This document shows, piece after piece, positions 1 to 62,820 of a DNA stretch of 62,820 bases. The position numbers and the translations under genes are program-made. The notes beneath the pieces were generated by a model, which saw only the letters and a program-made list of their open reading frames with translations, was not told the origin of the DNA and did not search any database. The DNA is from an uncultured virus (IMG/VR IMGVR_UViG_3300005549_000008) (lineage: Duplodnaviria; Heunggongvirae; Uroviricota; Caudoviricetes), in the IMG/VR virus record IMGVR_UViG_3300005549_000008, one strand, 5' to 3'. How positions within the stretch are numbered: position 1 is the stretch's first letter; every line of letters starts with the position of its first letter.

Positions 1-750
1 GGTGCCGCGCAGGGCACCGTCGGAGTCGATGGGATCCGACGGCGCTACGCCCATGTCATCACCAACGAACAGCGGCGTATCCTGGCCTGGTTCGTAGAAG
101 GCGTATCCGATCTTCGATTGACCCGTTTCGTAGCGCCGATTGGTGTCCCAGGTCAGCAGTCGATAGCCGTTGCTCTCGTAGTCGAAGGTATCGGGGTTTT
201 CTTTGCCGACCCCAGGATCGGTTGCTAGCCACACGTTGCGCAGGACACGATGGTCATCCAAGTCCGGCACCTTGATCCCGGAATTGCGATGGAGCTCGTG
301 GCGCGGATCAGACTGTCCTACTTGCCGCAGATCACCGTCGACCGTGGCCCAGAAAATAACGGAGCCGAGAATCCCGCGCCGGTGCGCTTCGCGTTGCGCT
401 TCCTGTTTGGCTTCACCCCTCGTGGCGTAGCCGCGCGAATGCCCGACGCCGAGGTGCGTCCCGCCGCGCTGCACCAGATCCACGTACCAGCGCCCCGAGC
501 TCGAGTGCTGATGCAGAATAAAGTCATCCTGTGCGGCCTGCGTGCCGCTATAGATGCCTGGGTTCACGACGAGATCGCGCGCCGAGCCGCGCCAGCTGCC
601 GCGGCGCTCAGGCTCAAACGGCCGCTCCTGACTCTGGTGCTCGCGGCTGAGGGCACGCAGGCGGACCTTCGTACCCATGCGCGGCGCCGCCAGCGGTCCT
701 TCCTGGCGCTGAGGCGGCTTCGGGAAACGGTTGGGACGGTGCCGAGGCAT
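1..750 (-). CDS. Hypothetical protein, runs off the window (MPRHRPNRF...GALRGT)
   Basis: Manually translated open frame from ATG at 750 to position 1, absent from the ORF track; directly follows a conserved promoter motif. Confidence 0.7.
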   Translation of the reverse strand, partial: MPRHRPNRFPKPPQRQEGPLAAPRMGTKVRLRALSREHQSQERPFEPERRGSWRGSARDLVVNPGIYSGTQAAQDDFILHQHSSSGRWYVDLVQRGGTHLGVGHSRGYATRGEAKQEAQREAHRRGILGSVIFWATVDGDLRQVGQSDPRHELHRNSGIKVPDLDDHRVLRNVWLATDPGVGKENPDTFDYESNGYRLLTWDTNRRYETGQSKIGYAFYEPGQDTPLFVGDDMGVAPSDPIDSDGALRGT

Positions 751-757
751 GCCTCCG

Positions 758-800
758 AGGCTACCGAACCTCCTCCTCTCCCCGCAAGTTTTCGGGCCGA
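758..800 (-). promoter_or_regulatory. Conserved viral promoter motif copy 1
   Basis: TCGGCCCGAAAAC-TTGCGG-N18-TAGCCT, 7 nt before ATG 750. Confidence 0.7.
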
Positions 801-802
801 AT

Positions 803-1534
803 TCACGGACATTCCCAAGTCTGGGCTGCCAGCGCTGCCTTGAACTCCATGAAAATATCGTCCTGCGCGAGCGTAGTGTTCATTTCGGGGCCGCTGCAGA
901 CCTCGGTACCCGTGGAATTGAACGGACTACGATCAGGATCCGAAGCGCGACTGACGACCGTGGCTACCTTCCACCCGGTCGCGGTGGGCTCGAGTTCGAA
1001 GCGAAAGTAGCCCTGCGCGCTGAGCTTGAAGTTGCAGGTGTCGGTGAGCTCGGTGCCGCACTCTCCAATGTCAGCGATGATGTAGGGCGCTGCAGGAATC
1101 GTGACGTCCGCTTCGATCGTAGTGCCCTCGAGCTGAAACGGATAGGTCCAGTAGACCTCGGGGAACGTCGCGCACGGCGTGGTGTGGCACACTTCGCAGT
1201 AGCCCAGCGACTCACTGGTGTAGTCCTGCCATGTAAACGTTTCGAGGAAACGCAGATCGAGCTCGGCAATCGAGCAGGCTGGCTCCGGGGGAGCTCCGCC
1301 GCTCGCGCTGCCGCCGCCACTGATCGCTCCACCTTGCCCCGCGACAGCGCCGCCCGTCCCGGGGGAGCCAGCGCTGCCGGCACTGCCACCCGAGCCTGCA
1401 GCCGGTCCGCTGCCGGCGCCCGCGGCGCCCGCCGTCGGTCCCGACCCACCTGTGAGCTCGGCAGCCGCTTGAAAGTCCGCGCCGCAACCGCACACCAGCA
1501 GCGCCACACCCATCAGAGCACGCAAATCAGCCAT
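803..1534 (-). CDS. Putative lipoprotein with Gly/Ala/Ser-rich linker
   Basis: Hydrophobic N-terminus ending LLVCGC, long GGSGGSAG linker, Cys-rich body; resembles myxobacterial lipoproteins. Confidence 0.7.
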   Translation of the reverse strand: MADLRALMGVALLVCGCGADFQAAAELTGGSGPTAGAAGAGSGPAAGSGGSAGSAGSPGTGGAVAGQGGAISGGGSASGGAPPEPACSIAELDLRFLETFTWQDYTSESLGYCEVCHTTPCATFPEVYWTYPFQLEGTTIEADVTIPAAPYIIADIGECGTELTDTCNFKLSAQGYFRFELEPTATGWKVATVVSRASDPDRSPFNSTGTEVCSGPEMNTTLAQDDIFMEFKAALAAQTWECP

Positions 1535-1569
1535 GCCCTAGTATACGGCCGGACCGCCTGGTCGCTTCC

Positions 1570-2130
1570 CTAGACGATGGTCGGGGGAAATGGCAGGCGT
1601 TTCATGGTCTGTAGGTGCGTGTAGGATATCCACATGCTCCCCTCGCGCTGACTGTCCACGGCAGCGTATTCTTCGGGCAAGTAGCGACGCCTCTCGCGCT
1701 CGGCGCCGTAGATGATCAGGGTGTTTTCACGGTGCGGCACGTGGGCGATCACCTGGCGGCGCGTCACAATATCCCAGAATTTCTCGCTACCACAGGCGTT
1801 CCCGTCCGAATTGGATCCCAGGTAAATGACCACCGGTGCGCGCGCGATCAACTGCTCGATGCCTGACCAGCGGTTCAGCGGCCAGGACGCGAATGCAATG
1901 TCGATGGGCTCGTAGTAGTCGCTGAAGTCCGAGCGCACCTTCCGAATCGTGGGCGGCAACGGGCGGTTGTTGCCGTCGAAGTACAGGTCTACTGCCACCA
2001 CCTGGGCCGCACCGAGCTGCACGAGCTGGCGCGACAGTCCCATGCTGGCGGCGCCGAGATCATGCACGGTTTGGTTCAGGATCACCGAGCGTAATGCGAC
2101 GGTTTGTTCGACGTTGAGGGTGCCCCACAT
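1570..2130 (-). CDS. Putative class I SAM-dependent methyltransferase-like protein
   Basis: VHDLGAA...VVAVD resembles SAM-binding motifs I and II. Confidence 0.45.
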   Translation of the reverse strand: MWGTLNVEQTVALRSVILNQTVHDLGAASMGLSRQLVQLGAAQVVAVDLYFDGNNRPLPPTIRKVRSDFSDYYEPIDIAFASWPLNRWSGIEQLIARAPVVIYLGSNSDGNACGSEKFWDIVTRRQVIAHVPHRENTLIIYGAERERRRYLPEEYAAVDSQREGSMWISYTHLQTMKRLPFPPTIV

Positions 2131-2483
2131 CAGTCGAGGTGTACGGAGGACGCCGGATCAATCTTCCCCGTCTCGAGCGCGAGGGCACGGCGGGCGGCGC
2201 GTTCCGCCAGGCCGGCATACCGGTCGAGCTCGACCAGATCTCCTTCTTCGAAGTACGTCACGCACACCCGCGCCTTGTCTAGTGCTTCAGCCAGTACCCG
2301 ACGCCGCCGACTGCGCGGAGGAGCATCCAGATCCGAGAATGCTCGCTCCGCCCGCGCGAGCGCGCGCGCCGCCGTCTGATGTGCCGTATTCCAGGTCAGC
2401 GACCCGTAGCGCACATCGGACGCATCCAGAGCCGCCAGCGCAACGGATAGGCACGCCCAGGCTACGCCGGAAGGATCAGCCAC
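2130..2483 (-). CDS. Hypothetical protein
   Basis: ORF tightly packed between neighbours with overlapping start and stop. Confidence 0.6.
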   Translation of the reverse strand: MADPSGVAWACLSVALAALDASDVRYGSLTWNTAHQTAARALARAERAFSDLDAPPRSRRRRVLAEALDKARVCVTYFEEGDLVELDRYAGLAERAARRALALETGKIDPASSVHLD

Positions 2484-2874
2484 CGCCCGCTACGACCGAC
2501 AGAGCACTGATGGGCAGATCGCGCCAACCTGCAGAATTCAGCAGTTTGCACGCCGCGAACGTGATGCCTCCCTCGGTGTCGACGTCGCGAATGTACACGT
2601 CATTCACGACCATGCGTGCAGCATTGGCTTCCTCGGCCACGACCACGACTTGACCGCGCCAGGTGGTGACATCGGCGGTGAGGGCATCGCTGATCTCGTC
2701 CAACGCGGTGACCTGAATGGCCGCCACCAGATTGCCGTCGTACCAGAGCACTGCGGCAACACCGTCCACTACCGTCTGAGCGTTGCCGAACATCGGCGGC
2801 TGCGGACTCACCGCACCCACTGCAACCGGGGTGCGGATGCGCGGAGACACAATACTACCTGCTACAATGGTCAT
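2476..2874 (-). CDS. Hypothetical protein, paralog of 2881-3291
   Basis: Shares GAVSPQPPMFG, VLWYDG, ALDEISDA, VNDVY and GWRDLPI with its neighbour. Confidence 0.8.
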   Translation of the reverse strand: MTIVAGSIVSPRIRTPVAVGAVSPQPPMFGNAQTVVDGVAAVLWYDGNLVAAIQVTALDEISDALTADVTTWRGQVVVVAEEANAARMVVNDVYIRDVDTEGGITFAACKLLNSAGWRDLPISALSVVAGGG

Positions 2875-2880
2875 CTTTGG

Positions 2881-3291
2881 TTACCCGCCGCCTGCAACAA
2901 CGGTCACGGCTGTTATCGGCAAATCGCGCCAGCCATCGGAGTTGACCAGTTTGCATGCCACGAACGTCAGGTTGTCCCCATCGACGTCGCGCACGTAGAC
3001 GTCGTTCACCATCATGCGCGCCGCATTGGCTTGACCCGTCACCGCGACCACCTGGCCGCGTAGCTCGAGGTTGCCCGCGGAAGCGTCGCTGATCTCGTCG
3101 AGCGCCGCCACCTCGATATCGAGCACGAGTTTGCCGTCGTACCAGAGCACGTCGGCAGCCGTAGCATCCAGGTCCTGCACCTTCCCGAACATCGGCGGCT
3201 GCGGACTCACCGCACCAGCCTGTAAATCGGCACCGGCACCGCTCGGCTTTCGAATTCTGGGAGACACGACGGACCCGATCGCAATGGCCAT
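2881..3291 (-). CDS. Hypothetical protein, paralog of 2476-2874
   Basis: Same shared blocks; starts 7 nt after a promoter -10 element. Confidence 0.8.
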   Translation of the reverse strand: MAIAIGSVVSPRIRKPSGAGADLQAGAVSPQPPMFGKVQDLDATAADVLWYDGKLVLDIEVAALDEISDASAGNLELRGQVVAVTGQANAARMMVNDVYVRDVDGDNLTFVACKLVNSDGWRDLPITAVTVVAGGG

Positions 3292-3298
3292 GCGCCGG

Positions 3299-3342
3299 AT
3301 GCTACCGAGGCAGCCTGCATGTCGTCAACTTTTTGGCAGCGA
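3299..3342 (-). promoter_or_regulatory. Conserved viral promoter motif copy 2
   Basis: TCGCTGCCAAAAAG-TTGACG-N18-TAGCAT, 7 nt before ATG 3291. Confidence 0.7.
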
Positions 3343-3348
3343 ATCGTC

Positions 3349-4170
3349 CTACTGAGACCCACGGCTCAGCCACAGCATACGAAATGGGCCGGTATCCGGG
3401 ACGAGCGCCTCACTCAGGGTATTGGTCCGAATCTGCCCATCGTGCCCTACGCTGGCGAGCCGAAACCCCGCTTGCTGGATAGCGACCAGAAACTGCTCCG
3501 GATCGGTGACGTCTCTCGGATTGAACTCCATCAGCACGGTCACATTGGGATTTCTTGCTAGCGTCTCTTGCATTCCGGTCCAGATTTGGCGCTCGTGCCC
3601 CTCGGCATCGATCTTGATGAACTCGATCGGGGACAAGGGAATAAGCTCATCGATCGTCGTGATCTCGACCGGCATTCCCTTGTTGCTGATCTTCGCCGCG
3701 CCGTAGTCATAGTCGTTCCAGTCCAACCACCCTACGGTGCGCATATCGCTGGCTGCGCGCGGATACGGGTAGACCCTAGATCGTAAGCCATTGACATCCA
3801 GTGTGCGCAGCAGGTGTTCAAAAATGATCGCGTGGGGCTCCAGCGCATACACGTGACCCGTCTCACCGACCAACTCCGCCAGGAGCAGCGTGTAGTAACC
3901 GAAGTTCGCGCCGACATCGACACAGCGCATCCCGGGCTTCACGAACCGCGCCACCGCTTGGCTGATCCACATCTCCCAGCAACCGTTCAGCATAAGGTGC
4001 GGCGCGAGGGAGGTATCCTTCGTGTACACATACATCAAGTACTTACCCAGCACACGGCACAGCGCCCGCTCCTGCCCACAGTAGGCTACCTGCGTGTGCC
4101 GGCGACACCACGTTTCCAGCACGTCCCGATCCTCCGTTGCAATCAGCCGCCCGATATCCATTTCGTTCAC
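3349..4170 (-). CDS. FkbM-family methyltransferase
   Basis: VDVGANFGYY, YALEP and FIKIDAEGHE motifs. Confidence 0.9.
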   Translation of the reverse strand: MNEMDIGRLIATEDRDVLETWCRRHTQVAYCGQERALCRVLGKYLMYVYTKDTSLAPHLMLNGCWEMWISQAVARFVKPGMRCVDVGANFGYYTLLLAELVGETGHVYALEPHAIIFEHLLRTLDVNGLRSRVYPYPRAASDMRTVGWLDWNDYDYGAAKISNKGMPVEITTIDELIPLSPIEFIKIDAEGHERQIWTGMQETLARNPNVTVLMEFNPRDVTDPEQFLVAIQQAGFRLASVGHDGQIRTNTLSEALVPDTGPFRMLWLSRGSQ

Positions 4171-4835
4171 TCCTTTGTCACCTGCACGTAGCGCTCCGGA
4201 TCATTCCACATCGCTCTCGCCGCGATCAATGGAATGCGGGTAGTGCGACCCTCCAACATGTCGATGATTATGCCACGCAGCAGCGCGGCGCGCGTGGTAC
4301 CGATGGCTTTGGCTCGGCGAGTGAGCGCGATCTCTACTCCGCGCGGCACGCGCGCAAATGCTTTCCATGGCCAGGTTTTTCTTTTGCTGATGTGCAAGAT
4401 TTGCCCGCGGTATCTCCAGTACGCCGCTACCCAGGACGGGTTTGCCTGTTGATTCAGAAAACAGTGCACCAAACTGCGTAGCAGCACCGCGGGAGCGAGC
4501 TGACGGCGCTCGCAGTACGCTGACCAGTCCTTCCATACTGCTTCTGGCATCGTTACGTCTAGCGCGGCCAACACCACTTCGTCTTGTTGGCGCACCAAGG
4601 TCGATGGCAAGCGACCACGCGCTACCTCCTCGGCGCGGAGCTCGGTCATCGCCACTTGCAGCACCTCGAGCTGAACTCCTAACGCTTGCGCCAGTTCCGC
4701 AGGCGTCTGGTCGCGCCGCCGAGGCCACTGCGTGAGCTTGAGCTGATCAATCAACCACCGGCGAAAGCCGAGTGTTGGTTTTTTCCCGGAAGATCCGGCG
4801 GTAGCGCTCTTCTGCGTCTTCGTACCCTGTACCAT
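4167..4835 (-). CDS. Hypothetical DNA-binding protein, possibly two ribbon-helix-helix units
   Basis: Two repeats of strand plus helix ending AVLLRSLV / AALLRGII. Confidence 0.5.
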   Translation of the reverse strand: MVQGTKTQKSATAGSSGKKPTLGFRRWLIDQLKLTQWPRRRDQTPAELAQALGVQLEVLQVAMTELRAEEVARGRLPSTLVRQQDEVVLAALDVTMPEAVWKDWSAYCERRQLAPAVLLRSLVHCFLNQQANPSWVAAYWRYRGQILHISKRKTWPWKAFARVPRGVEIALTRRAKAIGTTRAALLRGIIIDMLEGRTTRIPLIAARAMWNDPERYVQVTKE

Positions 4836-5301
4836 CTCTGTTCAGGAATCCCCACCGCTGGATTTTCTTACCAGCGATGAACAACGTCCAACAGCCTCCC
4901 TTGCGCATCTGCACCCGATGAAAGTCGTTACCGCGAATCACGTTGATCATCAGCGGCTTGAGGACTCGCTCGATAATGTCACCGAGCTCGATACTGTACC
5001 GCTCTTCGATATAGCCGCCGGTCAAAATGAGGCTCACCGAAACACCCCAGGGGTGGTTGTGAACTTCGCGGTCGTGGTCGCCACGATAGAAGTAGTGCAA
5101 GAAGACGCCTGGCCACCAGCGTTGCTCCACGATCGGAGTCAGGTAGCACCGCAACAGGTAAGGACTACCTTCGTCATCCTCGATGATTCGGCAACGATGC
5201 TTCAGTCGACGCACCAGTTTCCACAGCACGTCCTCGACCACGATCTCTAAACCCGTGCGGGCGGCGAGCTCGGGCACTTCGTTGGGAAGAGGTAGCTCCA
5301 T
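4747..5301 (-). CDS. Phage hypothetical protein with cupin-like His motifs
   Basis: DHDREVHNHPW...ILTGGYIE...FHRV...WTLF...WGF. Confidence 0.6.
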   Translation of the reverse strand: MELPLPNEVPELAARTGLEIVVEDVLWKLVRRLKHRCRIIEDDEGSPYLLRCYLTPIVEQRWWPGVFLHYFYRGDHDREVHNHPWGVSVSLILTGGYIEERYSIELGDIIERVLKPLMINVIRGNDFHRVQMRKGGCWTLFIAGKKIQRWGFLNRDGTGYEDAEERYRRIFREKTNTRLSPVVD

Positions 5302-5660
5302 CAGTTTGCCGAGGACAGCAGCAGCGGGGAGGGAGCCTTGACGAGGCGGGTCATGAACATGATCAGAGCAGGATCGATCAGCAGCTCAATCACGGCTTGT
5401 TTCGGCGTCGTTAGCCGCACCACCAACCGCTCTCCATCTTCCGTCGTTCCCTCGAGCCATGCACCGGTAAGAATCTGTGTCAACGCCGGGCTACCATTAT
5501 CCGTGACCAGACTGTCGAGCACGTCACGCTGAAGCTCCGCATCGTCGGAGTGGGGCGCGCTCACCTTGCGAGCGTATTCGCTCACCGCGTACGGCTCTCG
5601 CAGCTGAATCACCACCAACTGTCCCAGGTACCGCATGAAGGGGTCGGTTCGTTTGCTCAT
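5301..5660 (-). CDS. Hypothetical protein
   Basis: Start MSKRT at 5660 overlaps the upstream stop. Confidence 0.55.
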   Translation of the reverse strand: MSKRTDPFMRYLGQLVVIQLREPYAVSEYARKVSAPHSDDAELQRDVLDSLVTDNGSPALTQILTGAWLEGTTEDGERLVVRLTTPKQAVIELLIDPALIMFMTRLVKAPSPLLLSSAN

Positions 5661-5920
5661 TGGTTTTCCTTGGTCTCTACCTTTTGGGTTTTCGTTGTTT
5701 TGGTTTCGACTTTTCGCTTGCACTGATCGCAGGTCGCATTATCTGGCCACTCGGGTCCCACGAAATCGAAGTCAGCCGGCTGGACACTGGCATCAGGGAG
5801 GATCACCGCCGTCACCCCGCATTCGGCGATCACGACGGACACAGTCACGTCGTCATTGAAGTCGGCGATATGGATGAGCACGGGATTACCTGGTTTCGCG
5901 GTCTGACGATTCTCGGGCAT
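5657..5920 (-). CDS. Hypothetical protein
   Basis: Operon-packed ORF with CxxC. Confidence 0.45.
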   Translation of the reverse strand: MPENRQTAKPGNPVLIHIADFNDDVTVSVVIAECGVTAVILPDASVQPADFDFVGPEWPDNATCDQCKRKVETKTTKTQKVETKENQ

Positions 5921-6410
5921 CGTGGCGCTGAGCCAGCACCGTACCGTTGACCTCTAACGACAACAACGTCAATGCCACGAGCTCGTGCCAGTAACGATTG
6001 ACCGCCGGGCGGTACTGAAATATAGCCGCCAACTTGGGCAGACGCGACCAGTCTGCGCTGTCTATGATGAGCTGAGCCGCAGCGGTCAGATCCGCGTCTG
6101 ACATGAACTGGTCGACGCGCGGCCAAGGATCGGCAATGCCATCAGCCATCTCGTACGTGGCAGCGAAGATGTCTGGCTTGCAGGGATAGAACTCTCCCTT
6201 CACTCCGCGAATGATGTAGTCACCGGCACTGGCTAAGTGATCACCCTCCAAGGTAGGGATCATCAACGAGCCTCGAGTCAGATCGGTGAGGTTAGGCTGG
6301 AACTTGGCTCCCGGGATATCGAACTGCTCGAACACCTGCACGGCGCCCTCGGGCGTTCCATCGAACTTCACCGCCTCGATTACGACCGGCTTCTTCCTAA
6401 ATTTCGCCAT
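5886..6410 (-). CDS. Conserved phage protein (KFRKKPVVIEA family)
   Basis: MAKFRKKPVVIEAV...IPTLEG...GDYIIRGVKGEFYPCKPDIFAATYE. Confidence 0.8.
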   Translation of the reverse strand: MAKFRKKPVVIEAVKFDGTPEGAVQVFEQFDIPGAKFQPNLTDLTRGSLMIPTLEGDHLASAGDYIIRGVKGEFYPCKPDIFAATYEMADGIADPWPRVDQFMSDADLTAAAQLIIDSADWSRLPKLAAIFQYRPAVNRYWHELVALTLLSLEVNGTVLAQRHDARESSDRETR

Positions 6411-6720
6411 CCAAATCGTTCCTTTCGCCTGCGCTCCGTGCCTGCTCGCCGACTCGAGCTGCCCATCTTCGGAAGTCCACCAGTGTTGGCCTGCGCCAAT
6501 CGTGACCGCGACGCAGCGCCTGCGTCATCACACCCGGCAACGACATCAAGAGCTCGCGTTTCGTCCGCCCCACCGCCAGCACTTTTCGGCCGCAGCGCCG
6601 CTGGACGAGCACATAGCAACCCACGCCATGAAGCGCCATCTGCATTGCAACCCGAAAGCTGCCAGTCTTATCTCGCCGGTGCAGACGACGAATGTATGGG
6701 GTGTACTTGGGATTTTTCAT
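6397..6720 (-). CDS. Hypothetical basic protein
   Basis: ATGA overlap with the methyltransferase stop. Confidence 0.5.
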   Translation of the reverse strand: MKNPKYTPYIRRLHRRDKTGSFRVAMQMALHGVGCYVLVQRRCGRKVLAVGRTKRELLMSLPGVMTQALRRGHDWRRPTLVDFRRWAARVGEQARSAGERNDLDGEI

Positions 6721-7523
6721 GGAGCGGCGCTCACCAAGATCTCGGAGACCGCGCCTCGCTTCGCCGCATCCTTGTTGATCCTCCGCGTGGCCTGGACGGT
6801 ATCGATGCTGAATCCGCTGAAGATGCGTCGCGTCTCAGGCGTGTCGGAGTTAGATAGCAGGAAGGGCACCTTGCGATCGATCAATTGGGCGCAGAGCCCA
6901 GCTAGTCGCTCCTGGTCCTTCGGTTGAAAGCCACCCGATTGGTACCCGGTGAAGTTGGCGGTTCCGGACACCGGCATGTAGGGCGGATCAAAGTAGACGG
7001 CATCACCCGGTCCAGCATTGAAGCAAAGGCTCTCGAAGTCTCCTTCGCAGATTGCGATACCCTGAAGTGCTTCAGATGCTGCGCGCAGGGCGACTTCGTT
7101 GCAGATCATGGGATTCACGTATCGACCAAAAGGCACATTGAACTTGCCGGCCTTGTTCACGCGATAGAGCCCGTTGAAGCCCGTGCGATTGAGGTAAACC
7201 ATACGGGCGGATCGTGACAACATGTCGACCGGTTCGGTTGCACGGATTCGATAGTATTCTGCCTCGCTGTATTCCATCCCTCGGAGACGCAGGATCAGCT
7301 TCTCGACGTCGTCACGGATGATCTGGTAGAGCCGGACCAGATCGGTGTTCGTGTCACCGAGCAGAGCGCGCTCGAATCGCTTCTCACTGGCCAACGCAAA
7401 GAACACCGCGGCGCCGCCGACGAACGGCTCGTAGTAGGTTCGGATCTTTGCTGGGAGTCGGGGCAGGATCTCGGGCAGTAGCTGACGTTTACCGCCGGCC
7501 CACTTTAGAATCGGCTCAGCCAC
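6717..7523 (-). CDS. dam: DNA adenine methyltransferase (Dam, D12 class)
   Basis: LKWAGGK, YYEPFVGG, LNRTGFNGLYRVN and YFDPPY motifs. Confidence 0.95.
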   Translation of the reverse strand: MAEPILKWAGGKRQLLPEILPRLPAKIRTYYEPFVGGAAVFFALASEKRFERALLGDTNTDLVRLYQIIRDDVEKLILRLRGMEYSEAEYYRIRATEPVDMLSRSARMVYLNRTGFNGLYRVNKAGKFNVPFGRYVNPMICNEVALRAASEALQGIAICEGDFESLCFNAGPGDAVYFDPPYMPVSGTANFTGYQSGGFQPKDQERLAGLCAQLIDRKVPFLLSNSDTPETRRIFSGFSIDTVQATRRINKDAAKRGAVSEILVSAAP

Positions 7524-8592
7524 CGGAGCTTACCCGTGCACAGAAGTCCGCGAGCTGAGCATCCCAGGACCACGTCGCTGCCACTCCCGCCGCGTGCGCC
7601 TGTGCCTGAATGTAGAGCTTGTCCCAGTGCAACAAGGCGGTCACCAGCGCCTCCTGGATTTCCTCCTGAGTCACCTCTGGAGCCTGCGCACCCGGATGAT
7701 CATCACTCGGCGCCAGCTCTCCATGAGGCACAATCACCGCGCCCGATGCCGGTAGATACTCCGCGTGCCCAGTGCAGGCCGTCGCCACGACTGGCGTTCC
7801 ACACGCGAGTGCCTCGAGCGGCACTAGGCCAAATGCTTCCGCGCGCGAGGGTTGGCAGACCAGGTGCACCGTGTTGAGCACGATAGCTGCCCGTTGTGGA
7901 GAGAGTTCCAGACGCTGCAGAATTTCTACTGACTCGTCCAATCCGATTTCTGCATCGGCCAGGCGCTCGCGTAGCGCATTGTCCGCTTCCCAGTCTAATA
8001 CACAGATCAGTTGAGCTGTTGATGGGATCGCTCCTTCTTTACGAAGCACCAGCCAGGCTTGCACCAACTCGAACGTGCTCTTGCGACTACGCTCGCTGGA
8101 AGAAAAATGTAGGATCTTCCACTGCCCCAACTTCCACGTCTCGGGACGGAGATCCCGTTTCATACGCAACGAACCAAACTTCGGGTCCAAACCGTGGCGC
8201 ACGACGGTAATCGGACGGGCGGCGGCGCCCGTAAACTGCGTACGCAGCACGTCGGCCGCCCAACGCGAGGGAGCGATAAGATCAGTGGCTACACGCTGCA
8301 CCCTCATCACCACACTACTCGGCAACCGATCACTATTGGGGGCCACCACGACCCAGCGGCGCGTGTGCGTCGTATTGATCAGCATCTGGTCCACGTAGTC
8401 GAGCGGACCCGTAAACACAGCGTGCGGCGCCTGCGCGCCTGGCGGAGACGGTTCTTCTTCATCATGCGGCACATCGAGCGCGACGACTCCAGCTAGCAGC
8501 CCACGGCTTTCCAACGTACGACGGAACCCGCTGGTGACCACCGCATGGGAACTGCTGCCACTCACCCGACCGTACAATCGCACCGAGCTCAA
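7516..8592 (-). CDS. Glycosyltransferase family 4
   Basis: PSRAEAFGLVPLEALACGTPVV (EX7E motif). Confidence 0.9.
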   Translation of the reverse strand: MSSVRLYGRVSGSSSHAVVTSGFRRTLESRGLLAGVVALDVPHDEEEPSPPGAQAPHAVFTGPLDYVDQMLINTTHTRRWVVVAPNSDRLPSSVVMRVQRVATDLIAPSRWAADVLRTQFTGAAARPITVVRHGLDPKFGSLRMKRDLRPETWKLGQWKILHFSSSERSRKSTFELVQAWLVLRKEGAIPSTAQLICVLDWEADNALRERLADAEIGLDESVEILQRLELSPQRAAIVLNTVHLVCQPSRAEAFGLVPLEALACGTPVVATACTGHAEYLPASGAVIVPHGELAPSDDHPGAQAPEVTQEEIQEALVTALLHWDKLYIQAQAHAAGVAATWSWDAQLADFCARVSSGG

Positions 8593-9896
8593 GATTTCCT
8601 CTTAGATCGCAGGTAGGCTTGCGCCTCGGGCCGCGCGGCAGCCGCTTCTATGATCAAGTCTGCCATCTGCTGACCCACTACTTCCGAAGAGTAAATATTC
8701 AGCTTCTGGTCGCGCTGATGCGAGCTCGGCACCGTTGCTTGCTTCAGTACAGCAGCCAGATCTCCAACATTAAAATCAGCCCACTGCGCACCGGCCTCCC
8801 ATCCGTAACTAGAATGCGCCAATCCCGGCCAGGACTGCACGCGCAGATCATCCAGGCTCGAGAAGTCGGTGGTTCCACCGTATGGCACGTGCACCAGCGC
8901 GTTCCCGGCGAGCTTCGCCTCGAACGCCGGCAGGCACCACGCTTCGCCGTGGCTAGCGGCGACGTAGATGTTGTTCCGGAAGTGCATACGCACGATCTTG
9001 TCGCGTGGGATCCGTTCCCCAATCAGCTCCACGCGCGCCTCAATCTTAATTGGTGTCCACCCCATCGCACGAACGTTCGGGTGCTCTGCCCAGTACTGCA
9101 GTGCCTCCTTCGGAGTGGGATAGCCAAGCCAGTCACCGCCGGTGTATTTGATCGTCAGCCGCGCTTGGTCAGTGTACCGATAGGCTTGTAAAAACGCTCC
9201 GATGAGCTCGTGGTAGGCCTTGCGTGGCTCCCAACGACCGATGGAATAGAACAGTTTCCATCCTTCATGCATGTCCACGGGGCGCCGAGTGAGCACGTGT
9301 AGATTGTCAGAAGGATCGAACGGGTGTGGCACCACATGAATCTTGGCCGGCGGCACTCCCGACGCTTCCAACATCAGCGCATTGTGAGTACTGGGCACCC
9401 AGCACTGGCATACTTTTGATAAGTGCCGCGCAATCTCCGGATCGACCCGATCTCGCTCCCAGACGCTGTAAATGATCGTGGCGGCGTACGCCTGTTCACG
9501 CAGTTTCATTCCTTCCTCTACGCTCTGACTCGAAGAGGCTGCCGCGCGAATACCCTTCGGCACAATGACCTGACGTAGATGCTCCCCGCTGCGCACCACC
9601 AGGTGACGAATCACTGGAAACAGCGACGAGCCGGTGGCCTGAATCAGATCCCCAACTTCGTGTACTACCTGATCAGGAATACCGGTGGCATAGACGGGCG
9701 CCGCAACACCGTGCTCATCGACCACGATGTGTGAGAAACTCTGGAGAACAACTGGGATGCCGGTGCTCGCTAGAGCCCGAGCATGGGAACGCACAGCAAC
9801 CGCAGTGCCATCCCAGACTGTTTCGAACTCACCGCAGTACGAGACTGCGTACGGGTGTTTCGATTGAGTACCGGGAGCGAAGTAGTCATCGGTCAT
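8589..9896 (-). CDS. Glycosyltransferase family 4-like
   Basis: FYSIGRWEPRK and ASHGEAWCLPAFEA (EX7E); start taken at MTDDY. Confidence 0.85.
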   Translation of the reverse strand: MTDDYFAPGTQSKHPYAVSYCGEFETVWDGTAVAVRSHARALASTGIPVVLQSFSHIVVDEHGVAAPVYATGIPDQVVHEVGDLIQATGSSLFPVIRHLVVRSGEHLRQVIVPKGIRAAASSSQSVEEGMKLREQAYAATIIYSVWERDRVDPEIARHLSKVCQCWVPSTHNALMLEASGVPPAKIHVVPHPFDPSDNLHVLTRRPVDMHEGWKLFYSIGRWEPRKAYHELIGAFLQAYRYTDQARLTIKYTGGDWLGYPTPKEALQYWAEHPNVRAMGWTPIKIEARVELIGERIPRDKIVRMHFRNNIYVAASHGEAWCLPAFEAKLAGNALVHVPYGGTTDFSSLDDLRVQSWPGLAHSSYGWEAGAQWADFNVGDLAAVLKQATVPSSHQRDQKLNIYSSEVVGQQMADLIIEAAAARPEAQAYLRSKRKS

Positions 9897-10009
9897 GTCC
9901 GCAGAGCCCGTGAGAGAAGTTCTTGCACGTGACGCTGCCCTTTTCGAACCACAAGCCGTGCCACCGAATAGCCTAAAATGTATCGCAGAACCAGCTCTCG
10001 CAGCATCCT

Positions 10010-10579
10010 TCAGAAATTCCTTATCACCGAGTTCTCGATCTTGAATCGCCACTCACAACCGAGCCCAGGGCAGCGCGTCCAGTCCGTCAGGTTGATGCTT
10101 CCTGCCAAGGTAACCAGATCTGATGGGTCGGTGGGATTGACCCAGATCTCACCTTGGCGCCGCGTGTCGAGCTCGAACTTTCGATTGCTCTGGTGGATTT
10201 TGAAGTTGGGTGTCTGCGGGTCGCGATGGAGACAGCGCGGACAGGCCATATTCAGAACCAGCTCGTCCGGAGTCACGATCAATTCGCACTTGATCCACTC
10301 GACAGGCTTCCGGTCACTGTTCTGAATCTCGAGCACGATCATCAGCGTGGACTGCTGACCACCGAGGCGCAGCGAGTGCATTCGCGCCTCGAGCGGATTC
10401 TCTCGCGCCACACGAAACTGCTCGTCCTGTTGCTTGCGTCGCTGCTCAGCCTGGGCCCGAGCCTGCTGCTGCTGCTTCTCGTAACCACTGCTGACCGTCC
10501 CGCCTCGGACCCAGGATGTCAGCGGGTTGGCGAGCTCGGTTTTCGGTGCTGCCTTGGGACTATCAGGTGGCTCCGTCAT
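10010..10579 (-). CDS. Hypothetical protein with Cys pairs
   Basis: CPRC and CPGLGC; first gene of the leftward operon. Confidence 0.65.
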   Translation of the reverse strand: MTEPPDSPKAAPKTELANPLTSWVRGGTVSSGYEKQQQQARAQAEQRRKQQDEQFRVARENPLEARMHSLRLGGQQSTLMIVLEIQNSDRKPVEWIKCELIVTPDELVLNMACPRCLHRDPQTPNFKIHQSNRKFELDTRRQGEIWVNPTDPSDLVTLAGSINLTDWTRCPGLGCEWRFKIENSVIRNF

Positions 10580-10581
10580 GT

Positions 10582-10680
10582 AGCAACCCTGATATCACCG
10601 CCCGTCCTACAGCGTCAACGGTTAGCTTGACAGCTGTCTATCTACCTGACAGCATCGGGCGCGCTAAAAGGGATTGGTGA
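10582..10680. promoter_or_regulatory. Divergent promoter region
   Basis: TTGACG on the minus strand and TTGACA on the plus strand between divergent genes. Confidence 0.45.
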
Positions 10681-10681
10681 G

Positions 10682-11485
10682 ATGACCGAAACCCTGACTC
10701 AACCACAGGTACCACCACGCGAGGACGACGACGAACCCTGCGGACTCACCAAGGGTCAAATTCGTGGCCTCTGCGAGCCGCGCCTTCCTGAGGTGTTTCT
10801 AAGACAGAACCCCTCGCTCTACTCCCTGCTCGTCGGCGCCATCAACGCGCGCGAGCAGGAGCTGCAAAACGCGCTGCTCGGTCAGGAGACTCTGGTAAAA
10901 ATGTGTTCGGTGCTCGGTGTCACCAAGGGCGACATCGACCAGCGCTGCAACGAAACTCTCAAGCGCTTGCATGATGAACTCGCCAAGGCCAAGGAGCACC
11001 TGGCGTGTGACCGGAAACGCTCCGATCTCAAACTGGAACTGCAGCGCGCTACCGACCTCGTGCAATCCGTCAGCACCGCACTGGGCTTACGCGGCACCTT
11101 CGGCGCCGGCATTCTCTTCTCCGCTCCGGAGCTGCGTGCACTATTCGACATTGCTACCGCCATCGTCAGCCTGTGCCGCATGGAAAACCTCTGCTTCTTC
11201 TGCCCTGACTACGACAGTTCAGGACATAAGAAGAATTGCCCGATTGTCGCTTACGAAGCGCTACCGAAGCATGGTGGTGTGGGCACCTATAAGATGAAGA
11301 AGCCCTGGGGTTCGACACGCACCTGTCGCGCATTCCAGGTCCGAACTCAAATCGAGATCTCGACCGGCAGCATATTCTTGACCGCCTACGAGAGCGACTG
11401 GGTGATCACGCCTCCCGAACATAGTCTTCAGCCAGTGATCATGACCGATCGCGCATTCCGCGAGATATTCGAGCTCGTCCCGTGA
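10682..11485 (+). CDS. Hypothetical protein
   Basis: 267-aa ORF with coiled coil and CFFC...HKKNC. Confidence 0.65.
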   Translation: MTETLTQPQVPPREDDDEPCGLTKGQIRGLCEPRLPEVFLRQNPSLYSLLVGAINAREQELQNALLGQETLVKMCSVLGVTKGDIDQRCNETLKRLHDELAKAKEHLACDRKRSDLKLELQRATDLVQSVSTALGLRGTFGAGILFSAPELRALFDIATAIVSLCRMENLCFFCPDYDSSGHKKNCPIVAYEALPKHGGVGTYKMKKPWGSTRTCRAFQVRTQIEISTGSIFLTAYESDWVITPPEHSLQPVIMTDRAFREIFELVP

Positions 11486-11991
11486 GCGTCGAGCATTCCG
11501 AACCATGTGGCCGATGTGGAGTGCTGGGCAAGGACCGCCGCACGCTCTGGATGGCTTGTCTCTACAAGCTGAGCGAGCTCGGGATTCCATTCGAACAAGT
11601 TGCGCTCCACAGCGTGCTGCTAAAGAAAGAGGGCGAGGACTCCACGTGGGGATGGCCTATATTCGAGGAACCCCCGGATCAATGGGACAAACGGGCACAG
11701 TCGCGGGCATTCTACACGTTGAGGGTATGCAAGGGCTGCCGGGGCGCTTGGATGGACGCAATTCAGCAATGGTTCCGCGCGCCGATCGACGGCATCGCGC
11801 GCTACAACAACGACTGCTCCGATCGATTCCCGGACGATAATTTACCGCAGTTGATCGCCGATCTTGAGGCAAAGACTCGCGAGCTCGAAGGTCTGAAGCA
11901 GCGACTCGAGTACGCGCTAGCTAACGGTCGCGCCGAGCTCGATCGGCGCCAACACGAACGCCTCAACAGGCTTCCCGATGAGGACTCGTGA
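11482..11991 (+). CDS. Hypothetical Zn-binding protein
   Basis: CGRC...CKGC; GTGA overlap. Confidence 0.65.
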   Translation: MSVEHSEPCGRCGVLGKDRRTLWMACLYKLSELGIPFEQVALHSVLLKKEGEDSTWGWPIFEEPPDQWDKRAQSRAFYTLRVCKGCRGAWMDAIQQWFRAPIDGIARYNNDCSDRFPDDNLPQLIADLEAKTRELEGLKQRLEYALANGRAELDRRQHERLNRLPDEDS

Positions 11992-12308
11992 GCATCCATA
12001 GCTGGTTCTGTCGACACCAGATGGTGGAGCAACCACCGAGTGGCCCCACTTGTCGCATATTTCTTTGCTCGCGCTGTGGACTACTTCGTTCGCTCACTGT
12101 TCCGTGTGTGCACGCTTGGATGGAACTCGAGCGCCATCTCACGAAACCGATCGCCCACATCGGTGGCGTCACTGGAGGTCAGTACACCGAGGCGATGTGG
12201 TTCGCTGCGCATACCGGGCGCATGGAGTTGATGCAGGGTAAGGTGACCATCATCTACCGCTGTGCAAACTGCCAAAAGCATGAGCTCATCGTAACCGCGG
12301 GAGCCTGA
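11988..12308 (+). CDS. Hypothetical Cys/His-rich protein
   Basis: CRH/CSRC and CVH/CANC; GTGA overlap. Confidence 0.55.
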   Translation: MSIHSWFCRHQMVEQPPSGPTCRIFLCSRCGLLRSLTVPCVHAWMELERHLTKPIAHIGGVTGGQYTEAMWFAAHTGRMELMQGKVTIIYRCANCQKHELIVTAGA

Positions 12309-12310
12309 TC

Positions 12311-12610
12311 GTGGTCAACACTGGCACACCGGTGTTTGTGATAAGCGAAGCGCGCTCCCTCGTTCATCGGGAATCGATTGGCAAGGTATTCGTCTACGAG
12401 CCGCCCTTCGGATGGAGCGGAGAATGGCCGGGGTGGAAGTGGCACGATCATCAGCGTGGTCGGGAGCCTTTCACTAGCTGGCAACAAGTCCGCGATTGGT
12501 TCTACGGGATCCCCCATCCCACCGATCCCGAACGGGTCGTAGCTATTCTATTCGGCGTACACCGATCAATCAGCGCGTCGCCCAGCCACCCTCACGCTCC
12601 GGACTCGTGA
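12311..12610 (+). CDS. Hypothetical protein
   Basis: Operon-packed ORF. Confidence 0.45.
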   Translation: MVNTGTPVFVISEARSLVHRESIGKVFVYEPPFGWSGEWPGWKWHDHQRGREPFTSWQQVRDWFYGIPHPTDPERVVAILFGVHRSISASPSHPHAPDS

Positions 12611-12932
12611 TACTCCACATCCAGATGCCGGCGGCGAGCGCGACGAGGCCTGTGGCCAACCAGCGCCCCGCAGGATGCTTCGCCAGCCCCTCGGCGGCAT
12701 AGTAGCCGGCAGCGTACGAAACCACGTCTCCGACGCTATTTTGCCAACCGTCAGGGCGCGAATCCGGCCAGATGTCTTTCACGGCGAGCTTGAGCGGATT
12801 CTCGATGAGCTCGAATGCTACCGAGCCCGCGATTGCCGGCAGCGCCGGCACGCGCGAGGCCTGGGCCACGGCACCGAGCGCGGCATGCGCCACACTGAAG
12901 CGATCGAAGAAAAGTCGATTAGGCTCGGTCAC
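12570..12932 (-). CDS. Small membrane protein
   Basis: FDRFSVAHAALG...FELIEN...NSVGDV with hydrophobic helices. Confidence 0.6.
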   Translation of the reverse strand: MTEPNRLFFDRFSVAHAALGAVAQASRVPALPAIAGSVAFELIENPLKLAVKDIWPDSRPDGWQNSVGDVVSYAAGYYAAEGLAKHPAGRWLATGLVALAAGIWMWSITSPEREGGWATR

Positions 12933-13125
12933 TCAAAAACCTCGTGAGCAAGTAGCCATCCACAACCAGCGTTCCCGCTGCGCAGACGCCGGACAGAATG
13001 CGTGCCCACTGCGGGAGCGCCGACTGCCGCGCCAGCCATACCCAAAACGGCACCATCACCGTGACGGCAGCGAGCTCACTCACTACGTGCACCGTGCGTT
13101 GCGCAGGAGTAATGCAGGACGGCAT
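12919..13125 (-). CDS. Small membrane protein
   Basis: Two hydrophobic segments; operon-packed. Confidence 0.5.
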   Translation of the reverse strand: MPSCITPAQRTVHVVSELAAVTVMVPFWVWLARQSALPQWARILSGVCAAGTLVVDGYLLTRFLSDRA

Positions 13126-13445
13126 CAGTGTAGCCCCGCATACAGCAGAGTGGTCAGCGTGGACAACATCACTCCGCTGATGAACCCAACGGTGCCACCC
13201 ACCCAGAACATGATGAACATCCCTCGCGAGATGGCGATGGCCTGCTCGCGAGTGAAGTCCTTGTTCGCGGTGAGCTTGCGCACCATCATTGCGGTGGCTC
13301 GCCCGCGCATCACCGCGCTCGCGGGTTCTCGCGCGCCATCAGATAGAGTCCGAGCACACCGAAGGCAGCGGCTATCCCGTAGAGCCAGAACTGACCCTTG
13401 GTGGGCGTCGGCGTGACGCCGACTGCATTCGCGGCACACCCGCAA
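13125..13445 (-). CDS. Hypothetical protein, Cys-rich N-terminus and C-terminal TM
   Basis: CREC...CLRC and hydrophobic tail. Confidence 0.45.
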   Translation of the reverse strand: MRVCRECSRRHADAHQGSVLALRDSRCLRCARTLSDGAREPASAVMRGRATAMMVRKLTANKDFTREQAIAISRGMFIMFWVGGTVGFISGVMLSTLTTLLYAGLH

Positions 13446-13470
13446 CCTCTAGCCGGCGCCGGGTACACCA

Positions 13471-13881
13471 TCAGGCTCGACGGTGCTCCATCGCGGTCAC
13501 CAACAAAAGGCCTCCTACACAGACCGCCATGACCGCGGCGAGGGCCTGGCCGGTGGTAATCTCACCCAGTCCGCTCGTGGGCTTCGCGCAGCCGCAGCCC
13601 CGCGCTCCCTGCATGGAGGGCGGCTGCATGCAACCGAGGCCACTGATCGGGCGCAGTAGCTGATTGCGATAGTAGGCGCCGAGCCCGGCGATGGGACGCA
13701 CGAGCTGGTTGCGGTAGTAGGCGCCGAGGCCCTCCATCGCAAGCAGCGGCGGCCCCACCAGATTGGGATTGTCACCCCAACCGGGCACCGGCGCGACGCT
13801 CCAGCCTTCGGCGCCGGCATGCCAGGGCGTGTCCGGCGTGAACATCTGGTAAAATTCGGGAGTAACGGGCTGATAGGACAT
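13471..13881 (-). CDS. Putative virion membrane protein with GLG repeats
   Basis: Tandem GLGAYYRNQL(V/L)RPI; C-terminal TM then EHRRA. Confidence 0.7.
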   Translation of the reverse strand: MSYQPVTPEFYQMFTPDTPWHAGAEGWSVAPVPGWGDNPNLVGPPLLAMEGLGAYYRNQLVRPIAGLGAYYRNQLLRPISGLGCMQPPSMQGARGCGCAKPTSGLGEITTGQALAAVMAVCVGGLLLVTAMEHRRA

Positions 13882-13903
13882 CGGGCCTCTCCCAAGCAGG
13901 CTA

Positions 13904-14491
13904 TCACGACTCCCCGGGGTACTCACCTTTTAGGACGTCAAATGCCCGCTGCACGTCCTTGAATTTTTGCTCGGCATTAGCCTTGTCGAAGACGTTGCTC
14001 TGCATGTACTTGTCGGGATGCCACGCTGCGCTTTCCTTCTTGTAGGCGGCCTTGATCTTTGGCCACAGCGACCCTTTTTTCACGCCCAGCACCTTGCAGG
14101 CCCAGGCCGAATCCTCGCCGGGCGCCCGCGCTGCAGCAACCGCCCGCTCCTTGTGCTTGAGCTCGATGAGCTCCACGCAGCACAGAAAGCAGATCGCCTC
14201 ACCCTGAGAGTCAATGCGCGCGTGGTTCAGGCAGCAGGACTTGCCGCAGGCCTGGCAGATCGCAATCGCCGCGCCCGGGCAGCGGCCGGCGACGCGCCCG
14301 CGCTGCATGTGCGGCACCTCGCAGGTGACACCCACGGCCAGCCGATGCAGCCACTTGCCGGTGGCGTTCTCGAGCAGGGTCGTAAACCACGGCCGGAGCT
14401 CGCTCCACACACGACTGTGGGCATCCGGCGGAGCTCCCTGAAAGGCCGAGGCGACCCGCGCCACGGTCGCCATGAACTCGCTGAACGCCAT
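13904..14491 (-). CDS. Zn-finger plus C-terminal DnaJ (J-domain) protein
   Basis: CQACGKSCCLNH...CFLC; IKAAYKK...WHPDK...FKDVQRAFDVL. Confidence 0.85.
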   Translation of the reverse strand: MAFSEFMATVARVASAFQGAPPDAHSRVWSELRPWFTTLLENATGKWLHRLAVGVTCEVPHMQRGRVAGRCPGAAIAICQACGKSCCLNHARIDSQGEAICFLCCVELIELKHKERAVAAARAPGEDSAWACKVLGVKKGSLWPKIKAAYKKESAAWHPDKYMQSNVFDKANAEQKFKDVQRAFDVLKGEYPGES

Positions 14492-14537
14492 TCAGGCCCA
14501 GCCTAGTGCATCGACCACTAGGCCGGCAAGGGCTGCC

Positions 14538-14936
14538 CTACAGGAACAGACGCAGCGTGGGGTTCGATGCCTTGATGGCTGCGATCAGGGACGCCGCTGC
14601 CTGCGTACCGGACAGCACATCGGGATGGGTAGAGCCTGCGCGGCGAACGAGTGCGCCCTGGATCGCGCCACCCATGCCCTGGAGCGCGCGTCCGCTCACC
14701 TGGAATAGGTAGGCCGCATACGCTGCCTTGTACCAGGGCAGCGGCGCCGCCATCGACTGCTCGAACGACACGATCCCGCGATAGACCACGTCGCGCACAT
14801 ACTTCGTCGCAGCCACGAGCGGCCGCATCTCGTTGACGAAGTCCGCGGGCGTGCCGACGGGCAGAGCCGTAGGCGCGGGAGCCGACGCAGCGCTCTCGCG
14901 CGTGAGCCCCAGTGAATTGCCAAAAATGCCGGTCAT
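14538..14936 (-). CDS. Hypothetical structural-module protein
   Basis: GAGGC RBS-like site and ATG, in operon. Confidence 0.6.
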   Translation of the reverse strand: MTGIFGNSLGLTRESAASAPAPTALPVGTPADFVNEMRPLVAATKYVRDVVYRGIVSFEQSMAAPLPWYKAAYAAYLFQVSGRALQGMGGAIQGALVRRAGSTHPDVLSGTQAAASLIAAIKASNPTLRLFL

Positions 14937-14948
14937 ATTCGCCTCCTC

Positions 14949-15677
14949 TTAGGGTGAAGGCCGAATCGTCATCACCATGCGCAGGACGTTGAGATCCAGA
15001 TCTCCTGCGGTGATGTTTTTGACGGCGGGTTGAATCGTCACACCGTTCGCCAGCACCGCGTGGCGGACCGAGCGAATCATGCAGGGCGCGTCCTGCGTGG
15101 CGTTCGTCATGCACTCCTGTTGATAGGGCGCATTGGTGGTCGTGCCGATCAGATCGCCGTTGACCGCGGGTGCGACTGCGATCTGTGACGCCGTGCCGGA
15201 TTGACCGTTGCCGATCGAAGCATCGACTGCGATCTCGAACGTGCGCAAACCCGGACCGTTGTAGGTCAGGATGCCCGCCGCCGCCGTGAGCGTGAACATG
15301 TTCGCGATGACGCTGCCCGCGGCAAAGGTGCCGCCGGTGATCGCCGACCACGTGTTGGTGGTGACCGCCAAGTCAGCCACCCCAGGCGGAGTGAGCTGAA
15401 TCGCAGCCGACCACGCCGGGTTCGCTGACGAGAAGGTGCTGGAGAGTAGGACCCAGCGCCCCGGGCCCGCCGCCGGCACGATGATGGCGTTGGTCACTGC
15501 CGTCGCCGTAGACGCGCGCTGGAACTGAAAGACCGCGCCCGAGGATACGACATACGCAATGGCCCCATCGGGCACTTCGAAGGTGTTCTGGGCCTGCAGC
15601 GAATCGTCGGCGCCCGTGGTGGCCGGGAACGGACCGAGTACCCGCAACGCGGGAGGACTACAGTAATCTTTGGACAT
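14949..15677 (-). CDS. Putative spike/fibre protein, paralog 1
   Basis: Beta-rich; shares RVLGP..GADDSL..NT.E.PDG and TNATQD..P..KNIT blocks with two neighbours. Confidence 0.65.
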   Translation of the reverse strand: MSKDYCSPPALRVLGPFPATTGADDSLQAQNTFEVPDGAIAYVVSSGAVFQFQRASTATAVTNAIIVPAAGPGRWVLLSSTFSSANPAWSAAIQLTPPGVADLAVTTNTWSAITGGTFAAGSVIANMFTLTAAAGILTYNGPGLRTFEIAVDASIGNGQSGTASQIAVAPAVNGDLIGTTTNAPYQQECMTNATQDAPCMIRSVRHAVLANGVTIQPAVKNITAGDLDLNVLRMVMTIRPSP

Positions 15678-15703
15678 AGCGGGTTACCTTCGTTGTGGGT
15701 GAC

Positions 15704-16414
15704 TCAGAGGACGGGTCGCACCGTCATCACCAGCTTCTGGATGTTGAGATCCAGATCGCCGGCCGTGATGTTCTTGACGATCGGATCGATCGTGAAGCCG
15801 TTCGTCAGCACTGCATAGCGCGTCGCGTGGACATAGTTCGGTACGTCCTGCGTCGCGTTGGTCACCGCCTGTTGCTGGATGGCGTAGTCGGTGGTGCTCG
15901 AGACGTCGCCGTTCACCGAGGCAGCCACCGCAACTTCGATCGCAGCACCCGATTCTCCGTTGCCGATCGAGGCCTCGACACAGATCTCGAAGTAGCGCCC
16001 GCTTGGGCCATTGTAGGTGAGTCGCCCGCTCGCCGTAGTGAGCGAGAACAGCGCGCTGGGCGTACCCTGCGACGCGAACACTGCACCCGAGATCAACGTC
16101 CAGGTATTGCTGACGACCGCAAAGTCGGCGAGCGCAGCCGTGAGCTGAATCGCGCGCGAAAGCTGCTCACCTGCACCAGCGACCAGCAATAGCCAGCGTC
16201 CGACCCCGCCCTGGGCAGGAGCCACGATGACACCGGAAACCGCAGTCGCGGTCGAAAACTTGTTCAGTACGAACACCTGGTTGTTGGTGACGACCGCCAA
16301 ACACCCATCGGGCAGTTCCGAGGTGTTGACTGCCTCGAGCGAATCTTCGGCGCCCGTGACCGCGCTGAGCGGACCGAGGACGCGGAAGTCAGGGGGAAAC
16401 AGATTGCTGGACAT
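15704..16414 (-). CDS. Putative spike/fibre protein, paralog 2
   Basis: Same shared blocks. Confidence 0.65.
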   Translation of the reverse strand: MSSNLFPPDFRVLGPLSAVTGAEDSLEAVNTSELPDGCLAVVTNNQVFVLNKFSTATAVSGVIVAPAQGGVGRWLLLVAGAGEQLSRAIQLTAALADFAVVSNTWTLISGAVFASQGTPSALFSLTTASGRLTYNGPSGRYFEICVEASIGNGESGAAIEVAVAASVNGDVSSTTDYAIQQQAVTNATQDVPNYVHATRYAVLTNGFTIDPIVKNITAGDLDLNIQKLVMTVRPVL

Positions 16415-16440
16415 GTGCGGCTCCTATTCGATGATGAGAC

Positions 16441-17154
16441 TCAGGGCGATGGGGTGACCACGAGCGCCATGCGCTCCAACCGGAGATCGGTGCCGTCGGT
16501 GATATTCTTGAATACCGGATCGATGGTCGCGACCAAGGGTAGCGCCACGTCGCGCGTGGCGCAGATGAAGCTCGGCACGTCTTGCGTCGCGTTGGTCGTT
16601 GTTTCCTGCTGAAACGCGAAGTCGTCCGTGCCGGTCACGTCGCCGCTCACCGACACCGCAGCCGCAATTCGAATTCCCGCCGCCGCGGCCGTGTTGCCGA
16701 TCGAGCAGAGCAGCGAGATGCGGAAGATCCGGTTGGCACGACCGTTGTACGTCAGGCGGCCAGTTGCCGTATCCAGCGTGAATAGTCCGGAATCCGGTGA
16801 ATCCTGCGCAAATACGCCACCGGCCGGCCGCGTCCAGGTATTGGCCGCCACCACAATATCGAGCGGTGACGTACTGAGCATCGCCGAGACCGAGAACTGC
16901 TCGCCCAAGAACCCAAACTGCTGGATCCAGGTGCCGCCGCCGGCTGCTGCCGGCTGGTAGACGCCCACCACCGTAGTGGGGTCGAGGTTCTTGTCGAGCA
17001 AGAAGACGCTACCGCCATTTTCTTGCACGAGCCCGAGCGCGCCATCCGGCAGCTCGAACGTGTTGATGGACTGAAGAGAGTCGTCGGCACCGGATACCGT
17101 GGCGCGCGGACCGGTCACGCGGAATTCGTCTGCAGCGAGATTGTTTCGAGCCAT
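16441..17154 (-). CDS. Putative spike/fibre protein, paralog 3
   Basis: Same shared blocks; AAGGA RBS. Confidence 0.65.
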   Translation of the reverse strand: MARNNLAADEFRVTGPRATVSGADDSLQSINTFELPDGALGLVQENGGSVFLLDKNLDPTTVVGVYQPAAAGGGTWIQQFGFLGEQFSVSAMLSTSPLDIVVAANTWTRPAGGVFAQDSPDSGLFTLDTATGRLTYNGRANRIFRISLLCSIGNTAAAAGIRIAAAVSVSGDVTGTDDFAFQQETTTNATQDVPSFICATRDVALPLVATIDPVFKNITDGTDLRLERMALVVTPSP

Positions 17155-17210
17155 GGTTGCTTTCCTTGTTCAAACGTTCGTTCTAGGGAACCTTCTCAAT
17201 TCCGCCTGAC

Positions 17211-17729
17211 CTAGCGCTTCTTCTTGCCGCTCATCATCACGACCGCGGCCACCACGATCGCGGCGCCGCCGCCGATGAGCAGCGGCCAGTTCGGACCCGA
17301 TGACGTGGCGACCGTCGGCGGAACCACTGCGTCCGCCCCGAACCCGTGCACCGCGCGCTGCTTGGGCTGTAGCGTATGGCGGCGCAGCGCAGCCAGCAGA
17401 CTGCGACGCTGCAGCGTAGTGAGCGGCACCGGCAGTTGCGGCGCCAGCGCCGATCCCGGGAGCGCGCCGACCCCGCGAAATCCGAAGCGGCGGCGCAGGC
17501 CACCTGATGGCGGACGCAGCAGACGCGTGGTCGCGCCGAGCGAACCATCGTGATAGGCCGCATCGTTACGCCAGTCACCGAGCGACCCGTCACGGTACGC
17601 TGCATCATTGAGCACACCGAGCGAGCCGTCTGCGTATTCCCGCACGGAATGCTGGTAGCCCTGAGCCGGAGCTGCCTGACTGAAGACTCCGTCACGGAAT
17701 GCGGATTCACTACCAACTGCTGAGTACAT
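17211..17729 (-). CDS. Putative virion membrane protein with DGSLG repeats
   Basis: Three YxDGSLG repeats; C-terminal TM plus GKKKR. Confidence 0.7.
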   Translation of the reverse strand: MYSAVGSESAFRDGVFSQAAPAQGYQHSVREYADGSLGVLNDAAYRDGSLGDWRNDAAYHDGSLGATTRLLRPPSGGLRRRFGFRGVGALPGSALAPQLPVPLTTLQRRSLLAALRRHTLQPKQRAVHGFGADAVVPPTVATSSGPNWPLLIGGGAAIVVAAVVMMSGKKKR

Positions 17730-17756
17730 TGGGTGCCTCTTCTCCTTGACGATCCG

Positions 17757-17800
17757 ATGCTACCGGTGAGTCTTGTAGCCTTGCAACTTTTTGGGCCGAT
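17757..17800 (-). promoter_or_regulatory. Conserved viral promoter motif copy 3
   Basis: ATCGGCCCAAAAAG-TTGCAA-N18-TAGCAT. Confidence 0.7.
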
Positions 17801-18025
17801 CTACTTGAGCCTTAATTTCTTGCTCACACGGGGTCCGTAATAGAACCCGAGCGCGACGCCGCCCGCGAGCGCGACTGCGACCCACGCCCAGGCGGGGACG
17901 CCCGCCTTGACTTCCGCATCTCCAAGCCCCGCCAGACGCGCTGCCACCTTGAAGGGATTGGGCTCGACACCGCGCACACTCGCCAGAGTGCGTTCGAGAT
18001 CCGAGGGGGAGACCACGAAGTCCAT
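17801..18025 (-). CDS. Small tail-anchored membrane protein
   Basis: LAGLGD motif; C-terminal TM plus basic tail. Confidence 0.65.
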   Translation of the reverse strand: MDFVVSPSDLERTLASVRGVEPNPFKVAARLAGLGDAEVKAGVPAWAWVAVALAGGVALGFYYGPRVSKKLRLK

Positions 18026-18026
18026 T

Positions 18027-18158
18027 TCAGAAGAGCCGCCGCGCGCGAGGTTGCAATGTGCCCCAGAACACCAGGCCCACCGTCCCGAGCACCATCAACC
18101 ACGGCAGCCATGGAAGCGGATCGGGAGGAGGCCCCGAGAGGGCGCGGATCTTAGGCAT
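18027..18158 (-). CDS. 43-aa membrane peptide (MPKIRALSGPPPDPLPWLPWLMVLGTVGLVFWGTLQPRARRLF)
   Basis: Manually translated; exactly fills the gap between neighbours; single TM plus basic tail. Confidence 0.6.
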   Translation of the reverse strand: MPKIRALSGPPPDPLPWLPWLMVLGTVGLVFWGTLQPRARRLF

Positions 18159-18951
18159 GCGCCGCCTTCTGGCGACGCCCCTTCACCAGCACGTAGCCGG
18201 CGTAGGCTGCCGTGGCGCCCGCTCCTACCCAAAGCAGAGCAGCCAGCAGTTTGCCGGCGCTCGGTGCGCCGGGCGGCGCATCCATGGTGACCGGTACCAT
18301 CGGTGTGGCCTGTTCCGCGGCAGCCGGCGACGGCACCGGGATGGGTTCCGGCAGCGACGGCGCAGCGGCGGGCGAAGCCGGCGTCATAGCGAGCTGCGTA
18401 TTGAGCGCCTTGACGAAATCTTGAGTGGGCTCCGCGCGGTCCGCGCCACCGGTGCCCACCGTGATCGGAAACACCAACTGACCACCCAGGAGCGCAGCCG
18501 ACGCTTCGAGCGACTTGCCTCCCGCTTCGGGATCCTGATCGGAGCGCATCACGGCCCAGTTCAGAAAGAAGATTGTCGGCACATGTTTGGTGTCGTCCTG
18601 CCGATAGACACCCTCGGTCGAGAAGTACTTGTACGGAGTCTGCTGGAACGCCTGCTCGAGTTGCGCCGGCGGGATCGGCTTCGTTGTCAGCACCGCCAGA
18701 AAGCCGACGGGGCCAGCGCCGGTTTGCGCGGCTGCATGGAGCTGCGTCGCATTCACCGGATAGGTGATGTAGTTGGACTGGTGCGGCATCGTCTTCCATG
18801 TTGCCGCATCGACCTGCGCGCCCCACTGACTGAATACGCCAATCGGTGGCGTACTCTGCAGCACCGCGATGATCGACTGATCGGAAAATGGCAACTCTTC
18901 GGCGGCGCCGAATGCTCGGAGAGGATCCGATCGGTAGTAGGGGTTCAACAT
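18151..18951 (-). CDS. Tail-anchored membrane protein with Pro/Ala linker
   Basis: C-terminal TM plus KGRRQK. Confidence 0.7.
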   Translation of the reverse strand: MLNPYYRSDPLRAFGAAEELPFSDQSIIAVLQSTPPIGVFSQWGAQVDAATWKTMPHQSNYITYPVNATQLHAAAQTGAGPVGFLAVLTTKPIPPAQLEQAFQQTPYKYFSTEGVYRQDDTKHVPTIFFLNWAVMRSDQDPEAGGKSLEASAALLGGQLVFPITVGTGGADRAEPTQDFVKALNTQLAMTPASPAAAPSLPEPIPVPSPAAAEQATPMVPVTMDAPPGAPSAGKLLAALLWVGAGATAAYAGYVLVKGRRQKAAHA

Positions 18952-19166
18952 GGGACACCCAGTGATCGCGCTGCCGCATTGGAAATGAACTGCTCGTACT
19001 GCTCCCGAGTGAGCGTGACGGACTCAGGTCTCGGCACGAAAACCAAGTCACAGCGGGCCCCGCTCCGCTCCGCCAAGAGGTGAGAAGTTGCGCACCAGTT
19101 TTGAGGTATCCAGTGCGAAACCAAACCACGTTGAGCGAAGCGGGAACCCGCTGAGAACACCTTCAT
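18945..19166 (-). CDS. Hypothetical protein (MKVFSAGS...)
   Basis: ATGA overlap with the upstream stop at 19163. Confidence 0.5.
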   Translation of the reverse strand: MKVFSAGSRFAQRGLVSHWIPQNWCATSHLLAERSGARCDLVFVPRPESVTLTREQYEQFISNAAARSLGVPC

Positions 19167-19987
19167 CGCTGCTGGCTCCTGCATGGCACCATCGAGCTCG
19201 CGAGCTCCGCCACCTGATTGGAGGGGAGCAGCACCCCTACCACCTCGACTTCGAAGAACGCGACCGGCACCGGGATTGCGTTGAACACCACGCACTCGAA
19301 CTGCAATGCTTCCTTCTCGCGAATGTAGAAGGGGAAAGGCACCTTCATCAGGGTGTCGCGGTTGTGCCGCTGCGGCATCACTTGCATACCGGCACCGCTC
19401 GCACCCAACACCTGCGCTGCCTGCGCCTGCACGAACTCGCCGGGCGCCGCGATCTGTCCGTTGCCACCCGGGATGAAGCCGGGATTCGGATTCGATCCGA
19501 ACTGCTGAAACGCATCGGTCGGCGCAAAGGGCTGGATCTCGTAGTTGAAGTTGCCCTGCAGCTGCGAACTGGCGCGCATGTTCCAGCCAACATTGATCGG
19601 CAGGCGCCGATCTTCGAACGGAATGAAGTCGCCGGCTGCAAACCCACTCGGCCGGTAGATATCGAAACGCTGATCGAGCATGATCAGCACCATCGATTCG
19701 GGCACACGAAAGGCGCCCATCTCGAAGCGAAATGGCGTCGTGGGGGACGCCGTGAAGATCCCGTCCTGGGGAAAGCGCCGGTACACGCTCTCGAACGGGA
19801 TGATCGAGGGGTGACCGATGTACTGCATCAGCTCGCCGCCTGCGAGATGCACGCGCGTCGTGCTGCAGCTGCTCGCGCTCGGACCGAGCGGAGTAAACGA
19901 TGCGCCTTCCTCGGGCCGCGGCGGAGGAAACGGCAGCAGGCCAGGATTATCCTGGCGAAAATTCGCAGCGATCTGGTCTACGTTCAT
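19163..19987 (-). CDS. Putative minor capsid protein (jelly-roll candidate)
   Basis: Beta-rich; terminal strand FEVEVVGVLL; adjacent to the MCP candidate. Confidence 0.5.
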   Translation of the reverse strand: MNVDQIAANFRQDNPGLLPFPPPRPEEGASFTPLGPSASSCSTTRVHLAGGELMQYIGHPSIIPFESVYRRFPQDGIFTASPTTPFRFEMGAFRVPESMVLIMLDQRFDIYRPSGFAAGDFIPFEDRRLPINVGWNMRASSQLQGNFNYEIQPFAPTDAFQQFGSNPNPGFIPGGNGQIAAPGEFVQAQAAQVLGASGAGMQVMPQRHNRDTLMKVPFPFYIREKEALQFECVVFNAIPVPVAFFEVEVVGVLLPSNQVAELASSMVPCRSQQR

Positions 19988-20949
19988 TAGTACGGGCCTG
20001 CACCCGGACCCTGAATGATCCGGTAGCCGTGGAATCCGATGGTTAGGATACCATTTGGCAGCCGAACAATCGGGTCGGTTGCACCGGCCGCTGCATCGTT
20101 CTGATCGTTGATCCCTTCCACGTAGTCCCAGCCCGAAGCCAGGAACGGGAAGTTGGCGTTGGGGGCGCCGAACGACTGGATGTTGCCGAACGACGGGTTG
20201 TTCACATGGAGCGGCAGCACCTTGAAAGTGATCACCGAGTTACGCTCGAAGAAATCGAGCGCGCCGAGCTGAAACGGCGAGTTGATCTCCGTGCTCCAGA
20301 ACGTGCTGGGCACTTCGATGTTGGAGCGTGGAAAGCTCGATCCGGCGTCCTCGACCTTGATGCGCATATCCTGCTGCATCGTACGGAAAGGTGAGCCGTT
20401 CGAAGGCGACAGCACATGGGGGCTGCCGGTACCCGGGAAGGCCTCCGCCTGCGTGACCTGCGAGCGCAGCGTGCCGTCCTGGATGTCCCACACCGAGGCG
20501 ATGGGTCGGTAGCGACCATAGGATCGACCCTGGAACGCCACGGCGGCGCCGGAAACGGGGTCGGTGCGCTGAAACTGGTACTGCGAGAGGAATGTCGCGT
20601 AGCGCGCGACGGCTACGAAGGGACCTTCCTGGCTAATTGTGATCGTGCCCTGCTGCACGGAGTTCACGTTGTTGCCGATCGGAATGTCGACCAGGTAGTC
20701 GAACGGGATGCGCCGACCGGGGACGTTCTCGATGTACTGCAGGTTGGGGTTGCCGCCGGTGCGCTGCGCACTGAGCTGCTTCAGCACGAGCAAGAGCGCA
20801 TCGTGCTCCTTGGCCACGCTCGAGAGCTGCTCCTTGATACCAGCAACCACAGCGCCCTGGCCGCTCAGGATCTCGAGCGCCTTGCGCGAATTGGCAGCCG
20901 CGTACTGCGCGGTCTGCACGAGCTGTTCCATGTTCACAGGCTGAGTCAC
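19987..20949 (-). CDS. Putative capsid/penton protein (jelly-roll candidate)
   Basis: Beta-rich with N-terminal coiled coil; terminal strand LTIGFHGYRI; GGAGGT RBS. Confidence 0.5.
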   Translation of the reverse strand: MTQPVNMEQLVQTAQYAAANSRKALEILSGQGAVVAGIKEQLSSVAKEHDALLLVLKQLSAQRTGGNPNLQYIENVPGRRIPFDYLVDIPIGNNVNSVQQGTITISQEGPFVAVARYATFLSQYQFQRTDPVSGAAVAFQGRSYGRYRPIASVWDIQDGTLRSQVTQAEAFPGTGSPHVLSPSNGSPFRTMQQDMRIKVEDAGSSFPRSNIEVPSTFWSTEINSPFQLGALDFFERNSVITFKVLPLHVNNPSFGNIQSFGAPNANFPFLASGWDYVEGINDQNDAAAGATDPIVRLPNGILTIGFHGYRIIQGPGAGPY

Positions 20950-21007
20950 GATAGGACCTCCACGTAGGAGTACACCGGTAAAAGCGACCGGGACGCTATT
21001 GGACTGA

Positions 21008-21055
21008 AGCCGCTACCCGACAGGACCTGGCTGGGGACCCTTCCGAGTAGCGGCT
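21008..21055 (-). terminator. Stem-loop downstream of the MCP candidate (terminator or stabiliser)
   Basis: AGCCGCTAC ... GTAGCGGCT inverted repeat; no clear U tract. Confidence 0.4.
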
Positions 21056-21108
21056 CCGTTGGCACGCTCGAAGCGCAGACCGAGAGGCGGCGCGCGCCCC
21101 GCTCGAGA

Positions 21109-21858
21109 CTACTGAACGTCTCGAGAGAACAGACCGTCGAACGTGAACGTGATGATCTTCTGCGCGCCGTCGATGGCGTTGAGGTTGTCGCGGAAGCTCA
21201 TCATGTTGCGGGTCCCCTGGGTCAGACCGAAGAGGCCGCTGTTGTCCTGTGGAAGCGAGAAGATCTTCGCCTCGCAGAGGATGTTCTGACGGGGCGGGAT
21301 GAGGATCGCACGCGCGAGCCGCAAGATGCCCGAGTGACCATCATCACCCTGGTTTTGCCAGTGGATGAGGTCGGTCGTGCCGCCCATGTCGCCACTGATG
21401 CCACCGCCGGCCGGGAAGTACCAGGTCGGCATGTTGATGATGCTGTTCTTGAGCCCGGTGCCGAAGCTCCAGTGCAGCTGCTCTTCCGCCTGGAAATGCA
21501 AGCGGTAGATATCCTGCACCTGAGCAGGCGCCTGACCGACACCGATACCGCCGACCTGCCAGGGAGCGATCAGACCGTAGTCGCCGTTCTGAGCGAGCTC
21601 GGTGGCGACGCCACCATTGACGCGCAGGCGCGGATTGCGGAACCAGGTGAAGCAACGCAGAGCGAGCACGACGTGGCTCTGATCGGACGGCAGCGTGCTG
21701 CCGTTGATCAGGTTGGTCGTCGCGTCGGTACGTGCGCCGTTGTTGGTGAACAGGTTGGTGATGTCGCCGACCTGACCGGCAACGAAACCCGAGGTGCGGA
21801 TCAGCGTATCGAAGAACGGCTGATGCACGCGCTCACGAATGGAAACTACTTTGGCCAT
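21109..21858 (-). CDS. Putative major capsid protein (single jelly-roll candidate)
   Basis: QPFFDT...LF...TNLINGSTLP; terminal strand ITFTFDG; AAGGA RBS; flanked by hairpins; follows the core protein gene. Confidence 0.55.
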   Translation of the reverse strand: MAKVVSIRERVHQPFFDTLIRTSGFVAGQVGDITNLFTNNGARTDATTNLINGSTLPSDQSHVVLALRCFTWFRNPRLRVNGGVATELAQNGDYGLIAPWQVGGIGVGQAPAQVQDIYRLHFQAEEQLHWSFGTGLKNSIINMPTWYFPAGGGISGDMGGTTDLIHWQNQGDDGHSGILRLARAILIPPRQNILCEAKIFSLPQDNSGLFGLTQGTRNMMSFRDNLNAIDGAQKIITFTFDGLFSRDVQ

Positions 21859-21926
21859 GGGTTGAACTTCCTTTGCTAGGGCACCGTTTTTAATGAGGGC
21901 AGGTTCCTCGCGTCCCGTTGCAACGC

Positions 21927-21970
21927 CCTAAGCCCCGGCCCCCGGTTTTCCGGGATGCTCGGGGCTTGGG
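21927..21970 (-). promoter_or_regulatory. Strong intergenic hairpin between the core and MCP genes
   Basis: CCTAAGCCCCGG..CCGG TTTT CCGG..CGGGGCTTGGG. Confidence 0.45.
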
Positions 21971-21993
21971 ACGTTTTGGAGACGCTCAACTGA

Positions 21994-23982
21994 TCAGCCG
22001 AACACTCCCTGACCGCCGTCGGTTTGCAGAATGCCCGCCGGCACCATCTCGGTGGCCGCTTGACCACGGTTGATGGCGCGAGTGCCGGCCCAGAGCGCGC
22101 CGTCGGTGGTACCCGGGATCCAGGTATTCGCCGAAGGCACCCGCTGGATGCTGTCACCGAGACCGGCCGCCGCTTCGTACGGAGCCACACCCACGCCGCC
22201 CACGCCGGCCGCCGCTTCGACGATATCGAGCTGACGCTCGAGATCACCGTTGGGGTCGATGTGGTTGGTGTTGCGCGTTTCCTGAGCACCCATACCGGCC
22301 GCCGCCTCGAACATGTCGGGGTTCTGACCGTAGTGACCCATGCCGGCCGCCGCTTCGTACGGAGCTACTCCGAGTCCACTCACGCCGCTCGTGAAGTACT
22401 CACCCAGGCCGCTCATCCCGTTGTTGGTGAAGTACTCGCCGTACCCGCTCGTGCCGTTGTTCGTGAAGTACTCGGACAGGGGCGTGTAGTGCGGCATGAT
22501 GCTCGCGCCCACGCCGTACATGGCCGAGAGTCGCGCTGCCGTACCGTCCTCGTAGCCCGACAGCATCGCCGCTGCCTTGGGTTGGACCTTGTTCAGCACA
22601 GCCACGGCGAGGTTGTGCACCAGACCGAGCGCCATACCGGTGATGAGCGTGACCTTGGTCGCGTTGTCCTTGACCGCCTTGTTGGCGATGAAGGCACCGA
22701 CCGGGAAGGTAATCGCTGCACCGATCAGCGCGCGGTAAGGCTGCAAAGCCTCGAGACCACTCGCCGCTGCAGGCTGCGCCGCCTCGGGTTTGCCGATCAC
22801 TCGAGCAAGCAACTGCTCGGACACCAAGTAGGAGACGAGCTTTTGCGCACCGAAACCGGCGAACGCGAGCGCGCCGAGCTTGGCTCCGGCCACCAACGTG
22901 GTCATGAACCCTTCGTTACGACGGAACGCTTTGCGTCCGTTGCGACGATGACTGCGCCGACGATTGGCCTTGAGGCGACGTCGACCCGCACCCCGACGCC
23001 GACGCCGGTTCAGGTTGTACTGACCTCGACGTGCCGAGGATCGCATGTGGCGAGCCACCGAGCGCGACCCGCGCCGTGCCTTGCGCCGCGTGCGCCGAAT
23101 CGTGCGCCGCTTGCGCGGTGCTGCCGCCTTGGCCTTGCGCCGACGCCGACGGGGAGCTGCCGCCCGCACCTTGCGCGTCTTGCGCCGCTTGCGCCAACCC
23201 TTGCGAGCCGCCTTTGCATGACCTGCGGCATCACCGCGCCAGTGATTGCGACGCAGCTTGCGCCGACGCCGACGGGGAGCTGCCGCCTTGACCTTGCGGC
23301 GCTTGCGACGAGTGACCCTGCGCTTGGGAGCAACAGCCGACACCTTTCGACGGCGACGGCGACGGCGGGGAGCCGCCGAGGCGCGCGACGCGGAGGAGCG
23401 ACGACGCCGACGAGCTGGCCTGCTGCGAACCACGGTCTTGCGACGACGACTTGCTTTTCGCTTCAAACGACGCATCGATTTTCTCCCTTGGGCTTTCCTG
23501 GAACTACGGTTTTTCTTGAATTTCACGGTGTAACGAGCCGCCGAGCGCGCTCGTGCCGGCCGGCGCCGCCGAAGAGGCAGCCGCCCGCCATTGCGCGCCA
23601 GCCGCGAACGACCCCGAACCGGCGCCGCCGACCGACGGATCACGCGGCGCGCGCGGCTCGGCCCGACATTGCGACGGGACGCTTTGGCTGCCCGGCGAGA
23701 CGCTTTCCCCCATCTTTGCTTCGCCCGTTGCATCTTGGCGACAAATGCTCGCTTTTGAGCCGAGTTCAGCTGGTGCCGAGCTCGACCGAGGCGGGCCTTG
23801 CGACCCCGCAAACCCGACATGGAACTGCGCGCTGAGCGGTAGGAGCCGCGGCCGTTGATGGCTGCAATCGCCGTCACGCCGGGGTTGCTACGAAGACTTC
23901 GGCCGCGCCTACGCGGACGTGCATAGCCGTAGCCTTCTACGTCTTGCTTGCGAATCTTGAACGCTCGACCGACTGCCGCCAT
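21994..23982 (-). CDS. Protamine-like core / membrane polyprotein
   Basis: About 355-aa Arg/Lys-rich N-terminus (AAAPRRRRR repeats), central hydrophobic helices, C-terminal GEYFT and EAAAG(M/L/V)G repeats; GAGGT RBS. Confidence 0.75.
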   Translation of the reverse strand: MAAVGRAFKIRKQDVEGYGYARPRRRGRSLRSNPGVTAIAAINGRGSYRSARSSMSGLRGRKARLGRARHQLNSAQKRAFVAKMQRAKQRWGKASRRAAKASRRNVGPSRARRVIRRSAAPVRGRSRLARNGGRLPLRRRRPARARSAARYTVKFKKNRSSRKAQGRKSMRRLKRKASRRRKTVVRSRPARRRRRSSASRASAAPRRRRRRRKVSAVAPKRRVTRRKRRKVKAAAPRRRRRKLRRNHWRGDAAGHAKAARKGWRKRRKTRKVRAAAPRRRRRKAKAAAPRKRRTIRRTRRKARRGSRSVARHMRSSARRGQYNLNRRRRRGAGRRRLKANRRRSHRRNGRKAFRRNEGFMTTLVAGAKLGALAFAGFGAQKLVSYLVSEQLLARVIGKPEAAQPAAASGLEALQPYRALIGAAITFPVGAFIANKAVKDNATKVTLITGMALGLVHNLAVAVLNKVQPKAAAMLSGYEDGTAARLSAMYGVGASIMPHYTPLSEYFTNNGTSGYGEYFTNNGMSGLGEYFTSGVSGLGVAPYEAAAGMGHYGQNPDMFEAAAGMGAQETRNTNHIDPNGDLERQLDIVEAAAGVGGVGVAPYEAAAGLGDSIQRVPSANTWIPGTTDGALWAGTRAINRGQAATEMVPAGILQTDGGQGVFG

Positions 23983-24058
23983 TAGATAGACCTCTCCGCT
24001 TCCTGCAGAGCGGACTAGCGGTCCTGGCGAGCCGAGCTAGTTCGTTACGGTGATCTGC

Positions 24059-24102
24059 ACCCTAAACGGGCTTTTTTCTTTCGTCAACTTTTTGGGCCGA
24101 TC
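24059..24102 (-). promoter_or_regulatory. Conserved viral promoter motif copy 4
   Basis: ATCGGCCCAAAAAG-TTGACG-N17-TAGGGT upstream of the core/capsid operon. Confidence 0.7.
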
Positions 24103-24128
24103 TTTCTTTCGATCGAAACCCATGCGTT

Positions 24129-25277
24129 TCAAGCCGCGCGCGGGCGGCGCACCAACCAGTAAGCACCGAGCGCGCCACCACCAATCAGTGCCCAGATCCC
24201 CCAACCCCAGTCCTTTTGTTGCGTCTTCAGCGGCGGCGGGCGCTTTCCGGTCGACGTGACGCCCGCTTTTTTCTTCTGCTCGATGGCGACCCTCACCGCA
24301 ATCTGCGCCGCAAACTGCGACGTGATCTGGATTGCGACTGCCGCCTTAGCAGCAGCCAGCCGCTCAAAGAACTGACCCAGCATCGGCTGGATCACCGTTT
24401 GAGCAAATGCGGTCTGCTGAGCCAGGGTCGTGCCGGACTTACACCAGCTCGGTTTCGCGCAGTTGGGCGTTCGGATTTTTGCGGCGGCCTCGAATAGCTC
24501 GCACTGAAAGTAGTACCAACGATCGTGAAAGCGCGGAATGCACAGTCCACCTGATGCTGGCGTGTAGGGTGCAGGCGTCGGCCCCGTACTGGTTGCCCCA
24601 GGCTTACGGCACGCCATCGTATCGGTAATCGGCAGCCCACACGACCACTTGTACGCCGCGGACATCGATGCAGTGCGCGCATCCAAAATACAGAGCACCG
24701 ATGGATCGGTCTCCATCATCGCTCCCGCATTTTTCAACGCAGTGGCAAGCCAGATAAACCCAGGTTTCTTGCCTCCGGATGACCTGCAATAGAGCACGTT
24801 CAGATCTTCGATCGTTTGGCGCCATACTAGCGCTGCGTTTTGTTCCGCCTTGATCAAAGCGTCATGCGTCGCGAGGTTTGCAGCCTCCTCGGCGCGCGCG
24901 CGGTTGTACTTCTCCCAGGCTTCCTTGTCCGGATTGAACACACTTTCGAACGCCGGAACGAAGTCATTCATGAACCAGTCGGCGACCGCTGCACCCACTA
25001 CTCCACAGAGCGGAGCGGCGACTGCGCCAATTCCCGTCGCCGCACAGGCAGCAGCTGCCGCGGCACCCGCCGTGATCTTGACCGCATCCTTCACGCTGTC
25101 CGTGCTGATACCTTCGGTTTCCAGGTGATGGATACCGGCATCCGCGGCCTCATTACCCACCGTAACGTCGATGGAACCTTCCGCCGAAAATCCTGCATCG
25201 ACGCCGAGCGCAGGATAGTACGGCAGAGGTTGGTAGCCACCGGTGAGATTGTTCGATGGGTACGCTCGGTAGCTCAT
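24129..25277 (-). CDS. Cys-containing membrane protein, tail-anchored
   Basis: Hydrophobic Ala/Gly hairpin, several Cys, C-terminal TM plus RRPR. Confidence 0.7.
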   Translation of the reverse strand: MSYRAYPSNNLTGGYQPLPYYPALGVDAGFSAEGSIDVTVGNEAADAGIHHLETEGISTDSVKDAVKITAGAAAAAACAATGIGAVAAPLCGVVGAAVADWFMNDFVPAFESVFNPDKEAWEKYNRARAEEAANLATHDALIKAEQNAALVWRQTIEDLNVLYCRSSGGKKPGFIWLATALKNAGAMMETDPSVLCILDARTASMSAAYKWSCGLPITDTMACRKPGATSTGPTPAPYTPASGGLCIPRFHDRWYYFQCELFEAAAKIRTPNCAKPSWCKSGTTLAQQTAFAQTVIQPMLGQFFERLAAAKAAVAIQITSQFAAQIAVRVAIEQKKKAGVTSTGKRPPPLKTQQKDWGWGIWALIGGGALGAYWLVRRPRAA

Positions 25278-25285
25278 GGTGCCCT

Positions 25286-25837
25286 CTATCCTACGATGCC
25301 GTCGGAGGTGACGTCCAATTTGTCGCCCACTATGATCGCGTGGAGCGCAGTGGGCGAATAAACTAGCAGGAAGGTTTCTCCGGTTTCCGGATGCTTGGCG
25401 GCGCCCAGTGTCGCGCGCGCAATCTGTACCTGATGAAACTCTCCACTGGGCTCCCCGTTCGGCAGATACAGCTCCACCTGGATGCCCAGGATCGGCGCGA
25501 GCACCGCAAACGTATCGGGCATTGGACCATTCAATTCCACCTTCGGACCCGCAACGCTGAGCTGGTCGGATGTTTGGTAATCCACCAGAAACCCAGGTCG
25601 CACGAGCAGATACTGATCACCCTCCCGGCGATGCTTGTAGTCTTCGAAGGCGCCCCGCTTCTTCCACTTGTCGCTCGAGTACATCACAGCGTGCACGAGA
25701 CCGACCTCCTGCAACATCACCGGCCACTTCCAGTCCACACTGTGACTGCGCTCCATTGGACGGTCCATGAAGCTCTCTCGCAACCGCTTCGCGCTATCGT
25801 AGCTGTCGCGCACGTTCACTACATAGCGGCGGCTCAT
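25286..25837 (-). CDS. Hypothetical protein
   Basis: ATGA overlap at 25834-25837. Confidence 0.65.
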   Translation of the reverse strand: MSRRYVVNVRDSYDSAKRLRESFMDRPMERSHSVDWKWPVMLQEVGLVHAVMYSSDKWKKRGAFEDYKHRREGDQYLLVRPGFLVDYQTSDQLSVAGPKVELNGPMPDTFAVLAPILGIQVELYLPNGEPSGEFHQVQIARATLGAAKHPETGETFLLVYSPTALHAIIVGDKLDVTSDGIVG

Positions 25838-26172
25838 GCATGCGTCCCGCGCGCTCCACGTAGCCACGCGCCCACCAGTAGCCCGCAAATAAACATCGCG
25901 ACTGGCGGAAAGAACATTCGGATCTTGTCGGCATCGTCGCCACCGCTGAGCCCACTGCGATCGAGAGGCACTATCACTCCCCTCGCCAGCGGTCCGCTTC
26001 CAATGGGAGTCGCCCCGCGTGGAAAGGGTCGTCCCGCTTCCACACTGGCCACCCCGATCGGGCTCGATCGGACCAGCCGCGGCGTCGGCAGATCATTTCC
26101 GATCCCCCTGCGTTCCGCAGTTTGGAAGTAGGCATAGCCGCCCCGATCTGGACGCCAGCTCGAGTAGATCAT
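25834..26172 (-). CDS. Small tail-anchored protein
   Basis: ATGA overlaps; C-terminal TM. Confidence 0.6.
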   Translation of the reverse strand: MIYSSWRPDRGGYAYFQTAERRGIGNDLPTPRLVRSSPIGVASVEAGRPFPRGATPIGSGPLARGVIVPLDRSGLSGGDDADKIRMFFPPVAMFICGLLVGAWLRGARGTHA

Positions 26173-26375
26173 ACCGCCGCTCGTTCCTTGAGCCACTTCG
26201 CTACGCTCTGTTGTTCCTCAGAGTTCATGCTCTTCCAGTAAGCTTCCAACTGTGCCGCGTAACGCCGCTCGACTTCATCGGACAACGCAATCGGCGCTTT
26301 CACGGCACGCTGCCGTTCGAGCTCCTCGAAGATCTCGACATATGCCGTGACCGCAGACACATAAAACGAGGTCAC
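26169..26375 (-). CDS. Hypothetical protein
   Basis: GTGA/ATGA overlaps on both sides. Confidence 0.55.
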   Translation of the reverse strand: MTSFYVSAVTAYVEIFEELERQRAVKAPIALSDEVERRYAAQLEAYWKSMNSEEQQSVAKWLKERAAV

Positions 26376-27316
26376 GCTTTGGTCGCCTCGCGCGTCGCCT
26401 TGAATTGCCGAACCAGGACGGGCGCGAAGACGACCAGTGCATACACACCGGCGCCGATCATGGCGTACTTCGCCACCGTCTCGAAACCAAACTGACCCAT
26501 GGTTGCCGCTGCTCGAAAAGGAGCGGTTGCAATCTGCTTGTCAGGGTCGCTCAGCACATCGATACACTGGGCGGTTGCCTTGGTGTCGCCCGAATTCTGA
26601 GCCTGCTCACACATCTGGCGCACCAGACGATTCTTGGTGGACGTATCGGTCATCGCAAGCAGAAACCAGGCGATCACGGCGCACACGCCTACCGCAAGCA
26701 AGACCACGACCACTCCGCCAATCACGAGCACCACTAGCGGTGCGCCACCCAAACCAGAAGTAGAAAATTCTGGTTTCTTGATGGGCGCCAGCGCACCCAC
26801 GCGGTCGAGCAGCGCAATGCCATCGAACAACGAGAAAATCATGTTCGCGTGCTGAGCGATGTCTGCTTCGCTGAGCCCACTGAAGTGAATACTCCCGATC
26901 GGACTGATACCGCGCGCCTTCCAGTCGAGCGGTGGCAGGTGCAGACTGATTCCGTACATTGCTGTCGTGTATGCAGCATCGATCATGTAGCGGTAGGCAT
27001 CCTTGGCGATGTTGGGCGCCACCGCATCGGTCAGCATGTCCTTACCCGCGCGCGCGGCATCGAGCAGCGCATCACCGCTCATACTAACCACACTGTGGTA
27101 GACTTTTCGGAACGCCTCGAAGGCCTGATCGCGATCCGCAACACCCAGATCGAGCTTGCGCATCGTTGCGGTCGCACGATCGGAAGCCGGAATCAGGTAA
27201 TCGTAGATGTACTCCACGGAGTACACCGAGTTCTTGCCGCGCTCGGCAAGCTCGCTCCAGTTCACACCACGGACAAGTCCGTGAGAGAGCTCGGCTACTT
27301 CTTCGAGAGAGGCCAT
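26372..27316 (-). CDS. Membrane protein with two TM segments
   Basis: TSGLGG followed by a long TM; C-terminal TM plus basic tail. Confidence 0.7.
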   Translation of the reverse strand: MASLEEVAELSHGLVRGVNWSELAERGKNSVYSVEYIYDYLIPASDRATATMRKLDLGVADRDQAFEAFRKVYHSVVSMSGDALLDAARAGKDMLTDAVAPNIAKDAYRYMIDAAYTTAMYGISLHLPPLDWKARGISPIGSIHFSGLSEADIAQHANMIFSLFDGIALLDRVGALAPIKKPEFSTSGLGGAPLVVLVIGGVVVVLLAVGVCAVIAWFLLAMTDTSTKNRLVRQMCEQAQNSGDTKATAQCIDVLSDPDKQIATAPFRAAATMGQFGFETVAKYAMIGAGVYALVVFAPVLVRQFKATREATKA

Positions 27317-27320
27317 GCGT

Positions 27321-27725
27321 TCACTGCGCCTTCGCGCCCTTCTTGAATCGTTGGTAACTGAAGTACGACGTCGCGAGCGCACCGGCCGCCAACAGACCGT
27401 ACACCCAGGGACTCACCTGATTGAACGCAAGCCCGATGTTCGTGCGCCACGCCGGCACCGGCTCTCCAGAGAGCAGAAACCGCTTCACCGAAGGAGGCGC
27501 ATTCTGCTGGATGGCCGCCTCGAGACCGGGCGGCGCCGCACCGAGCCCGAGCAACGAACCATTCTGGTAGTACTGCAGATGCCCCTTCTCGTAGGGGGAG
27601 CGGAAGTGCGACACATCCCAGTACGAACGCCCCTCGGGCCAGTTCGATCCGAGCCCCTGCAGGTACCAGACCTGACGGAGCGGCGCGTAGGAGTTCGCGG
27701 TCTCTGCGTAGCGGCGTTGCATCAC
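27321..27725 (-). CDS. Tail-anchored protein with GLG motifs
   Basis: LQGLGS and LLGLGA; C-terminal TM plus RFKK. Confidence 0.7.
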   Translation of the reverse strand: MMQRRYAETANSYAPLRQVWYLQGLGSNWPEGRSYWDVSHFRSPYEKGHLQYYQNGSLLGLGAAPPGLEAAIQQNAPPSVKRFLLSGEPVPAWRTNIGLAFNQVSPWVYGLLAAGALATSYFSYQRFKKGAKAQ

Positions 27726-27928
27726 TTCTTGCTCCCGTGGATCAATCCAGGAAAAAGCGCCTCGGTCAGTGCACCGTCATAGACCGGCGTCGCGCGACAG
27801 ACCTCAGCCATCCTTCGAATGCGTTCGCGCTCTTCCTCATTGAACTCGCGCGCGACGCCGTCAACGCCAACCGGCAGGACCTTCGAGGTCACGCCGCCCG
27901 GCGCCGGCTCTTTGTCGCTCTCGCTCAC
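27722..27928 (-). CDS. Hypothetical protein
   Basis: Overlaps both neighbours by 4 nt. Confidence 0.5.
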   Translation of the reverse strand: MSESDKEPAPGGVTSKVLPVGVDGVAREFNEEERERIRRMAEVCRATPVYDGALTEALFPGLIHGSKK

Positions 27929-28686
27929 GCAACCCAGCCCTTCTTCTTGGCGTAGTAGTAGAAGCCGGCGGCGCCGGCCACGACCAGACCCCCGGTCACC
28001 ATCGTGGCCGCGCTGATCTTGCCCTTCGGGGGCGGCGGGGTTGTGATCGGCAGACCGGGACCGGTCGCCATGGGCGGCAGCGCAGGCTGAGCCACGACGG
28101 GCGGCGCTGCCTTACTGGGGGCGATGAACTCCTTGCAGTTCATGCCGTAGTCGTTGAGCCAGGTACCGCCAGTGTTGTCGGTGAGCCACTTGAGCGCGCC
28201 ACAGAGGCGACCATCCATGATTCCAGTGACCGGAATGGTCTCGTAACCCTGACCAATCAGAAAGCTGTTGACCTGCTTCTGCACCGTGGCTGTGCGCTCA
28301 TTGGCTTCCTGCCAAGGCAGCGCATAGTCCGATGGTTTGACGGTGGTGAAGGACTGCTCGGGCGCTTTGGTCCCTACGCGCGTCGGGTTGGTCCAGCCCT
28401 CGCAAGCGTTCACCTCGGGAATGGGATCGCCAGCAAATACGGACCAGTCCACCTTGTCGCGATTCACCTTGTCCGCGAGATGCGAGAATGCTCCGCAAGT
28501 AGCAGGCCCGAGCTTGCCGTCTTCGGAGATCGGAATGTAGCCGAGCTTCTTCAGCTGCGTGTTGATGTGCTGCTGGAACGTCTTCACGGTCGGGTCGGGA
28601 GTCTGGTTCCGATAGGTCCAACCGCCGAGACCGAGCCCCGAGAACGATCGCGCCATCTTGACTTTCGGACTAAAAATTCCGTTCAT
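27925..28686 (-). CDS. Protein with two peptidoglycan-binding-like domains and C-terminal TM
   Basis: VKTFQQ..LKKLGY..EDGKLGPAT and VQKQVN..GY..TGIMDGRL. Confidence 0.7.
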   Translation of the reverse strand: MNGIFSPKVKMARSFSGLGLGGWTYRNQTPDPTVKTFQQHINTQLKKLGYIPISEDGKLGPATCGAFSHLADKVNRDKVDWSVFAGDPIPEVNACEGWTNPTRVGTKAPEQSFTTVKPSDYALPWQEANERTATVQKQVNSFLIGQGYETIPVTGIMDGRLCGALKWLTDNTGGTWLNDYGMNCKEFIAPSKAAPPVVAQPALPPMATGPGLPITTPPPPKGKISAATMVTGGLVVAGAAGFYYYAKKKGWVA

Positions 28687-28701
28687 GTTCGTCGCCTTTT
28701 T

Positions 28702-29088
28702 CTACTTGCGATACGCTTCGAACGCTCGGTATCCACCGTACGCGATTCCCAGAACGATCGCAATTTGTAGGACACGTTCCAAAGTGACACCCGGACGCTT
28801 GCACTGAGGAAGCAGCATCGCGGGACAGTTTTTCAGATCCGGACGGAGCGCTGTGATGGCCGCCACGCTGAGCGGCTCATCCATAATCCTCCACCACTCC
28901 TTACAGGTTTCGTCCGTCCAGACGCCATTCGCAGTGATCTTGGCGCCCTTGTCGATCAGAGCCGCTTGAATATGCACCGTGAGGTGGTCGAATTGGCCCG
29001 GTCGCGCCATACACATCAGGTTGAACGCAGGGCTATCCACCGGCGTTGCGGCGGCCGAATCGGACCGGAACCAATCAGCAATAGTCAT
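28702..29088 (-). CDS. Small PG-binding-like tail-anchored protein
   Basis: IQAALIDKG..ANGVWTDET; C-terminal TM. Confidence 0.55.
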   Translation of the reverse strand: MTIADWFRSDSAAATPVDSPAFNLMCMARPGQFDHLTVHIQAALIDKGAKITANGVWTDETCKEWWRIMDEPLSVAAITALRPDLKNCPAMLLPQCKRPGVTLERVLQIAIVLGIAYGGYRAFEAYRK

Positions 29089-29089
29089 T

Positions 29090-29746
29090 TCAGCGCTTCA
29101 TCCTCTTCTTCAGAAAGTAGACCGCGCCGACCACCGCCACACCGCCAGCCAAAAAGGCTAGCGCGCGCTTGGTACTACCAGTCATGCCTGCCGACATCAT
29201 CATGGGCGTAGCCGGTGCCGGTGACATCGGCGTAAGAGGTGCGCCAGGCGGCGGCGCCTTCCCACCGCAGCCCTCCGACTTCTTCTTAGGAATGGTCTGT
29301 CCCTGACAGGTGTCGGGGTTCTTGAAGATGGCGTTGGTCTCGATGGTCAGGCGGTTGCGCGCGCCACACGTCGCCGGCCCAAGCTTCCCGTCCACGGTGA
29401 GCGGACAGTAGCCAGCTGCATTCAGAGCAACGTTGGTGGTCTCCTGCAGCTTCTTCGTAGCCTCGCTGACCTGACCCCACGGGTACTGCGAGGCATCGTC
29501 GCCGAGCCCGGAGATGTTTCCGTCGAAGATACCGCCGCCGCGCACCTGCGGCTTGAAGATCCCGCGACCGGTATCCCAGGCGCCGAGCCCATTCAGCTGC
29601 TCCTGCGAGGGAATGATCACGTCTGCGGTCTGCGCGATCACCGGAAACGAGAACACCGGCCGCGTGTAGATGGGTCCACGAAACCGAGTGGGCCAGGGGT
29701 GCAGGTGCACCTTATATGGCGTGGGGACGCCCAATACCTTGCTCAT
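29090..29746 (-). CDS. PG-binding-like tail-anchored protein
   Basis: KKLQ..LNAAGY..VDGKLGPAT; LNGLG and ISGLG; TM plus KKRMKR. Confidence 0.7.
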   Translation of the reverse strand: MSKVLGVPTPYKVHLHPWPTRFRGPIYTRPVFSFPVIAQTADVIIPSQEQLNGLGAWDTGRGIFKPQVRGGGIFDGNISGLGDDASQYPWGQVSEATKKLQETTNVALNAAGYCPLTVDGKLGPATCGARNRLTIETNAIFKNPDTCQGQTIPKKKSEGCGGKAPPPGAPLTPMSPAPATPMMMSAGMTGSTKRALAFLAGGVAVVGAVYFLKKRMKR

Positions 29747-30441
29747 AGCAGTCCTTTCTGTTCCAGAGCTTCGAGCGCCAATTGGGCTGCGACGACGCGA
29801 CGCTCATTTCTATCTGGATCCGTGATACTGCCCAATGAAGCGAGCACCTCACCGTCCGTGTCCTTCAGCGTCGCAACTAGGATTTCACTCACCGTTGCCG
29901 GGTCCACGTCGCCCAAACTATCCGCCCCATCCGGATCCTCGTCCCACTCGGTATCCCATTGCAGGCTCTCTGCGACTTCTTCAGCGTGCGCCAGGAGCAC
30001 TGCGGTCGGGATGCGGTGACCCACCGCGCGCGGAAAACTGTCGTGCTCGCTGAAAAACGCGACCCGCTTCTTGAATTCGGGATCGGTGCTCGGGCGTAGA
30101 TGGAGCTTCCCGTACGTATCCCTGAGATCCTTAACGAACCGCTCGTAAGCTGCGTCAACTAGCCCGTGAATCGTTTTGAGCGCGCGCTCGGTTGCGCCAC
30201 CCTTAGCATCCACCACCGCGAGCCACCCGTTACTGCGCCCCGTGAGATAGACCTCGCCCACCCACTTGTAGCGCTTACGTAGCACCTCTGCGAATTCCTC
30301 CACCGCGACCTCGGTGTCGGCTTCGAGCTGCGCATCACTAAGTAGCGGTACGTCCGGATACAGCACCGGCAACTTGACGTCGAATTCGTACACGGCGCCG
30401 ACGTCACCGATCTCGTACTTCTGCTCGTACCGCATGGTCAT
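29743..30441 (-). CDS. Hypothetical acidic protein
   Basis: Operon-packed ORF. Confidence 0.6.
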   Translation of the reverse strand: MTMRYEQKYEIGDVGAVYEFDVKLPVLYPDVPLLSDAQLEADTEVAVEEFAEVLRKRYKWVGEVYLTGRSNGWLAVVDAKGGATERALKTIHGLVDAAYERFVKDLRDTYGKLHLRPSTDPEFKKRVAFFSEHDSFPRAVGHRIPTAVLLAHAEEVAESLQWDTEWDEDPDGADSLGDVDPATVSEILVATLKDTDGEVLASLGSITDPDRNERRVVAAQLALEALEQKGLL

Positions 30442-30447
30442 GACAGA

Positions 30448-30915
30448 TCAAAATCGCTTGTTGTTGAGCGCGATCGCTGCCTCGATACCGAGTCCGATGG
30501 TGCCGCCGAATACTCCCGCCACGATACCCCATGCTGCGTACTTCCCCTCGCTGTCGCGCGACGGCGCCACGGCCTTGCCCACGAAGTAACCGGCACCGGC
30601 ACGGATGGCGATCCCGAGCAGCGCCCCGAACGCCAACGCAGCCGGACTGAACCCTCCCGTATCACTGTCGGCACCCAGACCGCGCACCGCCTGTAGCAGT
30701 CCCCGCATGGGATGCTGCGCGCCGGCCATGATCTCACCGCTTACCGCGCGCTGCTGCGGGACAGCGCGGCGCGGCTGATAGGGCTGAGGGATCAGGGAGG
30801 TGGTCGCACCGAGCCCGTCTGGCGATCCACTCACCGACGGCACATGGCTGATCGTCACCGGCTCCTCGAGCCGCTGACCGTTCATATAGAGAGGGTAACC
30901 GAGTGCGGTGCTCAT
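30448..30915 (-). CDS. Membrane protein with GLG motifs
   Basis: PDGLGA and VRGLGA; two Gly-rich TM helices. Confidence 0.65.
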   Translation of the reverse strand: MSTALGYPLYMNGQRLEEPVTISHVPSVSGSPDGLGATTSLIPQPYQPRRAVPQQRAVSGEIMAGAQHPMRGLLQAVRGLGADSDTGGFSPAALAFGALLGIAIRAGAGYFVGKAVAPSRDSEGKYAAWGIVAGVFGGTIGLGIEAAIALNNKRF

Positions 30916-31619
30916 TTTCGACCTTTCTTTCCACCTTTCATGACTGCATACACGGCGCCCGCGGCGAGTCCCACCGCCACCGTCACGCCCAGCATCTGCA
31001 GACCCGTCATCTTGGGTGGGACCGCAACCGCGTCGGCCCCGATCGCGATGGGGTTCTGCATCCAGTTAGCGATCGAGCGCTTCTGCATCGGGGCGGACTG
31101 CAGATAGTTCAGGATCTGCTTGGGCTGCTGATAGAGCCCCTGCTCGATGTGTGCGATTTCCGCCACGCTATCGATCGCAACCGCGCCGCTCGGCACCGCC
31201 ACGATCGGGCGCCCCGTGGTTGCGTCCCGCACCTCACTCTGGGACCAGGGCCGCTCGCGCGCGTGGTAGCCCGGCAAACTGAAGCGCCCCGCAAATACTC
31301 CCGCATCGGGGTAGATGTTGGGACTGCTGCCTGGTGGATCAAAGATCCCGTTCGCTTGCACGTCATCGCCCTCGGCGAGAAGCGCCAGCTCATTGCTCGC
31401 CCAGGCCTGATCGGTGCCCTCATCCTGCACGTCGATGTCGGTGCCGGCAAGCATGCGTCCGTAGCGGCGATCGATCAGCGCCTGATAGGCCGGTGCCGTG
31501 TGCGACGTCGCACGCATGTCGGGCGGACCCATCTCCACCATCGTAGGAAGATCGCCACCCGCAGGCTGAGTCGGGTAACTCGGGTAGCCCGGGTACTGTC
31601 GAAAAATGCTTTGGGTCAT
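30912..31619 (-). CDS. Tail-anchored protein
   Basis: C-terminal TM plus KGGKKGRK. Confidence 0.7.
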   Translation of the reverse strand: MTQSIFRQYPGYPSYPTQPAGGDLPTMVEMGPPDMRATSHTAPAYQALIDRRYGRMLAGTDIDVQDEGTDQAWASNELALLAEGDDVQANGIFDPPGSSPNIYPDAGVFAGRFSLPGYHARERPWSQSEVRDATTGRPIVAVPSGAVAIDSVAEIAHIEQGLYQQPKQILNYLQSAPMQKRSIANWMQNPIAIGADAVAVPPKMTGLQMLGVTVAVGLAAGAVYAVMKGGKKGRK

Positions 31620-32447
31620 TTACGCAGCCTTCTTGGGTTTCTTGAACGTTCGGTAGAGCAGGTAGCCGCCACCCACCACCACGACCGCGAGCAGCCCTCC
31701 CTTGATCATGTTCGCCTGCTTGATCTCCTCCTCCTCTACTATAGGAGGAGGCGGCCCGGGCGGGGGCGTGGTGACCACCACCGGCGGCGGCAGTGAGGGA
31801 CCTCCGGGCGGCGGCACGGCGGGCGGGGGCGTGGTGACAGCCGGCGGCGCGATCGGGGGCTTGGGCTCAGGGCGGAGCTTGGGTTCCGGCGGAAACACCA
31901 ACGTCGTGGGCGGCACGGGCTTGGGACGCAAGTAGGGCATGCCCGGCTGGGGACCGCAGACGGGCAGTTGGGCCGCGCCACACACGGAACCGTACGACGG
32001 CAGCGCACCCAGTCCCTTGACCGTGGTGCGTGTGATCTCCGCGCACTGCGCCGCCCACTGATCGTGCCACGACTGCAGCACGCAACCGGGGTAATCCGGT
32101 GGAAGCTTCAGTAGCCACTGCGTCGCGACCTGCGCTGACTTCTTCTTGTTGATTGCGGCGGTCGACGCGATTGCAGCGGCGCGAGCATTCATCGCTGAGG
32201 CATACGCCACCTGTTCGGCGTTCCACCTCTTGAGATCGTTTTGGTAGTCGGTCACCTTCGCGTTGTACTGTGCTTGGAGATTCGTGACGACTCCAGCCCA
32301 GATGCTCCTGGCAGTCTTGTAGGCCGCTTCTTCCGTCTTCCATTTGGCGTAGTCCGCCTGCCACGCTGCATACTGCGCACCGTAGTCCGCGAGTGCACCG
32401 AAGCCTGCGAATGCTGGATTGACCTTGCGTACGAATGAGTAGCTCAT
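31620..32447 (-). CDS. Coiled-coil / Pro-rich tail-anchored protein
   Basis: Ala/Tyr heptads, poly-Pro stalk, TM plus KKPKK; FAGFG and VKGLG. Confidence 0.7.
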   Translation of the reverse strand: MSYSFVRKVNPAFAGFGALADYGAQYAAWQADYAKWKTEEAAYKTARSIWAGVVTNLQAQYNAKVTDYQNDLKRWNAEQVAYASAMNARAAAIASTAAINKKKSAQVATQWLLKLPPDYPGCVLQSWHDQWAAQCAEITRTTVKGLGALPSYGSVCGAAQLPVCGPQPGMPYLRPKPVPPTTLVFPPEPKLRPEPKPPIAPPAVTTPPPAVPPPGGPSLPPPVVVTTPPPGPPPPIVEEEEIKQANMIKGGLLAVVVVGGGYLLYRTFKKPKKAA

Positions 32448-32986
32448 TGATCGATCTTCCACGCCTTCCAGGTTTTCACCCGACTCAGCATTGAGGCCTC
32501 GGTAGTACCGGCTACGGGATCACACACAATCCATTCTCCCGAACGCGGCTCGAGTACGCGCGTGAACACGTGCGAGTAGTGGCCCGGATCTCCGAACCCC
32601 ACTGTCACGAACTCCGTCTCGCGTCCTAGCTGACGACACATCGCAGCGATCCAGAGCGCGATGTCATCGCAATCACCCACGGCTTTGCCGCGCTCCAGAA
32701 TCTGTTCGCAGATGCGCTGAGGATCCTGCACCTGTTCGACGGCCACCGCGTCGTTCGAGTAGCGAATGCGTTCAGCGGCGAAGTTACGCACCGCCAAGAT
32801 TTCTCCGAGGTAGTCCTTGGGCTGCAGCTCTCGTACGATGTGGTCCTTCATCGTACGCACCAAAATGGAGCGCTCGCCGCGATCACCCAGGCAGAGCCGG
32901 ATCATCAGCCGGATCGTGTCGCTCGGCCCATTGAAGTGGGCCAGAACCTGGGGCGGGGCGTCGGCGATGGGGGTTGCGGAGAGCAT
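32444..32986 (-). CDS. Transglutaminase-like cysteine hydrolase (candidate maturation protease)
   Basis: GDCDD (Cys), YSHVF (His), WIVCDP (Asp) triad; start moved to ATG 32986 because TTG 33028 overlaps the promoter -10. Confidence 0.85.
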   Translation of the reverse strand: MLSATPIADAPPQVLAHFNGPSDTIRLMIRLCLGDRGERSILVRTMKDHIVRELQPKDYLGEILAVRNFAAERIRYSNDAVAVEQVQDPQRICEQILERGKAVGDCDDIALWIAAMCRQLGRETEFVTVGFGDPGHYSHVFTRVLEPRSGEWIVCDPVAGTTEASMLSRVKTWKAWKIDQ

Positions 32987-33027
32987 GGCTGTGCCTAGCT
33001 GGCCGCTTGGCTCGACCCGCACCGCCA

Positions 33028-33072
33028 ACGCTACCGGCGATCCCGCCCCTAGTGCAAGTTTTCGGGCCGATC
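33028..33072 (-). promoter_or_regulatory. Conserved viral promoter motif copy 5
   Basis: ATCGGCCCGAAAAC-TTGCAC-N18-TAGCGT. Confidence 0.7.
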
Positions 33073-33358
33073 AGTGTACGACCGGTGACTTCGCCAGCGC
33101 CAACCTAGCCGCCGCCTTCTTTTTCTGCTTGCTTCCCCGTTTGACGACCAATTCCTCGAACCCCTCGAACATCCCGTTGATCAACTCCCGCAGGTAGCTG
33201 AATCGTCTCTTTAGCGGCATCCTCCACACTATCTCCGTGAATGCTTGCAGCAGACAGCTGGTCGCTACCTGGTGGTCGTTTCTGACGTACGCCGCTTGAG
33301 CGGTTCGTAGCATCGACCGCATTCGCGCTACCTCGGTCTTGGTCGGCGGTCGCCTCAT
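33071..33358 (-). CDS. Hypothetical basic protein
   Basis: ATGA overlap. Confidence 0.55.
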   Translation of the reverse strand: MRRPPTKTEVARMRSMLRTAQAAYVRNDHQVATSCLLQAFTEIVWRMPLKRRFSYLRELINGMFEGFEELVVKRGSKQKKKAAARLALAKSPVVH

Positions 33359-33909
33359 ATGAGCTTGCCCCCGTTCAGGGGAGGACGCGATTTGTTGTAG
33401 CTGGTCTTTTCAGCGATCGCTCGTCCGAGCGGCGCCTGAATGAAGTGCGCGACCTCGCAGACGATCATCAGCGCGTCTCCCAGCTCGACCGGCATTCCTT
33501 CGGGCTTACCATCTTCGTAGCGTAATTCGAAGTCGCCACGCTGCAGACACTGAAACGCTTCCCCGAGCTCGGACTGGGCGTGGGCAATGCGCGACGCAAG
33601 GAAGTACGGAGCGCGGTTGGGAGCCTTGAACTTCTCGGGATAGAAACCGAGCCTCAGGCGCATCGCGTACACGCTCTCTCCGATCTGGGCGAGCACACCG
33701 TATCGATCCTGAGCTTTCAGTTGCTCTTCGAGATGATCGGCCAGTGTCTCACAGTGATCACATACGGGGCGCGTGAGCAGGTTCCCATTCGGATATCGAC
33801 CAATATGCCGTAACCGGTGAGTAGGCTTCGCGGCGCGCGCACAGAACGTACACGGATGGGTGTTGTCGCGGCCTCGATCAAATGTAGCGCGAGCAGTTAC
33901 CGGATCCAT
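33355..33909 (-). CDS. MazG-like nucleotide pyrophosphohydrolase with N-terminal Zn finger
   Basis: SELGEA...VELGDA...EKTSYNKSRP; CTFC...CDHC. Confidence 0.75.
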   Translation of the reverse strand: MDPVTARATFDRGRDNTHPCTFCARAAKPTHRLRHIGRYPNGNLLTRPVCDHCETLADHLEEQLKAQDRYGVLAQIGESVYAMRLRLGFYPEKFKAPNRAPYFLASRIAHAQSELGEAFQCLQRGDFELRYEDGKPEGMPVELGDALMIVCEVAHFIQAPLGRAIAEKTSYNKSRPPLNGGKLI

Positions 33910-33910
33910 G

Positions 33911-36322
33911 TCAGCCCGCTGCGGCGCCCATGCGTTTTACGCTGACCATGATCTCGCGCAGGTACTTCTGTCCTTCACGGCGCACGAGCGGACTGTCGCT
34001 ACCGCCGGGTAGCTGTTGGATGGCTTCCACCAGCAGCTCCACCGACACTTGAGTTGCTACCGACATAGCGGCTTGAATTCCATACTGCTGCACAATTGCT
34101 TCCGCAAACTTATCCGGCGGTGCTCCCGCTTCGAACGCGGGCTCCAGCGCGGACCGGAGCTGATCAGCTAGAGCGACCAACTGAGGATCCAGTGCTGATT
34201 GCTGCGCTTGGGCCGGCGGTAGCGATACATCGGGTGGCGACGGGTGAGGTTGGGCCGGCGCAGGGACGGGTGCCGGCGGCGTATCCAGCTGTTGTGCTTC
34301 CGCAAATGTTTGCGGGCGCGGACCGCTCGGCGGAGCGGGACGCTGCTGACCACGAGGCTCGACGTACTGCGGTTCAGCGCTGACCGCTTGCTCGAACTCG
34401 GGCCCGTCTTCTGTAGCAAACGCGGGACGTCTACCTGCGAGGGCGCGCGGGCGCGTATGCGGCGCTATCTGGCCCGCTTGCATGTGCGCGGCCGCCTGCA
34501 TGCGCATCCGCTCGTCCATCCGGATCTGCTCGGCCTGCTCGGGGCTCATCTCGGGGCGCGGCCGGACGATATCCATCGCGCCCTTGATCACTTCGGGGAT
34601 TTTCGGCAAACCCGCCATCGCCACCTGCGCTACCAGCGTCTTCCAGTCCGTCGGCTGCTGATCGCCTCCGGTGTCGCGCACGAACCCCAAGTCCTCCGCG
34701 GTCTTGGAAAACTTCGCCACCTGTTTGGCTACATCCTTATTGTTCTCAGCTTCCACCCGGTAACGCTCGGCTTCCGCGCGCACGCGGTCGAGCTCGTTCT
34801 TTAGCGTAGCGAGCTGCGTCTCGTAACCAGACTTCATGTTCTCGAGGCGTCCCTCGAAGTTATTGCGCTGCGACTCCATGTCCCGAGTATGGCCGCGCTC
34901 GGCATCGCCGACCCGCTCGTCCGCCCGGCGCTGTGCCGCCGCGATATCCCTATCGAAGTTCGCACGCATCTGCTCGATAGCATCCCGTGACCGCCGCTCA
35001 GCTTCCTGCACTCTGGCGTCTGCGCGTTCACGCTCTTCCCGCGCGCGACTCTCGGCTCGCTGCTCCGCGTCGCGCACGCGAGCATCCGCGCGCTCGTCCG
35101 CAGCGCGCACCTGACGATCCAGGTTGTTGGCTTGCTCACGGCTACGCTCTTCCATATTGCGTAGTTGCGTCATCAACTCGGAGATGCGGGCTTCCAGTGC
35201 GCTATTGTTACCCTGCATAAGAGGCTGCAATGCCTTGACCATCGCAATCGGGTCGTGGTTTGCGCCAGTGGCACTCAGCATCTCGATTCGATCCTTGTAG
35301 GTGCGATCAATTCGCTCGATCTCGTCACGCTTTGCCTGTTGCACACGCTCGAGTTCGGCGTTTCGCTGTTCAGCAAGGATCGTCAGCGAATCCTTTTCTC
35401 TTTGCACTCGTAAACGCTCGGCGGTATCAGCGCGCTCACGCTCACGATCCAATCGAGTCTCCGATCGGACCTCTCCGCGTTCCTGGTGACCGAGCTCGAC
35501 TTCACGCAGCCGCGCATCGCCGGTGCTCGCTGGTCCCCGATGACGAAGTCCTGGTTGCATCATGTTCTGGTCATCCTCTGCGTACATGGAGTCCGTATTG
35601 GGCGGACCCGGAAAGTGGACCTTGATTGGCTTGGTCAGCGCCTTCACTTGGAGCTTATTGTCGGGGCCGTACACCGCGCCGTGTCGCGGCGGACCGTAGA
35701 CAGTGAGCTCGTAGGCGCCGCCACCGTAGAACTCTTGAAACTCCGGCAGCGTAATCGGAGTTTCAATCGGCTGTTGCACTCCCGAGCACGCGAGCCCACT
35801 GAATGACTTGGGCCACTTCCGATCGATGTAGATGTAGTGGCTACCGTCACCAATCGGAAAGATGGAGTACAGATCAATCAGATTACGCGGGATGTTGTCG
35901 CCGTAGTCCGGCACCTCCGCGTCCTCAGTAAACGTCACCGGTCCCATGCTGGACTTCTGCCGCAGTTGCGGATTGGGCTCGGCCGGAGGAATGAATCCAT
36001 TCTCCGTCAGCATCTCCGCACGGTCGGCAACTTCTTCCACCGACGGCAACTCCTCGTCTACCTCATCCTCCTCGGTGTCGTTGGTACCATTACTGAGATG
36101 GCGCTCCACCACATCCTCGAGCGAGCGCACCGACCGCACCTTAACCAGGGGTTCCCCGTTGGGGCCCTCGACCGCTGCCGAGCCGGGGGCGCGCTCGGTG
36201 CGCGCGCGCGCTTTCTCTGCGCGCGCACGCGCGGCACCTTCCTTCATCTTCGCCAAACGCTCAGGGCTCAGTGTGCGCTTCTTGCGCGCTGGCTCAACCG
36301 GCGACTCGGTAGATTCACTCAT
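33911..36322 (-). CDS. Large coiled-coil protein
   Basis: 803 aa; long R/E/A/D-rich coiled coil and Pro-rich linker. Confidence 0.75.
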   Translation of the reverse strand: MSESTESPVEPARKKRTLSPERLAKMKEGAARARAEKARARTERAPGSAAVEGPNGEPLVKVRSVRSLEDVVERHLSNGTNDTEEDEVDEELPSVEEVADRAEMLTENGFIPPAEPNPQLRQKSSMGPVTFTEDAEVPDYGDNIPRNLIDLYSIFPIGDGSHYIYIDRKWPKSFSGLACSGVQQPIETPITLPEFQEFYGGGAYELTVYGPPRHGAVYGPDNKLQVKALTKPIKVHFPGPPNTDSMYAEDDQNMMQPGLRHRGPASTGDARLREVELGHQERGEVRSETRLDRERERADTAERLRVQREKDSLTILAEQRNAELERVQQAKRDEIERIDRTYKDRIEMLSATGANHDPIAMVKALQPLMQGNNSALEARISELMTQLRNMEERSREQANNLDRQVRAADERADARVRDAEQRAESRAREERERADARVQEAERRSRDAIEQMRANFDRDIAAAQRRADERVGDAERGHTRDMESQRNNFEGRLENMKSGYETQLATLKNELDRVRAEAERYRVEAENNKDVAKQVAKFSKTAEDLGFVRDTGGDQQPTDWKTLVAQVAMAGLPKIPEVIKGAMDIVRPRPEMSPEQAEQIRMDERMRMQAAAHMQAGQIAPHTRPRALAGRRPAFATEDGPEFEQAVSAEPQYVEPRGQQRPAPPSGPRPQTFAEAQQLDTPPAPVPAPAQPHPSPPDVSLPPAQAQQSALDPQLVALADQLRSALEPAFEAGAPPDKFAEAIVQQYGIQAAMSVATQVSVELLVEAIQQLPGGSDSPLVRREGQKYLREIMVSVKRMGAAAG

Positions 36323-36327
36323 GGCGA

Positions 36328-36837
36328 TCAGTTTGCCGCTGGATCGACCGTAGCCGACTCCTCTTCTTCTTCATCATCGTCATCCTCGTCGTCCGTATCC
36401 TCGGACTCTTCACTCATCGTGACTTCGTCCAGAAACTGGACCTGCTTGTCGACCCGAGCTTCGAGCGCGCCACGCACCTCGCTGGTCGATGGCACTTCAG
36501 CAAGCAACGCCAGCAGTAGCGCCTTCAGCTCGTTAGCTTGCTCCGGCAATAGACCCGGTTCGTCTTCGGTGGATGCCTGAGCCAACAGGCCACCCAAATC
36601 CTCGTCGACTCCGTCCGCCCAATCCTCGAGCTCCGCCAAGGTCCCAAGTACCTTGTCGAAGCCATCAGTAAGGATCGACATCACGGTATCGACCAACTCT
36701 GCAGGGAGCTGCTCCGGGTTGAGCTTTCCATCCTTCATGCGCTTGTTCAGTCGCTCGAAGTTGGCGCGCGATTCCTGAACGATGGCATGTAGCGGCTGGA
36801 GTAGATCGGATGATTCAATGGTTACATTTCTCGCCAT
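36328..36837 (-). CDS. Acidic helical hypothetical protein
   Basis: Poly-D/E tail. Confidence 0.65.
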   Translation of the reverse strand: MARNVTIESSDLLQPLHAIVQESRANFERLNKRMKDGKLNPEQLPAELVDTVMSILTDGFDKVLGTLAELEDWADGVDEDLGGLLAQASTEDEPGLLPEQANELKALLLALLAEVPSTSEVRGALEARVDKQVQFLDEVTMSEESEDTDDEDDDDEEEEESATVDPAAN

Positions 36838-36858
36838 GATCTATTTCTCTCTTTCGGT

Positions 36859-37563
36859 TTAGTTTTTGCTACTGAAGATGCCGCCTACGCCGTTGCTCTT
36901 CAGTGCTGCTAGTTCGGCTGTTGGATCGAAAACTTCTTGATCGGTGACCTTCTTGGTCGCGCGCTCGATGAGCTCAGCGTCGCCCCGATCGAGCTGCGCT
37001 TCGCTTACGGTGTCACGCGGGTTACGAATCTCGCATGCGAGCACCATGCTGTCGCGCAGCGTCACGTACTCCCCGTTGTCGGTCTTCTGCGCAAGGCAGA
37101 CACGCTGCACGAACTTACGATCGACGTCTCCACCGATGTCCGTGAGCGACCGCGCGTAGTACTGACACGCCGGGCGCACCGGCTCGACCTCGGACCAGCC
37201 GCTCGCTTCCCCGCCCACTCGATGGAGCACCCACCAGATCGCGCGCACCACCCAACTCTTGCGCTGGTAACGTCGCCTGAGCAGCTCGCGCGTCTCCACT
37301 CGATAGGAACCGTCCGGTGCGCGCGACACTTGGACGGGATCGAATATCTCGATAACCTCACCCCACTCGTTGCGGATCACGAACGAGCTCGTGTCCGCCA
37401 TGCAAACCATGGTGTCCACGCGCAGCGGCGGCGCCGCCATCATGGCGCCGAGGTTGATGTGCTGCGGCATCCCGTCGGCAGGATTTACCCCCATCGCCAT
37501 CGGCGCCGGAGCATGCTGATAGAGCTCCTCGTCCGCCGAGGCTCGCTCGAACTCGGTTTTCAT
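36859..37563 (-). CDS. Hypothetical protein
   Basis: GAGGT RBS; ATGA overlap. Confidence 0.65.
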   Translation of the reverse strand: MKTEFERASADEELYQHAPAPMAMGVNPADGMPQHINLGAMMAAPPLRVDTMVCMADTSSFVIRNEWGEVIEIFDPVQVSRAPDGSYRVETRELLRRRYQRKSWVVRAIWWVLHRVGGEASGWSEVEPVRPACQYYARSLTDIGGDVDRKFVQRVCLAQKTDNGEYVTLRDSMVLACEIRNPRDTVSEAQLDRGDAELIERATKKVTDQEVFDPTAELAALKSNGVGGIFSSKN

Positions 37564-38072
37564 TCGGATACCTCAGTCTTTGGAGGTACAGCATTCGGGC
37601 CTTCGGTTTCAAGAGCCAGTTGCTGCTTAATTGCAGCGATCCCGGCTATAGAGGGCAAAACGTGCTCCGTCTTGTGCTCATCGCGCACCTCGGCAAAAAT
37701 TGGGTCGATTTTGGGGACCTTGCCGCCCGTGGCCTTGTAGAGCTGAAAATGAAGCTTTTCGATGCCTGCTAACATCAGATTCTGGGCGTTACCGTGCTGG
37801 ATGCTTTCCCGGTAGTAGCTCGCCTGCCAGGTATTTCTCTCCAGCACCGCGTCGTTGATCTTGGTGAAGAACTCTTCGGCGCGGCGCTGCTCCACCTTGA
37901 GGGCGCGCGCCAGCTCGTCGACCTCCCGAACCAGTAGCTCGCGACTCTCGTGATTGATCCCGCCTACCACCCGCACCGACTCGCGCGCGGTGCGGCGCGA
38001 CCAGATCCAGAGACCGAAAAATAGCCCCGCCCCTAGCCAACCAGCGACCGCCAATCCAATCATGAGAATCAT
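37560..38072 (-). CDS. Membrane-anchored coiled-coil protein
   Basis: N-terminal TM followed by coiled coil. Confidence 0.65.
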   Translation of the reverse strand: MILMIGLAVAGWLGAGLFFGLWIWSRRTARESVRVVGGINHESRELLVREVDELARALKVEQRRAEEFFTKINDAVLERNTWQASYYRESIQHGNAQNLMLAGIEKLHFQLYKATGGKVPKIDPIFAEVRDEHKTEHVLPSIAGIAAIKQQLALETEGPNAVPPKTEVSE

Positions 38073-38127
38073 TGAGTTACCGTTTTCTTAATTGGTTTCC
38101 GATAGTTACAGTGTTGCACGTGGAACA

Positions 38128-38613
38128 TTATGCGCTCCGTGCCGCGAGTGGCGCCACGGAAACCACCCCGGCTATCGCCACGGCGGTGGCGATCAGGAGG
38201 CGCCGATCCCGACTGCCAAGTGGGTGCTGAAGCTGCTTCCGCACCTTCCGGGCCAGGCTCCGCTCATCCAAACCGAGCGTTTGGCATATCAATTGCATAT
38301 CCATCTCCACCACCGGAATATTGATGGTCCTGGCTACCATGCGCAGCATGTAGCGGACCGCCTCAATGTGCTCGGGGGGCTCCTTGGTGTTGAGCGGCGG
38401 CCCGAGGGCGAGAATGGCCGGCGGTGTACGCTCGAGAACGATGTCGAGCACCAGGCGATGTACGGCCGCCTTCTTCAGGAGAGTAGCGGTCGAATTTTTG
38501 AGCTTGCTCCCGAGTAGAACGTCGCAATCCAGGGGGTTGACGATAGGCAGCGAGACGTCGACCACGCAGTAGCCCATCGAAGCCAGGCCGGGAACGATCC
38601 CCAGTGCAATCAC
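38128..38613 (-). CDS. RuvC-like Holliday junction resolvase homolog, catalytic acids lost
   Basis: ALGIVPGLASMGYCVV matches ILGIDPG..GYGVI except D to V; other acidic sites appear absent. Confidence 0.65.
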   Translation of the reverse strand: MIALGIVPGLASMGYCVVDVSLPIVNPLDCDVLLGSKLKNSTATLLKKAAVHRLVLDIVLERTPPAILALGPPLNTKEPPEHIEAVRYMLRMVARTINIPVVEMDMQLICQTLGLDERSLARKVRKQLQHPLGSRDRRLLIATAVAIAGVVSVAPLAARSA

Positions 38614-38987
38614 GAGTTCTCGGCACTGTGACGCTGGAAGACCCGCTGCGTCAAGCCTCATCCTGGTGTCAAGTTAAAAGCACACTCTGGATCAGCGGTT
38701 CCGTCGCTGTTTTCGTACACGCCGTCGCTCTTTACGCTCGGAGGTTGGCCGGCGCTTGGGACGTTCAATGCGGGCTGCCGCCGCGACTGGTGTGATCGGT
38801 ACCGCCTTCGGGAACGGCGGAGCCTCGAGCACGTAGGGTTTCATTGTTACGGACGGGTCAGGGTCGGGCGGCACTCCCTGTGGCACCTCGATCGCGCCGT
38901 CGATGGGTCGCCGCTTCGGGAGAAACGGCGCCGGGACAGGATGACCGGTGAGCGCGCAACCGAGCGCCATGATCGACTGCAGTGGGG

Positions 38988-39254
38988 TCAGCCTGCTCCG
39001 GTGCACCGCGACACCAACCTCTGCATGAACTCGGAATCAAACGCAAGCAGAAATATGTGCTTAGACCGGCTGCCCCGGGGGGCCGCGCGCCGCCTCAGCC
39101 AGCCCCGCTTTTCCAAAGTATGGAGCCGGCGCTCGGTGGCTGTGTAGTTCTCGCTCACGGCGCGAGCGAGTTCACCGATGGTCATGCCGCGGGCAGCGCA
39201 ATGCAGAGTAGTTAGGAGTTTCACCTGGTGCTCGGTGGGCGCGCGCTGCGTCAT
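38988..39254 (-). CDS. Winged-helix (MarR-like) DNA-binding protein
   Basis: MTIGELARAV..TATERRLHTLEKRGWLRR. Confidence 0.7.
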   Translation of the reverse strand: MTQRAPTEHQVKLLTTLHCAARGMTIGELARAVSENYTATERRLHTLEKRGWLRRRAAPRGSRSKHIFLLAFDSEFMQRLVSRCTGAG

Positions 39255-39577
39255 GAGTGCGGCCCATCCGTAGTACGTAGGTTGCTATCCACGAAGGCGA
39301 GACCCATCACCACGAACCCCGGCGGCAACCCGAACGAGTCGCGCAGGATGTAGGTCACGAGCGTAAGCTCCCAGTCACCGCTGAACGCGCCGAGCTCGGG
39401 ATCGAACTCCAGTAGCAAGAGCTCGTCTCCTATTCGGTACTCTCGATCGTCTTTGCGAAATTCGAACGGCTTACGACGCGAGCGCACCGCCATGAATGGT
39501 TCGGGCCAACACTTGAGCTCGTGCCGTCGTGGCAGAGCAGGCGGCGTGACCCGTCGAATGGGAGGAGGTCGGATCAT
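39251..39577 (-). CDS. ASCH/PUA-like (DUF3850) protein
   Basis: HELKCWPEPF..RKPFEFRKDDREYRIGDELLL..VTYIL..GFVVMG. Confidence 0.85.
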   Translation of the reverse strand: MIRPPPIRRVTPPALPRRHELKCWPEPFMAVRSRRKPFEFRKDDREYRIGDELLLLEFDPELGAFSGDWELTLVTYILRDSFGLPPGFVVMGLAFVDSNLRTTDGPHS

Positions 39578-39906
39578 GTGGTTCGCTGGATCAGTTTCTC
39601 GGCTAGTCCCGTTGCATAGTCAACGAACCCATCGATCTCGACCGCAGCACGCAGCACCATCAACTGGGCGGCTGCAACGGGATTCGCTTGGGAGAATGTA
39701 GCCAGGCGCTCTTCAATGTCAGCATACGGCACCGACTTGTCCTGGCTGAGTAGCTGCACAAACCGGCGCCAGGCTTGCGTGGCTTCGTGTGCCTCCGGAT
39801 GGGTCCGGATGTACTCCTCGCGAAAGCGCGCACGGAGTGACTTAGACAGATCGTTGTTCTCTAGGATCGCACACAGGATCTTCGTGGCACACTCGGTCTT
39901 GTTCAT
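39574..39906 (-). CDS. Hypothetical protein
   Basis: AAGGAG RBS before ATG 39906. Confidence 0.6.
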   Translation of the reverse strand: MNKTECATKILCAILENNDLSKSLRARFREEYIRTHPEAHEATQAWRRFVQLLSQDKSVPYADIEERLATFSQANPVAAAQLMVLRAAVEIDGFVDYATGLAEKLIQRTT

Positions 39907-40034
39907 CGCGTGAGCTCCTTCAAAAAAAACACCCCCTTCTCTCCCAAGAGTCCAGTAATCCGTTGTCAAGAAGAGAAGGGGGCGGCCCATTACGGGCACC
40001 CCTCCACACCACCATGGTGCGAAGGAGCGAGGTC

Positions 40035-40409
40035 TTAGCTTTTGGTGATCCGCTGCCAGTACGCTTCGGTATTGTAGAGCCACGCGAGTGCAGCGCGCAC
40101 GGTCTCGACATCGGAGCACTCCACCAGCGTGGCAATGTTGCCTCCCAGGATCGAAGCCACCTCCCGCGAGGTCAGTGTGCGCACGGGACGCGGGTCGAGC
40201 GCTTCGCCGCCCGCGACCCCCTGTTTAAGTTCCCGCTCCCACCGATCCGCTTCGGCGTTGAGAGCCATAGCGAACCGCTGGTGATGCTCGTCACCAGATT
40301 GCGCACACAGCGCTGCCGCTTCTTCGCGTAGCTGGCTCGGAGAGGCATAACTGGCTCGCAGGAGCTGTGGGGTCCACTGCTCATCGGGGATGTCGCTCGA
40401 TTTGATCAT
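40035..40409 (-). CDS. Hypothetical protein
   Basis: AGGA RBS. Confidence 0.6.
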   Translation of the reverse strand: MIKSSDIPDEQWTPQLLRASYASPSQLREEAAALCAQSGDEHHQRFAMALNAEADRWERELKQGVAGGEALDPRPVRTLTSREVASILGGNIATLVECSDVETVRAALAWLYNTEAYWQRITKS

Positions 40410-40424
40410 GAAGTCTTCCTTTGT

Positions 40425-40676
40425 TTAATTCGGGATCAGGTTCTGCTCATTCACGCAGTACACGCACACCAGCGCGACGTGGTCGGCGGTGCGAGCAGCT
40501 AGCTCTTCATCGCACTGCTGACACACCAGCACTCCCATCTCCTTCTTGGTCGGCGGCTCGTAGACGGCAACAGGGCGTTCGCGTTTCGCGACATGCTCAC
40601 AGACCACGTACCCGGACACTTCGGGACGGCTCGGGTGCAGGGTGCAGCGCACGTGAGGATAGACGGGGTCGCTCAT
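40425..40676 (-). CDS. Small Cys-rich protein
   Basis: CTLH, CEH, CQQC, CVYC; ATGA overlap with dnaB. Confidence 0.6.
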   Translation of the reverse strand: MSDPVYPHVRCTLHPSRPEVSGYVVCEHVAKRERPVAVYEPPTKKEMGVLVCQQCDEELAARTADHVALVCVYCVNEQNLIPN

Positions 40677-42112
40677 TTGGTATCCCAATCGGAAAAGTCA
40701 GCGCTACGGTCGAGGTTCTTGAAAACCATTTTCTTGGCATCAAAGTACACGAACGCGGTACCCGGCGGACCGTTGCGCTGCTTGGCAACAATGATCTCCG
40801 TCTCCCCGTCCTTCTCCGACTTGTCGTAGTAGCCGCGCCGGTAAAGCAACAACACATTGTCGGCGTCGTTTTCGATCGCTCCGGACTCACGCAGGTCACT
40901 GAGCTGCGGGCGCTTGTCCTTGCTGTTCCGGTTTTCCACCGCGCGGTTCAACTGACTGAGCGCCGCCACCGGCAGCAGTAGCTCCTTGGCCATCTCCTTG
41001 AGCCCGAGGGAGATGGATGCGATCTCCTGCTCGCGACTGCTACCACCTTGGCGGCGCACCCCCTTCATGAGCTGCAGGTAATCCACGGCGACCAGGGAGA
41101 GGCGGCGAGCCTTGCACGGCGTGGTGCCATTCAGGATCTCGCGATTCAGTTTCTTTGCAATGGCGCGTATCTCGAGCACCGAGCGCCCGGGTTTGTCGTC
41201 GATCCAAATCGGGTAATGCTGCAGAGCGGCCACAGCATTCACCAGATCCGTGTACTGCTCCTTACTAGGCCCGTACTTTCGGATACCCTCTAAATCGATC
41301 CCTGCATGCGAACACACGATACGCAGCGCCACCTGAGCGCGCGGCATCTCGCCTGACCACAAAAACACTCCCTCGGGTAGCGTCTCGGCATCTGGACGCG
41401 GCTTGGCAACGTTGTGGATCAACGTGGTGACCAGGCTCGTCTTGCCCATACCCGGGCGCCCCGCAATGACATTTAGATCACCGTCATGGAGTCCGCTTAT
41501 GATCTGGTCGAGGTCGGTGAGTCCCGTGGAGATCCCTGTCGTGAGCTGACCACGTTCTCGAGCCTGCTGCAAGCGTTGGACCTCGGTAAACCCTGCTTGC
41601 GCAACGTGCTCCATCGTGCCCACGCGATCGTGGTGCGCAAGCTCACTAATGGATTGCTCGAACTTCTCGATCCACTCTTGCTCGTTGCCGATCGCGCCGT
41701 AACCCTCGGCGGTGATGATCTGTCCGATGGACAGCACCTGCCGCACCTTCCACTTATTGACGATGGTCTGGACGTGCTGCTCGATGTACGCAGTTGCCGG
41801 TTGGTACTCACTCAGGGTGGCGAGGTACGGTGTGCCGCCCACTTGCGCGAGCCGGCCCTGGTTACGAAGCTCGGTCGCTACCGCTACGACATCCACCTGC
41901 TTAGCGGCGAGCTGTAGGGTTACGATTGCATCGAAGATACGGCGGTTGGCGTCGGCGTAAAAGTGCTCCGATTGGAGTAGGTCGTAGACGCGATCGAACG
42001 TTGTCTCGCAGTACTGAAGAAGGGTACTCAGCACCATGCCTTCCGCGTCGAGGTCACACGGAGGGGCGCGACCGGAAACATCCGGTCGAAGCGGGACAAC
42101 GTTTTCGGTCAT
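40673..42112 (-). CDS. dnaB: Replicative DNA helicase
   Basis: IAGRPGMGKT, VDYLQLM, LSQLNR, RPQLSDLRESGAIENDAD, AKQRNGP. Confidence 0.97.
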   Translation of the reverse strand: MTENVVPLRPDVSGRAPPCDLDAEGMVLSTLLQYCETTFDRVYDLLQSEHFYADANRRIFDAIVTLQLAAKQVDVVAVATELRNQGRLAQVGGTPYLATLSEYQPATAYIEQHVQTIVNKWKVRQVLSIGQIITAEGYGAIGNEQEWIEKFEQSISELAHHDRVGTMEHVAQAGFTEVQRLQQARERGQLTTGISTGLTDLDQIISGLHDGDLNVIAGRPGMGKTSLVTTLIHNVAKPRPDAETLPEGVFLWSGEMPRAQVALRIVCSHAGIDLEGIRKYGPSKEQYTDLVNAVAALQHYPIWIDDKPGRSVLEIRAIAKKLNREILNGTTPCKARRLSLVAVDYLQLMKGVRRQGGSSREQEIASISLGLKEMAKELLLPVAALSQLNRAVENRNSKDKRPQLSDLRESGAIENDADNVLLLYRRGYYDKSEKDGETEIIVAKQRNGPPGTAFVYFDAKKMVFKNLDRSADFSDWDTK

Positions 42113-43041
42113 GTGGCGACGAGAGCTATCTGGTTCAGCGAGTCGATATTGAACGCTTGAAGGTACTTGGCTTCGTCGTGCTTGCGCGTAAACGTCTTAC
42201 TCAGGATCAGCATGCCGCGTTGATGCTGCCAGCGTTTCTGAAACAGCAAACTGAGCTCGTCCCAGAACCAGTCGGAAAATTTACCGAGCTCCACGTTGTC
42301 GATGACGAGAAAGTCAACTTCAGTCAGCACCTGCGTGGGGCGCTCATCGCGCTGGTCCATGTAGAGATGCATCTCCTGCAATAGCTCCCGCGCATCAACA
42401 AATCGTGCCCAGAGGCCGCGGCGCATTCCGAGGCTGTTGTAACCCTTAAGTATCTCACGCAGCATGGCCACACCGAGCTCGGTCGACTTCGGACCCGGGA
42501 CGATGCCGACCGGACCTTCGTTGAACCGACTCAGGAAGTAGTCCTTGATCAGCGCGCCGTATGCTTGCTTCTGCTGTTTGGTCCAGGTGCGCGTCAGCTC
42601 GGATGAAACCGCACCGCTGAGCCGTTCCGGCACTCCAAACTGTTGGAGACGGTTTCGAATCTGAAATTCACGCCAGCGGTCGCCGCAGCTCACCGAGCTC
42701 GGGATACCGTTCTGTAAAACTGGTACGTGACCCTTCGGTAACTTCGCTTCATGGTCCTTACAAGCCCCACCATATGAGGGGCAGTTAGCGCACAGCTTCA
42801 GTCTGTATTCGGCGCCGTCGTAGTAAGAAATGGTCTCGGCCAGTAAGCCGTCTTCAGTCAAAGTCGATGGGAAGACCTGAGCCAACATCGGGTACTTCTG
42901 TCGTAGATAGGGGTGAGCTCCCCCCGCCTCGGCCATTTCGTTTTTCATGACCGTTTGGTCGCGCTCGAGATGTTGGTGCAGCTTCGCGAGCTCGACCTCG
43001 AGAGCGGTCTGCAGAGCTTGCGTTGGATTTTCGGTGTCCAT
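42109..43041 (-). CDS. DnaC/IstB-like helicase loader with degenerate Walker A
   Basis: Lies between initiator and dnaB; CANC Zn site; Walker B FLVIDNV; Walker A reduced to IVPGPKST. Confidence 0.65.
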   Translation of the reverse strand: MDTENPTQALQTALEVELAKLHQHLERDQTVMKNEMAEAGGAHPYLRQKYPMLAQVFPSTLTEDGLLAETISYYDGAEYRLKLCANCPSYGGACKDHEAKLPKGHVPVLQNGIPSSVSCGDRWREFQIRNRLQQFGVPERLSGAVSSELTRTWTKQQKQAYGALIKDYFLSRFNEGPVGIVPGPKSTELGVAMLREILKGYNSLGMRRGLWARFVDARELLQEMHLYMDQRDERPTQVLTEVDFLVIDNVELGKFSDWFWDELSLLFQKRWQHQRGMLILSKTFTRKHDEAKYLQAFNIDSLNQIALVAT

Positions 43042-43693
43042 TTTGCTCCGAATCTGGTGAATTCGAAAAAGTCTGCGGGGTCTCGATACTTAGGAACGGT
43101 TCGGGAACGGTTCCAGGAACCGTTCCGAAACCGTTGGATGCTGATGCTGATGCCGAGGGTGATGTTGAAGATGATTTTCCGGAGGGGGGACCGGGGGGTG
43201 GCGCACCGGACCAACTGAGCTCACCGCGCGACTGTTTCTTGCCAGCGACTACACGGCCAAAAGTGTCTTCCCAGGTGTCGAGCACAGCGCGCTGTTCGGG
43301 TTTGATGGCCCAACGCAGGCTCTCGATGTGGTCGTATTTCAACTCAGATTCCGGGAAGTTACGCCACACATCGAACCAGCTTTTGAGCACATTCGGGTTC
43401 GGCGGAACGGAGTATTTTGGTGCGCTTGGAATTCTGACTACACGGTAAGCTGGGTCGTAACAGACCATCTCGACCTCGATGAGGCGCCCTAAATCCACCT
43501 CCACGGCGCCGCTGGGGCGGCGTAGAGCGGCTGACAGGGTCGCGATCGAGGTTCGCATCAACCCGGGGAGCGAAAGGCGCTCAGGGCACGTCAGGAGCAG
43601 CAGGAACACCAATCGCTCCCCGTCCGACAGGAGAATAAACTTTTGGTCGTCCCAGATTGCGGGCTCGACCGGCCACGGACCATTCTTCGCCAT
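42854..43693 (-). CDS. Phage replication initiator protein
   Basis: IWDDQKFILLSDGERLVFLLLLT wHTH N-terminus typical of phage Rep; SASASAS linker; internal iterons. Confidence 0.75.
   Translation of the reverse strand: MAKNGPWPVEPAIWDDQKFILLSDGERLVFLLLLTCPERLSLPGLMRTSIATLSAALRRPSGAVEVDLGRLIEVEMVCYDPAYRVVRIPSAPKYSVPPNPNVLKSWFDVWRNFPESELKYDHIESLRWAIKPEQRAVLDTWEDTFGRVVAGKKQSRGELSWSGAPPPGPPSGKSSSTSPSASASASNGFGTVPGTVPEPFLSIETPQTFSNSPDSEQNGHRKSNASSADRSRGRAREAAPTSRARPNGHEKRNGRGGGSSPLSTTEVPDVGSGLPIDFD
43093..43136. repeat. Four iteron-like 10-mers (candidate origin)
   Basis: GGAACGGTTC twice, GGAACCGTTC and GAAACCGTTG at 11-12 bp spacing. Confidence 0.65.
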
Positions 43694-43707
43694 GGGGGCG
43701 GAGTCCC

Positions 43708-43920
43708 TCAGCCGGTGGCGAGTTGGTTACTGGGCCTGATTATGCGTCGCGCGGCATCGCGGATGAGCCGGCGCAGTACGTCCGAACGGTTCAAGCGTTC
43801 GTGTTCCATGAGCCGCTCCAGGAGCTCTCGGTCGTGCCGATCGAGGATCAGGTTGAACTGTCCTTGAGCACCCAATCGACGGCGTTTCAGGCGACTTGAG
43901 GATTTTTTCGTGGTCGTCAT
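43708..43920 (-). CDS. CopG / ribbon-helix-helix regulator
   Basis: FNLILD..ELLERL..LNRSDVLRRLIRD. Confidence 0.75.
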   Translation of the reverse strand: MTTTKKSSSRLKRRRLGAQGQFNLILDRHDRELLERLMEHERLNRSDVLRRLIRDAARRIIRPSNQLATG

Positions 43921-44159
43921 GCGTGGGACCCACGTCTATATCGGATGTGGATAATTGGTGGCAACCAATTTGCCACGACGTGTCAAACTGGTGTTGCAAG
44001 TTGCACCAGAGCAACCAGAATGTATGTAACGGATCTGGTTGAGAAAGTTTCCGCGCTCTGGCGTTGGCAGAAAATCTACTGACCGGAATTAAATGTCTAC
44101 TTCGGGGATTCCCCGCAGTAGCGCGTCCCTTTGCTGCGGGAGACGGCACTGGTTGGGAC

Positions 44160-44366
44160 ATGGTACCTAAACCAAATATGCGCAAACGTGATGACGGACG
44201 AAGGGTTGGACCGGCGAAGTACTTCACCGAAGAAGAAATGGCTCAGATCGGATTCAGGTTGGACCATAGGGGATGGATGGTGCCGGTGGATTCAGGTAAA
44301 CCGCTTCGCGCCGGACCTGCTGTGCGACTGTCGGGCGGCTGCACGCTGATCAAGCTGATTCGGTAA
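44160..44366 (+). CDS. Hypothetical small protein
   Basis: Divergent from the RHH gene. Confidence 0.4.
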   Translation: MVPKPNMRKRDDGRRVGPAKYFTEEEMAQIGFRLDHRGWMVPVDSGKPLRAGPAVRLSGGCTLIKLIR

Positions 44367-44368
44367 AT

Positions 44369-44731
44369 TCAGAACAGTGGATAACCGCTGCACAGCTTGT
44401 CCTCGGGTTGCTTGCGCAACCACCCGACCGCGCAGTCGCGCGAACAAAACGTCAGCATCTGATTTGCGATCGTCATCGTCAGGCAGAGCTCGATCACGCC
44501 GGCCCCGAATGGACAAATTATCTTGAGCCCGTCCGTACGATAGAGCTCCATCTCACAATGGGAGCATTCCACGGCGCGACACACCCGGACATCCGCAGGT
44601 AGATGGTGGTTGCGGTACGCGCCCTCGAGCATCTCCGATTCCGTCGGCAGCAGGATACGCTCGTTGTCGTTATCGCGCTCTGACCACGCGACGCGCTCGG
44701 ATGACAGGTAGGTCGTGCGAAAAATCGTCAT
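44369..44731 (-). CDS. Hypothetical Zn-finger protein
   Basis: CSHC...FCSRDC. Confidence 0.55.
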   Translation of the reverse strand: MTIFRTTYLSSERVAWSERDNDNERILLPTESEMLEGAYRNHHLPADVRVCRAVECSHCEMELYRTDGLKIICPFGAGVIELCLTMTIANQMLTFCSRDCAVGWLRKQPEDKLCSGYPLF

Positions 44732-44753
44732 GCACTGTTGTGGAGACCGGACC

Positions 44754-45953
44754 TCAATCCTTCGCTCCGCCCTTGCCTTTACCGCGACCCTTCGTTTTTT
44801 CGTTCTCTGGCGGCGGCGCCGTCTGTGGCGCGCGCATCGCGGCGGCAAATGCCAGCAGTTTGTCGCCGCGCATTATGAGTACGTTCCAGTTCTCATCGTA
44901 GGTGATACCGATGGTCTCCGAGCCTGCCGCTTTGAGTGCCGGTAGCAACACCGCGGGGTCAAAGTGCACATCGAAAGCGCCGTCACCTTGTACCTCGAGC
45001 ATGTCTTCGCCAGCGTGATCCGAATCCACCAGATGAACGGTCAGCGCGCCAGCGCGCAAGTTGACCCGGAGACACGATGCGATACCAAGCGCGGCGGCGC
45101 CGACCGCTTGCGCGCAATCCAGAAAGCGATCGGCATCGACGCGACACTGCACCTGATCGGTGACGTCGGGCAGCGGGCGGAGCCAGTTTTCGATCGGCCA
45201 CTGTGACTGCGGGAGCTGCGCGTGGATTAGGGTGTGAGCGCACTCCAAAAACACCGCCGCGCTCGTCTTACGAATGATGAGGTCCCCATCGTTGGCTCCG
45301 AGCGTGCTGAGACTGTCGTGGCAAACGACGGGCAGGAACACGTTGAAATTCTGGGGTTCCTTGAGCTCACCAAACACGTAACAGTGGCCATGGGCCGAAG
45401 CGGGAGCGATTGAGCAGAGCGTGATCTTGGTCCCCTCGACGATTAATTGGGTGCCGCGCAGAAAGGAACGATCGGTCGAGCTCGCGGCTTCGCCACTCAT
45501 GCGTAGCGGAAAGGTAACTTTCTTGAGCCACCCCACCAGATCCCGAATAGGAAGCTTCAGGGTCTCAGCGTCGTCGGGCGGCAACATCAGGCGAGGATAC
45601 TTTTCGGCGGCCACCCCGGGCAGCGAGTACTTTCGCTTGCTGATCTCAGAGCGGACACTGACGCGCAACTTCTCCGGATCGACCAGAATCTCGACGTAGC
45701 CGGAGGGCATGTTGCGCACCGTGGTGAGCAGGTACTTCGTGTCCACTACAACGGAGCCCGGAACCTTGCCGATCATGACGGCGCGCGTGTCGACGGAAAG
45801 GAAGCTGTTGGTGCTGTACAGTCGCAGCTGTTGGTCGCCCTGGGTCTCGAGCAGCACCGCTTTGTGGTGGTCGGAGAGGCTCTTCTCGTTGGTGACGTTG
45901 TCGCAACGATCAATCGCCGACAGCAGGGTTTCACGCGCTACTTGAATGTGCAT
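44754..45953 (-). CDS. dnaN: DNA polymerase III beta sliding clamp homolog
   Basis: About 400 aa; RETLLSAI, LRLYSTN, GSVVVD, EKYP, RSFLRG, FDPAVLLPALKA, FAAAMR end. Confidence 0.8.
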   Translation of the reverse strand: MHIQVARETLLSAIDRCDNVTNEKSLSDHHKAVLLETQGDQQLRLYSTNSFLSVDTRAVMIGKVPGSVVVDTKYLLTTVRNMPSGYVEILVDPEKLRVSVRSEISKRKYSLPGVAAEKYPRLMLPPDDAETLKLPIRDLVGWLKKVTFPLRMSGEAASSTDRSFLRGTQLIVEGTKITLCSIAPASAHGHCYVFGELKEPQNFNVFLPVVCHDSLSTLGANDGDLIIRKTSAAVFLECAHTLIHAQLPQSQWPIENWLRPLPDVTDQVQCRVDADRFLDCAQAVGAAALGIASCLRVNLRAGALTVHLVDSDHAGEDMLEVQGDGAFDVHFDPAVLLPALKAAGSETIGITYDENWNVLIMRGDKLLAFAAAMRAPQTAPPPENEKTKGRGKGKGGAKD

Positions 45954-46073
45954 TGGGTTACGAACTTTCGTTGGTGGGTTGTTCCTGAAACTGATCAGCG
46001 CGGCGACGGCGCCGTCCAAAATCTACAGCTCAGGGCGCACGCGAGTCCGCGGGCCCGAGTTTCATGGCAGCCC

Positions 46074-46598
46074 CTACTTTTCTGATTTAGCCGGGAGCTG
46101 CAACAAGGGAATGGTCGACAGACTCGAGCCGATGCGCGCGAAGGCCTCCCGGGTTTTCAGGACCTCGTCCTTCAGTGGCCCCTGCAGGTTGCGGACATTG
46201 ATCATCTCGGACGTCTTCTGGACCCGCTGGTGAGCCAATCGAAAGCGGTTGGTTTCCCTGCGCAGTTTGTTGGCTGCTAGATCACCGTCATCGTGCGTCG
46301 CCCGGTAGCCCTCGACGCGGTCACCGATGATGCAGCGCTTGTGGCGCTCGCCAAGAATGACGTTGGCCTTGCCGATCATGTAGCTGAAGCGCGACCAGAT
46401 CGAGTTGTTCACCGTCGGTGTGTTGGGTAGGTTGAATGCAATCTTGGCCAGGCGCGACTTGTGGACGAAATCGAGCGGGTAGCGATCAGCCATCTCATTC
46501 AGGAACTCGGCGCAGCGCTCAGCAGGTGTGATGTCCTCCTTCGGTTGGTAGCTCTTGATGAAAGCGTCGGCAGTGTTACGGATGCGGGATCGAGACAT
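46074..46598 (-). CDS. Hypothetical protein
   Basis: GAGGAG RBS. Confidence 0.65.
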   Translation of the reverse strand: MSRSRIRNTADAFIKSYQPKEDITPAERCAEFLNEMADRYPLDFVHKSRLAKIAFNLPNTPTVNNSIWSRFSYMIGKANVILGERHKRCIIGDRVEGYRATHDDGDLAANKLRRETNRFRLAHQRVQKTSEMINVRNLQGPLKDEVLKTREAFARIGSSLSTIPLLQLPAKSEK

Positions 46599-46609
46599 TT
46601 ACGTGCTCC

Positions 46610-47614
46610 TCATATGCCCAATGCTTCCTTGAGAAGCAGGTAGGCTTCTTGGACCTGATGGTAACGAGCAACGATCTGGTCGTTGCCGGGGTTCTTGTCG
46701 GGATGAAAGCGCGCCGACATTCGGCGGTAGGCCTGCTTGATGGCTGCTGCGTTGATGTCCTTGGTTTCCCAGCCGCGCTTCGCGGGGATGCGGAGCACCT
46801 CGAGCGCCTCAGTGAGCTGGTCGCGCTTGATCTGCCGCGCCTCGCGCCCGGCCGGCTTCTGCCGCGACAAGCGCACGCTCATCAGCATCTCTTGGAAGGC
46901 CGCGTGAACCCCACCCTTGAAGTCTTCGGTGATCTCCTCGATGACGCTTGCGCTTTCGAGATCTCGTAGCCGCGTCTGCACGAACGCCTTGGACGGCTCC
47001 AGAATGGAGCCCGCGATCAGTTTCCATAGGAGCTTCGCTTCGTCCCCATCGCCGTCCACCAGGTGATCGCTGATGGTCTTAGGCTGGCGCGGACGCCGCG
47101 GCGCCACGCGCTCGCGCGTCGGCTTCGCCGGGATAACCTCGGACGGAGGGCCCGGCTTGGCTGGGTTGACCGCCGCAATAGCGAACTCGAAGGCGGTCAC
47201 GAATCGACGGTGCCCCTCACGCTGGGATGACTTCCGATCCAGGCCACCCTCCTGGAACTGTTTGACCGCGGCTTCGTAAGCATGGCGGGCATAGGTGGTG
47301 GCTCGGTTGATCCGGGAGGGCGACTCTCCCAGTTCCAGGTGCCGCCAAATCGCGGCTACCGGAAAACCTTCAAACTCGAGCTTCAGGGTACGCGCCCGCG
47401 CAATGTAGATGCTGACGCCTTCGCCGCAGAGCGAGGCGAGCCACGCGGCGCTGTACCCGTCCTGTCGCAGGATGGCCTTGCGATCCTCTTCCTTCATGGC
47501 CTCCCAGATCATGGCTTCGGAGAGAGCCTTCTCTCGCCAATCCTCGGTGGCGATGCGCAGGCGGTACTCAGCGAGAAACCTCTGAGCGTCGGGAGTGAGC
47601 GGAGGGTAGGCCAT
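46610..47614 (-). CDS. Protein with C-terminal J-domain
   Basis: IKQAYRRMSARFHPDKNPG..YHQVQEAYLLL. Confidence 0.85.
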   Translation of the reverse strand: MAYPPLTPDAQRFLAEYRLRIATEDWREKALSEAMIWEAMKEEDRKAILRQDGYSAAWLASLCGEGVSIYIARARTLKLEFEGFPVAAIWRHLELGESPSRINRATTYARHAYEAAVKQFQEGGLDRKSSQREGHRRFVTAFEFAIAAVNPAKPGPPSEVIPAKPTRERVAPRRPRQPKTISDHLVDGDGDEAKLLWKLIAGSILEPSKAFVQTRLRDLESASVIEEITEDFKGGVHAAFQEMLMSVRLSRQKPAGREARQIKRDQLTEALEVLRIPAKRGWETKDINAAAIKQAYRRMSARFHPDKNPGNDQIVARYHQVQEAYLLLKEALGI

Positions 47615-47617
47615 TGA

Positions 47618-48547
47618 TCAGAGCCCCTCGAGCTGTTTACGAAGGTCGTCGATGAGCCGATCCTTCTTGCGGGCCTCGGACTCGAGTTGGTTAGCCAGGG
47701 ACTGGCCCCGCGATTGCATCTCGATGAACCGATCCAGGATGCTGGTGAGCTGCGCGCGCCGCTCGTCCTTCAGAGCCTGCAGCAAGTCGTCGAGTGACGT
47801 GCGTAGCGCCGCAACGGACTGGAGCTCCTCCGTAAGCGACCGGGCGAGCCCATCCAGGGTTGCAAATTTATCGGTCAGCCTCTGATCCAATCCCGCAAAC
47901 CCCTGCACGACGCCCTGCAGGTGGGTGGCAACCATCGAGAGCTGGCCGGTCAACTCGGTGATTGTGTCCAGAGCCGGATCGGCGGTCGCGCCGGAGTCAG
48001 CGATTGGCTCTCCTTCGGGAAGATCCGCCGGCTCCGTGTACGTGGGATCGTGCGGCCACAGCAGCGCCTTGAGTGCGCGCCCGTCTTCGTAGAGCGCCGC
48101 CAAGGCAACAGTCAGAACACGCTCCTTCTGATCAGCGGTCCGGCAACAGTAGAGCACCGCGTGCGCATCGCGTTCTTCGGTGATCAGTTTCTGCTCGACC
48201 AGTCGGGACACGAATCCAGTAAACCAACTCTTAGACGAGAGCTCCTTCTCTGTAGCCTTGGAAATCTTGGCCGAGATCTCGAATGGTGGATGGAGCATGT
48301 CCCTCCGCGAAAAGACGGACCCAGATTTGGCCAGGTTGAGTAGCGCGGAGATAGCGAGCAAGTACCGGGCCCTGTTACGATCCTGGGCGCTGCGCGTGAG
48401 CTCATTGAGCCTGTCGCGAAGCTCGAGGGGGTCGATGTCTTCAGGAAAACTCATTCTGGGATGCTCTACGTGACCGGACCAGGGAAGCTTCCCCTGGTTG
48501 AGGAGGTTGACATCAGATTGATACCAAAGTAGCGTCCGAAGCCGCAA
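47618..48547 (-). CDS. Hypothetical protein, wHTH-like plus coiled coil (start uncertain)
   Basis: FVSRLVEQKLITE; C-terminal heptads. Confidence 0.6.
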   Translation of the reverse strand: MRLRTLLWYQSDVNLLNQGKLPWSGHVEHPRMSFPEDIDPLELRDRLNELTRSAQDRNRARYLLAISALLNLAKSGSVFSRRDMLHPPFEISAKISKATEKELSSKSWFTGFVSRLVEQKLITEERDAHAVLYCCRTADQKERVLTVALAALYEDGRALKALLWPHDPTYTEPADLPEGEPIADSGATADPALDTITELTGQLSMVATHLQGVVQGFAGLDQRLTDKFATLDGLARSLTEELQSVAALRTSLDDLLQALKDERRAQLTSILDRFIEMQSRGQSLANQLESEARKKDRLIDDLRKQLEGL

Positions 48548-48706
48548 CCCCGAAACCGAAGGAAGATGGTGGCGGCGTCCGCCGTAGGACGACGCGACGA
48601 CACAAAATGGACTAGGTCACCTTCACGAGCTACCCCCGGCAGCGTCAGACGCTCCATGGCTCCCCCCCCGGTCATGAAGCAGCGAAAGCGTTACCGGGGG
48701 TAGTTC

Positions 48707-49366
48707 GTGGCGGCGACTGATGGAAGCGACCTGATGGGAAACTGGAAGGAGGAGTTATTGCAGCTGGCGCCGATGATGGCACTCGCCGCAGGCGCATGGG
48801 TGGCGCTGGTTGGTTGGTTGGTTGGGTACTTACGGAATCGCCGCGCCGCTCGGGCCCTTCGGCCACAGCAGGAGGACATCACCAATTTCCACCCGTGGAT
48901 GCTGCTGAGTCGGCTTCGGAATAACCGTGAGCCACGGGAGATCCCGGCGGTTCCGGGCTCGGTCGTGCTCGAGGGGACCCTGCTCGGTGACATGCTGGCG
49001 GTGACGGTGGTGAGTATCGGTACCGATCCAATTCAGCTACCGGAACACATGTGGGATCTTGAGGTGGGTGACCGGTGGTACACCGTGAAACTGATGACCG
49101 CGCGTGGGGATCGATTGGACGAGATCGGTGTGGGTGAGCTCGACCGAGATCCAATTCTGGGTTCGCGTCCGGAGCCCGAGTATCGATCAGGGATCTTTGA
49201 CGGGGAGCCACTGACCTCTCCGCCGTACCGAAGTGTTGACAACAGGGGCTCCGCGGCGTCTCGTGTGCTGACCCAGAACACGGCGTTCGTGGTGAGCGGA
49301 GTGACGGACGAGGACGCAGAAAACGTTGTAGCTACCCTGCAACGAGAGTTGAATGGATCCAGATGA
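48707..49366 (+). CDS. Membrane-anchored hypothetical protein
   Basis: N-terminal TM; first gene of the rightward operon. Confidence 0.6.
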   Translation: MAATDGSDLMGNWKEELLQLAPMMALAAGAWVALVGWLVGYLRNRRAARALRPQQEDITNFHPWMLLSRLRNNREPREIPAVPGSVVLEGTLLGDMLAVTVVSIGTDPIQLPEHMWDLEVGDRWYTVKLMTARGDRLDEIGVGELDRDPILGSRPEPEYRSGIFDGEPLTSPPYRSVDNRGSAASRVLTQNTAFVVSGVTDEDAENVVATLQRELNGSR

Positions 49367-49707
49367 GACTTCTGGTGCGCGTGATGTTCTGGTTGGATGC
49401 GTTGGTGCTCGCTGTCTTGATGCTGGCTCCCGGAACTGTCGCGCCCTGGATGTGGGGCCTCGCGGCGCTGCATCTTGCCGCCGTCGGCTGGATTTGGAGC
49501 AACTGCGGGCTCGACTACCGAGCGGCCTACGAGACCGAGGTGGTGGCGCACCAACAGACGCGCGACTGGATCGAGAGCGAGCTCGTTCAGCGCAAGCTGG
49601 AGGCGGAGGTGATGGCGTATTGTCGCCAGCATCTTCAGTCTCAGGATCGCCGTCCGAGTAGAGAGCCAGCGACGGCGCGAACTTTTGACCTGAAGAAGTT
49701 GAATTGA
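49363..49707 (+). CDS. Two-TM hypothetical protein
   Basis: ATGA overlap; two TM helices then coiled coil. Confidence 0.6.
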   Translation: MRLLVRVMFWLDALVLAVLMLAPGTVAPWMWGLAALHLAAVGWIWSNCGLDYRAAYETEVVAHQQTRDWIESELVQRKLEAEVMAYCRQHLQSQDRRPSREPATARTFDLKKLN

Positions 49708-49741
49708 ATCAGCAAGACGATCGTCTTCTAGGAAAAGACCA

Positions 49742-51388
49742 ATGAGCACCGCCTCAACCCCAGCCGCCCCTCCGTCGCGTACGCGACAAGCAAAGGACAA
49801 GGTCAAAGCCAAGCGAGAGGAGCGCTTGATGCGCGCCGTGCGCGTGGAGCTGGTGAAGCCTCTCGGTGTCGAAACGTGGGATACGATCGGGCCGCTGCTG
49901 CGCACCTATCGATCGATCATGCATCGACTGACCAATGCGGCGGTGCTGGATGCGATCGAGATGGTCAACCGCCAGCGTCGCGGTGAAGTAATCAAGGCGG
50001 CCAAGGAGGTCTCGGCGCCGTACCACGACGGCATCCCCAACCCGCAGACCGCGGCCTACCGAGCGATTCCGGTCGAGCTCGCGAACATTCGTGACTGGTA
50101 CACGCGCGAGCTCGATCGTGTGAAGCGAGGCGGAGAAAAGCGCAAGGGTAAGAAAAAGCAGAAGGTGAGACAGTTAAAGCAGGTGCCGGTGGCGACCACC
50201 GAGGAATCACCGGAGGCGACAGCGCTGCGTGTGCGTGAGCGCGAGATCGCTCGTCTCAGTCTGCTGGCCAATGTAGAGATCCCGGGTGCGGTGCAGGCTA
50301 CCATTTCGCAGTACGCCTGGACGGCTGCAGGTCGCTGGTTGAAGGATCGCAGTTCGCGGATTCCGTCGGCCAAGCTCAATGCGCCGATCCCCATCCGGCG
50401 GGGCGATCCCAGTAACTACGATGCGCAGTTGCAGATGGACGATCAAGGACGACCTCAGCTGCGTCTGAAGCTGCGCGCGATTGGTCACGTGACCTTTGCG
50501 GTACGCGCGGGCCATGGCGCGAACTGGCAGCGTCTGCGTGACATCCTCTCAGGTAAGGGCGGCGCCGAGCAGGGCGACGTGAAGCTTGTGTACGACGACT
50601 CTCAGCGCGGCGAGGACGGGCGACGCCGGGGTAAGTGGTTTGCGATCATTGCGTTCTCGGTACCGAAGCCGGCACCGGCTGACCATCTCGATCCCCGCAA
50701 GGTCTTGGTGCTCCACCGCGGGCACCGGAATCTGCTCGTGGCGATGGGCAGCGACGGGGACTACCGGGTGGTGGCGCGTGGCGGCAAGCTCACCGCGGCG
50801 AAGCGACGGTTCAAGCGCCGCCGGGAAGAGCTGAAGCGCATCTCCCAGGCCGAGCGCGGCCCCGGCGCGACCGGTCACGGGCGGCGTCGGTTCTACGCGC
50901 TCCCAGAGTCTCTGGAGCACAAGGAAGCGGACTTCATCAAGACCTTCTGTCAGCAGCTCGCCGCGCAGGTACGCAAGCTCGTGCTGGAGCTCGGTTACGG
51001 TACGGTCAAGATCGAGGACTACGGCGGCATTGGTCCCGATGATGTGCGCTCGGTGAGAAGGTTTGTTGACCATCCGCCGTATCACCAGCTGCGTGATGCA
51101 ATCAAGAACGCTTTGGAGTCGATTGGTGTTACACTCGGCACCTATCCGCACGAATACATCAGCCAGACCTGTCCGGCGTGCGGCAATCAGGATGCCGGTC
51201 AGCACAACCTGCGCACCGGCATATTTCATTGTCGCCGCTGTGGGCTCGATCGGCTTGCGGACTGGGTGGCGCCCCTGCATGCTCTACGGCGTTCGAATGG
51301 CGGAGTGGCGGGCGCGTGGGAGGACATGATCAAGACCGAGCAGCGGCTCGGTGGTTCTTTGAAAAAAGAAAGGCCCAAACCGGACTGA
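49742..51388 (+). CDS. cas12f: Compact type V CRISPR effector (Cas12f/TnpB family), predicted nuclease-dead
   Basis: N-terminal VRVELVKP, IPS..PIPIR, KWFAIIAF, GHGRRR, RuvC-II GTVKIED, Zn finger SQTCPACG..CRRCG, RuvC-III LAD; RuvC-I reads VLVLHRG; adjacent tracrRNA and array. Confidence 0.88.
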   Translation: MSTASTPAAPPSRTRQAKDKVKAKREERLMRAVRVELVKPLGVETWDTIGPLLRTYRSIMHRLTNAAVLDAIEMVNRQRRGEVIKAAKEVSAPYHDGIPNPQTAAYRAIPVELANIRDWYTRELDRVKRGGEKRKGKKKQKVRQLKQVPVATTEESPEATALRVREREIARLSLLANVEIPGAVQATISQYAWTAAGRWLKDRSSRIPSAKLNAPIPIRRGDPSNYDAQLQMDDQGRPQLRLKLRAIGHVTFAVRAGHGANWQRLRDILSGKGGAEQGDVKLVYDDSQRGEDGRRRGKWFAIIAFSVPKPAPADHLDPRKVLVLHRGHRNLLVAMGSDGDYRVVARGGKLTAAKRRFKRRREELKRISQAERGPGATGHGRRRFYALPESLEHKEADFIKTFCQQLAAQVRKLVLELGYGTVKIEDYGGIGPDDVRSVRRFVDHPPYHQLRDAIKNALESIGVTLGTYPHEYISQTCPACGNQDAGQHNLRTGIFHCRRCGLDRLADWVAPLHALRRSNGGVAGAWEDMIKTEQRLGGSLKKERPKPD

Positions 51389-51566
51389 CCCCCAGAATCC
51401 TGGCAACGAGATGGTACGACGCGGTCGCTCCAAACCGCAAACGCGAGAGGTTAAATCCTGCTCGCGAACCCGTCGGTGCTCGCACCAGCGGGATTCCCGC
51501 TAGATCACTCTAACGGGAGGTCTCCAATCCGCCGTTTCGATGCCAGGTTTCTGGGAGTCAGTTCGG
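51380..51566 (+). repeat. 35-bp imperfect inverted repeat enclosing the tracrRNA
   Basis: 51380-51414 pairs with 51532-51566 (29 Watson-Crick, 3 G-U, 3 mismatches). Confidence 0.8.
51415..51531 (+). ncRNA. Putative tracrRNA
   Basis: Four hairpins; loop GCTCC (51427-31) complements the repeat 3' GGAGC; GGTCTCCAATCC (51519-30) pairs with repeat GGATTGGAGGTC. Confidence 0.8.
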
Positions 51567-51621
51567 GGCGCTCGTAATGTGCGGCGCAAGGTCGCGAGAT
51601 CGTTGGTCTGATAAAGCGCCG

Positions 51622-54138
51622 CTCGCGCCCGATCGCAGAAGGATTGGAGGTTGGAGCTGCTTTTGGAAAGAGGGCGACACCGCCAATGGGGCTCTCGCGC
51701 CCGATCGCAGAAGGATTGGAGGTCGGAGCGACCCCAGCCGGATTTCGGGGATGTGCAGGTAGGCGACTCGCGACCGAGCGTAGAAGGATTGGAGGTCGGA
51801 GCTTCATGAACCAAACCTCCACGCACAGCGTATAGAAGGATTGGAGTTCGGAGCGTTCCTTGCATGATCGTGGTCTTGCGGGTGTGCGAGCTCGCACCAA
51901 AGCGCAGAAGTATTGGAGGTCGGAGCACAGGTCGAGGCCTTAGCGCTCCGCCAGGCGATGATCTCGCGACGTCGCACAAAAAGGATTGGAGGTCGGAGCC
52001 GATAGGCGCGGATGATCGTTCGCTCGTCTACTTGCGCCTCACGACCGAGCGTAGAAGGATTGGAGGTCGGAGGGCACATCACGGCATATGCTTCATCGGC
52101 GTCGAGCACCTCGCGACCGAGCGCAGAAGGATTGGAGGTCGGATCAGCGCCGACTATGCGCGCATTGGACCTGCGCTCCACCGCTCGCGACCCGAGGAGT
52201 AGGAGCGATCATCGGTCACCCGGGGCGGTGCAGAAGTATTGGAGGTCGGAGCAGAATGACTCTCAAGATTGACAGCCAGCCGTTGGCAGCTCGCGACGGA
52301 TCGCAAAAAGGATTGGAGGTTGGAGCGTGACAGCCGCGCGCGAAAAGGATCCCGCGGTCGGGCTCGCGACCGAGCGCAGAAGGATTGGAGGTCCGGAGTA
52401 ACTCGTGGTGCGCTCGATGACGCCAGCTTTGCTCCCTCGCGATACAATATGATTGGAGTCGGAGCGAAGGGAACGACGAGTCGCTGAAGCTTCAGGTATC
52501 GGTGCAGAAAGATTGGAGAGCGGAGCGGTAAGTGCAGGGCTACACCGCTCTGGTGCGGGCCAGAATCGCGAATCGATCGCAGAAAGGATTGGAGGTCGGA
52601 GCTGAGGTCAGAACAGTGTTAAGCGCTACCCGAAACGAACCTCGTGACCGAGTACAAAGGATTGGAGATCGGAGCGACCAGCATGAAAGTCGAATCATCG
52701 GCGTTCGAATGCTCGCGACGGAGCGAATAAGGGATTGGAGTTCGGAGTATATTGCAATGGAAATCACACGCGAGTGCAGAAGTTGTGATCTCACGCAAAC
52801 TGGTGCAAGGATTGGAGGTTCGGAGCAACGAGCAGCGAAGGTCCGCCAGGCATCGGCATTGGCACTCGCAACCGAGCAGAAGGATTGGAGGTCGGAACTC
52901 GAAGTCGTTGCACCGGAACCCGGTAATCTTCGTTGCTCGCTACTCCGCACAAGAAGGATTGGAGGTCGGAGCATGGTGCGCGGCGAGTACACTAACCTCA
53001 TTCGGTCAGCGACCGGCTCGCGCCCGATCGCAGAAGGATTGGAGGTCGGAGCAAGAAATTGGCATGATCCGGAAGGCGGTTGCAGCGGGCTCGCGCTCGA
53101 TCGCAGAAGGATTGGAGGTCGGAGCGACCTAGGGCTCCCGTGGGACCAGGCCGCGGAGGAGCTCGCGCTCGATCGCAGAAGGATTGGAGGTCGGAACGGT
53201 GCGGGATCGATCTTGTGTTGCGCGTGGTGCTGTGCTTCGCGACCGATCGCAGAAAGGATTGGAGTTCGGAGCATGCGGTTGCAGCAAGTCACCGGCGATG
53301 TTGCAAATCTCGCGGCCGATCGCAGAAAGGATTGGAGGTCGGAGCTCCATGCAGGTCCGCAGGTAGTTGCGCGCGGCCTTCAACGCTCGCGACCGAGCGC
53401 AGAAAGGATTGGAGGTCGGAGCGACGGGAATAGTCATACCCTTGAGAACAGCACAAAGCTCGCGACTGAGGCGCAAAAGGATTGGAGTTCGGAGCGGGTT
53501 GAGGCTGGCTACGACGAACGGGACGCAGAAGGATTGGAGGTCGGAACTCGAAGTCGTTGCACCGGAACCCGGTAATATTCGTTGCTCGCGACTCCGCACA
53601 AGAAGGATTGGAGGTCGGAGCGAACTCACAAACCAAGTGCAGAAGGACTGGAGGTCGGAGTTTGTTCAAGCCCATGGCCTAGGCGACGTGCAAGAGCGGC
53701 CGCGCAGCTCGCGATGGGAGAGTAGAAAGGATTGGAGGTCGGAGCGGCTCCTCCTGGGTGTACGTATCGTGTCGGACTCACTCGCGACGGAGCGCAAAAG
53801 GATTGGAGTTCGGAGCTAAGTGGCTCCTTGGCAGGGCTCCCGGCGAGCTCTGCCTCGCGACCGGGCGCTCAAGGGATTGGAGGTAGGAGTGTTGCCATGG
53901 GACTCATCGCATAAGGATTGGAGGCCGGAGCGTTGAGGTCGACGAATCCAGCACGGATGACGACGGCTCGCGACGGATCGCAAATGGAATCGCCGATTGA
54001 GAGCGAAAGGACTGGAAAGCGGAGCATGGTCGAGGCCGTGTTGTTAGGGTGACGATCTTTGAAAGGATTGGAGGTCGGAACAGGCAGCTACGTCAGCTCG
54101 TTTGCTGGCGCGCATGAAAAAGTATTGGAGAGCGGAGC
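51622..54138 (+). CRISPR. Degenerate CRISPR array, about 37 repeats, consensus CTCGCGACCGA(T/G)CGCAGAAGGATTGGAGGTCGGAGC (36 nt), spacers mostly about 36-38 nt
   Basis: About 72-nt period with a recurrent GGATTGGAGGTCGGAGC core and unique intervening sequences. Confidence 0.93.
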
Positions 54139-54165
54139 GCAATGAGTACCAGGAAGGAAAAAACC

Positions 54166-54756
54166 ATGAAGATCAAATCATTCGAAGGTATTGTGCAACA
54201 CTGTCGAAATCTGCGTGTCGAGTTCGAGCGCGACGAGGCCAGGTTCTTCCTGGGTCTCTGGCACACCGAACAGCAGTATATGGAGTTCTTGCGTACCAAC
54301 GGATACGATGTATTTGCGCGTTTCCTGACAAACCATGATCTCTGTGATCCAGCTCGCTACGCGACATTCGCAGCTGGTTTGAAGCACCTGGACTCTCCGA
54401 ATGATGCGCTCAAGATCGGGGCCAAGTCGGTGATGGCGCTCTCGGCAGTGCACGACTCGCGCAACGTGCCAGAGTTCATCACGGCAGTTACGTCGTTCGC
54501 GGATCAGCACGGCGGTACGCTGCCGAGCCACCAGAAGGCTCGGCAGTTGTTGCGCCAGGTGGATCCCAGGAAGGAAACGCCGCGCGCGGTATCACAGGCG
54601 AACGAGAACGCCCGGCTGCGAGCAGAGCTGCAGCAGGTCAAGACGGAGCTACGCGCCAAGGAGGCGGAACTGAAGACTTGGAAAGTCCGTGCTGAGAAGG
54701 CAGAGAAAGCGCTCGGACGCCTCAAGGACTCGCGTGTCGTTGCGCGTCCTGATTGA
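54166..54756 (+). CDS. Hypothetical protein with C-terminal coiled coil, directly after the array
   Basis: AGGAAGGA RBS before ATG 54166. Confidence 0.7.
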   Translation: MKIKSFEGIVQHCRNLRVEFERDEARFFLGLWHTEQQYMEFLRTNGYDVFARFLTNHDLCDPARYATFAAGLKHLDSPNDALKIGAKSVMALSAVHDSRNVPEFITAVTSFADQHGGTLPSHQKARQLLRQVDPRKETPRAVSQANENARLRAELQQVKTELRAKEAELKTWKVRAEKAEKALGRLKDSRVVARPD

Positions 54757-54781
54757 CATCAGAATGATACCACTGTAGACG
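54753..54781 (+). promoter_or_regulatory. Sigma70-like promoter
   Basis: TTGACA-N17-TAGACG, 8 nt before ATG 54790. Confidence 0.45.
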
Positions 54782-54789
54782 AACACAGG

Positions 54790-55056
54790 ATGTCAAAGGG
54801 CTCTGGGGCGAAACCTAAGACCCAGATGAAGCTCGTGTTGACTTGCTTCGAGTGCGCTACACAGGTGCGCGCGCTGTTTGTGGATGAGCAGATCCATTCC
54901 AGAACACTCTTTCGGGAAACCGGCTGGGTGCTCTCTCTGATAGATCCAAGCGAAGCCTGTGTGGCACCCATCTGTCCCGGTTGTGCACGGATGCTCTACG
55001 GGGAAGAAATGCTGGAGACGGTCCGTAAGAAATTTGATGCCGATGAAACCGACTGA
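54790..55056 (+). CDS. Small Zn-binding protein
   Basis: CFEC...CPGC. Confidence 0.6.
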   Translation: MSKGSGAKPKTQMKLVLTCFECATQVRALFVDEQIHSRTLFRETGWVLSLIDPSEACVAPICPGCARMLYGEEMLETVRKKFDADETD

Positions 55057-55315
55057 CGCGCTGGTGCTTAAGCATGCCGGTAGCGGAGCCACTCGTTCGG
55101 TATGGCTGGACGGATTTGGTGGGGTCCCGCTCCGACCCATCGTGTACTGGCCCGGGGCGGGTCAGTATGAGTTGAGCCTGAAGGACGGTTCGCTGCTCGG
55201 TAGCGTCGCGAACGCCGCAGAGTTGCGACTCTGGAAGGTAGACGAGAACACGCTACGCCGGTTACGACGCAAGCGTCAGGCGATCGAGTTCGGTAAGCAA
55301 CGACCGGTGATGTGA
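55043..55315 (+). CDS. Hypothetical protein
   Basis: Operon-packed ORF. Confidence 0.5.
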   Translation: MKPTDALVLKHAGSGATRSVWLDGFGGVPLRPIVYWPGAGQYELSLKDGSLLGSVANAAELRLWKVDENTLRRLRRKRQAIEFGKQRPVM

Positions 55316-55316
55316 C

Positions 55317-55706
55317 TTGAAGCACGCAGTACTGTTTACAGGCTCACGCGACTGGAAGGATCCTGATCCAGTCCGCCGTGCAGTCATCAAGTATCCACCT
55401 GGCTCGGTGATGCTGCATGGGGCTGCCAGGGGACTCGATCGGATGGCGGCTTCGTTTGGCGCGCAAGCGGGCTGGATAGTAATCGGCATTCCAGCGATCT
55501 GGCGCCCGGTGCCGGGCGGCGAGATCGATCGCTCCGCCGGGCCCAAGCGCAATGCGCTGCTGGTCGATCTTCTGTTTATATTTCGCGAGCACGGTTACGA
55601 GGTGAGCGCGGAAGCGTTCCCGCTCGGCGGTACCGGTACCGCGGACTGCTGCGCGCGTCTCGAGCGGGTCTCGATTCCTGTGACCGAATGGAAGGTGACG
55701 TTATAA
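55317..55706 (+). CDS. SLOG / YspA-like (DUF2493) protein
   Basis: VLFTGSRDW, LHGAARGLD, AGPKRN, GTGTAD. Confidence 0.85.
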   Translation: MKHAVLFTGSRDWKDPDPVRRAVIKYPPGSVMLHGAARGLDRMAASFGAQAGWIVIGIPAIWRPVPGGEIDRSAGPKRNALLVDLLFIFREHGYEVSAEAFPLGGTGTADCCARLERVSIPVTEWKVTL

Positions 55707-56051
55707 ATGAAGAGCCACGTTGTGCTCAATCCGGATGAGATGATCCGCAAAAATATCACCAGCCAGGTAGTGGTGACATTGCGAGATCGCCCAGTGCTCT
55801 ATCAGGTTGACTTTGCGTTGTCACCGCGCATGTGGTCGAATCTGGAGGAGGAGATGCTTACCTGGAAGCATCCACGGTTCCGCATAGGTACGCTGAGCGA
55901 GTCAGTGATGCAAGAAGGGGTCGAGCGGATCGTGCAGATCGCCTGGCATATGAATTGGGTAGTGGCCGGCGTGGAAGTGCGGGTATTCGTGGACGCTCGT
56001 GATAGGTCTCATCCTCCAATCTTGCGCATACTCAGGGAGCTGGTGAGGTAG
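55707..56051 (+). CDS. Hypothetical protein
   Basis: Operon-packed ORF. Confidence 0.55.
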   Translation: MKSHVVLNPDEMIRKNITSQVVVTLRDRPVLYQVDFALSPRMWSNLEEEMLTWKHPRFRIGTLSESVMQEGVERIVQIAWHMNWVVAGVEVRVFVDARDRSHPPILRILRELVR

Positions 56052-56407
56052 TGACCGCGCGCGAGCTCGCTAAATTGATCGAGAGTTACCGGTTCGACTG
56101 CAGTACCGAAGCGCGCCTGCAGGAAGGGCTGGGGAACTTGTTCGGTGAAAAACAGCTGAGTAATCGGCGCGAGGTGCCGTTGAATCAAACAGACCGAATC
56201 GACTTTCTGCTCGCAAATCGTATCGGAGTGGAAGTGAAGATCCAGGGAAGCCGATCGGATCTGGTGCGCCAGTTGCAGCGCTACGCCAAGTCCCCGATGT
56301 TGAACGAGCTCGTGCTGGTCACGAGCCGGGTGCAACTCGCGCGCCTGCCCGATGTCATCGGCGGCAAGCGGGTATGCGCAGCTGTCTTGATGCAAGGAAT
56401 CCTCTGA
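56051..56407 (+). CDS. PD-(D/E)xK nuclease-like protein
   Basis: EARLQ..REV..RIDFL..IGVEVK..QLQRY. Confidence 0.75.
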   Translation: MTARELAKLIESYRFDCSTEARLQEGLGNLFGEKQLSNRREVPLNQTDRIDFLLANRIGVEVKIQGSRSDLVRQLQRYAKSPMLNELVLVTSRVQLARLPDVIGGKRVCAAVLMQGIL

Positions 56408-56605
56408 ATGGCACCAAAGTCGGTTACTTGCATGGTGTGTGGTCGGGCGCCGATGCCGCGCGAGGGACTATGCCGAACCTGTTGCCGATCCTATGATCGG
56501 CTGATTCAGCGTGATGTGTCGACCTGGGGTTTGATTCGGTGGGCAGCGGCCCGCGCCCGGCGATACATGAAAATACGCCTGGACCCGATGCGGAGGTGGT
56601 CATGA
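56408..56605 (+). CDS. Small Zn-finger protein
   Basis: CMVC..CRTC; ATGA overlap. Confidence 0.5.
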   Translation: MAPKSVTCMVCGRAPMPREGLCRTCCRSYDRLIQRDVSTWGLIRWAAARARRYMKIRLDPMRRWS

Positions 56606-58335
56606 AGACCTACGGCACCGTGCGCTACAACAAGAAGGAGAAGCTGTGGCTGGTCGCTGCCGAGCCACACGTACTGATCAAGCTCTGTCGGTTGTTCCCG
56701 CGTACGCACCATGCTGGCAATGTCGACCAGGATGAGATCTTCGGCACCTACGAGCTCGGTGATACTTTGGAAATCTGTCGGGATCTGGAGTGGTTTCTGC
56801 TCCGCTACCCCATGCTGTTTCAGCCCCCGGCACTGAAGAAACAGCTACGGATTCGCGCCGCGGCGCAGGTCGAGCAGCAGGCCACCATCGCCGAACTCCT
56901 GGCGGGCATTCGTTTACCGGAAGGCGTCGAGCTCGCTGTACCGCTGCGTGAGTACCAGCGCCTCGCGGTGGGCCTGTGGTTCGAGATGAAGGGGCTACTC
57001 CTGGCTGATCAGATGGGGCTCGGCAAGACGGCAGCCGCTATCGGAGGCCTCGCCGACACCCGCACGTTGCCGGCACTGGTCGTGACGCTGGCGCACCTAC
57101 CCGAGCAGTGGGAGGCCGAGATCGGTCGATTCGCTCCGGCTCTGACCACCCATATTCTCAAGACGGGCAAGCCCTACGAGCTGCGCCAGGCGCGGCGCGA
57201 CAGGGAGCCGACATTTCCTGACGTGATCATTTCCAACTACCACAAGCTCGCGGGCTGGGCGCCCTACCTCATGCCGCTAGTCAAGTCGGTGGTGTTCGAT
57301 GAAATCCAGGAGCTCCGCCGCGGCACTCAAAGCGCGAAAGGCGAAGCAGCGTACGCCATCGCGCACCACGCGGAGTATAGGCTGGGGCTTTCCGGAACCC
57401 CTATCTACAATTACGGCGGCGAGATGTACAACGTGGTGCAGGCGCTGCGTCCCGACGCGCTGGGCTCGCACGAGGAGTACCTGAAGGAGTGGTGCCAGTC
57501 GGTGGACTACCGAGGCAACTCCCGGATCAAAAACCCCGCTGCGTTCGGCACATACCTACGCGATCAGGGCATCATGCTGCGCCGCACCCGCGCGGACGTG
57601 GGGCGCGAGCTGCCGCCGCTCACTCGTAACGTTCAACACATCGACTCCGATCTCGATCATCTGAGTAAGGTCGAGACTACGGCTACCGAGCTCGCGCGCA
57701 TCATCCTGTCCGATAACCCTCTGGGTCGAGGTGACAAGTTCCGCGCCGCCGAGGAACTTTCCATTCTGCTGCGTCAGGCCACCGGGATCGCCAAGGCGCC
57801 TTACGTGGCGGAGTTCGTGAAGTTGATTGCCGAGACCGAGCCCAAAATCGTCCTGTACGGGTGGCATCGCGAGGTCTACGAGCTCTGGCTGGAGCAGTTG
57901 AAGGAGCTCGCGCCGGTGATGTTCACTGGCAGCGAGAGTCCCAAGCAGAAGCGCGCGAGTAAGCAGGCGTTCTGTGAGGGCGACGCCAAGGTGATGATCA
58001 TCTCACTCCGTGCCGGCGCCGGGCTCGATGGGCTGCAAGAGCGCTGCCAGACAGTGATCTTTGGGGAGCTCGACTGGAGTCCCGGTGTGCACGAGCAGTG
58101 TGAGTGTCGCATATTTCGCGACGGGCAGAAGCAGCCGGTGTTCGCGTACTATCTGGTGACCGACAGTGGTAGCGATCCGGTGGTGGCGGACGTGCTCGGG
58201 TTGAAGAAAGTGCAGTCTGAAGGTGTGATGAATCCGCAACAGGAACTGCTCGAGAAACTCGAAACCGATCCGCAGCACATCAAGCGGCTAGCGGAGTCGT
58301 ACCTAAGTAAGGTGCGGGAAAGGTCGGTAGCATGA
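56602..58335 (+). CDS. SNF2-family helicase
   Basis: LLADQMGLGKT, VFDEIQ, LSGTPIYN, GAGLDGLQ, WSPGVHEQCECRIFRDGQ. Confidence 0.93.
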   Translation: MKTYGTVRYNKKEKLWLVAAEPHVLIKLCRLFPRTHHAGNVDQDEIFGTYELGDTLEICRDLEWFLLRYPMLFQPPALKKQLRIRAAAQVEQQATIAELLAGIRLPEGVELAVPLREYQRLAVGLWFEMKGLLLADQMGLGKTAAAIGGLADTRTLPALVVTLAHLPEQWEAEIGRFAPALTTHILKTGKPYELRQARRDREPTFPDVIISNYHKLAGWAPYLMPLVKSVVFDEIQELRRGTQSAKGEAAYAIAHHAEYRLGLSGTPIYNYGGEMYNVVQALRPDALGSHEEYLKEWCQSVDYRGNSRIKNPAAFGTYLRDQGIMLRRTRADVGRELPPLTRNVQHIDSDLDHLSKVETTATELARIILSDNPLGRGDKFRAAEELSILLRQATGIAKAPYVAEFVKLIAETEPKIVLYGWHREVYELWLEQLKELAPVMFTGSESPKQKRASKQAFCEGDAKVMIISLRAGAGLDGLQERCQTVIFGELDWSPGVHEQCECRIFRDGQKQPVFAYYLVTDSGSDPVVADVLGLKKVQSEGVMNPQQELLEKLETDPQHIKRLAESYLSKVRERSVA

Positions 58336-58733
58336 ACGGGTTCAAGATAGAAGATCTCACCGAGCCTCGTATGCCGACCAAGTTGGTGGAGCTCTTCAAG
58401 GAGAGCACGGATGTAATCCGGGAGCTCATCGAGCGCGCGGTCGCACGCGGTGATGTGCCGGAGCAATTTGCAGTTATCATTCTGGAGCATCAGGACGAGA
58501 TCGAGGGTCGAACGGTGCAGCTGAGCGAACTGCGTGAGATTCATCGCAATGCGCCGCCCGTGAATAACCCAGCAGACGAAGTTTGGGCGACCTCGACCAA
58601 GCTACTCATCGAGCAGCCACCAATACCCGGCATGTCGCTGGTGCTCTGCGTGGGTATGAATTCCGAATGGGGTATCGGTTATTTTCTTGCCGGACCCAGA
58701 GTGTCCACCAACAGCCCCGGCGGCTCCGCGTGA
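58332..58733 (+). CDS. Hypothetical protein
   Basis: ATGA overlap. Confidence 0.6.
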   Translation: MNGFKIEDLTEPRMPTKLVELFKESTDVIRELIERAVARGDVPEQFAVIILEHQDEIEGRTVQLSELREIHRNAPPVNNPADEVWATSTKLLIEQPPIPGMSLVLCVGMNSEWGIGYFLAGPRVSTNSPGGSA

Positions 58734-58974
58734 AATTCGATCTGGTCAAGGGTGACGCGCGGACGCTCGCGCAAGCCATGGCCGGCGCCACGCTGTGGGG
58801 CGCTCAGGATAGACGTCAAAAGAAACGAACCCTTCCTAACAAAGAAGCGATCGCGGAAGCGCTCTGTAGCGAATGGTTGGTGGGGGCACGAGCGACATCT
58901 GCACCTGGCGCACCGCGCTGGGTACTGGCACGAGAATCACCGAATGAAGAAAGAGCGGGAGCAAAGAAGGAACC

Positions 58975-59241
58975 ATGGCTAGACCCAAACGACAACCCGA
59001 CGCAGAACAGAACCCCGACCCGTACGGCATCGGCGCCAAGCGCCCTTCGGAGCTCGCGCACGGCACGCGCGTGCTCTATTACCCGGTGCTACCCAGAGAG
59101 AAGTTTACCGAGCCGAGCCTGCAGCCGCGCGAGACGAAGACTCGTTCGGTACCATGGCAGCTCGGTCACGGGGAATGGGTGGTCTTGATCGAGGGGAAGA
59201 CCGGCGGTGTGAGTACGCAGCACCTGGAGCCATTACCGTGA
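58975..59241 (+). CDS. Hypothetical protein
   Basis: AAGGA RBS; GTGA overlap with dcd. Confidence 0.6.
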   Translation: MARPKRQPDAEQNPDPYGIGAKRPSELAHGTRVLYYPVLPREKFTEPSLQPRETKTRSVPWQLGHGEWVVLIEGKTGGVSTQHLEPLP

Positions 59242-59804
59242 GCGGTGGCATCCTGTCCGGTCCGGAGATCCTCTGGGAGGTCAACCATGGCGACATCCAA
59301 ATCGATCCGTTCGAGCCGGGCAACCTGAACCCTGCTTCGATCGATCTGCGGCTCGGCTCGACCGCTCTGGCAATCAGCAATGCCGAATTCTTGATGGATG
59401 TGAAGATTGCTCAACCGGACGACGATTACCTGAGAATCGAGATCGGACCTACGGGCATCATCCTCTCACCGGACTACTTCTACCTGATGCACACCCTGGA
59501 GCATATCGGCACTCTAAAGTACGTGCCGGTGCTGGACGGAAAGAGTTCGATCGGACGTCTGGGTGTGTCGGTGCACGAAACCGCCGGCTACGGCGACCCC
59601 GGATTCAGGGGCCAGTATACGCTCGAGGTGCGGTGCTTTCGTCCGACCAAGCTCTACGCGGGGATGAGGATCTGCCAGATGCGCTTCCATACCCTGGTCG
59701 GCACGCCCCGGGACTACGCACAGATAGGCAACTACCGAGGAGTGTTTGCCGAAGGTCCGGTCATTTCTCAGGTGCACATGCAGTTCGAGGAGAAGAAGAA
59801 GTGA
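59238..59804 (+). CDS. dcd: dCTP deaminase
   Basis: NPASIDLRLG, GKSSIGRLG, AGYGDPGFRGQYTLE, GMRICQM. Confidence 0.93.
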   Translation: MSGGILSGPEILWEVNHGDIQIDPFEPGNLNPASIDLRLGSTALAISNAEFLMDVKIAQPDDDYLRIEIGPTGIILSPDYFYLMHTLEHIGTLKYVPVLDGKSSIGRLGVSVHETAGYGDPGFRGQYTLEVRCFRPTKLYAGMRICQMRFHTLVGTPRDYAQIGNYRGVFAEGPVISQVHMQFEEKKK

Positions 59805-60094
59805 AATTCGGTGAAGCGATCGAGGCCTTGAAGGAAGGTAAGTGCGTGGCCCGCAAGGGCTGGAACGGCAAGGGAATGCACCTCTACCTGGAGGATGGGC
59901 TCGTGGCGTCCGTCTACAGCGGCGTTTTAGCTGGCCACTTGCGCACGTACGAGCCGTGCATCGTGATGTTCACGGCCCAGAAGAAGCACCAGCCGGGCTG
60001 GCTCGCTTCGCAGGCCGACATGCTGGCAACGGATTGGGTGATCGTGGGGCCCAGGTCGAGCAGGCGGCGTTCGCGCAAGGGAGCCAAACGATGA
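59801..60094 (+). CDS. DUF2829-family protein
   Basis: FGEAIEALKEGKCVARKGWNGKGM...GWLASQADMLATDW. Confidence 0.9.
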   Translation: MKFGEAIEALKEGKCVARKGWNGKGMHLYLEDGLVASVYSGVLAGHLRTYEPCIVMFTAQKKHQPGWLASQADMLATDWVIVGPRSSRRRSRKGAKR

Positions 60095-60579
60095 AACGGA
60101 CTGTCTGGTACATCTTCAAGCCCGGCGACGAGCGGAGTTACGCGACATCAACGCTGCCCACCGAGCTCTGGGGGATAGCCTTGCGCAAGGAGGGTTTCAA
60201 GATCATCGAAGTCACGTTTGAGGTTCCGTCGCATCTCATGGTCAGACCGGATGCCACCGTGACGGGCACCAGTGTTGCGACGAGCGGAGTGCAGCTACAT
60301 TGCGATGTCTGTGGAGAACCAATTAGTGATGCTCACGAGGCGAAGCTGTTTTGGGGCGCCGGTTTGGACCAAGTTATTATCGATTGGAAAATCGCACACA
60401 AGCTAACCTGTGACACGCGCCGTTGGGATTTACGGTGGGATTACTCCCGCGAGCTAGATATGATTTTGCTAGCCCAAGCGCACCTGGAGTCGGTGTTCAA
60501 GAGTTACATTTGGCATCCTAAAGAAGCCGATGATCTGCTTGGCAGGATTAGAGCGGACCCGCGGTGCGCATGGACATGA
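60091..60579 (+). CDS. Hypothetical protein
   Basis: GGAG RBS; ATGA overlap; CDVCG. Confidence 0.6.
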   Translation: MKRTVWYIFKPGDERSYATSTLPTELWGIALRKEGFKIIEVTFEVPSHLMVRPDATVTGTSVATSGVQLHCDVCGEPISDAHEAKLFWGAGLDQVIIDWKIAHKLTCDTRRWDLRWDYSRELDMILLAQAHLESVFKSYIWHPKEADDLLGRIRADPRCAWT

Positions 60580-60773
60580 AACCCTGGCGGAAAATCATCC
60601 GGCGCACAGAAGCTAAGACTGAGCATTCAAGTGTGCGTGGGCGCACCTGGACCTGGTGGGTGCGGTTCAAGACCACGTTGTCATTGGAATGCGGACACCA
60701 GAAGGTCGTCAGTGGGCAACGGATGGACGCACCCAAGTATCGCGTCCGGTGCGCGGAGTGTCCGCAGACATGA
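60576..60773 (+). CDS. Small Zn-ribbon protein
   Basis: LECGH...RCAEC. Confidence 0.55.
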   Translation: MKPWRKIIRRTEAKTEHSSVRGRTWTWWVRFKTTLSLECGHQKVVSGQRMDAPKYRVRCAECPQT

Positions 60774-61147
60774 CCCCGTGGCCCCAGAACCAGCCATTCC
60801 GTAGCTTTGCAGCACTGGTTGCGGATGGCGTGCAGTTCGCGCTGGCACAGGGTTGGACCATCTGGATCCATCGCGGCTTAACCAAAAGCCAGCGCCGATG
60901 TTGCCCCATAGGTGCGGCGCTGCTGCTTCGCGGATATGGCCAATCGGCTGCATTTGGAGTGGGATTTCCCACTCGCGCGTCGGCCGCGGACGCACTGGGT
61001 GTACTGCACTCTCGGGTGCAGGATTTCACTATAGGATTCGATGGTCTGCTCAGCGATGATCGCATAGTAAGTCGACCGTACTTCTTGCTAGGACAGGCCT
61101 ATCGAGAGCGTTTCATTAAGCGGCGCGGTTTTGACACGCCGCGCTGA
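60770..61147 (+). CDS. Hypothetical protein
   Basis: CCPIGA..FTIGFDG; ATGA overlap. Confidence 0.55.
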   Translation: MTPWPQNQPFRSFAALVADGVQFALAQGWTIWIHRGLTKSQRRCCPIGAALLLRGYGQSAAFGVGFPTRASAADALGVLHSRVQDFTIGFDGLLSDDRIVSRPYFLLGQAYRERFIKRRGFDTPR

Positions 61148-61159
61148 GCGGGATAGAAA
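61131..61159 (+). promoter_or_regulatory. Sigma70-like promoter (leaderless)
   Basis: TTGACA-N17-TAGAAA, 7 nt before ATG 61167. Confidence 0.5.
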
Positions 61160-61166
61160 GGCGCGC

Positions 61167-61817
61167 ATGACTCGACTTTGGATCGTTGTGTTGATGGCGG
61201 TGTGCTTGTTGGGCTTCACACCGAAACCCCGCTCTCAGGAATCTCCGGTGCTCCGGGTGATGCTGCGTTTCACTCCGCACAAAACCGATACAGAAACTCC
61301 GGAGGCCCGCGCCATGCGGCTCGCGGTACTCGCTCGGGCAATCGAGAAGTCCGCAGACCGAGCGACCTGTGTGGGTCAGTCAACGAAGTGCAAAGCAATC
61401 TATGTCGACCCTCGCTCGATGCGCGCGCTGCTCATCACCATCGGTAAGCACGAATCAGGAAACTTCGCCCAGTACGTGCATGAAGATCGGTGCTTAGAAG
61501 GACCGGACAAATGTGACGTCGACAAGGACGGCAACCCTCGGGCGAAGTCCGTGTTCCAGATGTGGGCCGTGGCGATTCAACCGCAGGACGATTGGAATCG
61601 AATCGGTGGTCTCAGTCCGGAAGCGAACGAGCTCGCCGCATGGAATGCAGCCAAGCGCTTGTCGGGTGCCCGTGTGCGCTGCGCGTCCACCTATCCTGAC
61701 GATCCGATCAAGGCGGCCATCGCGGGCTTTGCTGGCGGCTGTCTGGCGCTCTCCCCCAAGAAGCTCGCAGCGCGCACATACACGTACTACCAGGTCCTGA
61801 AGCAGCTCGGCGCTTGA
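61167..61817 (+). CDS. Secreted lysozyme-like / lytic transglycosylase candidate
   Basis: Signal peptide; LITIGKHESGNF (Glu-Ser) and SVFQM motifs. Confidence 0.55.
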   Translation: MTRLWIVVLMAVCLLGFTPKPRSQESPVLRVMLRFTPHKTDTETPEARAMRLAVLARAIEKSADRATCVGQSTKCKAIYVDPRSMRALLITIGKHESGNFAQYVHEDRCLEGPDKCDVDKDGNPRAKSVFQMWAVAIQPQDDWNRIGGLSPEANELAAWNAAKRLSGARVRCASTYPDDPIKAAIAGFAGGCLALSPKKLAARTYTYYQVLKQLGA

Positions 61818-61883
61818 CGTGACCCAGGACACACCGCCGGACTGTATCGCGGATCCCCCCAAGGGCTACGTCGACAAGCGCGT

Positions 61884-62408
61884 ATGGCCGCCTTGCGGAT
61901 GTACAAAGTGCCGTGCGGGTCTATCTGTGAAGGACCTGATCGATCCTCGGTCAGCCGAACTTGCCCAAAAACTTTCGGAGGCGACCAAAGCTCGGTAGGA
62001 TGCTCTTCGAGCTCAATGGCGTCGTTTCCTGGATACCCTGACCCTTTTGGCGCGGATCCCGCTCCGGTACCTCCGGAACCCCCTCCGGAGCCTGCTTCAC
62101 CGGCCGTGCCGGCGCCGGTAGCGCCTCCGGTAACGCCGCCGCCGAGCGCACGCCGCGGCGCCGGGCTCAGCATCGTGATCACGGGCGCCGCCACAATTGC
62201 AGGTGCCCTGGTGGGCGGTCTGTACGGTGCCGGCGCCGGCCTATTCGGGATGGGAGCGGCACGCAACCTGGCCCGCGCTCAGCGCCTGTGGACCTCTACC
62301 GATGCGGCCGAGCGCGGTGAGGCGGCCAAGAGCGCAACGCTCGGCGCGCTCGGTATTCTGATTGGCGGCTACCTGGGCTACCGAGCCTACCGAAAGGAAG
62401 CGAAGTAG
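61884..62408 (+). CDS. Pro-rich membrane protein (start uncertain)
   Basis: PFGAD, Pro linker, Gly-rich TM helices, basic tail. Confidence 0.55.
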   Translation: MAALRMYKVPCGSICEGPDRSSVSRTCPKTFGGDQSSVGCSSSSMASFPGYPDPFGADPAPVPPEPPPEPASPAVPAPVAPPVTPPPSARRGAGLSIVITGAATIAGALVGGLYGAGAGLFGMGAARNLARAQRLWTSTDAAERGEAAKSATLGALGILIGGYLGYRAYRKEAK

Positions 62409-62820
62409 ATGGGCCTCCCTCGAGGGTTTTATGAGGCTGCGCACCAGTTTGGGTGGTGGCTCAGTCCCGACGGGCGTGGATTTCTGACGGGGTCGCCGTT
62501 CCTAAATGACAACTGGAACAATCCCGAGTGGCCGGTCTTTCTGAGACTGAAGACGGTGCCGCGCGTCTGGGGACAGCTCCCTCCCATGAACGATCAGCTG
62601 CAGCGGCTTCCGCGCGACGTGTGGTACGGCGGTCCGATGCCGCGCAAGGACGTGCATTCGTGGGTCTACGTATTCCAGGAGTGGGCGCTCCCGAAGGGAC
62701 TCTGGACGCTGTGGGAGGTCGTGCCGATCGCACCTGAGTTCCGCGGCTACTCGTGGCCGACCCGTACCTTTCATTGGTACCAGGCGACCGAAACACAGTA
62801 CCCGGGTCGATATCAGTACG
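62409..62820 (+). CDS. Trp-rich hypothetical protein, runs off the window
   Basis: Manually translated open frame MGLPRGFYEAAHQFGWW... to the window end. Confidence 0.6.
   Translation, partial: MGLPRGFYEAAHQFGWWLSPDGRGFLTGSPFLNDNWNNPEWPVFLRLKTVPRVWGQLPPMNDQLQRLPRDVWYGGPMPRKDVHSWVYVFQEWALPKGLWTLWEVVPIAPEFRGYSWPTRTFHWYQATETQYPGRYQY

What the first reader, a model, noticed from the sequence alone, without database searches (positions are those of the whole stretch)
51380..51566. 35-bp processing-type stem brackets the tracrRNA
Seen: 51380-51414 (overlapping the effector stop codon) and 51532-51566 form a 35-bp duplex with G-U pairs that exactly encloses the 117-nt tracr core. The G-U pairs suggest selection at RNA level. 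Inference: effector mRNA, tracrRNA and pre-crRNA are one transcript and the tracrRNA is excised by RNase III, as in rRNA processing stems; no separate tracr promoter is evident.
Basis: partly seen in the sequence, partly recalled or inferred. Interest (0 to 1): 0.7.

Follow-up and report, generated by a model that had tools for sequence, protein, structure and literature searches.

The report
Phage tracrRNA closed by long stem
In a group of phage CRISPR systems whose Cas12f-like protein appears to lack its cutting residue, the helper RNA is folded shut by a long double-stranded stem that probably lets a host enzyme cut it out of the surrounding messenger RNA, which has not yet been tested.

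Summary
The stem is real: 29 Watson-Crick, 3 G-U and 3 mismatched positions over 35, the best such duplex in the window. It closes a tracrRNA behind a Cas12f1-like gene whose first RuvC aspartate is histidine, ahead of a 36-repeat array. Of 27 non-redundant related loci, 18 have a tracrRNA closed by a 24-36 bp stem, 3 have a core without it, and 6 show no tracrRNA. The arms diverge but covary; G-U outnumbers A-C 41:10, so selection acts on the transcribed strand. The stem starts within 10 nt of an upstream stop codon in 15 of 16 loci, behind two different genes. In two or three loci the tracrRNA lies in frame inside the effector ORF. Anti-repeats are short (8-14 nt), so the long repeat:anti-repeat duplex is missing and this intramolecular stem takes its place. 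Excision from a polycistronic RNA is well supported by context. RNase III is likely but unproven: E. coli-type boxes are not enriched, no RNA data were listed, and SpCas12f1 keeps a 'head-to-toe' stem as structure. New variant of a known kind.

The parts
49742..51388 (+). Cas12f1-like (V-U3) effector, 548 aa (519 aa from the later ATG at 49829); RuvC triad H325-E425-D507, predicted nuclease-dead
   Evidence: PADLOC Cas12u3 6e-26; best PDB sequence hit SpCas12f1 9i8y; Foldseek top hits AsCas12f; H325 invariant in 34 of 34
51380..51414 (+). 5' arm of the closing (head-to-toe) stem; overlaps the effector stop codon
51415..51531 (+). tracrRNA core, 117 nt: stem 1 (51421-51438), stem 2 (51442-51466), stems 3 and 4 (51469-51492, 51495-51518)
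   Evidence: covariance model finds two loci it was not built from; stem 1 covaries
51427..51431 (+). anti-repeat 1, in the loop of stem 1; pairs with the last 5 nt of the repeat (pseudoknot, inferred from Cas12f1 structures)
   Evidence: compensatory changes in L013, L018, L024, L028
51519..51530 (+). anti-repeat 2, 12 nt, pairs with repeat positions 20-31 only and abuts the closing stem
51532..51566 (+). 3' arm of the closing stem; no U-tract follows
51567..51621 (+). leader-like stretch between stem and first repeat
   Evidence: similar stretch precedes arrays in related loci, including L003 where the tracrRNA is elsewhere; role inferred
51622..54138 (+). CRISPR array, 36 repeats of about 36 nt; 3' half conserved, 5' half degenerate or missing
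54142..54756 (+). conserved accessory gene, about 200 aa, no Pfam or PHROG family; loose likeness to DUF3102 clusters
   Evidence: tblastn hits in 14 of 28 locus records tested

Best explanation
The stem is a conserved intramolecular head-to-toe duplex of the tracrRNA precursor in a phage-borne clade of probably nuclease-dead Cas12f1. The tracrRNA is made by read-through from the gene in front of it, or from within the effector ORF (inferred from layout). Its anti-repeats grip only the 3' half of the repeat (shown by covariation), so the long repeat:anti-repeat duplex that other tracrRNA systems offer to RNase III is absent. The roughly three-turn stem supplies such a duplex in cis. Host RNase III cuts both arms and frees a tracrRNA with a short terminal stem (inferred, not shown). 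Effector, tracrRNA and crRNA then bind DNA without cutting it (inferred from H-E-D).
For: 18 of 27 non-redundant loci carry the stem; lengths 24-36 bp. Each of 16 left arms pairs better with its own right arm than with any of the other 15. 16 of 18 aligned stem pairs show changes on both sides; 0 of 500 shuffles reach the score; slid controls fall to 36-45% paired. G-U 41 against A-C 10 in Watson-Crick-only alignments. Stem begins -9 to +10 nt from an upstream stop in 15 of 16 loci, behind the effector in 8 and behind a ~200-codon gene in 6. In L020 and L001 tracrRNA and stem lie in frame 7 and 6 nt after the effector start codon; database proteins P0056 and P0044 carry the same extensions. 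8 of 178 proteins have a C-terminal tail that reads like translated tracrRNA stems 1-2. One record carries three copies that share only about 10 nt upstream of the stem. Stemless L006 has a 35-nt anti-repeat spanning repeat positions 2-36. RNase III needs 11 bp at least, 22 bp for a full site (PMC1540722, PMC3867540) and cuts long-range intramolecular stems in vivo (bioRxiv 10.1101/2023.03.12.532304). TnpB frees its RNA from its own mRNA with RuvC (PMC10278001), a route that H-E-D probably closes.
Against: E. coli RNase III boxes are not enriched (62 against 67.2). No RNA ends were seen. The host and its RNase III are not identified. SpCas12f1 has a head-to-toe stem treated as part of the RNA and dispensable for cleavage (PMC12255294). 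Cas12m processes pre-crRNA without RuvC (PMC11013384), so a dead RuvC does not exclude self-processing. The long-anti-repeat contrast rests on one lineage: L006 and L152 are sisters, L152 gives only 8 nt in the ungapped test, and L128 has neither feature. Loci are related, so counts are not independent. A terminator-like hairpin lies at 51335-51352, 28 nt ahead of the stem (8 found against 3.6 expected). DNA for the C-terminal-tail group was not found.
Confidence: 0.6

Rival explanations
1. The stem stays in the mature tracrRNA as a terminal, protective or protein-bound helix, a long form of the SpCas12f1 head-to-toe stem. The RNA is still cut from a longer transcript, but by single-strand nucleases with trimming up to the stem, or by a RuvC-independent RNase site of the effector or accessory protein.
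For: Head-to-toe precedent in the closest solved homolog (PMC12255294). RNase III boxes slightly depleted. A single U.U mismatch recurs 13-19 bp from the core in 10 of 16 stems, which could be a protein-binding mark.
Against: About 31 bp is far more than closing needs, yet the length is kept while sequence drifts. Truncating the SpCas12f1 stem kept activity (PMC12255294). A near-perfect 30-bp helix is within the range RNase III cuts (PMC3867540). The U.U box could equally be an RNase III distal box.
Confidence: 0.27
2. The tracrRNA has its own promoter inside the upstream coding sequence and the stem only stabilises or terminates a primary transcript.
For: A sigma-70 scan cannot see phage or alternative-sigma promoters; a weak terminator-like hairpin precedes the stem in the window.
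Against: The same cassette sits behind two unrelated genes and right after a start codon; duplicated copies carry about 10 nt of upstream flank; no U-tract follows the stem in the window.
Confidence: 0.08
3. The arms are DNA-level inverted repeats (cruciform, or single-stranded DNA hairpin) that move the tracrRNA cassette.
For: The cassette occupies several positions relative to the effector and is present three times in one record. G-T over A-C also fits single-stranded DNA.
Against: The duplicated unit extends past the 3' arm into leader and repeat; arms have no conserved end motif; the stem joins exactly at anti-repeat 2, an RNA-functional site.
Confidence: 0.05

Closest known systems
CRISPR-Cas12f1 (type V-F1 / V-U3: SpCas12f1, AsCas12f1)
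   Same: Fold and sequence; no adaptation genes found near the locus; tracrRNA between gene and array with stem 1 pseudoknot and stems 2-4; SpCas12f1 tracrRNA has a head-to-toe stem (PMC12255294).
   Different: RuvC-I is His; anti-repeat covers only the 3' half of the repeat; closing stem is 24-36 bp and family-wide; tracrRNA position is mobile and can lie inside the effector ORF; phage-borne; conserved accessory gene. The length of the SpCas12f1 stem could not be read from the text held.
Cas12m (V-M)
   Same: His at RuvC-I; binds DNA without cutting (PMC11013384).
   Different: Cas12m has no tracrRNA and processes its own pre-crRNA; it ranks below Cas12f in sequence and fold searches.
dCas12f-sigmaE of Bacteroidetes
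   Same: Nuclease-dead Cas12f derivative (PMC13472631).
   Different: That system uses fused single guides, no tracrRNA, and a sigma factor; none is seen here.
TnpB omega-RNA biogenesis
   Same: Guide scaffold cut out of the effector's own mRNA (PMC10278001).
   Different: TnpB uses its RuvC site and cuts the 5' side only; here both ends must be made and RuvC looks dead.
RNase III processing stems of pre-rRNA and mRNA
   Same: Long-range intramolecular helix bracketing a structured RNA (PMC3074117; bioRxiv 10.1101/2023.03.12.532304).
   Different: E. coli box sequences are not enriched here; cleavage untested.

Membership tests
Cas12f1 (V-F1/V-U3) | 400-700 aa TnpB-like effector with Cas12f1 fold and C4 zinc finger | tested here: met
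   below the NCBIfam cut-offs for TnpB and Cas12f2
Cas12f1 (V-F1/V-U3) | CRISPR array with spacer turnover | tested here: met
   36 repeats; near-identical locus L008 has different leader-side spacers and shares two or three older ones
Cas12f1 (V-F1/V-U3) | tracrRNA with two anti-repeats | tested here: met
Cas12f1 (V-F1/V-U3) | Intact D-E-D RuvC site | tested here: not met
   H-E-D here; H-E-D in 91 and D-E-D in 2 of 178 proteins
Cas12f1 (V-F1/V-U3) | Long repeat:anti-repeat duplex reaching the 5' half of the repeat | tested here: not met
   no pairing to repeat positions 1-16 in 16 of 16 stem-bearing loci tested; L017 and L023 left out for lack of a full repeat
Cas12f1 (V-F1/V-U3) | Asymmetric homodimer on one guide; PAM-dependent DNA binding | not tested
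   two full copies exceed the size limit of the complex tool; needs experiment
Cas12m (V-M) | crRNA only, no tracrRNA | tested here: not met
   tracrRNA present
RNase III processing stem | Helix of at least 22 bp bracketing the product | tested here: met
   24-36 bp in 18 loci
RNase III processing stem | Permissive proximal and distal box sequences (E. coli rules) | tested here: inconclusive
   no enrichment, 62 against 67.2; boxes are degenerate and differ between species (PMC3867540, PMC5371410)
RNase III processing stem | RNase III-dependent paired cuts with 2-nt 3' overhang | not testable with these tools
   no RNA holder listed

The most novel reading that the evidence does not exclude
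A phage clade of DNA-binding, non-cutting Cas12f has turned its tracrRNA into a promoterless, portable cassette that carries its own RNase III substrate. It can sit behind any gene or inside the effector ORF. In the embedded forms each transcript is either translated (ribosomes melt the stem) or cut into tracrRNA (destroying the message), which would balance protein against scaffold RNA automatically.
Probability: 0.35. Interest if true: 0.8.

Novelty: new variant of a known kind. Interest (0 to 1): 0.66.

Why it matters
It offers a concrete, testable route for tracrRNA maturation that does not need the repeat, and it shows the repeat:anti-repeat duplex being exchanged for an intramolecular one, a step that bears on how omega-RNAs and split guides interconvert. 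It also exposes a sizeable phage family of probably nuclease-dead Cas12f (78 representatives at E<=1e-30) with live arrays, a conserved accessory gene and a tracrRNA that can overlap the ORF at either end. A promoterless self-releasing scaffold and a compact natural dCas12f could be useful for single-transcript CRISPR interference.

Tried and rejected
Rfam: no match in the window. No tRNA. No whole genome held. RNA runs: no RNA holder listed. Single-protein scan of viral contigs found no relative; the genome collection gave one weak unrelated hit. Motif scans of viral contigs: searches returned 7, 22 and 83 stretches (80 fetched); apart from records already held and one more copy of the L002 cassette (L032), only L128 belonged to the family. 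No DNA for the C-terminal-tail group. Array against 50,697 phage records: no match. 204 spacers from 17 arrays against 261 kb of related DNA: no full match; best 26/29, 23/26 and 18/19, so targets and PAM remain unknown. RNase III box test: no enrichment. A cut register guessed from a recalled E. coli consensus was dropped because it puts a C-G pair at proximal box position 2, which blocks E. coli RNase III (PMC1540722). Co-folding tracrRNA with the repeat failed for the full RNA because the program forbids the crossing pairs; the core alone pairs as expected. Intrinsic terminator rejected for the stem itself: no U-tract. No complex prediction was sent. Earlier findings: none returned. Supplement search of PMC12255294 gave nothing on the stem.

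Full report
Observation. The arms 51380-51414 and 51532-51566 pair without gaps: 29 Watson-Crick, 3 G-U and 3 single mismatches, enclosing 117 nt. It is the best 35-mer duplex in the window, beats six shuffled 20-kb pieces (23-24 against 29 Watson-Crick pairs) and gives z -7.65. The 5' arm overlaps the stop codon of a 548-aa ORF.

The locus. The ORF is Cas12f1-like by profile (Cas12u3), by sequence (SpCas12f1 and AsCas12f1) and by fold (AsCas12f on top). The first RuvC aspartate is histidine in 34 of 34 aligned homologs; among 178 proteins 91 read H-E-D and 2 read D-E-D. Loss of cutting is inferred; Cas12m with H-D-D does not cut (PMC11013384, passages). A 36-repeat array follows, then a ~200-aa gene found in 14 of 28 locus records tested. 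The contig is 130,572 bases, the window holds DnaB, a sliding clamp and several PHROG matches, and relatives lie on viral contigs: a phage, host unknown. None of the proteins scanned (28 against Pfam, 53 against PHROGs, not every ORF) matched Cas1, Cas2 or RNase III.

The core is a tracrRNA. The loop of stem 1 pairs with the last 4-7 nt of the repeat and a second segment with repeat positions about 20-33; both change with the repeat across loci. This matches the stem 1, pseudoknot, stems 2-4 plan described for Cas12f1 (PMC12255294, passages).

The stem is family-wide. After merging duplicates (L008 with the window, L011, L016, L019, L022) and dropping one unrelated hit (L030), 27 loci with the effector were examined. 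18 have a tracrRNA closed by a long stem. 3 (L006, L128, L152) have a core without it. 6 show no tracrRNA; five of these are contigs of 1.1-2.5 kb and L014 has 270 nt upstream. For 16 loci the stems are 24-36 bp, z -3.4 to -8.3 against shuffled arms, and each left arm prefers its own right arm over the other 15. A covariance model built from 15 of them found L020 and L001, not in its training set, with 35- and 36-nt arms. In the 15-row alignment 16 of 18 stem pairs change on both sides, with 0 of 500 shuffles and no slid register coming close; relatedness inflates such scores. G-U outnumbers A-C 41 to 10 in strict ungapped alignments scored on Watson-Crick pairs only, and 53 to 25 in looser ones. 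Selection therefore acts on the transcribed strand as a single strand.

Co-transcription. In 15 of 16 loci the stem starts -9 to +10 nt from an upstream stop codon: behind the effector in 8, behind a ~200-codon gene in 6 (accessory homolog detected in 5 of these), behind another ORF in L002. The sixteenth, L007, and the held-out L020 and L001 have the tracrRNA in frame inside the 5' end of the effector ORF. L020 and L001 have a Shine-Dalgarno sequence and start codon 7 and 6 nt before the stem; in L020 no other standard start precedes the conserved domain. L007 lacks a clear Shine-Dalgarno sequence and is less secure. Eight of 178 proteins end in a tail that reads like translated stems 1-2; their DNA was not found. 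One complete record carries three copies sharing about 10 nt of upstream flank. In L003 the tracrRNA sits between two genes, 700 nt from the array. No sigma-70-type promoter was found in 49300-54300, with 0.9 expected by chance, so that scan is weak.

Why a stem. In 16 of 16 stem-bearing loci tested, nothing pairs with repeat positions 1-16 and the second anti-repeat runs straight into the 3' arm. Stemless L006 has a 35-nt anti-repeat instead. This suggests an exchange of the intermolecular duplex for an intramolecular one, but it is one contrast: L006 and L152 are sisters, L152 shows 8 nt ungapped, L128 neither. In the window the unpaired 5' half of the repeat is degenerate (12-23 of 36 per position against 25-36 of 36 for positions 18-36); most other arrays keep it conserved. 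How pre-crRNA is cut here is unexplained.

RNase III or not. For: length well above the 11-bp minimum and 22-bp full site (PMC1540722, passages and first parts of Results and Discussion; PMC3867540, section 7); RNase III cuts long-range stems in vivo (bioRxiv 10.1101/2023.03.12.532304, passages); tracrRNA-bearing type V systems are predicted to use it (PMC12669027, passages); self-processing by RuvC as in TnpB (PMC10278001, abstract and section 11) looks closed. Against: E. coli box scores are not enriched (62 against 67.2 +/- 2.6), although newly mapped E. coli sites fit the consensus poorly too (PMC5371410, one passage) and Aquifex RNase III ignores the distal box (PMC3074117, passages). One U.U mismatch recurs 13-19 bp from the core in 10 of 16 stems next to an invariant U; it may be a recognition mark or shared ancestry. 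SpCas12f1 has a head-to-toe stem, unresolved in the structure and dispensable for cleavage (PMC12255294; PMC11641405, passage); the original paper (Wang 2022) was not read. I put RNase III excision at 0.6 and a retained terminal stem at 0.27.

What is in print. Nine searches returned no description of this H-E-D phage clade, of a tracrRNA inside a Cas12 ORF, or of an intramolecular excision stem. Passages of PMC10691335, PMC13472631, PMC7229846 and bioRxiv 10.64898/2026.04.20.719267 describe other systems. The library lacks most subscription papers and I did not read the V-U tables in the supplement of PMC10691335, where the clade may be listed.

Verdict. Observation confirmed and general. Co-transcription is well supported by context; the enzyme is unproven. 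It works like a Cas12f1 but fails two membership features (RuvC triad, long anti-repeat), so I file it as a new variant of a known kind, interest 0.66.

Noticed in passing
window 51622-54138 and L008 624-1979: Two loci whose proteins are identical over the 129 residues held have different leader-side spacers; shared older spacers occur in a different order, and one spacer is duplicated in the window (52899, 53548). Repeats come in blocks of variants, which suggests acquisition with host machinery plus recombination.
   Followed up: partly
window 54142-54756: Accessory gene of unknown family travels with the effector before or after the tracrRNA or array; helical with a C-terminal coiled coil, loose DUF3102 likeness. 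A candidate partner of the dead nuclease.
   Followed up: partly
L018 11510-11538; L013 10873-10898; window 56661-56679: Partial spacer matches to phage DNA: 26/29 within L018's own contig, 23/26 from L003 to L013, 18/19 from L008 to the window's SNF2 helicase gene. Hints at targeting of related phages; not significant enough for a PAM.
   Followed up: partly
L143, L148, L149 (one 111.6-kb record): Three identical tracrRNA-stem-leader cassettes, two with long arrays and one with a single repeat, but one effector gene in the DNA fetched.
   Followed up: partly
L152 2671-4566 (KX853510): Virus Rctr197k encodes a distant HRG-type homolog annotated as transposase, with a tracrRNA-like core and array but no closing stem.
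   Followed up: partly
L007 5035-5285: tracrRNA core of about 250 nt, twice the usual size, inside a 31-bp stem.
   Followed up: no
window 48507-48532 and 54753-54778: 26-nt direct repeat (88%) beginning TTGACA, flanking the whole effector-array region.
   Followed up: no
window 48616-48717: A second inverted repeat, 29-nt arms at 79%, between divergent gene blocks.
   Followed up: no
P0010-P0015, P0018, P0038, P0055, P0057, P0062: A subgroup has also lost the RuvC-II glutamate (H-G-D in 13 of 178); it includes the forms with the tracrRNA-like C-terminal tail.
   Followed up: no

Follow-up and report, generated by a model that had tools for sequence, protein, structure and literature searches.

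Is a viral CRISPR array in which many repeats have lost their 5' half a frozen set of guides, or is it still being written? The question was raised by a locus in a 62,820-nt stretch of virus DNA (the window), in which a Cas12f1-like effector gene, a predicted tracrRNA, a leader and an array follow each other on the plus strand. A preliminary description had taken the array for a fixed, domesticated guide library and not an immune memory.

The Array and Its Shortened Units

The array (51622-54138, plus strand) contains 37 repeats of 36 nt, with 36 distinct repeat sequences, and 36 spacers, which are mostly 35-38 nt long in full units. When up to four mismatches were allowed, a 17-nt core was matched 34 times on the plus strand of the window, always within the array; the minus strand yielded three weak matches, all outside it. 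The core was exact in 11 of the 37 units and had at most one mismatch in 27 and at most two in 30. Two units have lost the core and retain the 5' half, namely R9 (52184-52206, plus strand), in which the long-duplex core is deleted, and an orphan 5' half (53966-53987).

The median period of the array is 73 nt. The seven sites at which truncation had been described were confirmed as shortened units, i.e., R4 (period 52 nt), R10 (46 nt), R14 (61 nt), R28 (52 nt), R30 (40 nt), R34 (41 nt) and R36 (56 nt). In total, nine shortened units on the plus strand keep the 3' core: R4 (51820-51854), R10 (52219-52252), R13 (52436-52465), R14 (52491-52526), R28 (53509-53547), R30 (53625-53661), R34 (53896-53931), R36 (54046-54081) and R37 (54105-54138). 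A 97-nt unit, spacer 19 with its flanking repeats, is present twice on the plus strand (52876-52972 and 53525-53621, 98% identical), indicating internal recombination. Recombination thus duplicates and shuffles units, whereby decayed units are dispersed over the array and the repeat next to the leader is changed. At the leader end, a shared 5' half is found only in R1 and R2.

Three Zones of the Repeat and Two Duplexes with the Predicted tracrRNA

Identity to the consensus was 493/629 at repeat positions 1-17 and 659/703 at positions 18-36 (paired Wilcoxon p 5e-7, which is optimistic because the units are related), and conservation was 94-97% at positions 18-36 and 73-79% at positions 7-17. 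Among the 26 units whose period is normal, 147 of 156 positions (94%) were conserved in the 5' hexamer, 225 of 286 in the middle (7-17) and 478 of 494 in the 3' part. Each repeat is thus built of three zones, a kept hexamer, an eroded middle and a kept 3' part, and the statement that only the 3' half is conserved was right about the 3' part but too strong in its "only". The decay was verified to be array-wide, without a significant trend from one end to the other (Spearman rho 0.26, p 0.12). The pattern of a decayed 5' and a kept 3' half was also seen in six related arrays (L006, L011, L022, L024, L025 and L029), mostly at the trailer end, and 8 of the 14 arrays profiled had near-homogeneous repeats.

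The predicted tracrRNA (51389-51545, plus strand, with putative ends) is a series of hairpins without an Rfam match, and its hairpin-then-stem layout is also found in relatives. Its long anti-repeat (51519-51530, plus strand) can pair with repeat positions 20-31 by 10 Watson-Crick and two G-U pairs. Over 13 loci, this duplex had a mean of 10.3 pairs, compared to 6.3 when loci were permuted, and no value as high was obtained in 20,000 permutations. The preliminary description knew this duplex alone, but the last five repeat bases pair with a separate tracr hairpin loop: stem-loop 1 (51421-51438, plus strand) has a loop (51426-51433) that would form a short repeat/anti-repeat duplex, a pseudoknot, with them. 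For this short duplex the 13 loci had a mean of 5.15 Watson-Crick pairs with their own repeat end, compared to 3.88 after permutation (again 0 of 20,000), although it is weak in L008 (3 pairs). In the window six changes disrupt it (G35 in five units, C36 in one). Covariation thus shows the 3' 19 nt of the repeat as the predicted crRNA handle, with a long duplex (20-31) and a short pseudoknot duplex (32-36).

Nine of 11 deletions spared the core, while 4.9 were expected (p 0.008). As both duplexes are matched locus by locus and deletions spare the core, the proposed selection on the pairing of crRNA and tracrRNA was supported. The core variants had been placed at the two G-U wobbles, and they do cluster at positions 29-31, opposite these pairs (16/108, compared to 9/324 at positions 20-28; Fisher p 2e-5; R9 excluded). 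Nine of these 16 variants disrupt pairing and seven preserve it, so that the site is a tolerant hinge rather than a conserved wobble. A third anti-repeat, in which 9 bp of the leader (51591-51599) would pair with the repeat 5' end, was rejected because this complementarity is broken in L011. No match to a sigma-70 promoter was found at 48400-55000.

The Leader and a Possible Source of New Spacers

A leader motif (51570-51576, plus strand) lies at -52 from the first repeat and departs from the clade consensus at a single base, 51575. Of 15 viral arrays, 13 have the motif between -51 and -53, at a background of 0.9%, and the other two lack it there. For bacterial leaders, Cas1 hits in 62 genomes were used to select 40 regions. 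The motif was present at -52/-53 in six of eight arrays of the 36-nt Cas4-Cas1 kind, compared to one of 15 other arrays; two of the eight I-G-like leaders are without it. All six motif-bearing loci encode a Cas4-Cas1 fusion, and two of them also GSU0053 and Cas3. A second element (51586-51605, plus strand), in which AAG at -34 to -32 and T at -18 are conserved in 14 leaders, is presumably IHF-site-like. Two composed leader patterns gave 0 hits in 401 bacterial genomes and 3 in 151, compared to 6 control hits, none of them an array.

Neither cas1 nor cas2 was found among the ORFs of the window (33 compared with Pfam, 89 with PHROGs), which represents 62.8 kb out of roughly 130.6 kb of the contig, so that cas1, like self-targets, could lie in the remainder. 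Cas1 was also missing in all five related records, two of which are viruses 93% and 97% complete. Nevertheless, the claim that selection does not act on integration by Cas1-Cas2 had to be abandoned, because the 5' hexamer, the 36-nt length and the phased leader motif are all kept.

Spacer Turnover in Related Viruses

The relative L011 is identical to the window over 391 nt of cas and also over the tracr region, up to 51565. At the leader end it has 10 full-length repeats in identical blocks with spacers that are absent from the window. As L011 is known from a metagenome contig of 2 kb, in which identical cas and tracr sequences are followed by 10 leader differences, a crossover or a chimeric assembly could account for the junction. 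Only two of its 19 spacers are shared, both at 35/36 nt, and their order is reversed, in conflict with a frozen spacer order: spacer 5 together with R6 (51927-51999, plus strand, same repeat variant) stands after spacer 18 (52827-52864, plus strand) in L011. L002 shares none of its four trailer spacers with the window. The sister viruses L022 and L023 are identical at 1759 of 1760 nt over cas and leader, but their three leader-proximal spacers differ and the next five are common.

Leader-polarised spacer gain was thus found in L011 and in L022/L023, and not within the strain of the window. This gain at the leader end of a relative speaks against a frozen array, and the differing spacers of L011, L002 and L022/L023 against a fixed, domesticated library. 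The array of the window strain itself looks slow-changing: array pieces were identical to the window in all four sequencing runs examined of 24 listed (released 2017 and 2025), without joints among the pieces listed, none of which spans the array, and contigs drop rare variants. RNA data were not among the 24 runs listed, from which nothing follows for expression. The old truncated units seem to stay functional.

A Proposed Explanation and the Targets of the Spacers

We consider it likely that the virus carries a type V CRISPR locus that depends on a tracrRNA and descends from Cas12f1, and that guides are still being written into its array; the effector is probably nuclease-dead. An integrase of the host, acting in trans, would insert new spacers at the leader end; the most likely candidate is the type I-G Cas4-Cas1/Cas2 of a myxobacterial host, which would read the -52 leader motif, the 5' end of the repeat and the 36-nt length, and not the repeat middle. 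As only the first repeat would have to be an integrase substrate, and as processing would proceed via the tracr duplex and not via a repeat hairpin, the middle could drift and the 5' half could be lost. Old units would shed their 5' half and become a handle with a guide of about 18-25 nt. The H-E-D effector would bind guide-matched DNA uncut and block transcription or replication. The window shows a strain whose array consists mostly of old units. As targets, competing viruses or further mobile elements that share the host are slightly favoured, and host genes or own genes are the alternative.

No convincing protospacer, and hence no PAM, was found for the spacers of the window or of L011 in the following searches. 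The window array retrieved 11 records from phages (best E 3), 19 from plasmids (E 9) and 65 weak hits when compared with 401 genomes from the phylum of G005; the best of these (E 1.4e-5) spans the end of a spacer and the start of a repeat. The L011 leader spacers gave three weak hits in the same 401 genomes, and window spacers 1-2 gave three hits (20-21 of 36 nt) in 301 genomes of the class. These genome searches are weak because only two candidates per genome were scored. Exact seeds of window spacers 19, 18, 5 and 1 and of L011 spacer 3 were found 10, 4, 0, 0 and 4 times, respectively, in IMG/VR, and no hit extended beyond 27/37 or 23/36 nt. When 191 spacers from 17 arrays were compared with the window, the related loci and three whole virus records, matches were at chance level, except for spacer 9 of L022. 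Two further candidates were discarded: a 16-nt self match of L006 spacer 3 was within chance (shuffles gave three matches of at least 16 nt in 20 rounds), and L011 spacer 18 matched the SNF2 gene of the window (18/20 nt at 56659) at shuffle level.

Spacer 9 of L022 stands behind a truncated repeat and matches its own genome at 26/29 nt, the first 16 perfectly, inside an arginine-rich gene. The three mismatches, at guide positions 17, 20 and 23, are all transitions and non-silent in this gene. The match is an argument for the view that acquired spacers which match own or host genes are retained as permanent repression guides in truncated form. A dead effector would tolerate such self-targets, and arrays aimed at promoters accompany a dead Cas12f in another clade (PMC13472631). 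We regard this view as unlikely, since it has one clear case among 191 spacers, which may derive from a related virus, and none of the window spacers finds a match of 13 nt or more for its 5' end in the window outside the array. The same doubt applies to the wider picture of a large clade of probably myxobacterial viruses with a programmable repressor, made up of a dead Cas12f1, a leader that mimics type I-G, a conveyor-like array and permanent handle-plus-seed guides, some of them aimed at self or host. If true, such a system would represent an extant transitional form that links immune memory to a fixed RNA-guided transcription factor.

The Effector and Its Partner Gene

The effector (548 aa, 49742-51388, plus strand) has a database form that starts at residue 30. 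It matched PF07282 (E 2e-8), the best phmmer hits were SpCas12f1 (E 1.9e-19) and AsCas12f1 (E 6e-18), and PADLOC assigned it to Cas12u3 (E 6e-26). The AlphaFold model (pLDDT 84) had AsCas12f 8j12 as best Foldseek match (E 1e-24, TM 0.60/0.76). RuvC-III and the C4 zinc finger are complete, and the triad reads H325-E425-D507 (H-E-D), i.e., His325 (codon 50714-50716, plus strand) aligns with the RuvC-I catalytic aspartate of Cas12f1 and replaces it. The histidine is invariant in the 30 closest homologues. Among 157 homologues of at least 380 aa, the residue is H in 112, R in 24, N in 14, D in 4, K in 2 and L in 1, and thus not Asp in 153. RuvC-II varies to G, D, Q and A in the wider clade. In the comparison with the profile, 360 clusters (50% identity) had E-values of 1e-30 or better.

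The effector is, judged by these residues, probably nuclease-dead and would bind DNA without cutting it. It was weighed against an active effector (nuclease, nickase or RNA-processing) with a rearranged site, which would make the locus one of ordinary inter-virus immunity. Activity is favoured by the intact E425, D507 and zinc finger and by the invariant histidine among close homologues, and conserved substitutions can mark rearranged yet active sites, which are common in TnpB (PMC10691335). We nevertheless judge activity improbable, since R, N and K at RuvC-I and the variation at RuvC-II are what a dead site predicts, and a self match of 26/29 nt, such as that of L022, would do harm if the effector cut. 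In addition, a histidine at RuvC-I abolishes cutting in Cas12m2, where it cannot hold the second metal (PMC10442227).

Downstream of the array lies a conserved partner gene (54142-54756, plus strand) for a protein of 204 aa with residue 9 as probable start, a DUF3102-like lead and a C-terminal coiled coil. A tblastn match was obtained in 13 distinct loci of the 30 loci L001-L030. Atlas neighbours of the protein scored 0.91-0.95, with DUF3102 at ranks 9 and 11; no Pfam family was above cut-off, and no HTH family was hit. Of the relatives, one fell in a Sandaracinaceae and another in a Gemmatimonadales bin, which makes the proposed host uncertain. The terminase PF03237 gave one weak match in four virus records, none above cut-off.

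Rival Readings: A Fixed Library and Neutral Decay

The original idea of a fixed, domesticated library, no longer served by an integrase, now appears quite improbable. It draws on the decay without polarity, the window-identical pieces in all four runs, the common 5' half in R1 and R2 alone and the motif mismatch at 51575, where L011 has the consensus. The equivalent of this position varies in bacterial leaders too, rare variants are lost in contigs, no listed piece covers the whole array, and the spacers of relatives differ in a leader-polarised way, only 2 of 19 being common with L011. A fixed library is thus refuted for the lineage, and at most the strain of the window has stalled. Neutral decay, in which slippage and gene conversion homogenise the core and old units are unselected, is very improbable: duplication and shuffling were observed, two units lost the core and the core served to find the units, but the boundary of conservation follows both tracr duplexes, with a dip at the hinge, the asymmetry recurs in six related arrays whose repeat sequences differ, and conversion alone gives no preference for the 3' half.

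Comparison with Known Systems

Type V-F1 (AsCas12f1, SpCas12f1; formerly V-U3) is closest to the locus in sequence and fold. The zinc finger is common to both, and so is a tracrRNA with long and short repeat/anti-repeat duplexes, which for the window is predicted from covariation at 13 loci; according to PMC11246509, type V-F uses both duplexes and the bulge between them is dispensable. In contrast to the D-E-D triad of V-F1, the window has H-E-D, with Asp at RuvC-I in 4/157 homologues. It also differs in its 548 aa with insertions, the viral location, the lack of adaptation genes among the ORFs scanned, the conserved partner gene and arrays that shed the 5' half. V-F1 works as a homodimer on one guide, with a T-rich PAM and double-strand cleavage.

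V-U24 is described in one sentence (Altae-Tran et al. 2023, PMC10691335) as a Cas12 that has a noncanonical RuvC-I and is accompanied by an HTH protein whose function is unknown. A noncanonical RuvC-I is common to both clades, although this description does not state the V-U24 residue and gives no tracrRNA, leader, host or viral context. The window also has a conserved partner gene, with a DUF3102-like lead, for which no HTH family was hit. Compared by description only, the identity of the two clades is conceivable, at slightly less than even chances. Beyond this possible sentence, no description of the clade was found in the literature searched; a Cell 2022 survey of virus-encoded CRISPR systems, which could cover it, and bioRxiv supplements were outside the scope.

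Cas12m (type V-M) also has a histidine at RuvC-I. The triad of Cas12m2 carries two changes (H-D-D), while Glu and Asp remain in the window effector (H-E-D). Like the proposed system, Cas12m silences by binding, is borne by mobile elements and has no adaptation genes of its own. Cas12m2 is described with a single crRNA and no tracrRNA, whereas the window anti-repeats covary with the repeat, and the Foldseek match of the effector to Cas12m2 was weaker than that to AsCas12f (E 3e-12 versus 1e-24). For a myxophage Cas12m, a kept D-E-D and no tracrRNA are reported (10.64898/2026.09.14.751636). Cas12r of Thermus Lalka phages (10.64898/2026.04.20.719267) is likewise a phage type V system without adaptation genes for which a host integrase and inter-element conflict were proposed, but it is an active nuclease without tracrRNA, unlike our reading of the window effector.

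Cas12k (V-K CAST) resembles the proposed system in its dead effector, tracrRNA, use of another type's integrase and shared leader motif. For Cas12k, truncated repeat-spacer units with only the tracr-pairing part and a probably borrowed integrase have been described (10.1101/2021.02.06.429022). The window differs in having many truncated units inside the array, a Cas12f1 fold and a borrowed integrase that looks I-G, not I-D. The Tn7-like genes tnsB, tnsC and tniQ were not found among the window ORFs (33 versus Pfam, 89 versus PHROGs), with half of the contig visible. The comparison with bacterial type I-G leaders leads to a testable claim on how viral arrays without adaptation genes are written, namely that the viral leader copies their phased motif. 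In addition, the array is a natural mutational map of the repeat bases for guide use versus spacer integration.

RNA-guided DNA binding by a nuclease-dead effector is known from the Bacteroidetes dCas12f proteins, which form a sigma-E-linked and an array-linked cluster; one cluster has arrays, and repression was predicted for it (PMC13472631). As far as described there, they have C-terminal truncations and single guides without tracrRNA, whereas the window has a complete RuvC-III, a zinc finger and a predicted tracrRNA with an array; no sigma factor gene (rpoE) was found in the ORFs that flank the effector (Pfam, PHROGs). The results point to a widespread clade of compact, non-cutting, tracrRNA-dependent Cas12f proteins, which could serve as a small CRISPRi scaffold. 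A path to dCas12f via an array reduced to half repeats has been proposed (PMC10691335), and in the window array this path is apparently in progress.

Genomic setting of the array

The CRISPR array comprises 37 repeats (51622-54138, plus strand) and begins 233 nt behind the effector gene (49742-51388, plus strand; 548 aa), which lies upstream. The partner gene (54142-54756, plus strand; 204 aa) follows immediately after the array. It was conserved in 13 distinct of the 30 related loci, and no HTH match was found in its product. Its position varied, i.e., it was located between cas and tracr/array in L004, L005, L008, L009, L014, and L024, but 3' of the array in the window, L012, L017, and L022. 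A 26-nt sequence with a perfect -35 hexamer at its start was present in two copies of 88% identity, one where the coding strand switches ahead of the cas operon (48507-48532) and one directly after the partner gene (54753-54778); it is a probable viral promoter or operator.

The window looks viral, because it encodes DnaB, a DnaC-like loader, a sliding clamp, DNA methyltransferases, a dCTP deaminase, and a SNF2 helicase, and because the genes behind the array are 92-93% identical to those of the IMG/VR contig L002. It covers about half of the element, as the effector's database record is on a 130,572-bp contig. A 249-aa protein (21109-21858, minus strand) matched no Pfam family over the cut-off and had 618 homologues, the best 120 of which were 66-100% identical. 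It was predicted to be a single jelly-roll, with the Sulfolobus polyhedral virus 1 capsid as best, albeit weak, match (Z 6.4, rmsd 3.7, 136 aligned), and it may be the capsid protein of a large group of non-tailed viruses. The adjoining gene (21994-23982, minus strand) encodes 662 aa, of which the very long N-terminal half is rich in arginine, and it resembles the arginine-rich gene of the related locus L022 (11369 onward). Three tandem paralogous genes without family matches (14949-17154, minus strand; 236-242 aa) are probably structural. Two proteins have a DnaJ-like C-terminal domain (46610-47614; 13904-14491, minus strand); both matched phrog_14336, and the first also matched PF00226. A cysteine dioxygenase-like gene and two family 1/4 glycosyltransferases are encoded at 4747-5301 and 7516-10052 (minus strand), the latter family also in L020 and the genome record G003.

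The effector

The effector was nearest to Cas12f1 by sequence, profile, and predicted fold (against AsCas12f: E 1e-24, TM 0.60/0.76). His325 takes the place of the RuvC-I aspartate; Glu425 and Asp507 remain, as does the zinc finger. The histidine was invariant in 30 aligned close homologues, and in 157 homologues of at least 380 aa the distribution was H 112, R 24, N 14, D 4, K 2, and L 1. At E 1e-30 or better the profile gathered 360 clusters, with active Cas12f included at the far end. In Cas12m2, according to the available text of PMC10442227, a histidine at this position leaves one metal and no cleavage, which suggests by analogy that the effector has lost DNA cutting. In L007 (4640-4990) the cas reading frame runs at its 3' end into the tracrRNA, and the long C-terminal tails of the homologues P0009-P0014 and P0017 are translated tracr sequence, likened to TnpB omega-RNAs.

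Predicted tracrRNA and repeat decay

A 12-nt anti-repeat (51519-51530, plus strand) pairs with repeat positions 20-31, the pairs at 29 and 30 being G-U; this is the duplex meant in the preliminary description. In addition, the final five bases of the repeat pair with the loop of a hairpin (51421-51438, plus strand). This hairpin was present in 14 array-bearing loci, including L011, which is near-identical to the window, and its loop changed along with the repeat end; none was found in L006. When repeats were permuted among 13 loci, which are not phylogenetically independent, own-locus pairing was 5.15 pairs versus 3.88 for the short duplex and 10.3 versus 6.3 for the long one, and the observed values were reached in none of 20,000 permutations. 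L008 was weak in this test. The layout of a long plus a short duplex is like that of V-F systems, for which the accessible part of PMC11246509 describes the intervening bulge as dispensable, and it accounts for the conserved repeat 3' end and a tolerant hinge. In L015 and L019 the hairpin lies about 700 nt after cas, and no array was detected in the sequence examined. In L009 (2467-2560) a partial repeat lies close behind the long anti-repeat, and the two could form a natural single guide.

The 17-nt core was exact in 11 of the 37 units and had at most two mismatches in 30. Consensus identity was 493/629 cells at positions 1-17 and 659/703 at positions 18-36. As had been proposed, the 3' half was best kept, but not alone. 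Three zones emerged from the 26 units whose period is normal: 147/156 cells matched at positions 1-6, 225/286 at positions 7-17, and 478/494 at positions 18-36. Variants concentrated at positions 29-31 (16/108 versus 9/324, R9 excluded), in line with the proposed clustering at wobble positions, but 9 of the 16 break pairing. All seven places named as decayed were shortened units, and decay indeed ran along the whole array, without significant polarity (rho 0.26, p 0.12). The units share descent through duplication, which makes the p-values of the repeat comparisons optimistic; one 97-nt unit occurs twice inside the array. Nine of 11 deletions spared the 19-nt core, versus 4.9 expected under uniform placement (p 0.008), a count somewhat biased in that the core was the means of finding units. 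The same asymmetry was seen, with different repeat sequences, in L006, L011, L022, L024, L025, and L029; 8 of the 14 arrays profiled had near-homogeneous repeats. Locus-matched duplexes, core-sparing deletions, and the asymmetry in six relatives support the view that selection acts on crRNA-tracrRNA pairing. In L006 (7788-9140) the trailer periods shrink to about 30-37 nt, and the G002 array (L063, 1-1020), which is divided across the contig ends, contains internal duplications and 5'-truncated repeats.

Leader motif and spacer integration

Cas1 was searched for and not found in five related records, among them viruses of 93% and 97% completeness. Of 15 leaders, 13 carried a 7-nt motif at -51 to -53 (background 0.9%), and L009 lacked it at -52. 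For comparison, 40 regions around bacterial Cas1 genes were used from the class of G005, the Sandaracinaceae genome bin behind L008; we take class and phylum to be Polyangia and Myxococcota. Among bacterial arrays whose 36-nt repeats end as the viral repeats do, six of eight had the motif at -52/-53; among the others 1 of 15 did, with one more at -54. A Cas4-Cas1 fusion is encoded at all six motif-bearing 36-nt loci, and GSU0053 and Cas3 at two of them; these loci are presumably type I-G.

Leader motifs at fixed spacing guide integrases to repeats of diverse sequence and proper length (10.1101/2023.05.26.542337, available part), and cross-type integrase borrowing is proposed for Cas12k in the part seen of 10.1101/2021.02.06.429022. 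Given these precedents and the shared phased motif, integration constraints are visible in the leader, the repeat 5' end, and the repeat length, contrary to the claim that selection does not act on Cas1-Cas2 integration. The window motif departs from the consensus once, at 51575, a position at which L011 conforms to it. This change might slow spacer acquisition, but is only a lead, because bacterial leaders also vary at the equivalent position.

Array turnover

L011 shows no difference from the window in 391 nt of cas or anywhere in the tracr region, and differs from it at 10 leader positions. Its array starts with ten full-length repeats in identical-variant blocks of 5, 2, 2, and 1, a signature of repeats being duplicated at the leader end. 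None of the spacers of these ten repeats occurs in the window; 2 of its 19 spacers are common to both, in reversed order, and a third partly. The L011 contig may be recombinant or chimeric, but its array shows polarity on its own. L022 and L023 are identical at 1759 of 1760 nt over cas and leader; their three leader-proximal spacers differ and the next five are common to both. None of four L002 trailer spacers is common to the window. Leader-end gain was therefore seen in L011 and L022/L023, and together with the L002 trailer this refutes, for the lineage, a fixed, domesticated library. The array of the window's own strain seems to change slowly: its pieces, nearly all at least 99% identical, were found in all four sequencing runs examined (two rhizosphere 2017, two soil 2025), whose short contigs cannot reveal rare variants.

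Targets and function

Searches of phages, plasmids, and bacterial genomes and seed scans of IMG/VR yielded no convincing protospacer for the spacers of the window or of L011. Among 191 clade spacers one matched clearly: L022 spacer 9, behind a truncated repeat, matched its own genome at 26/29 nt, the first 16 perfectly. The matched gene is the arginine-rich gene of L022. It is compatible with L022 regulating itself and also with the spacer having come from a related virus. We lean slightly towards silencing of rival elements by binding only, given the rapid turnover of the arrays and the predominant role of virus-borne arrays and of Cas12m in conflict between elements (PMC11656645; 10.64898/2026.04.20.719267; both as far as available). 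Host or self regulation is favoured next. That acquired guides to own or host genes are kept as truncated permanent units is rather unlikely.

Comparison with known systems

For this clade, the literature searched described neither the tracrRNA and the viral setting nor the I-G-like leader and the decay of the repeats. Other systems are described in the accessible parts of PMC10910872 and 10.64898/2026.09.14.751636. V-F1 membership fails on the RuvC triad (His325 for Asp), V-M on the predicted tracrRNA in the window locus, and V-K on the absence of a transposase among the window ORFs scanned; membership in the sigma-E dCas12f group also fails, by the available part of PMC13472631. The system combines a Cas12f1 chassis, a V-F layout of the predicted tracrRNA, and predicted silencing like that of Cas12m, and the truncated units of Cas12k, as partially described, parallel its truncated repeats. 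V-U24 has a noncanonical RuvC-I and an HTH partner (PMC10691335, available part), and the window system, compared by description only, may be V-U24.
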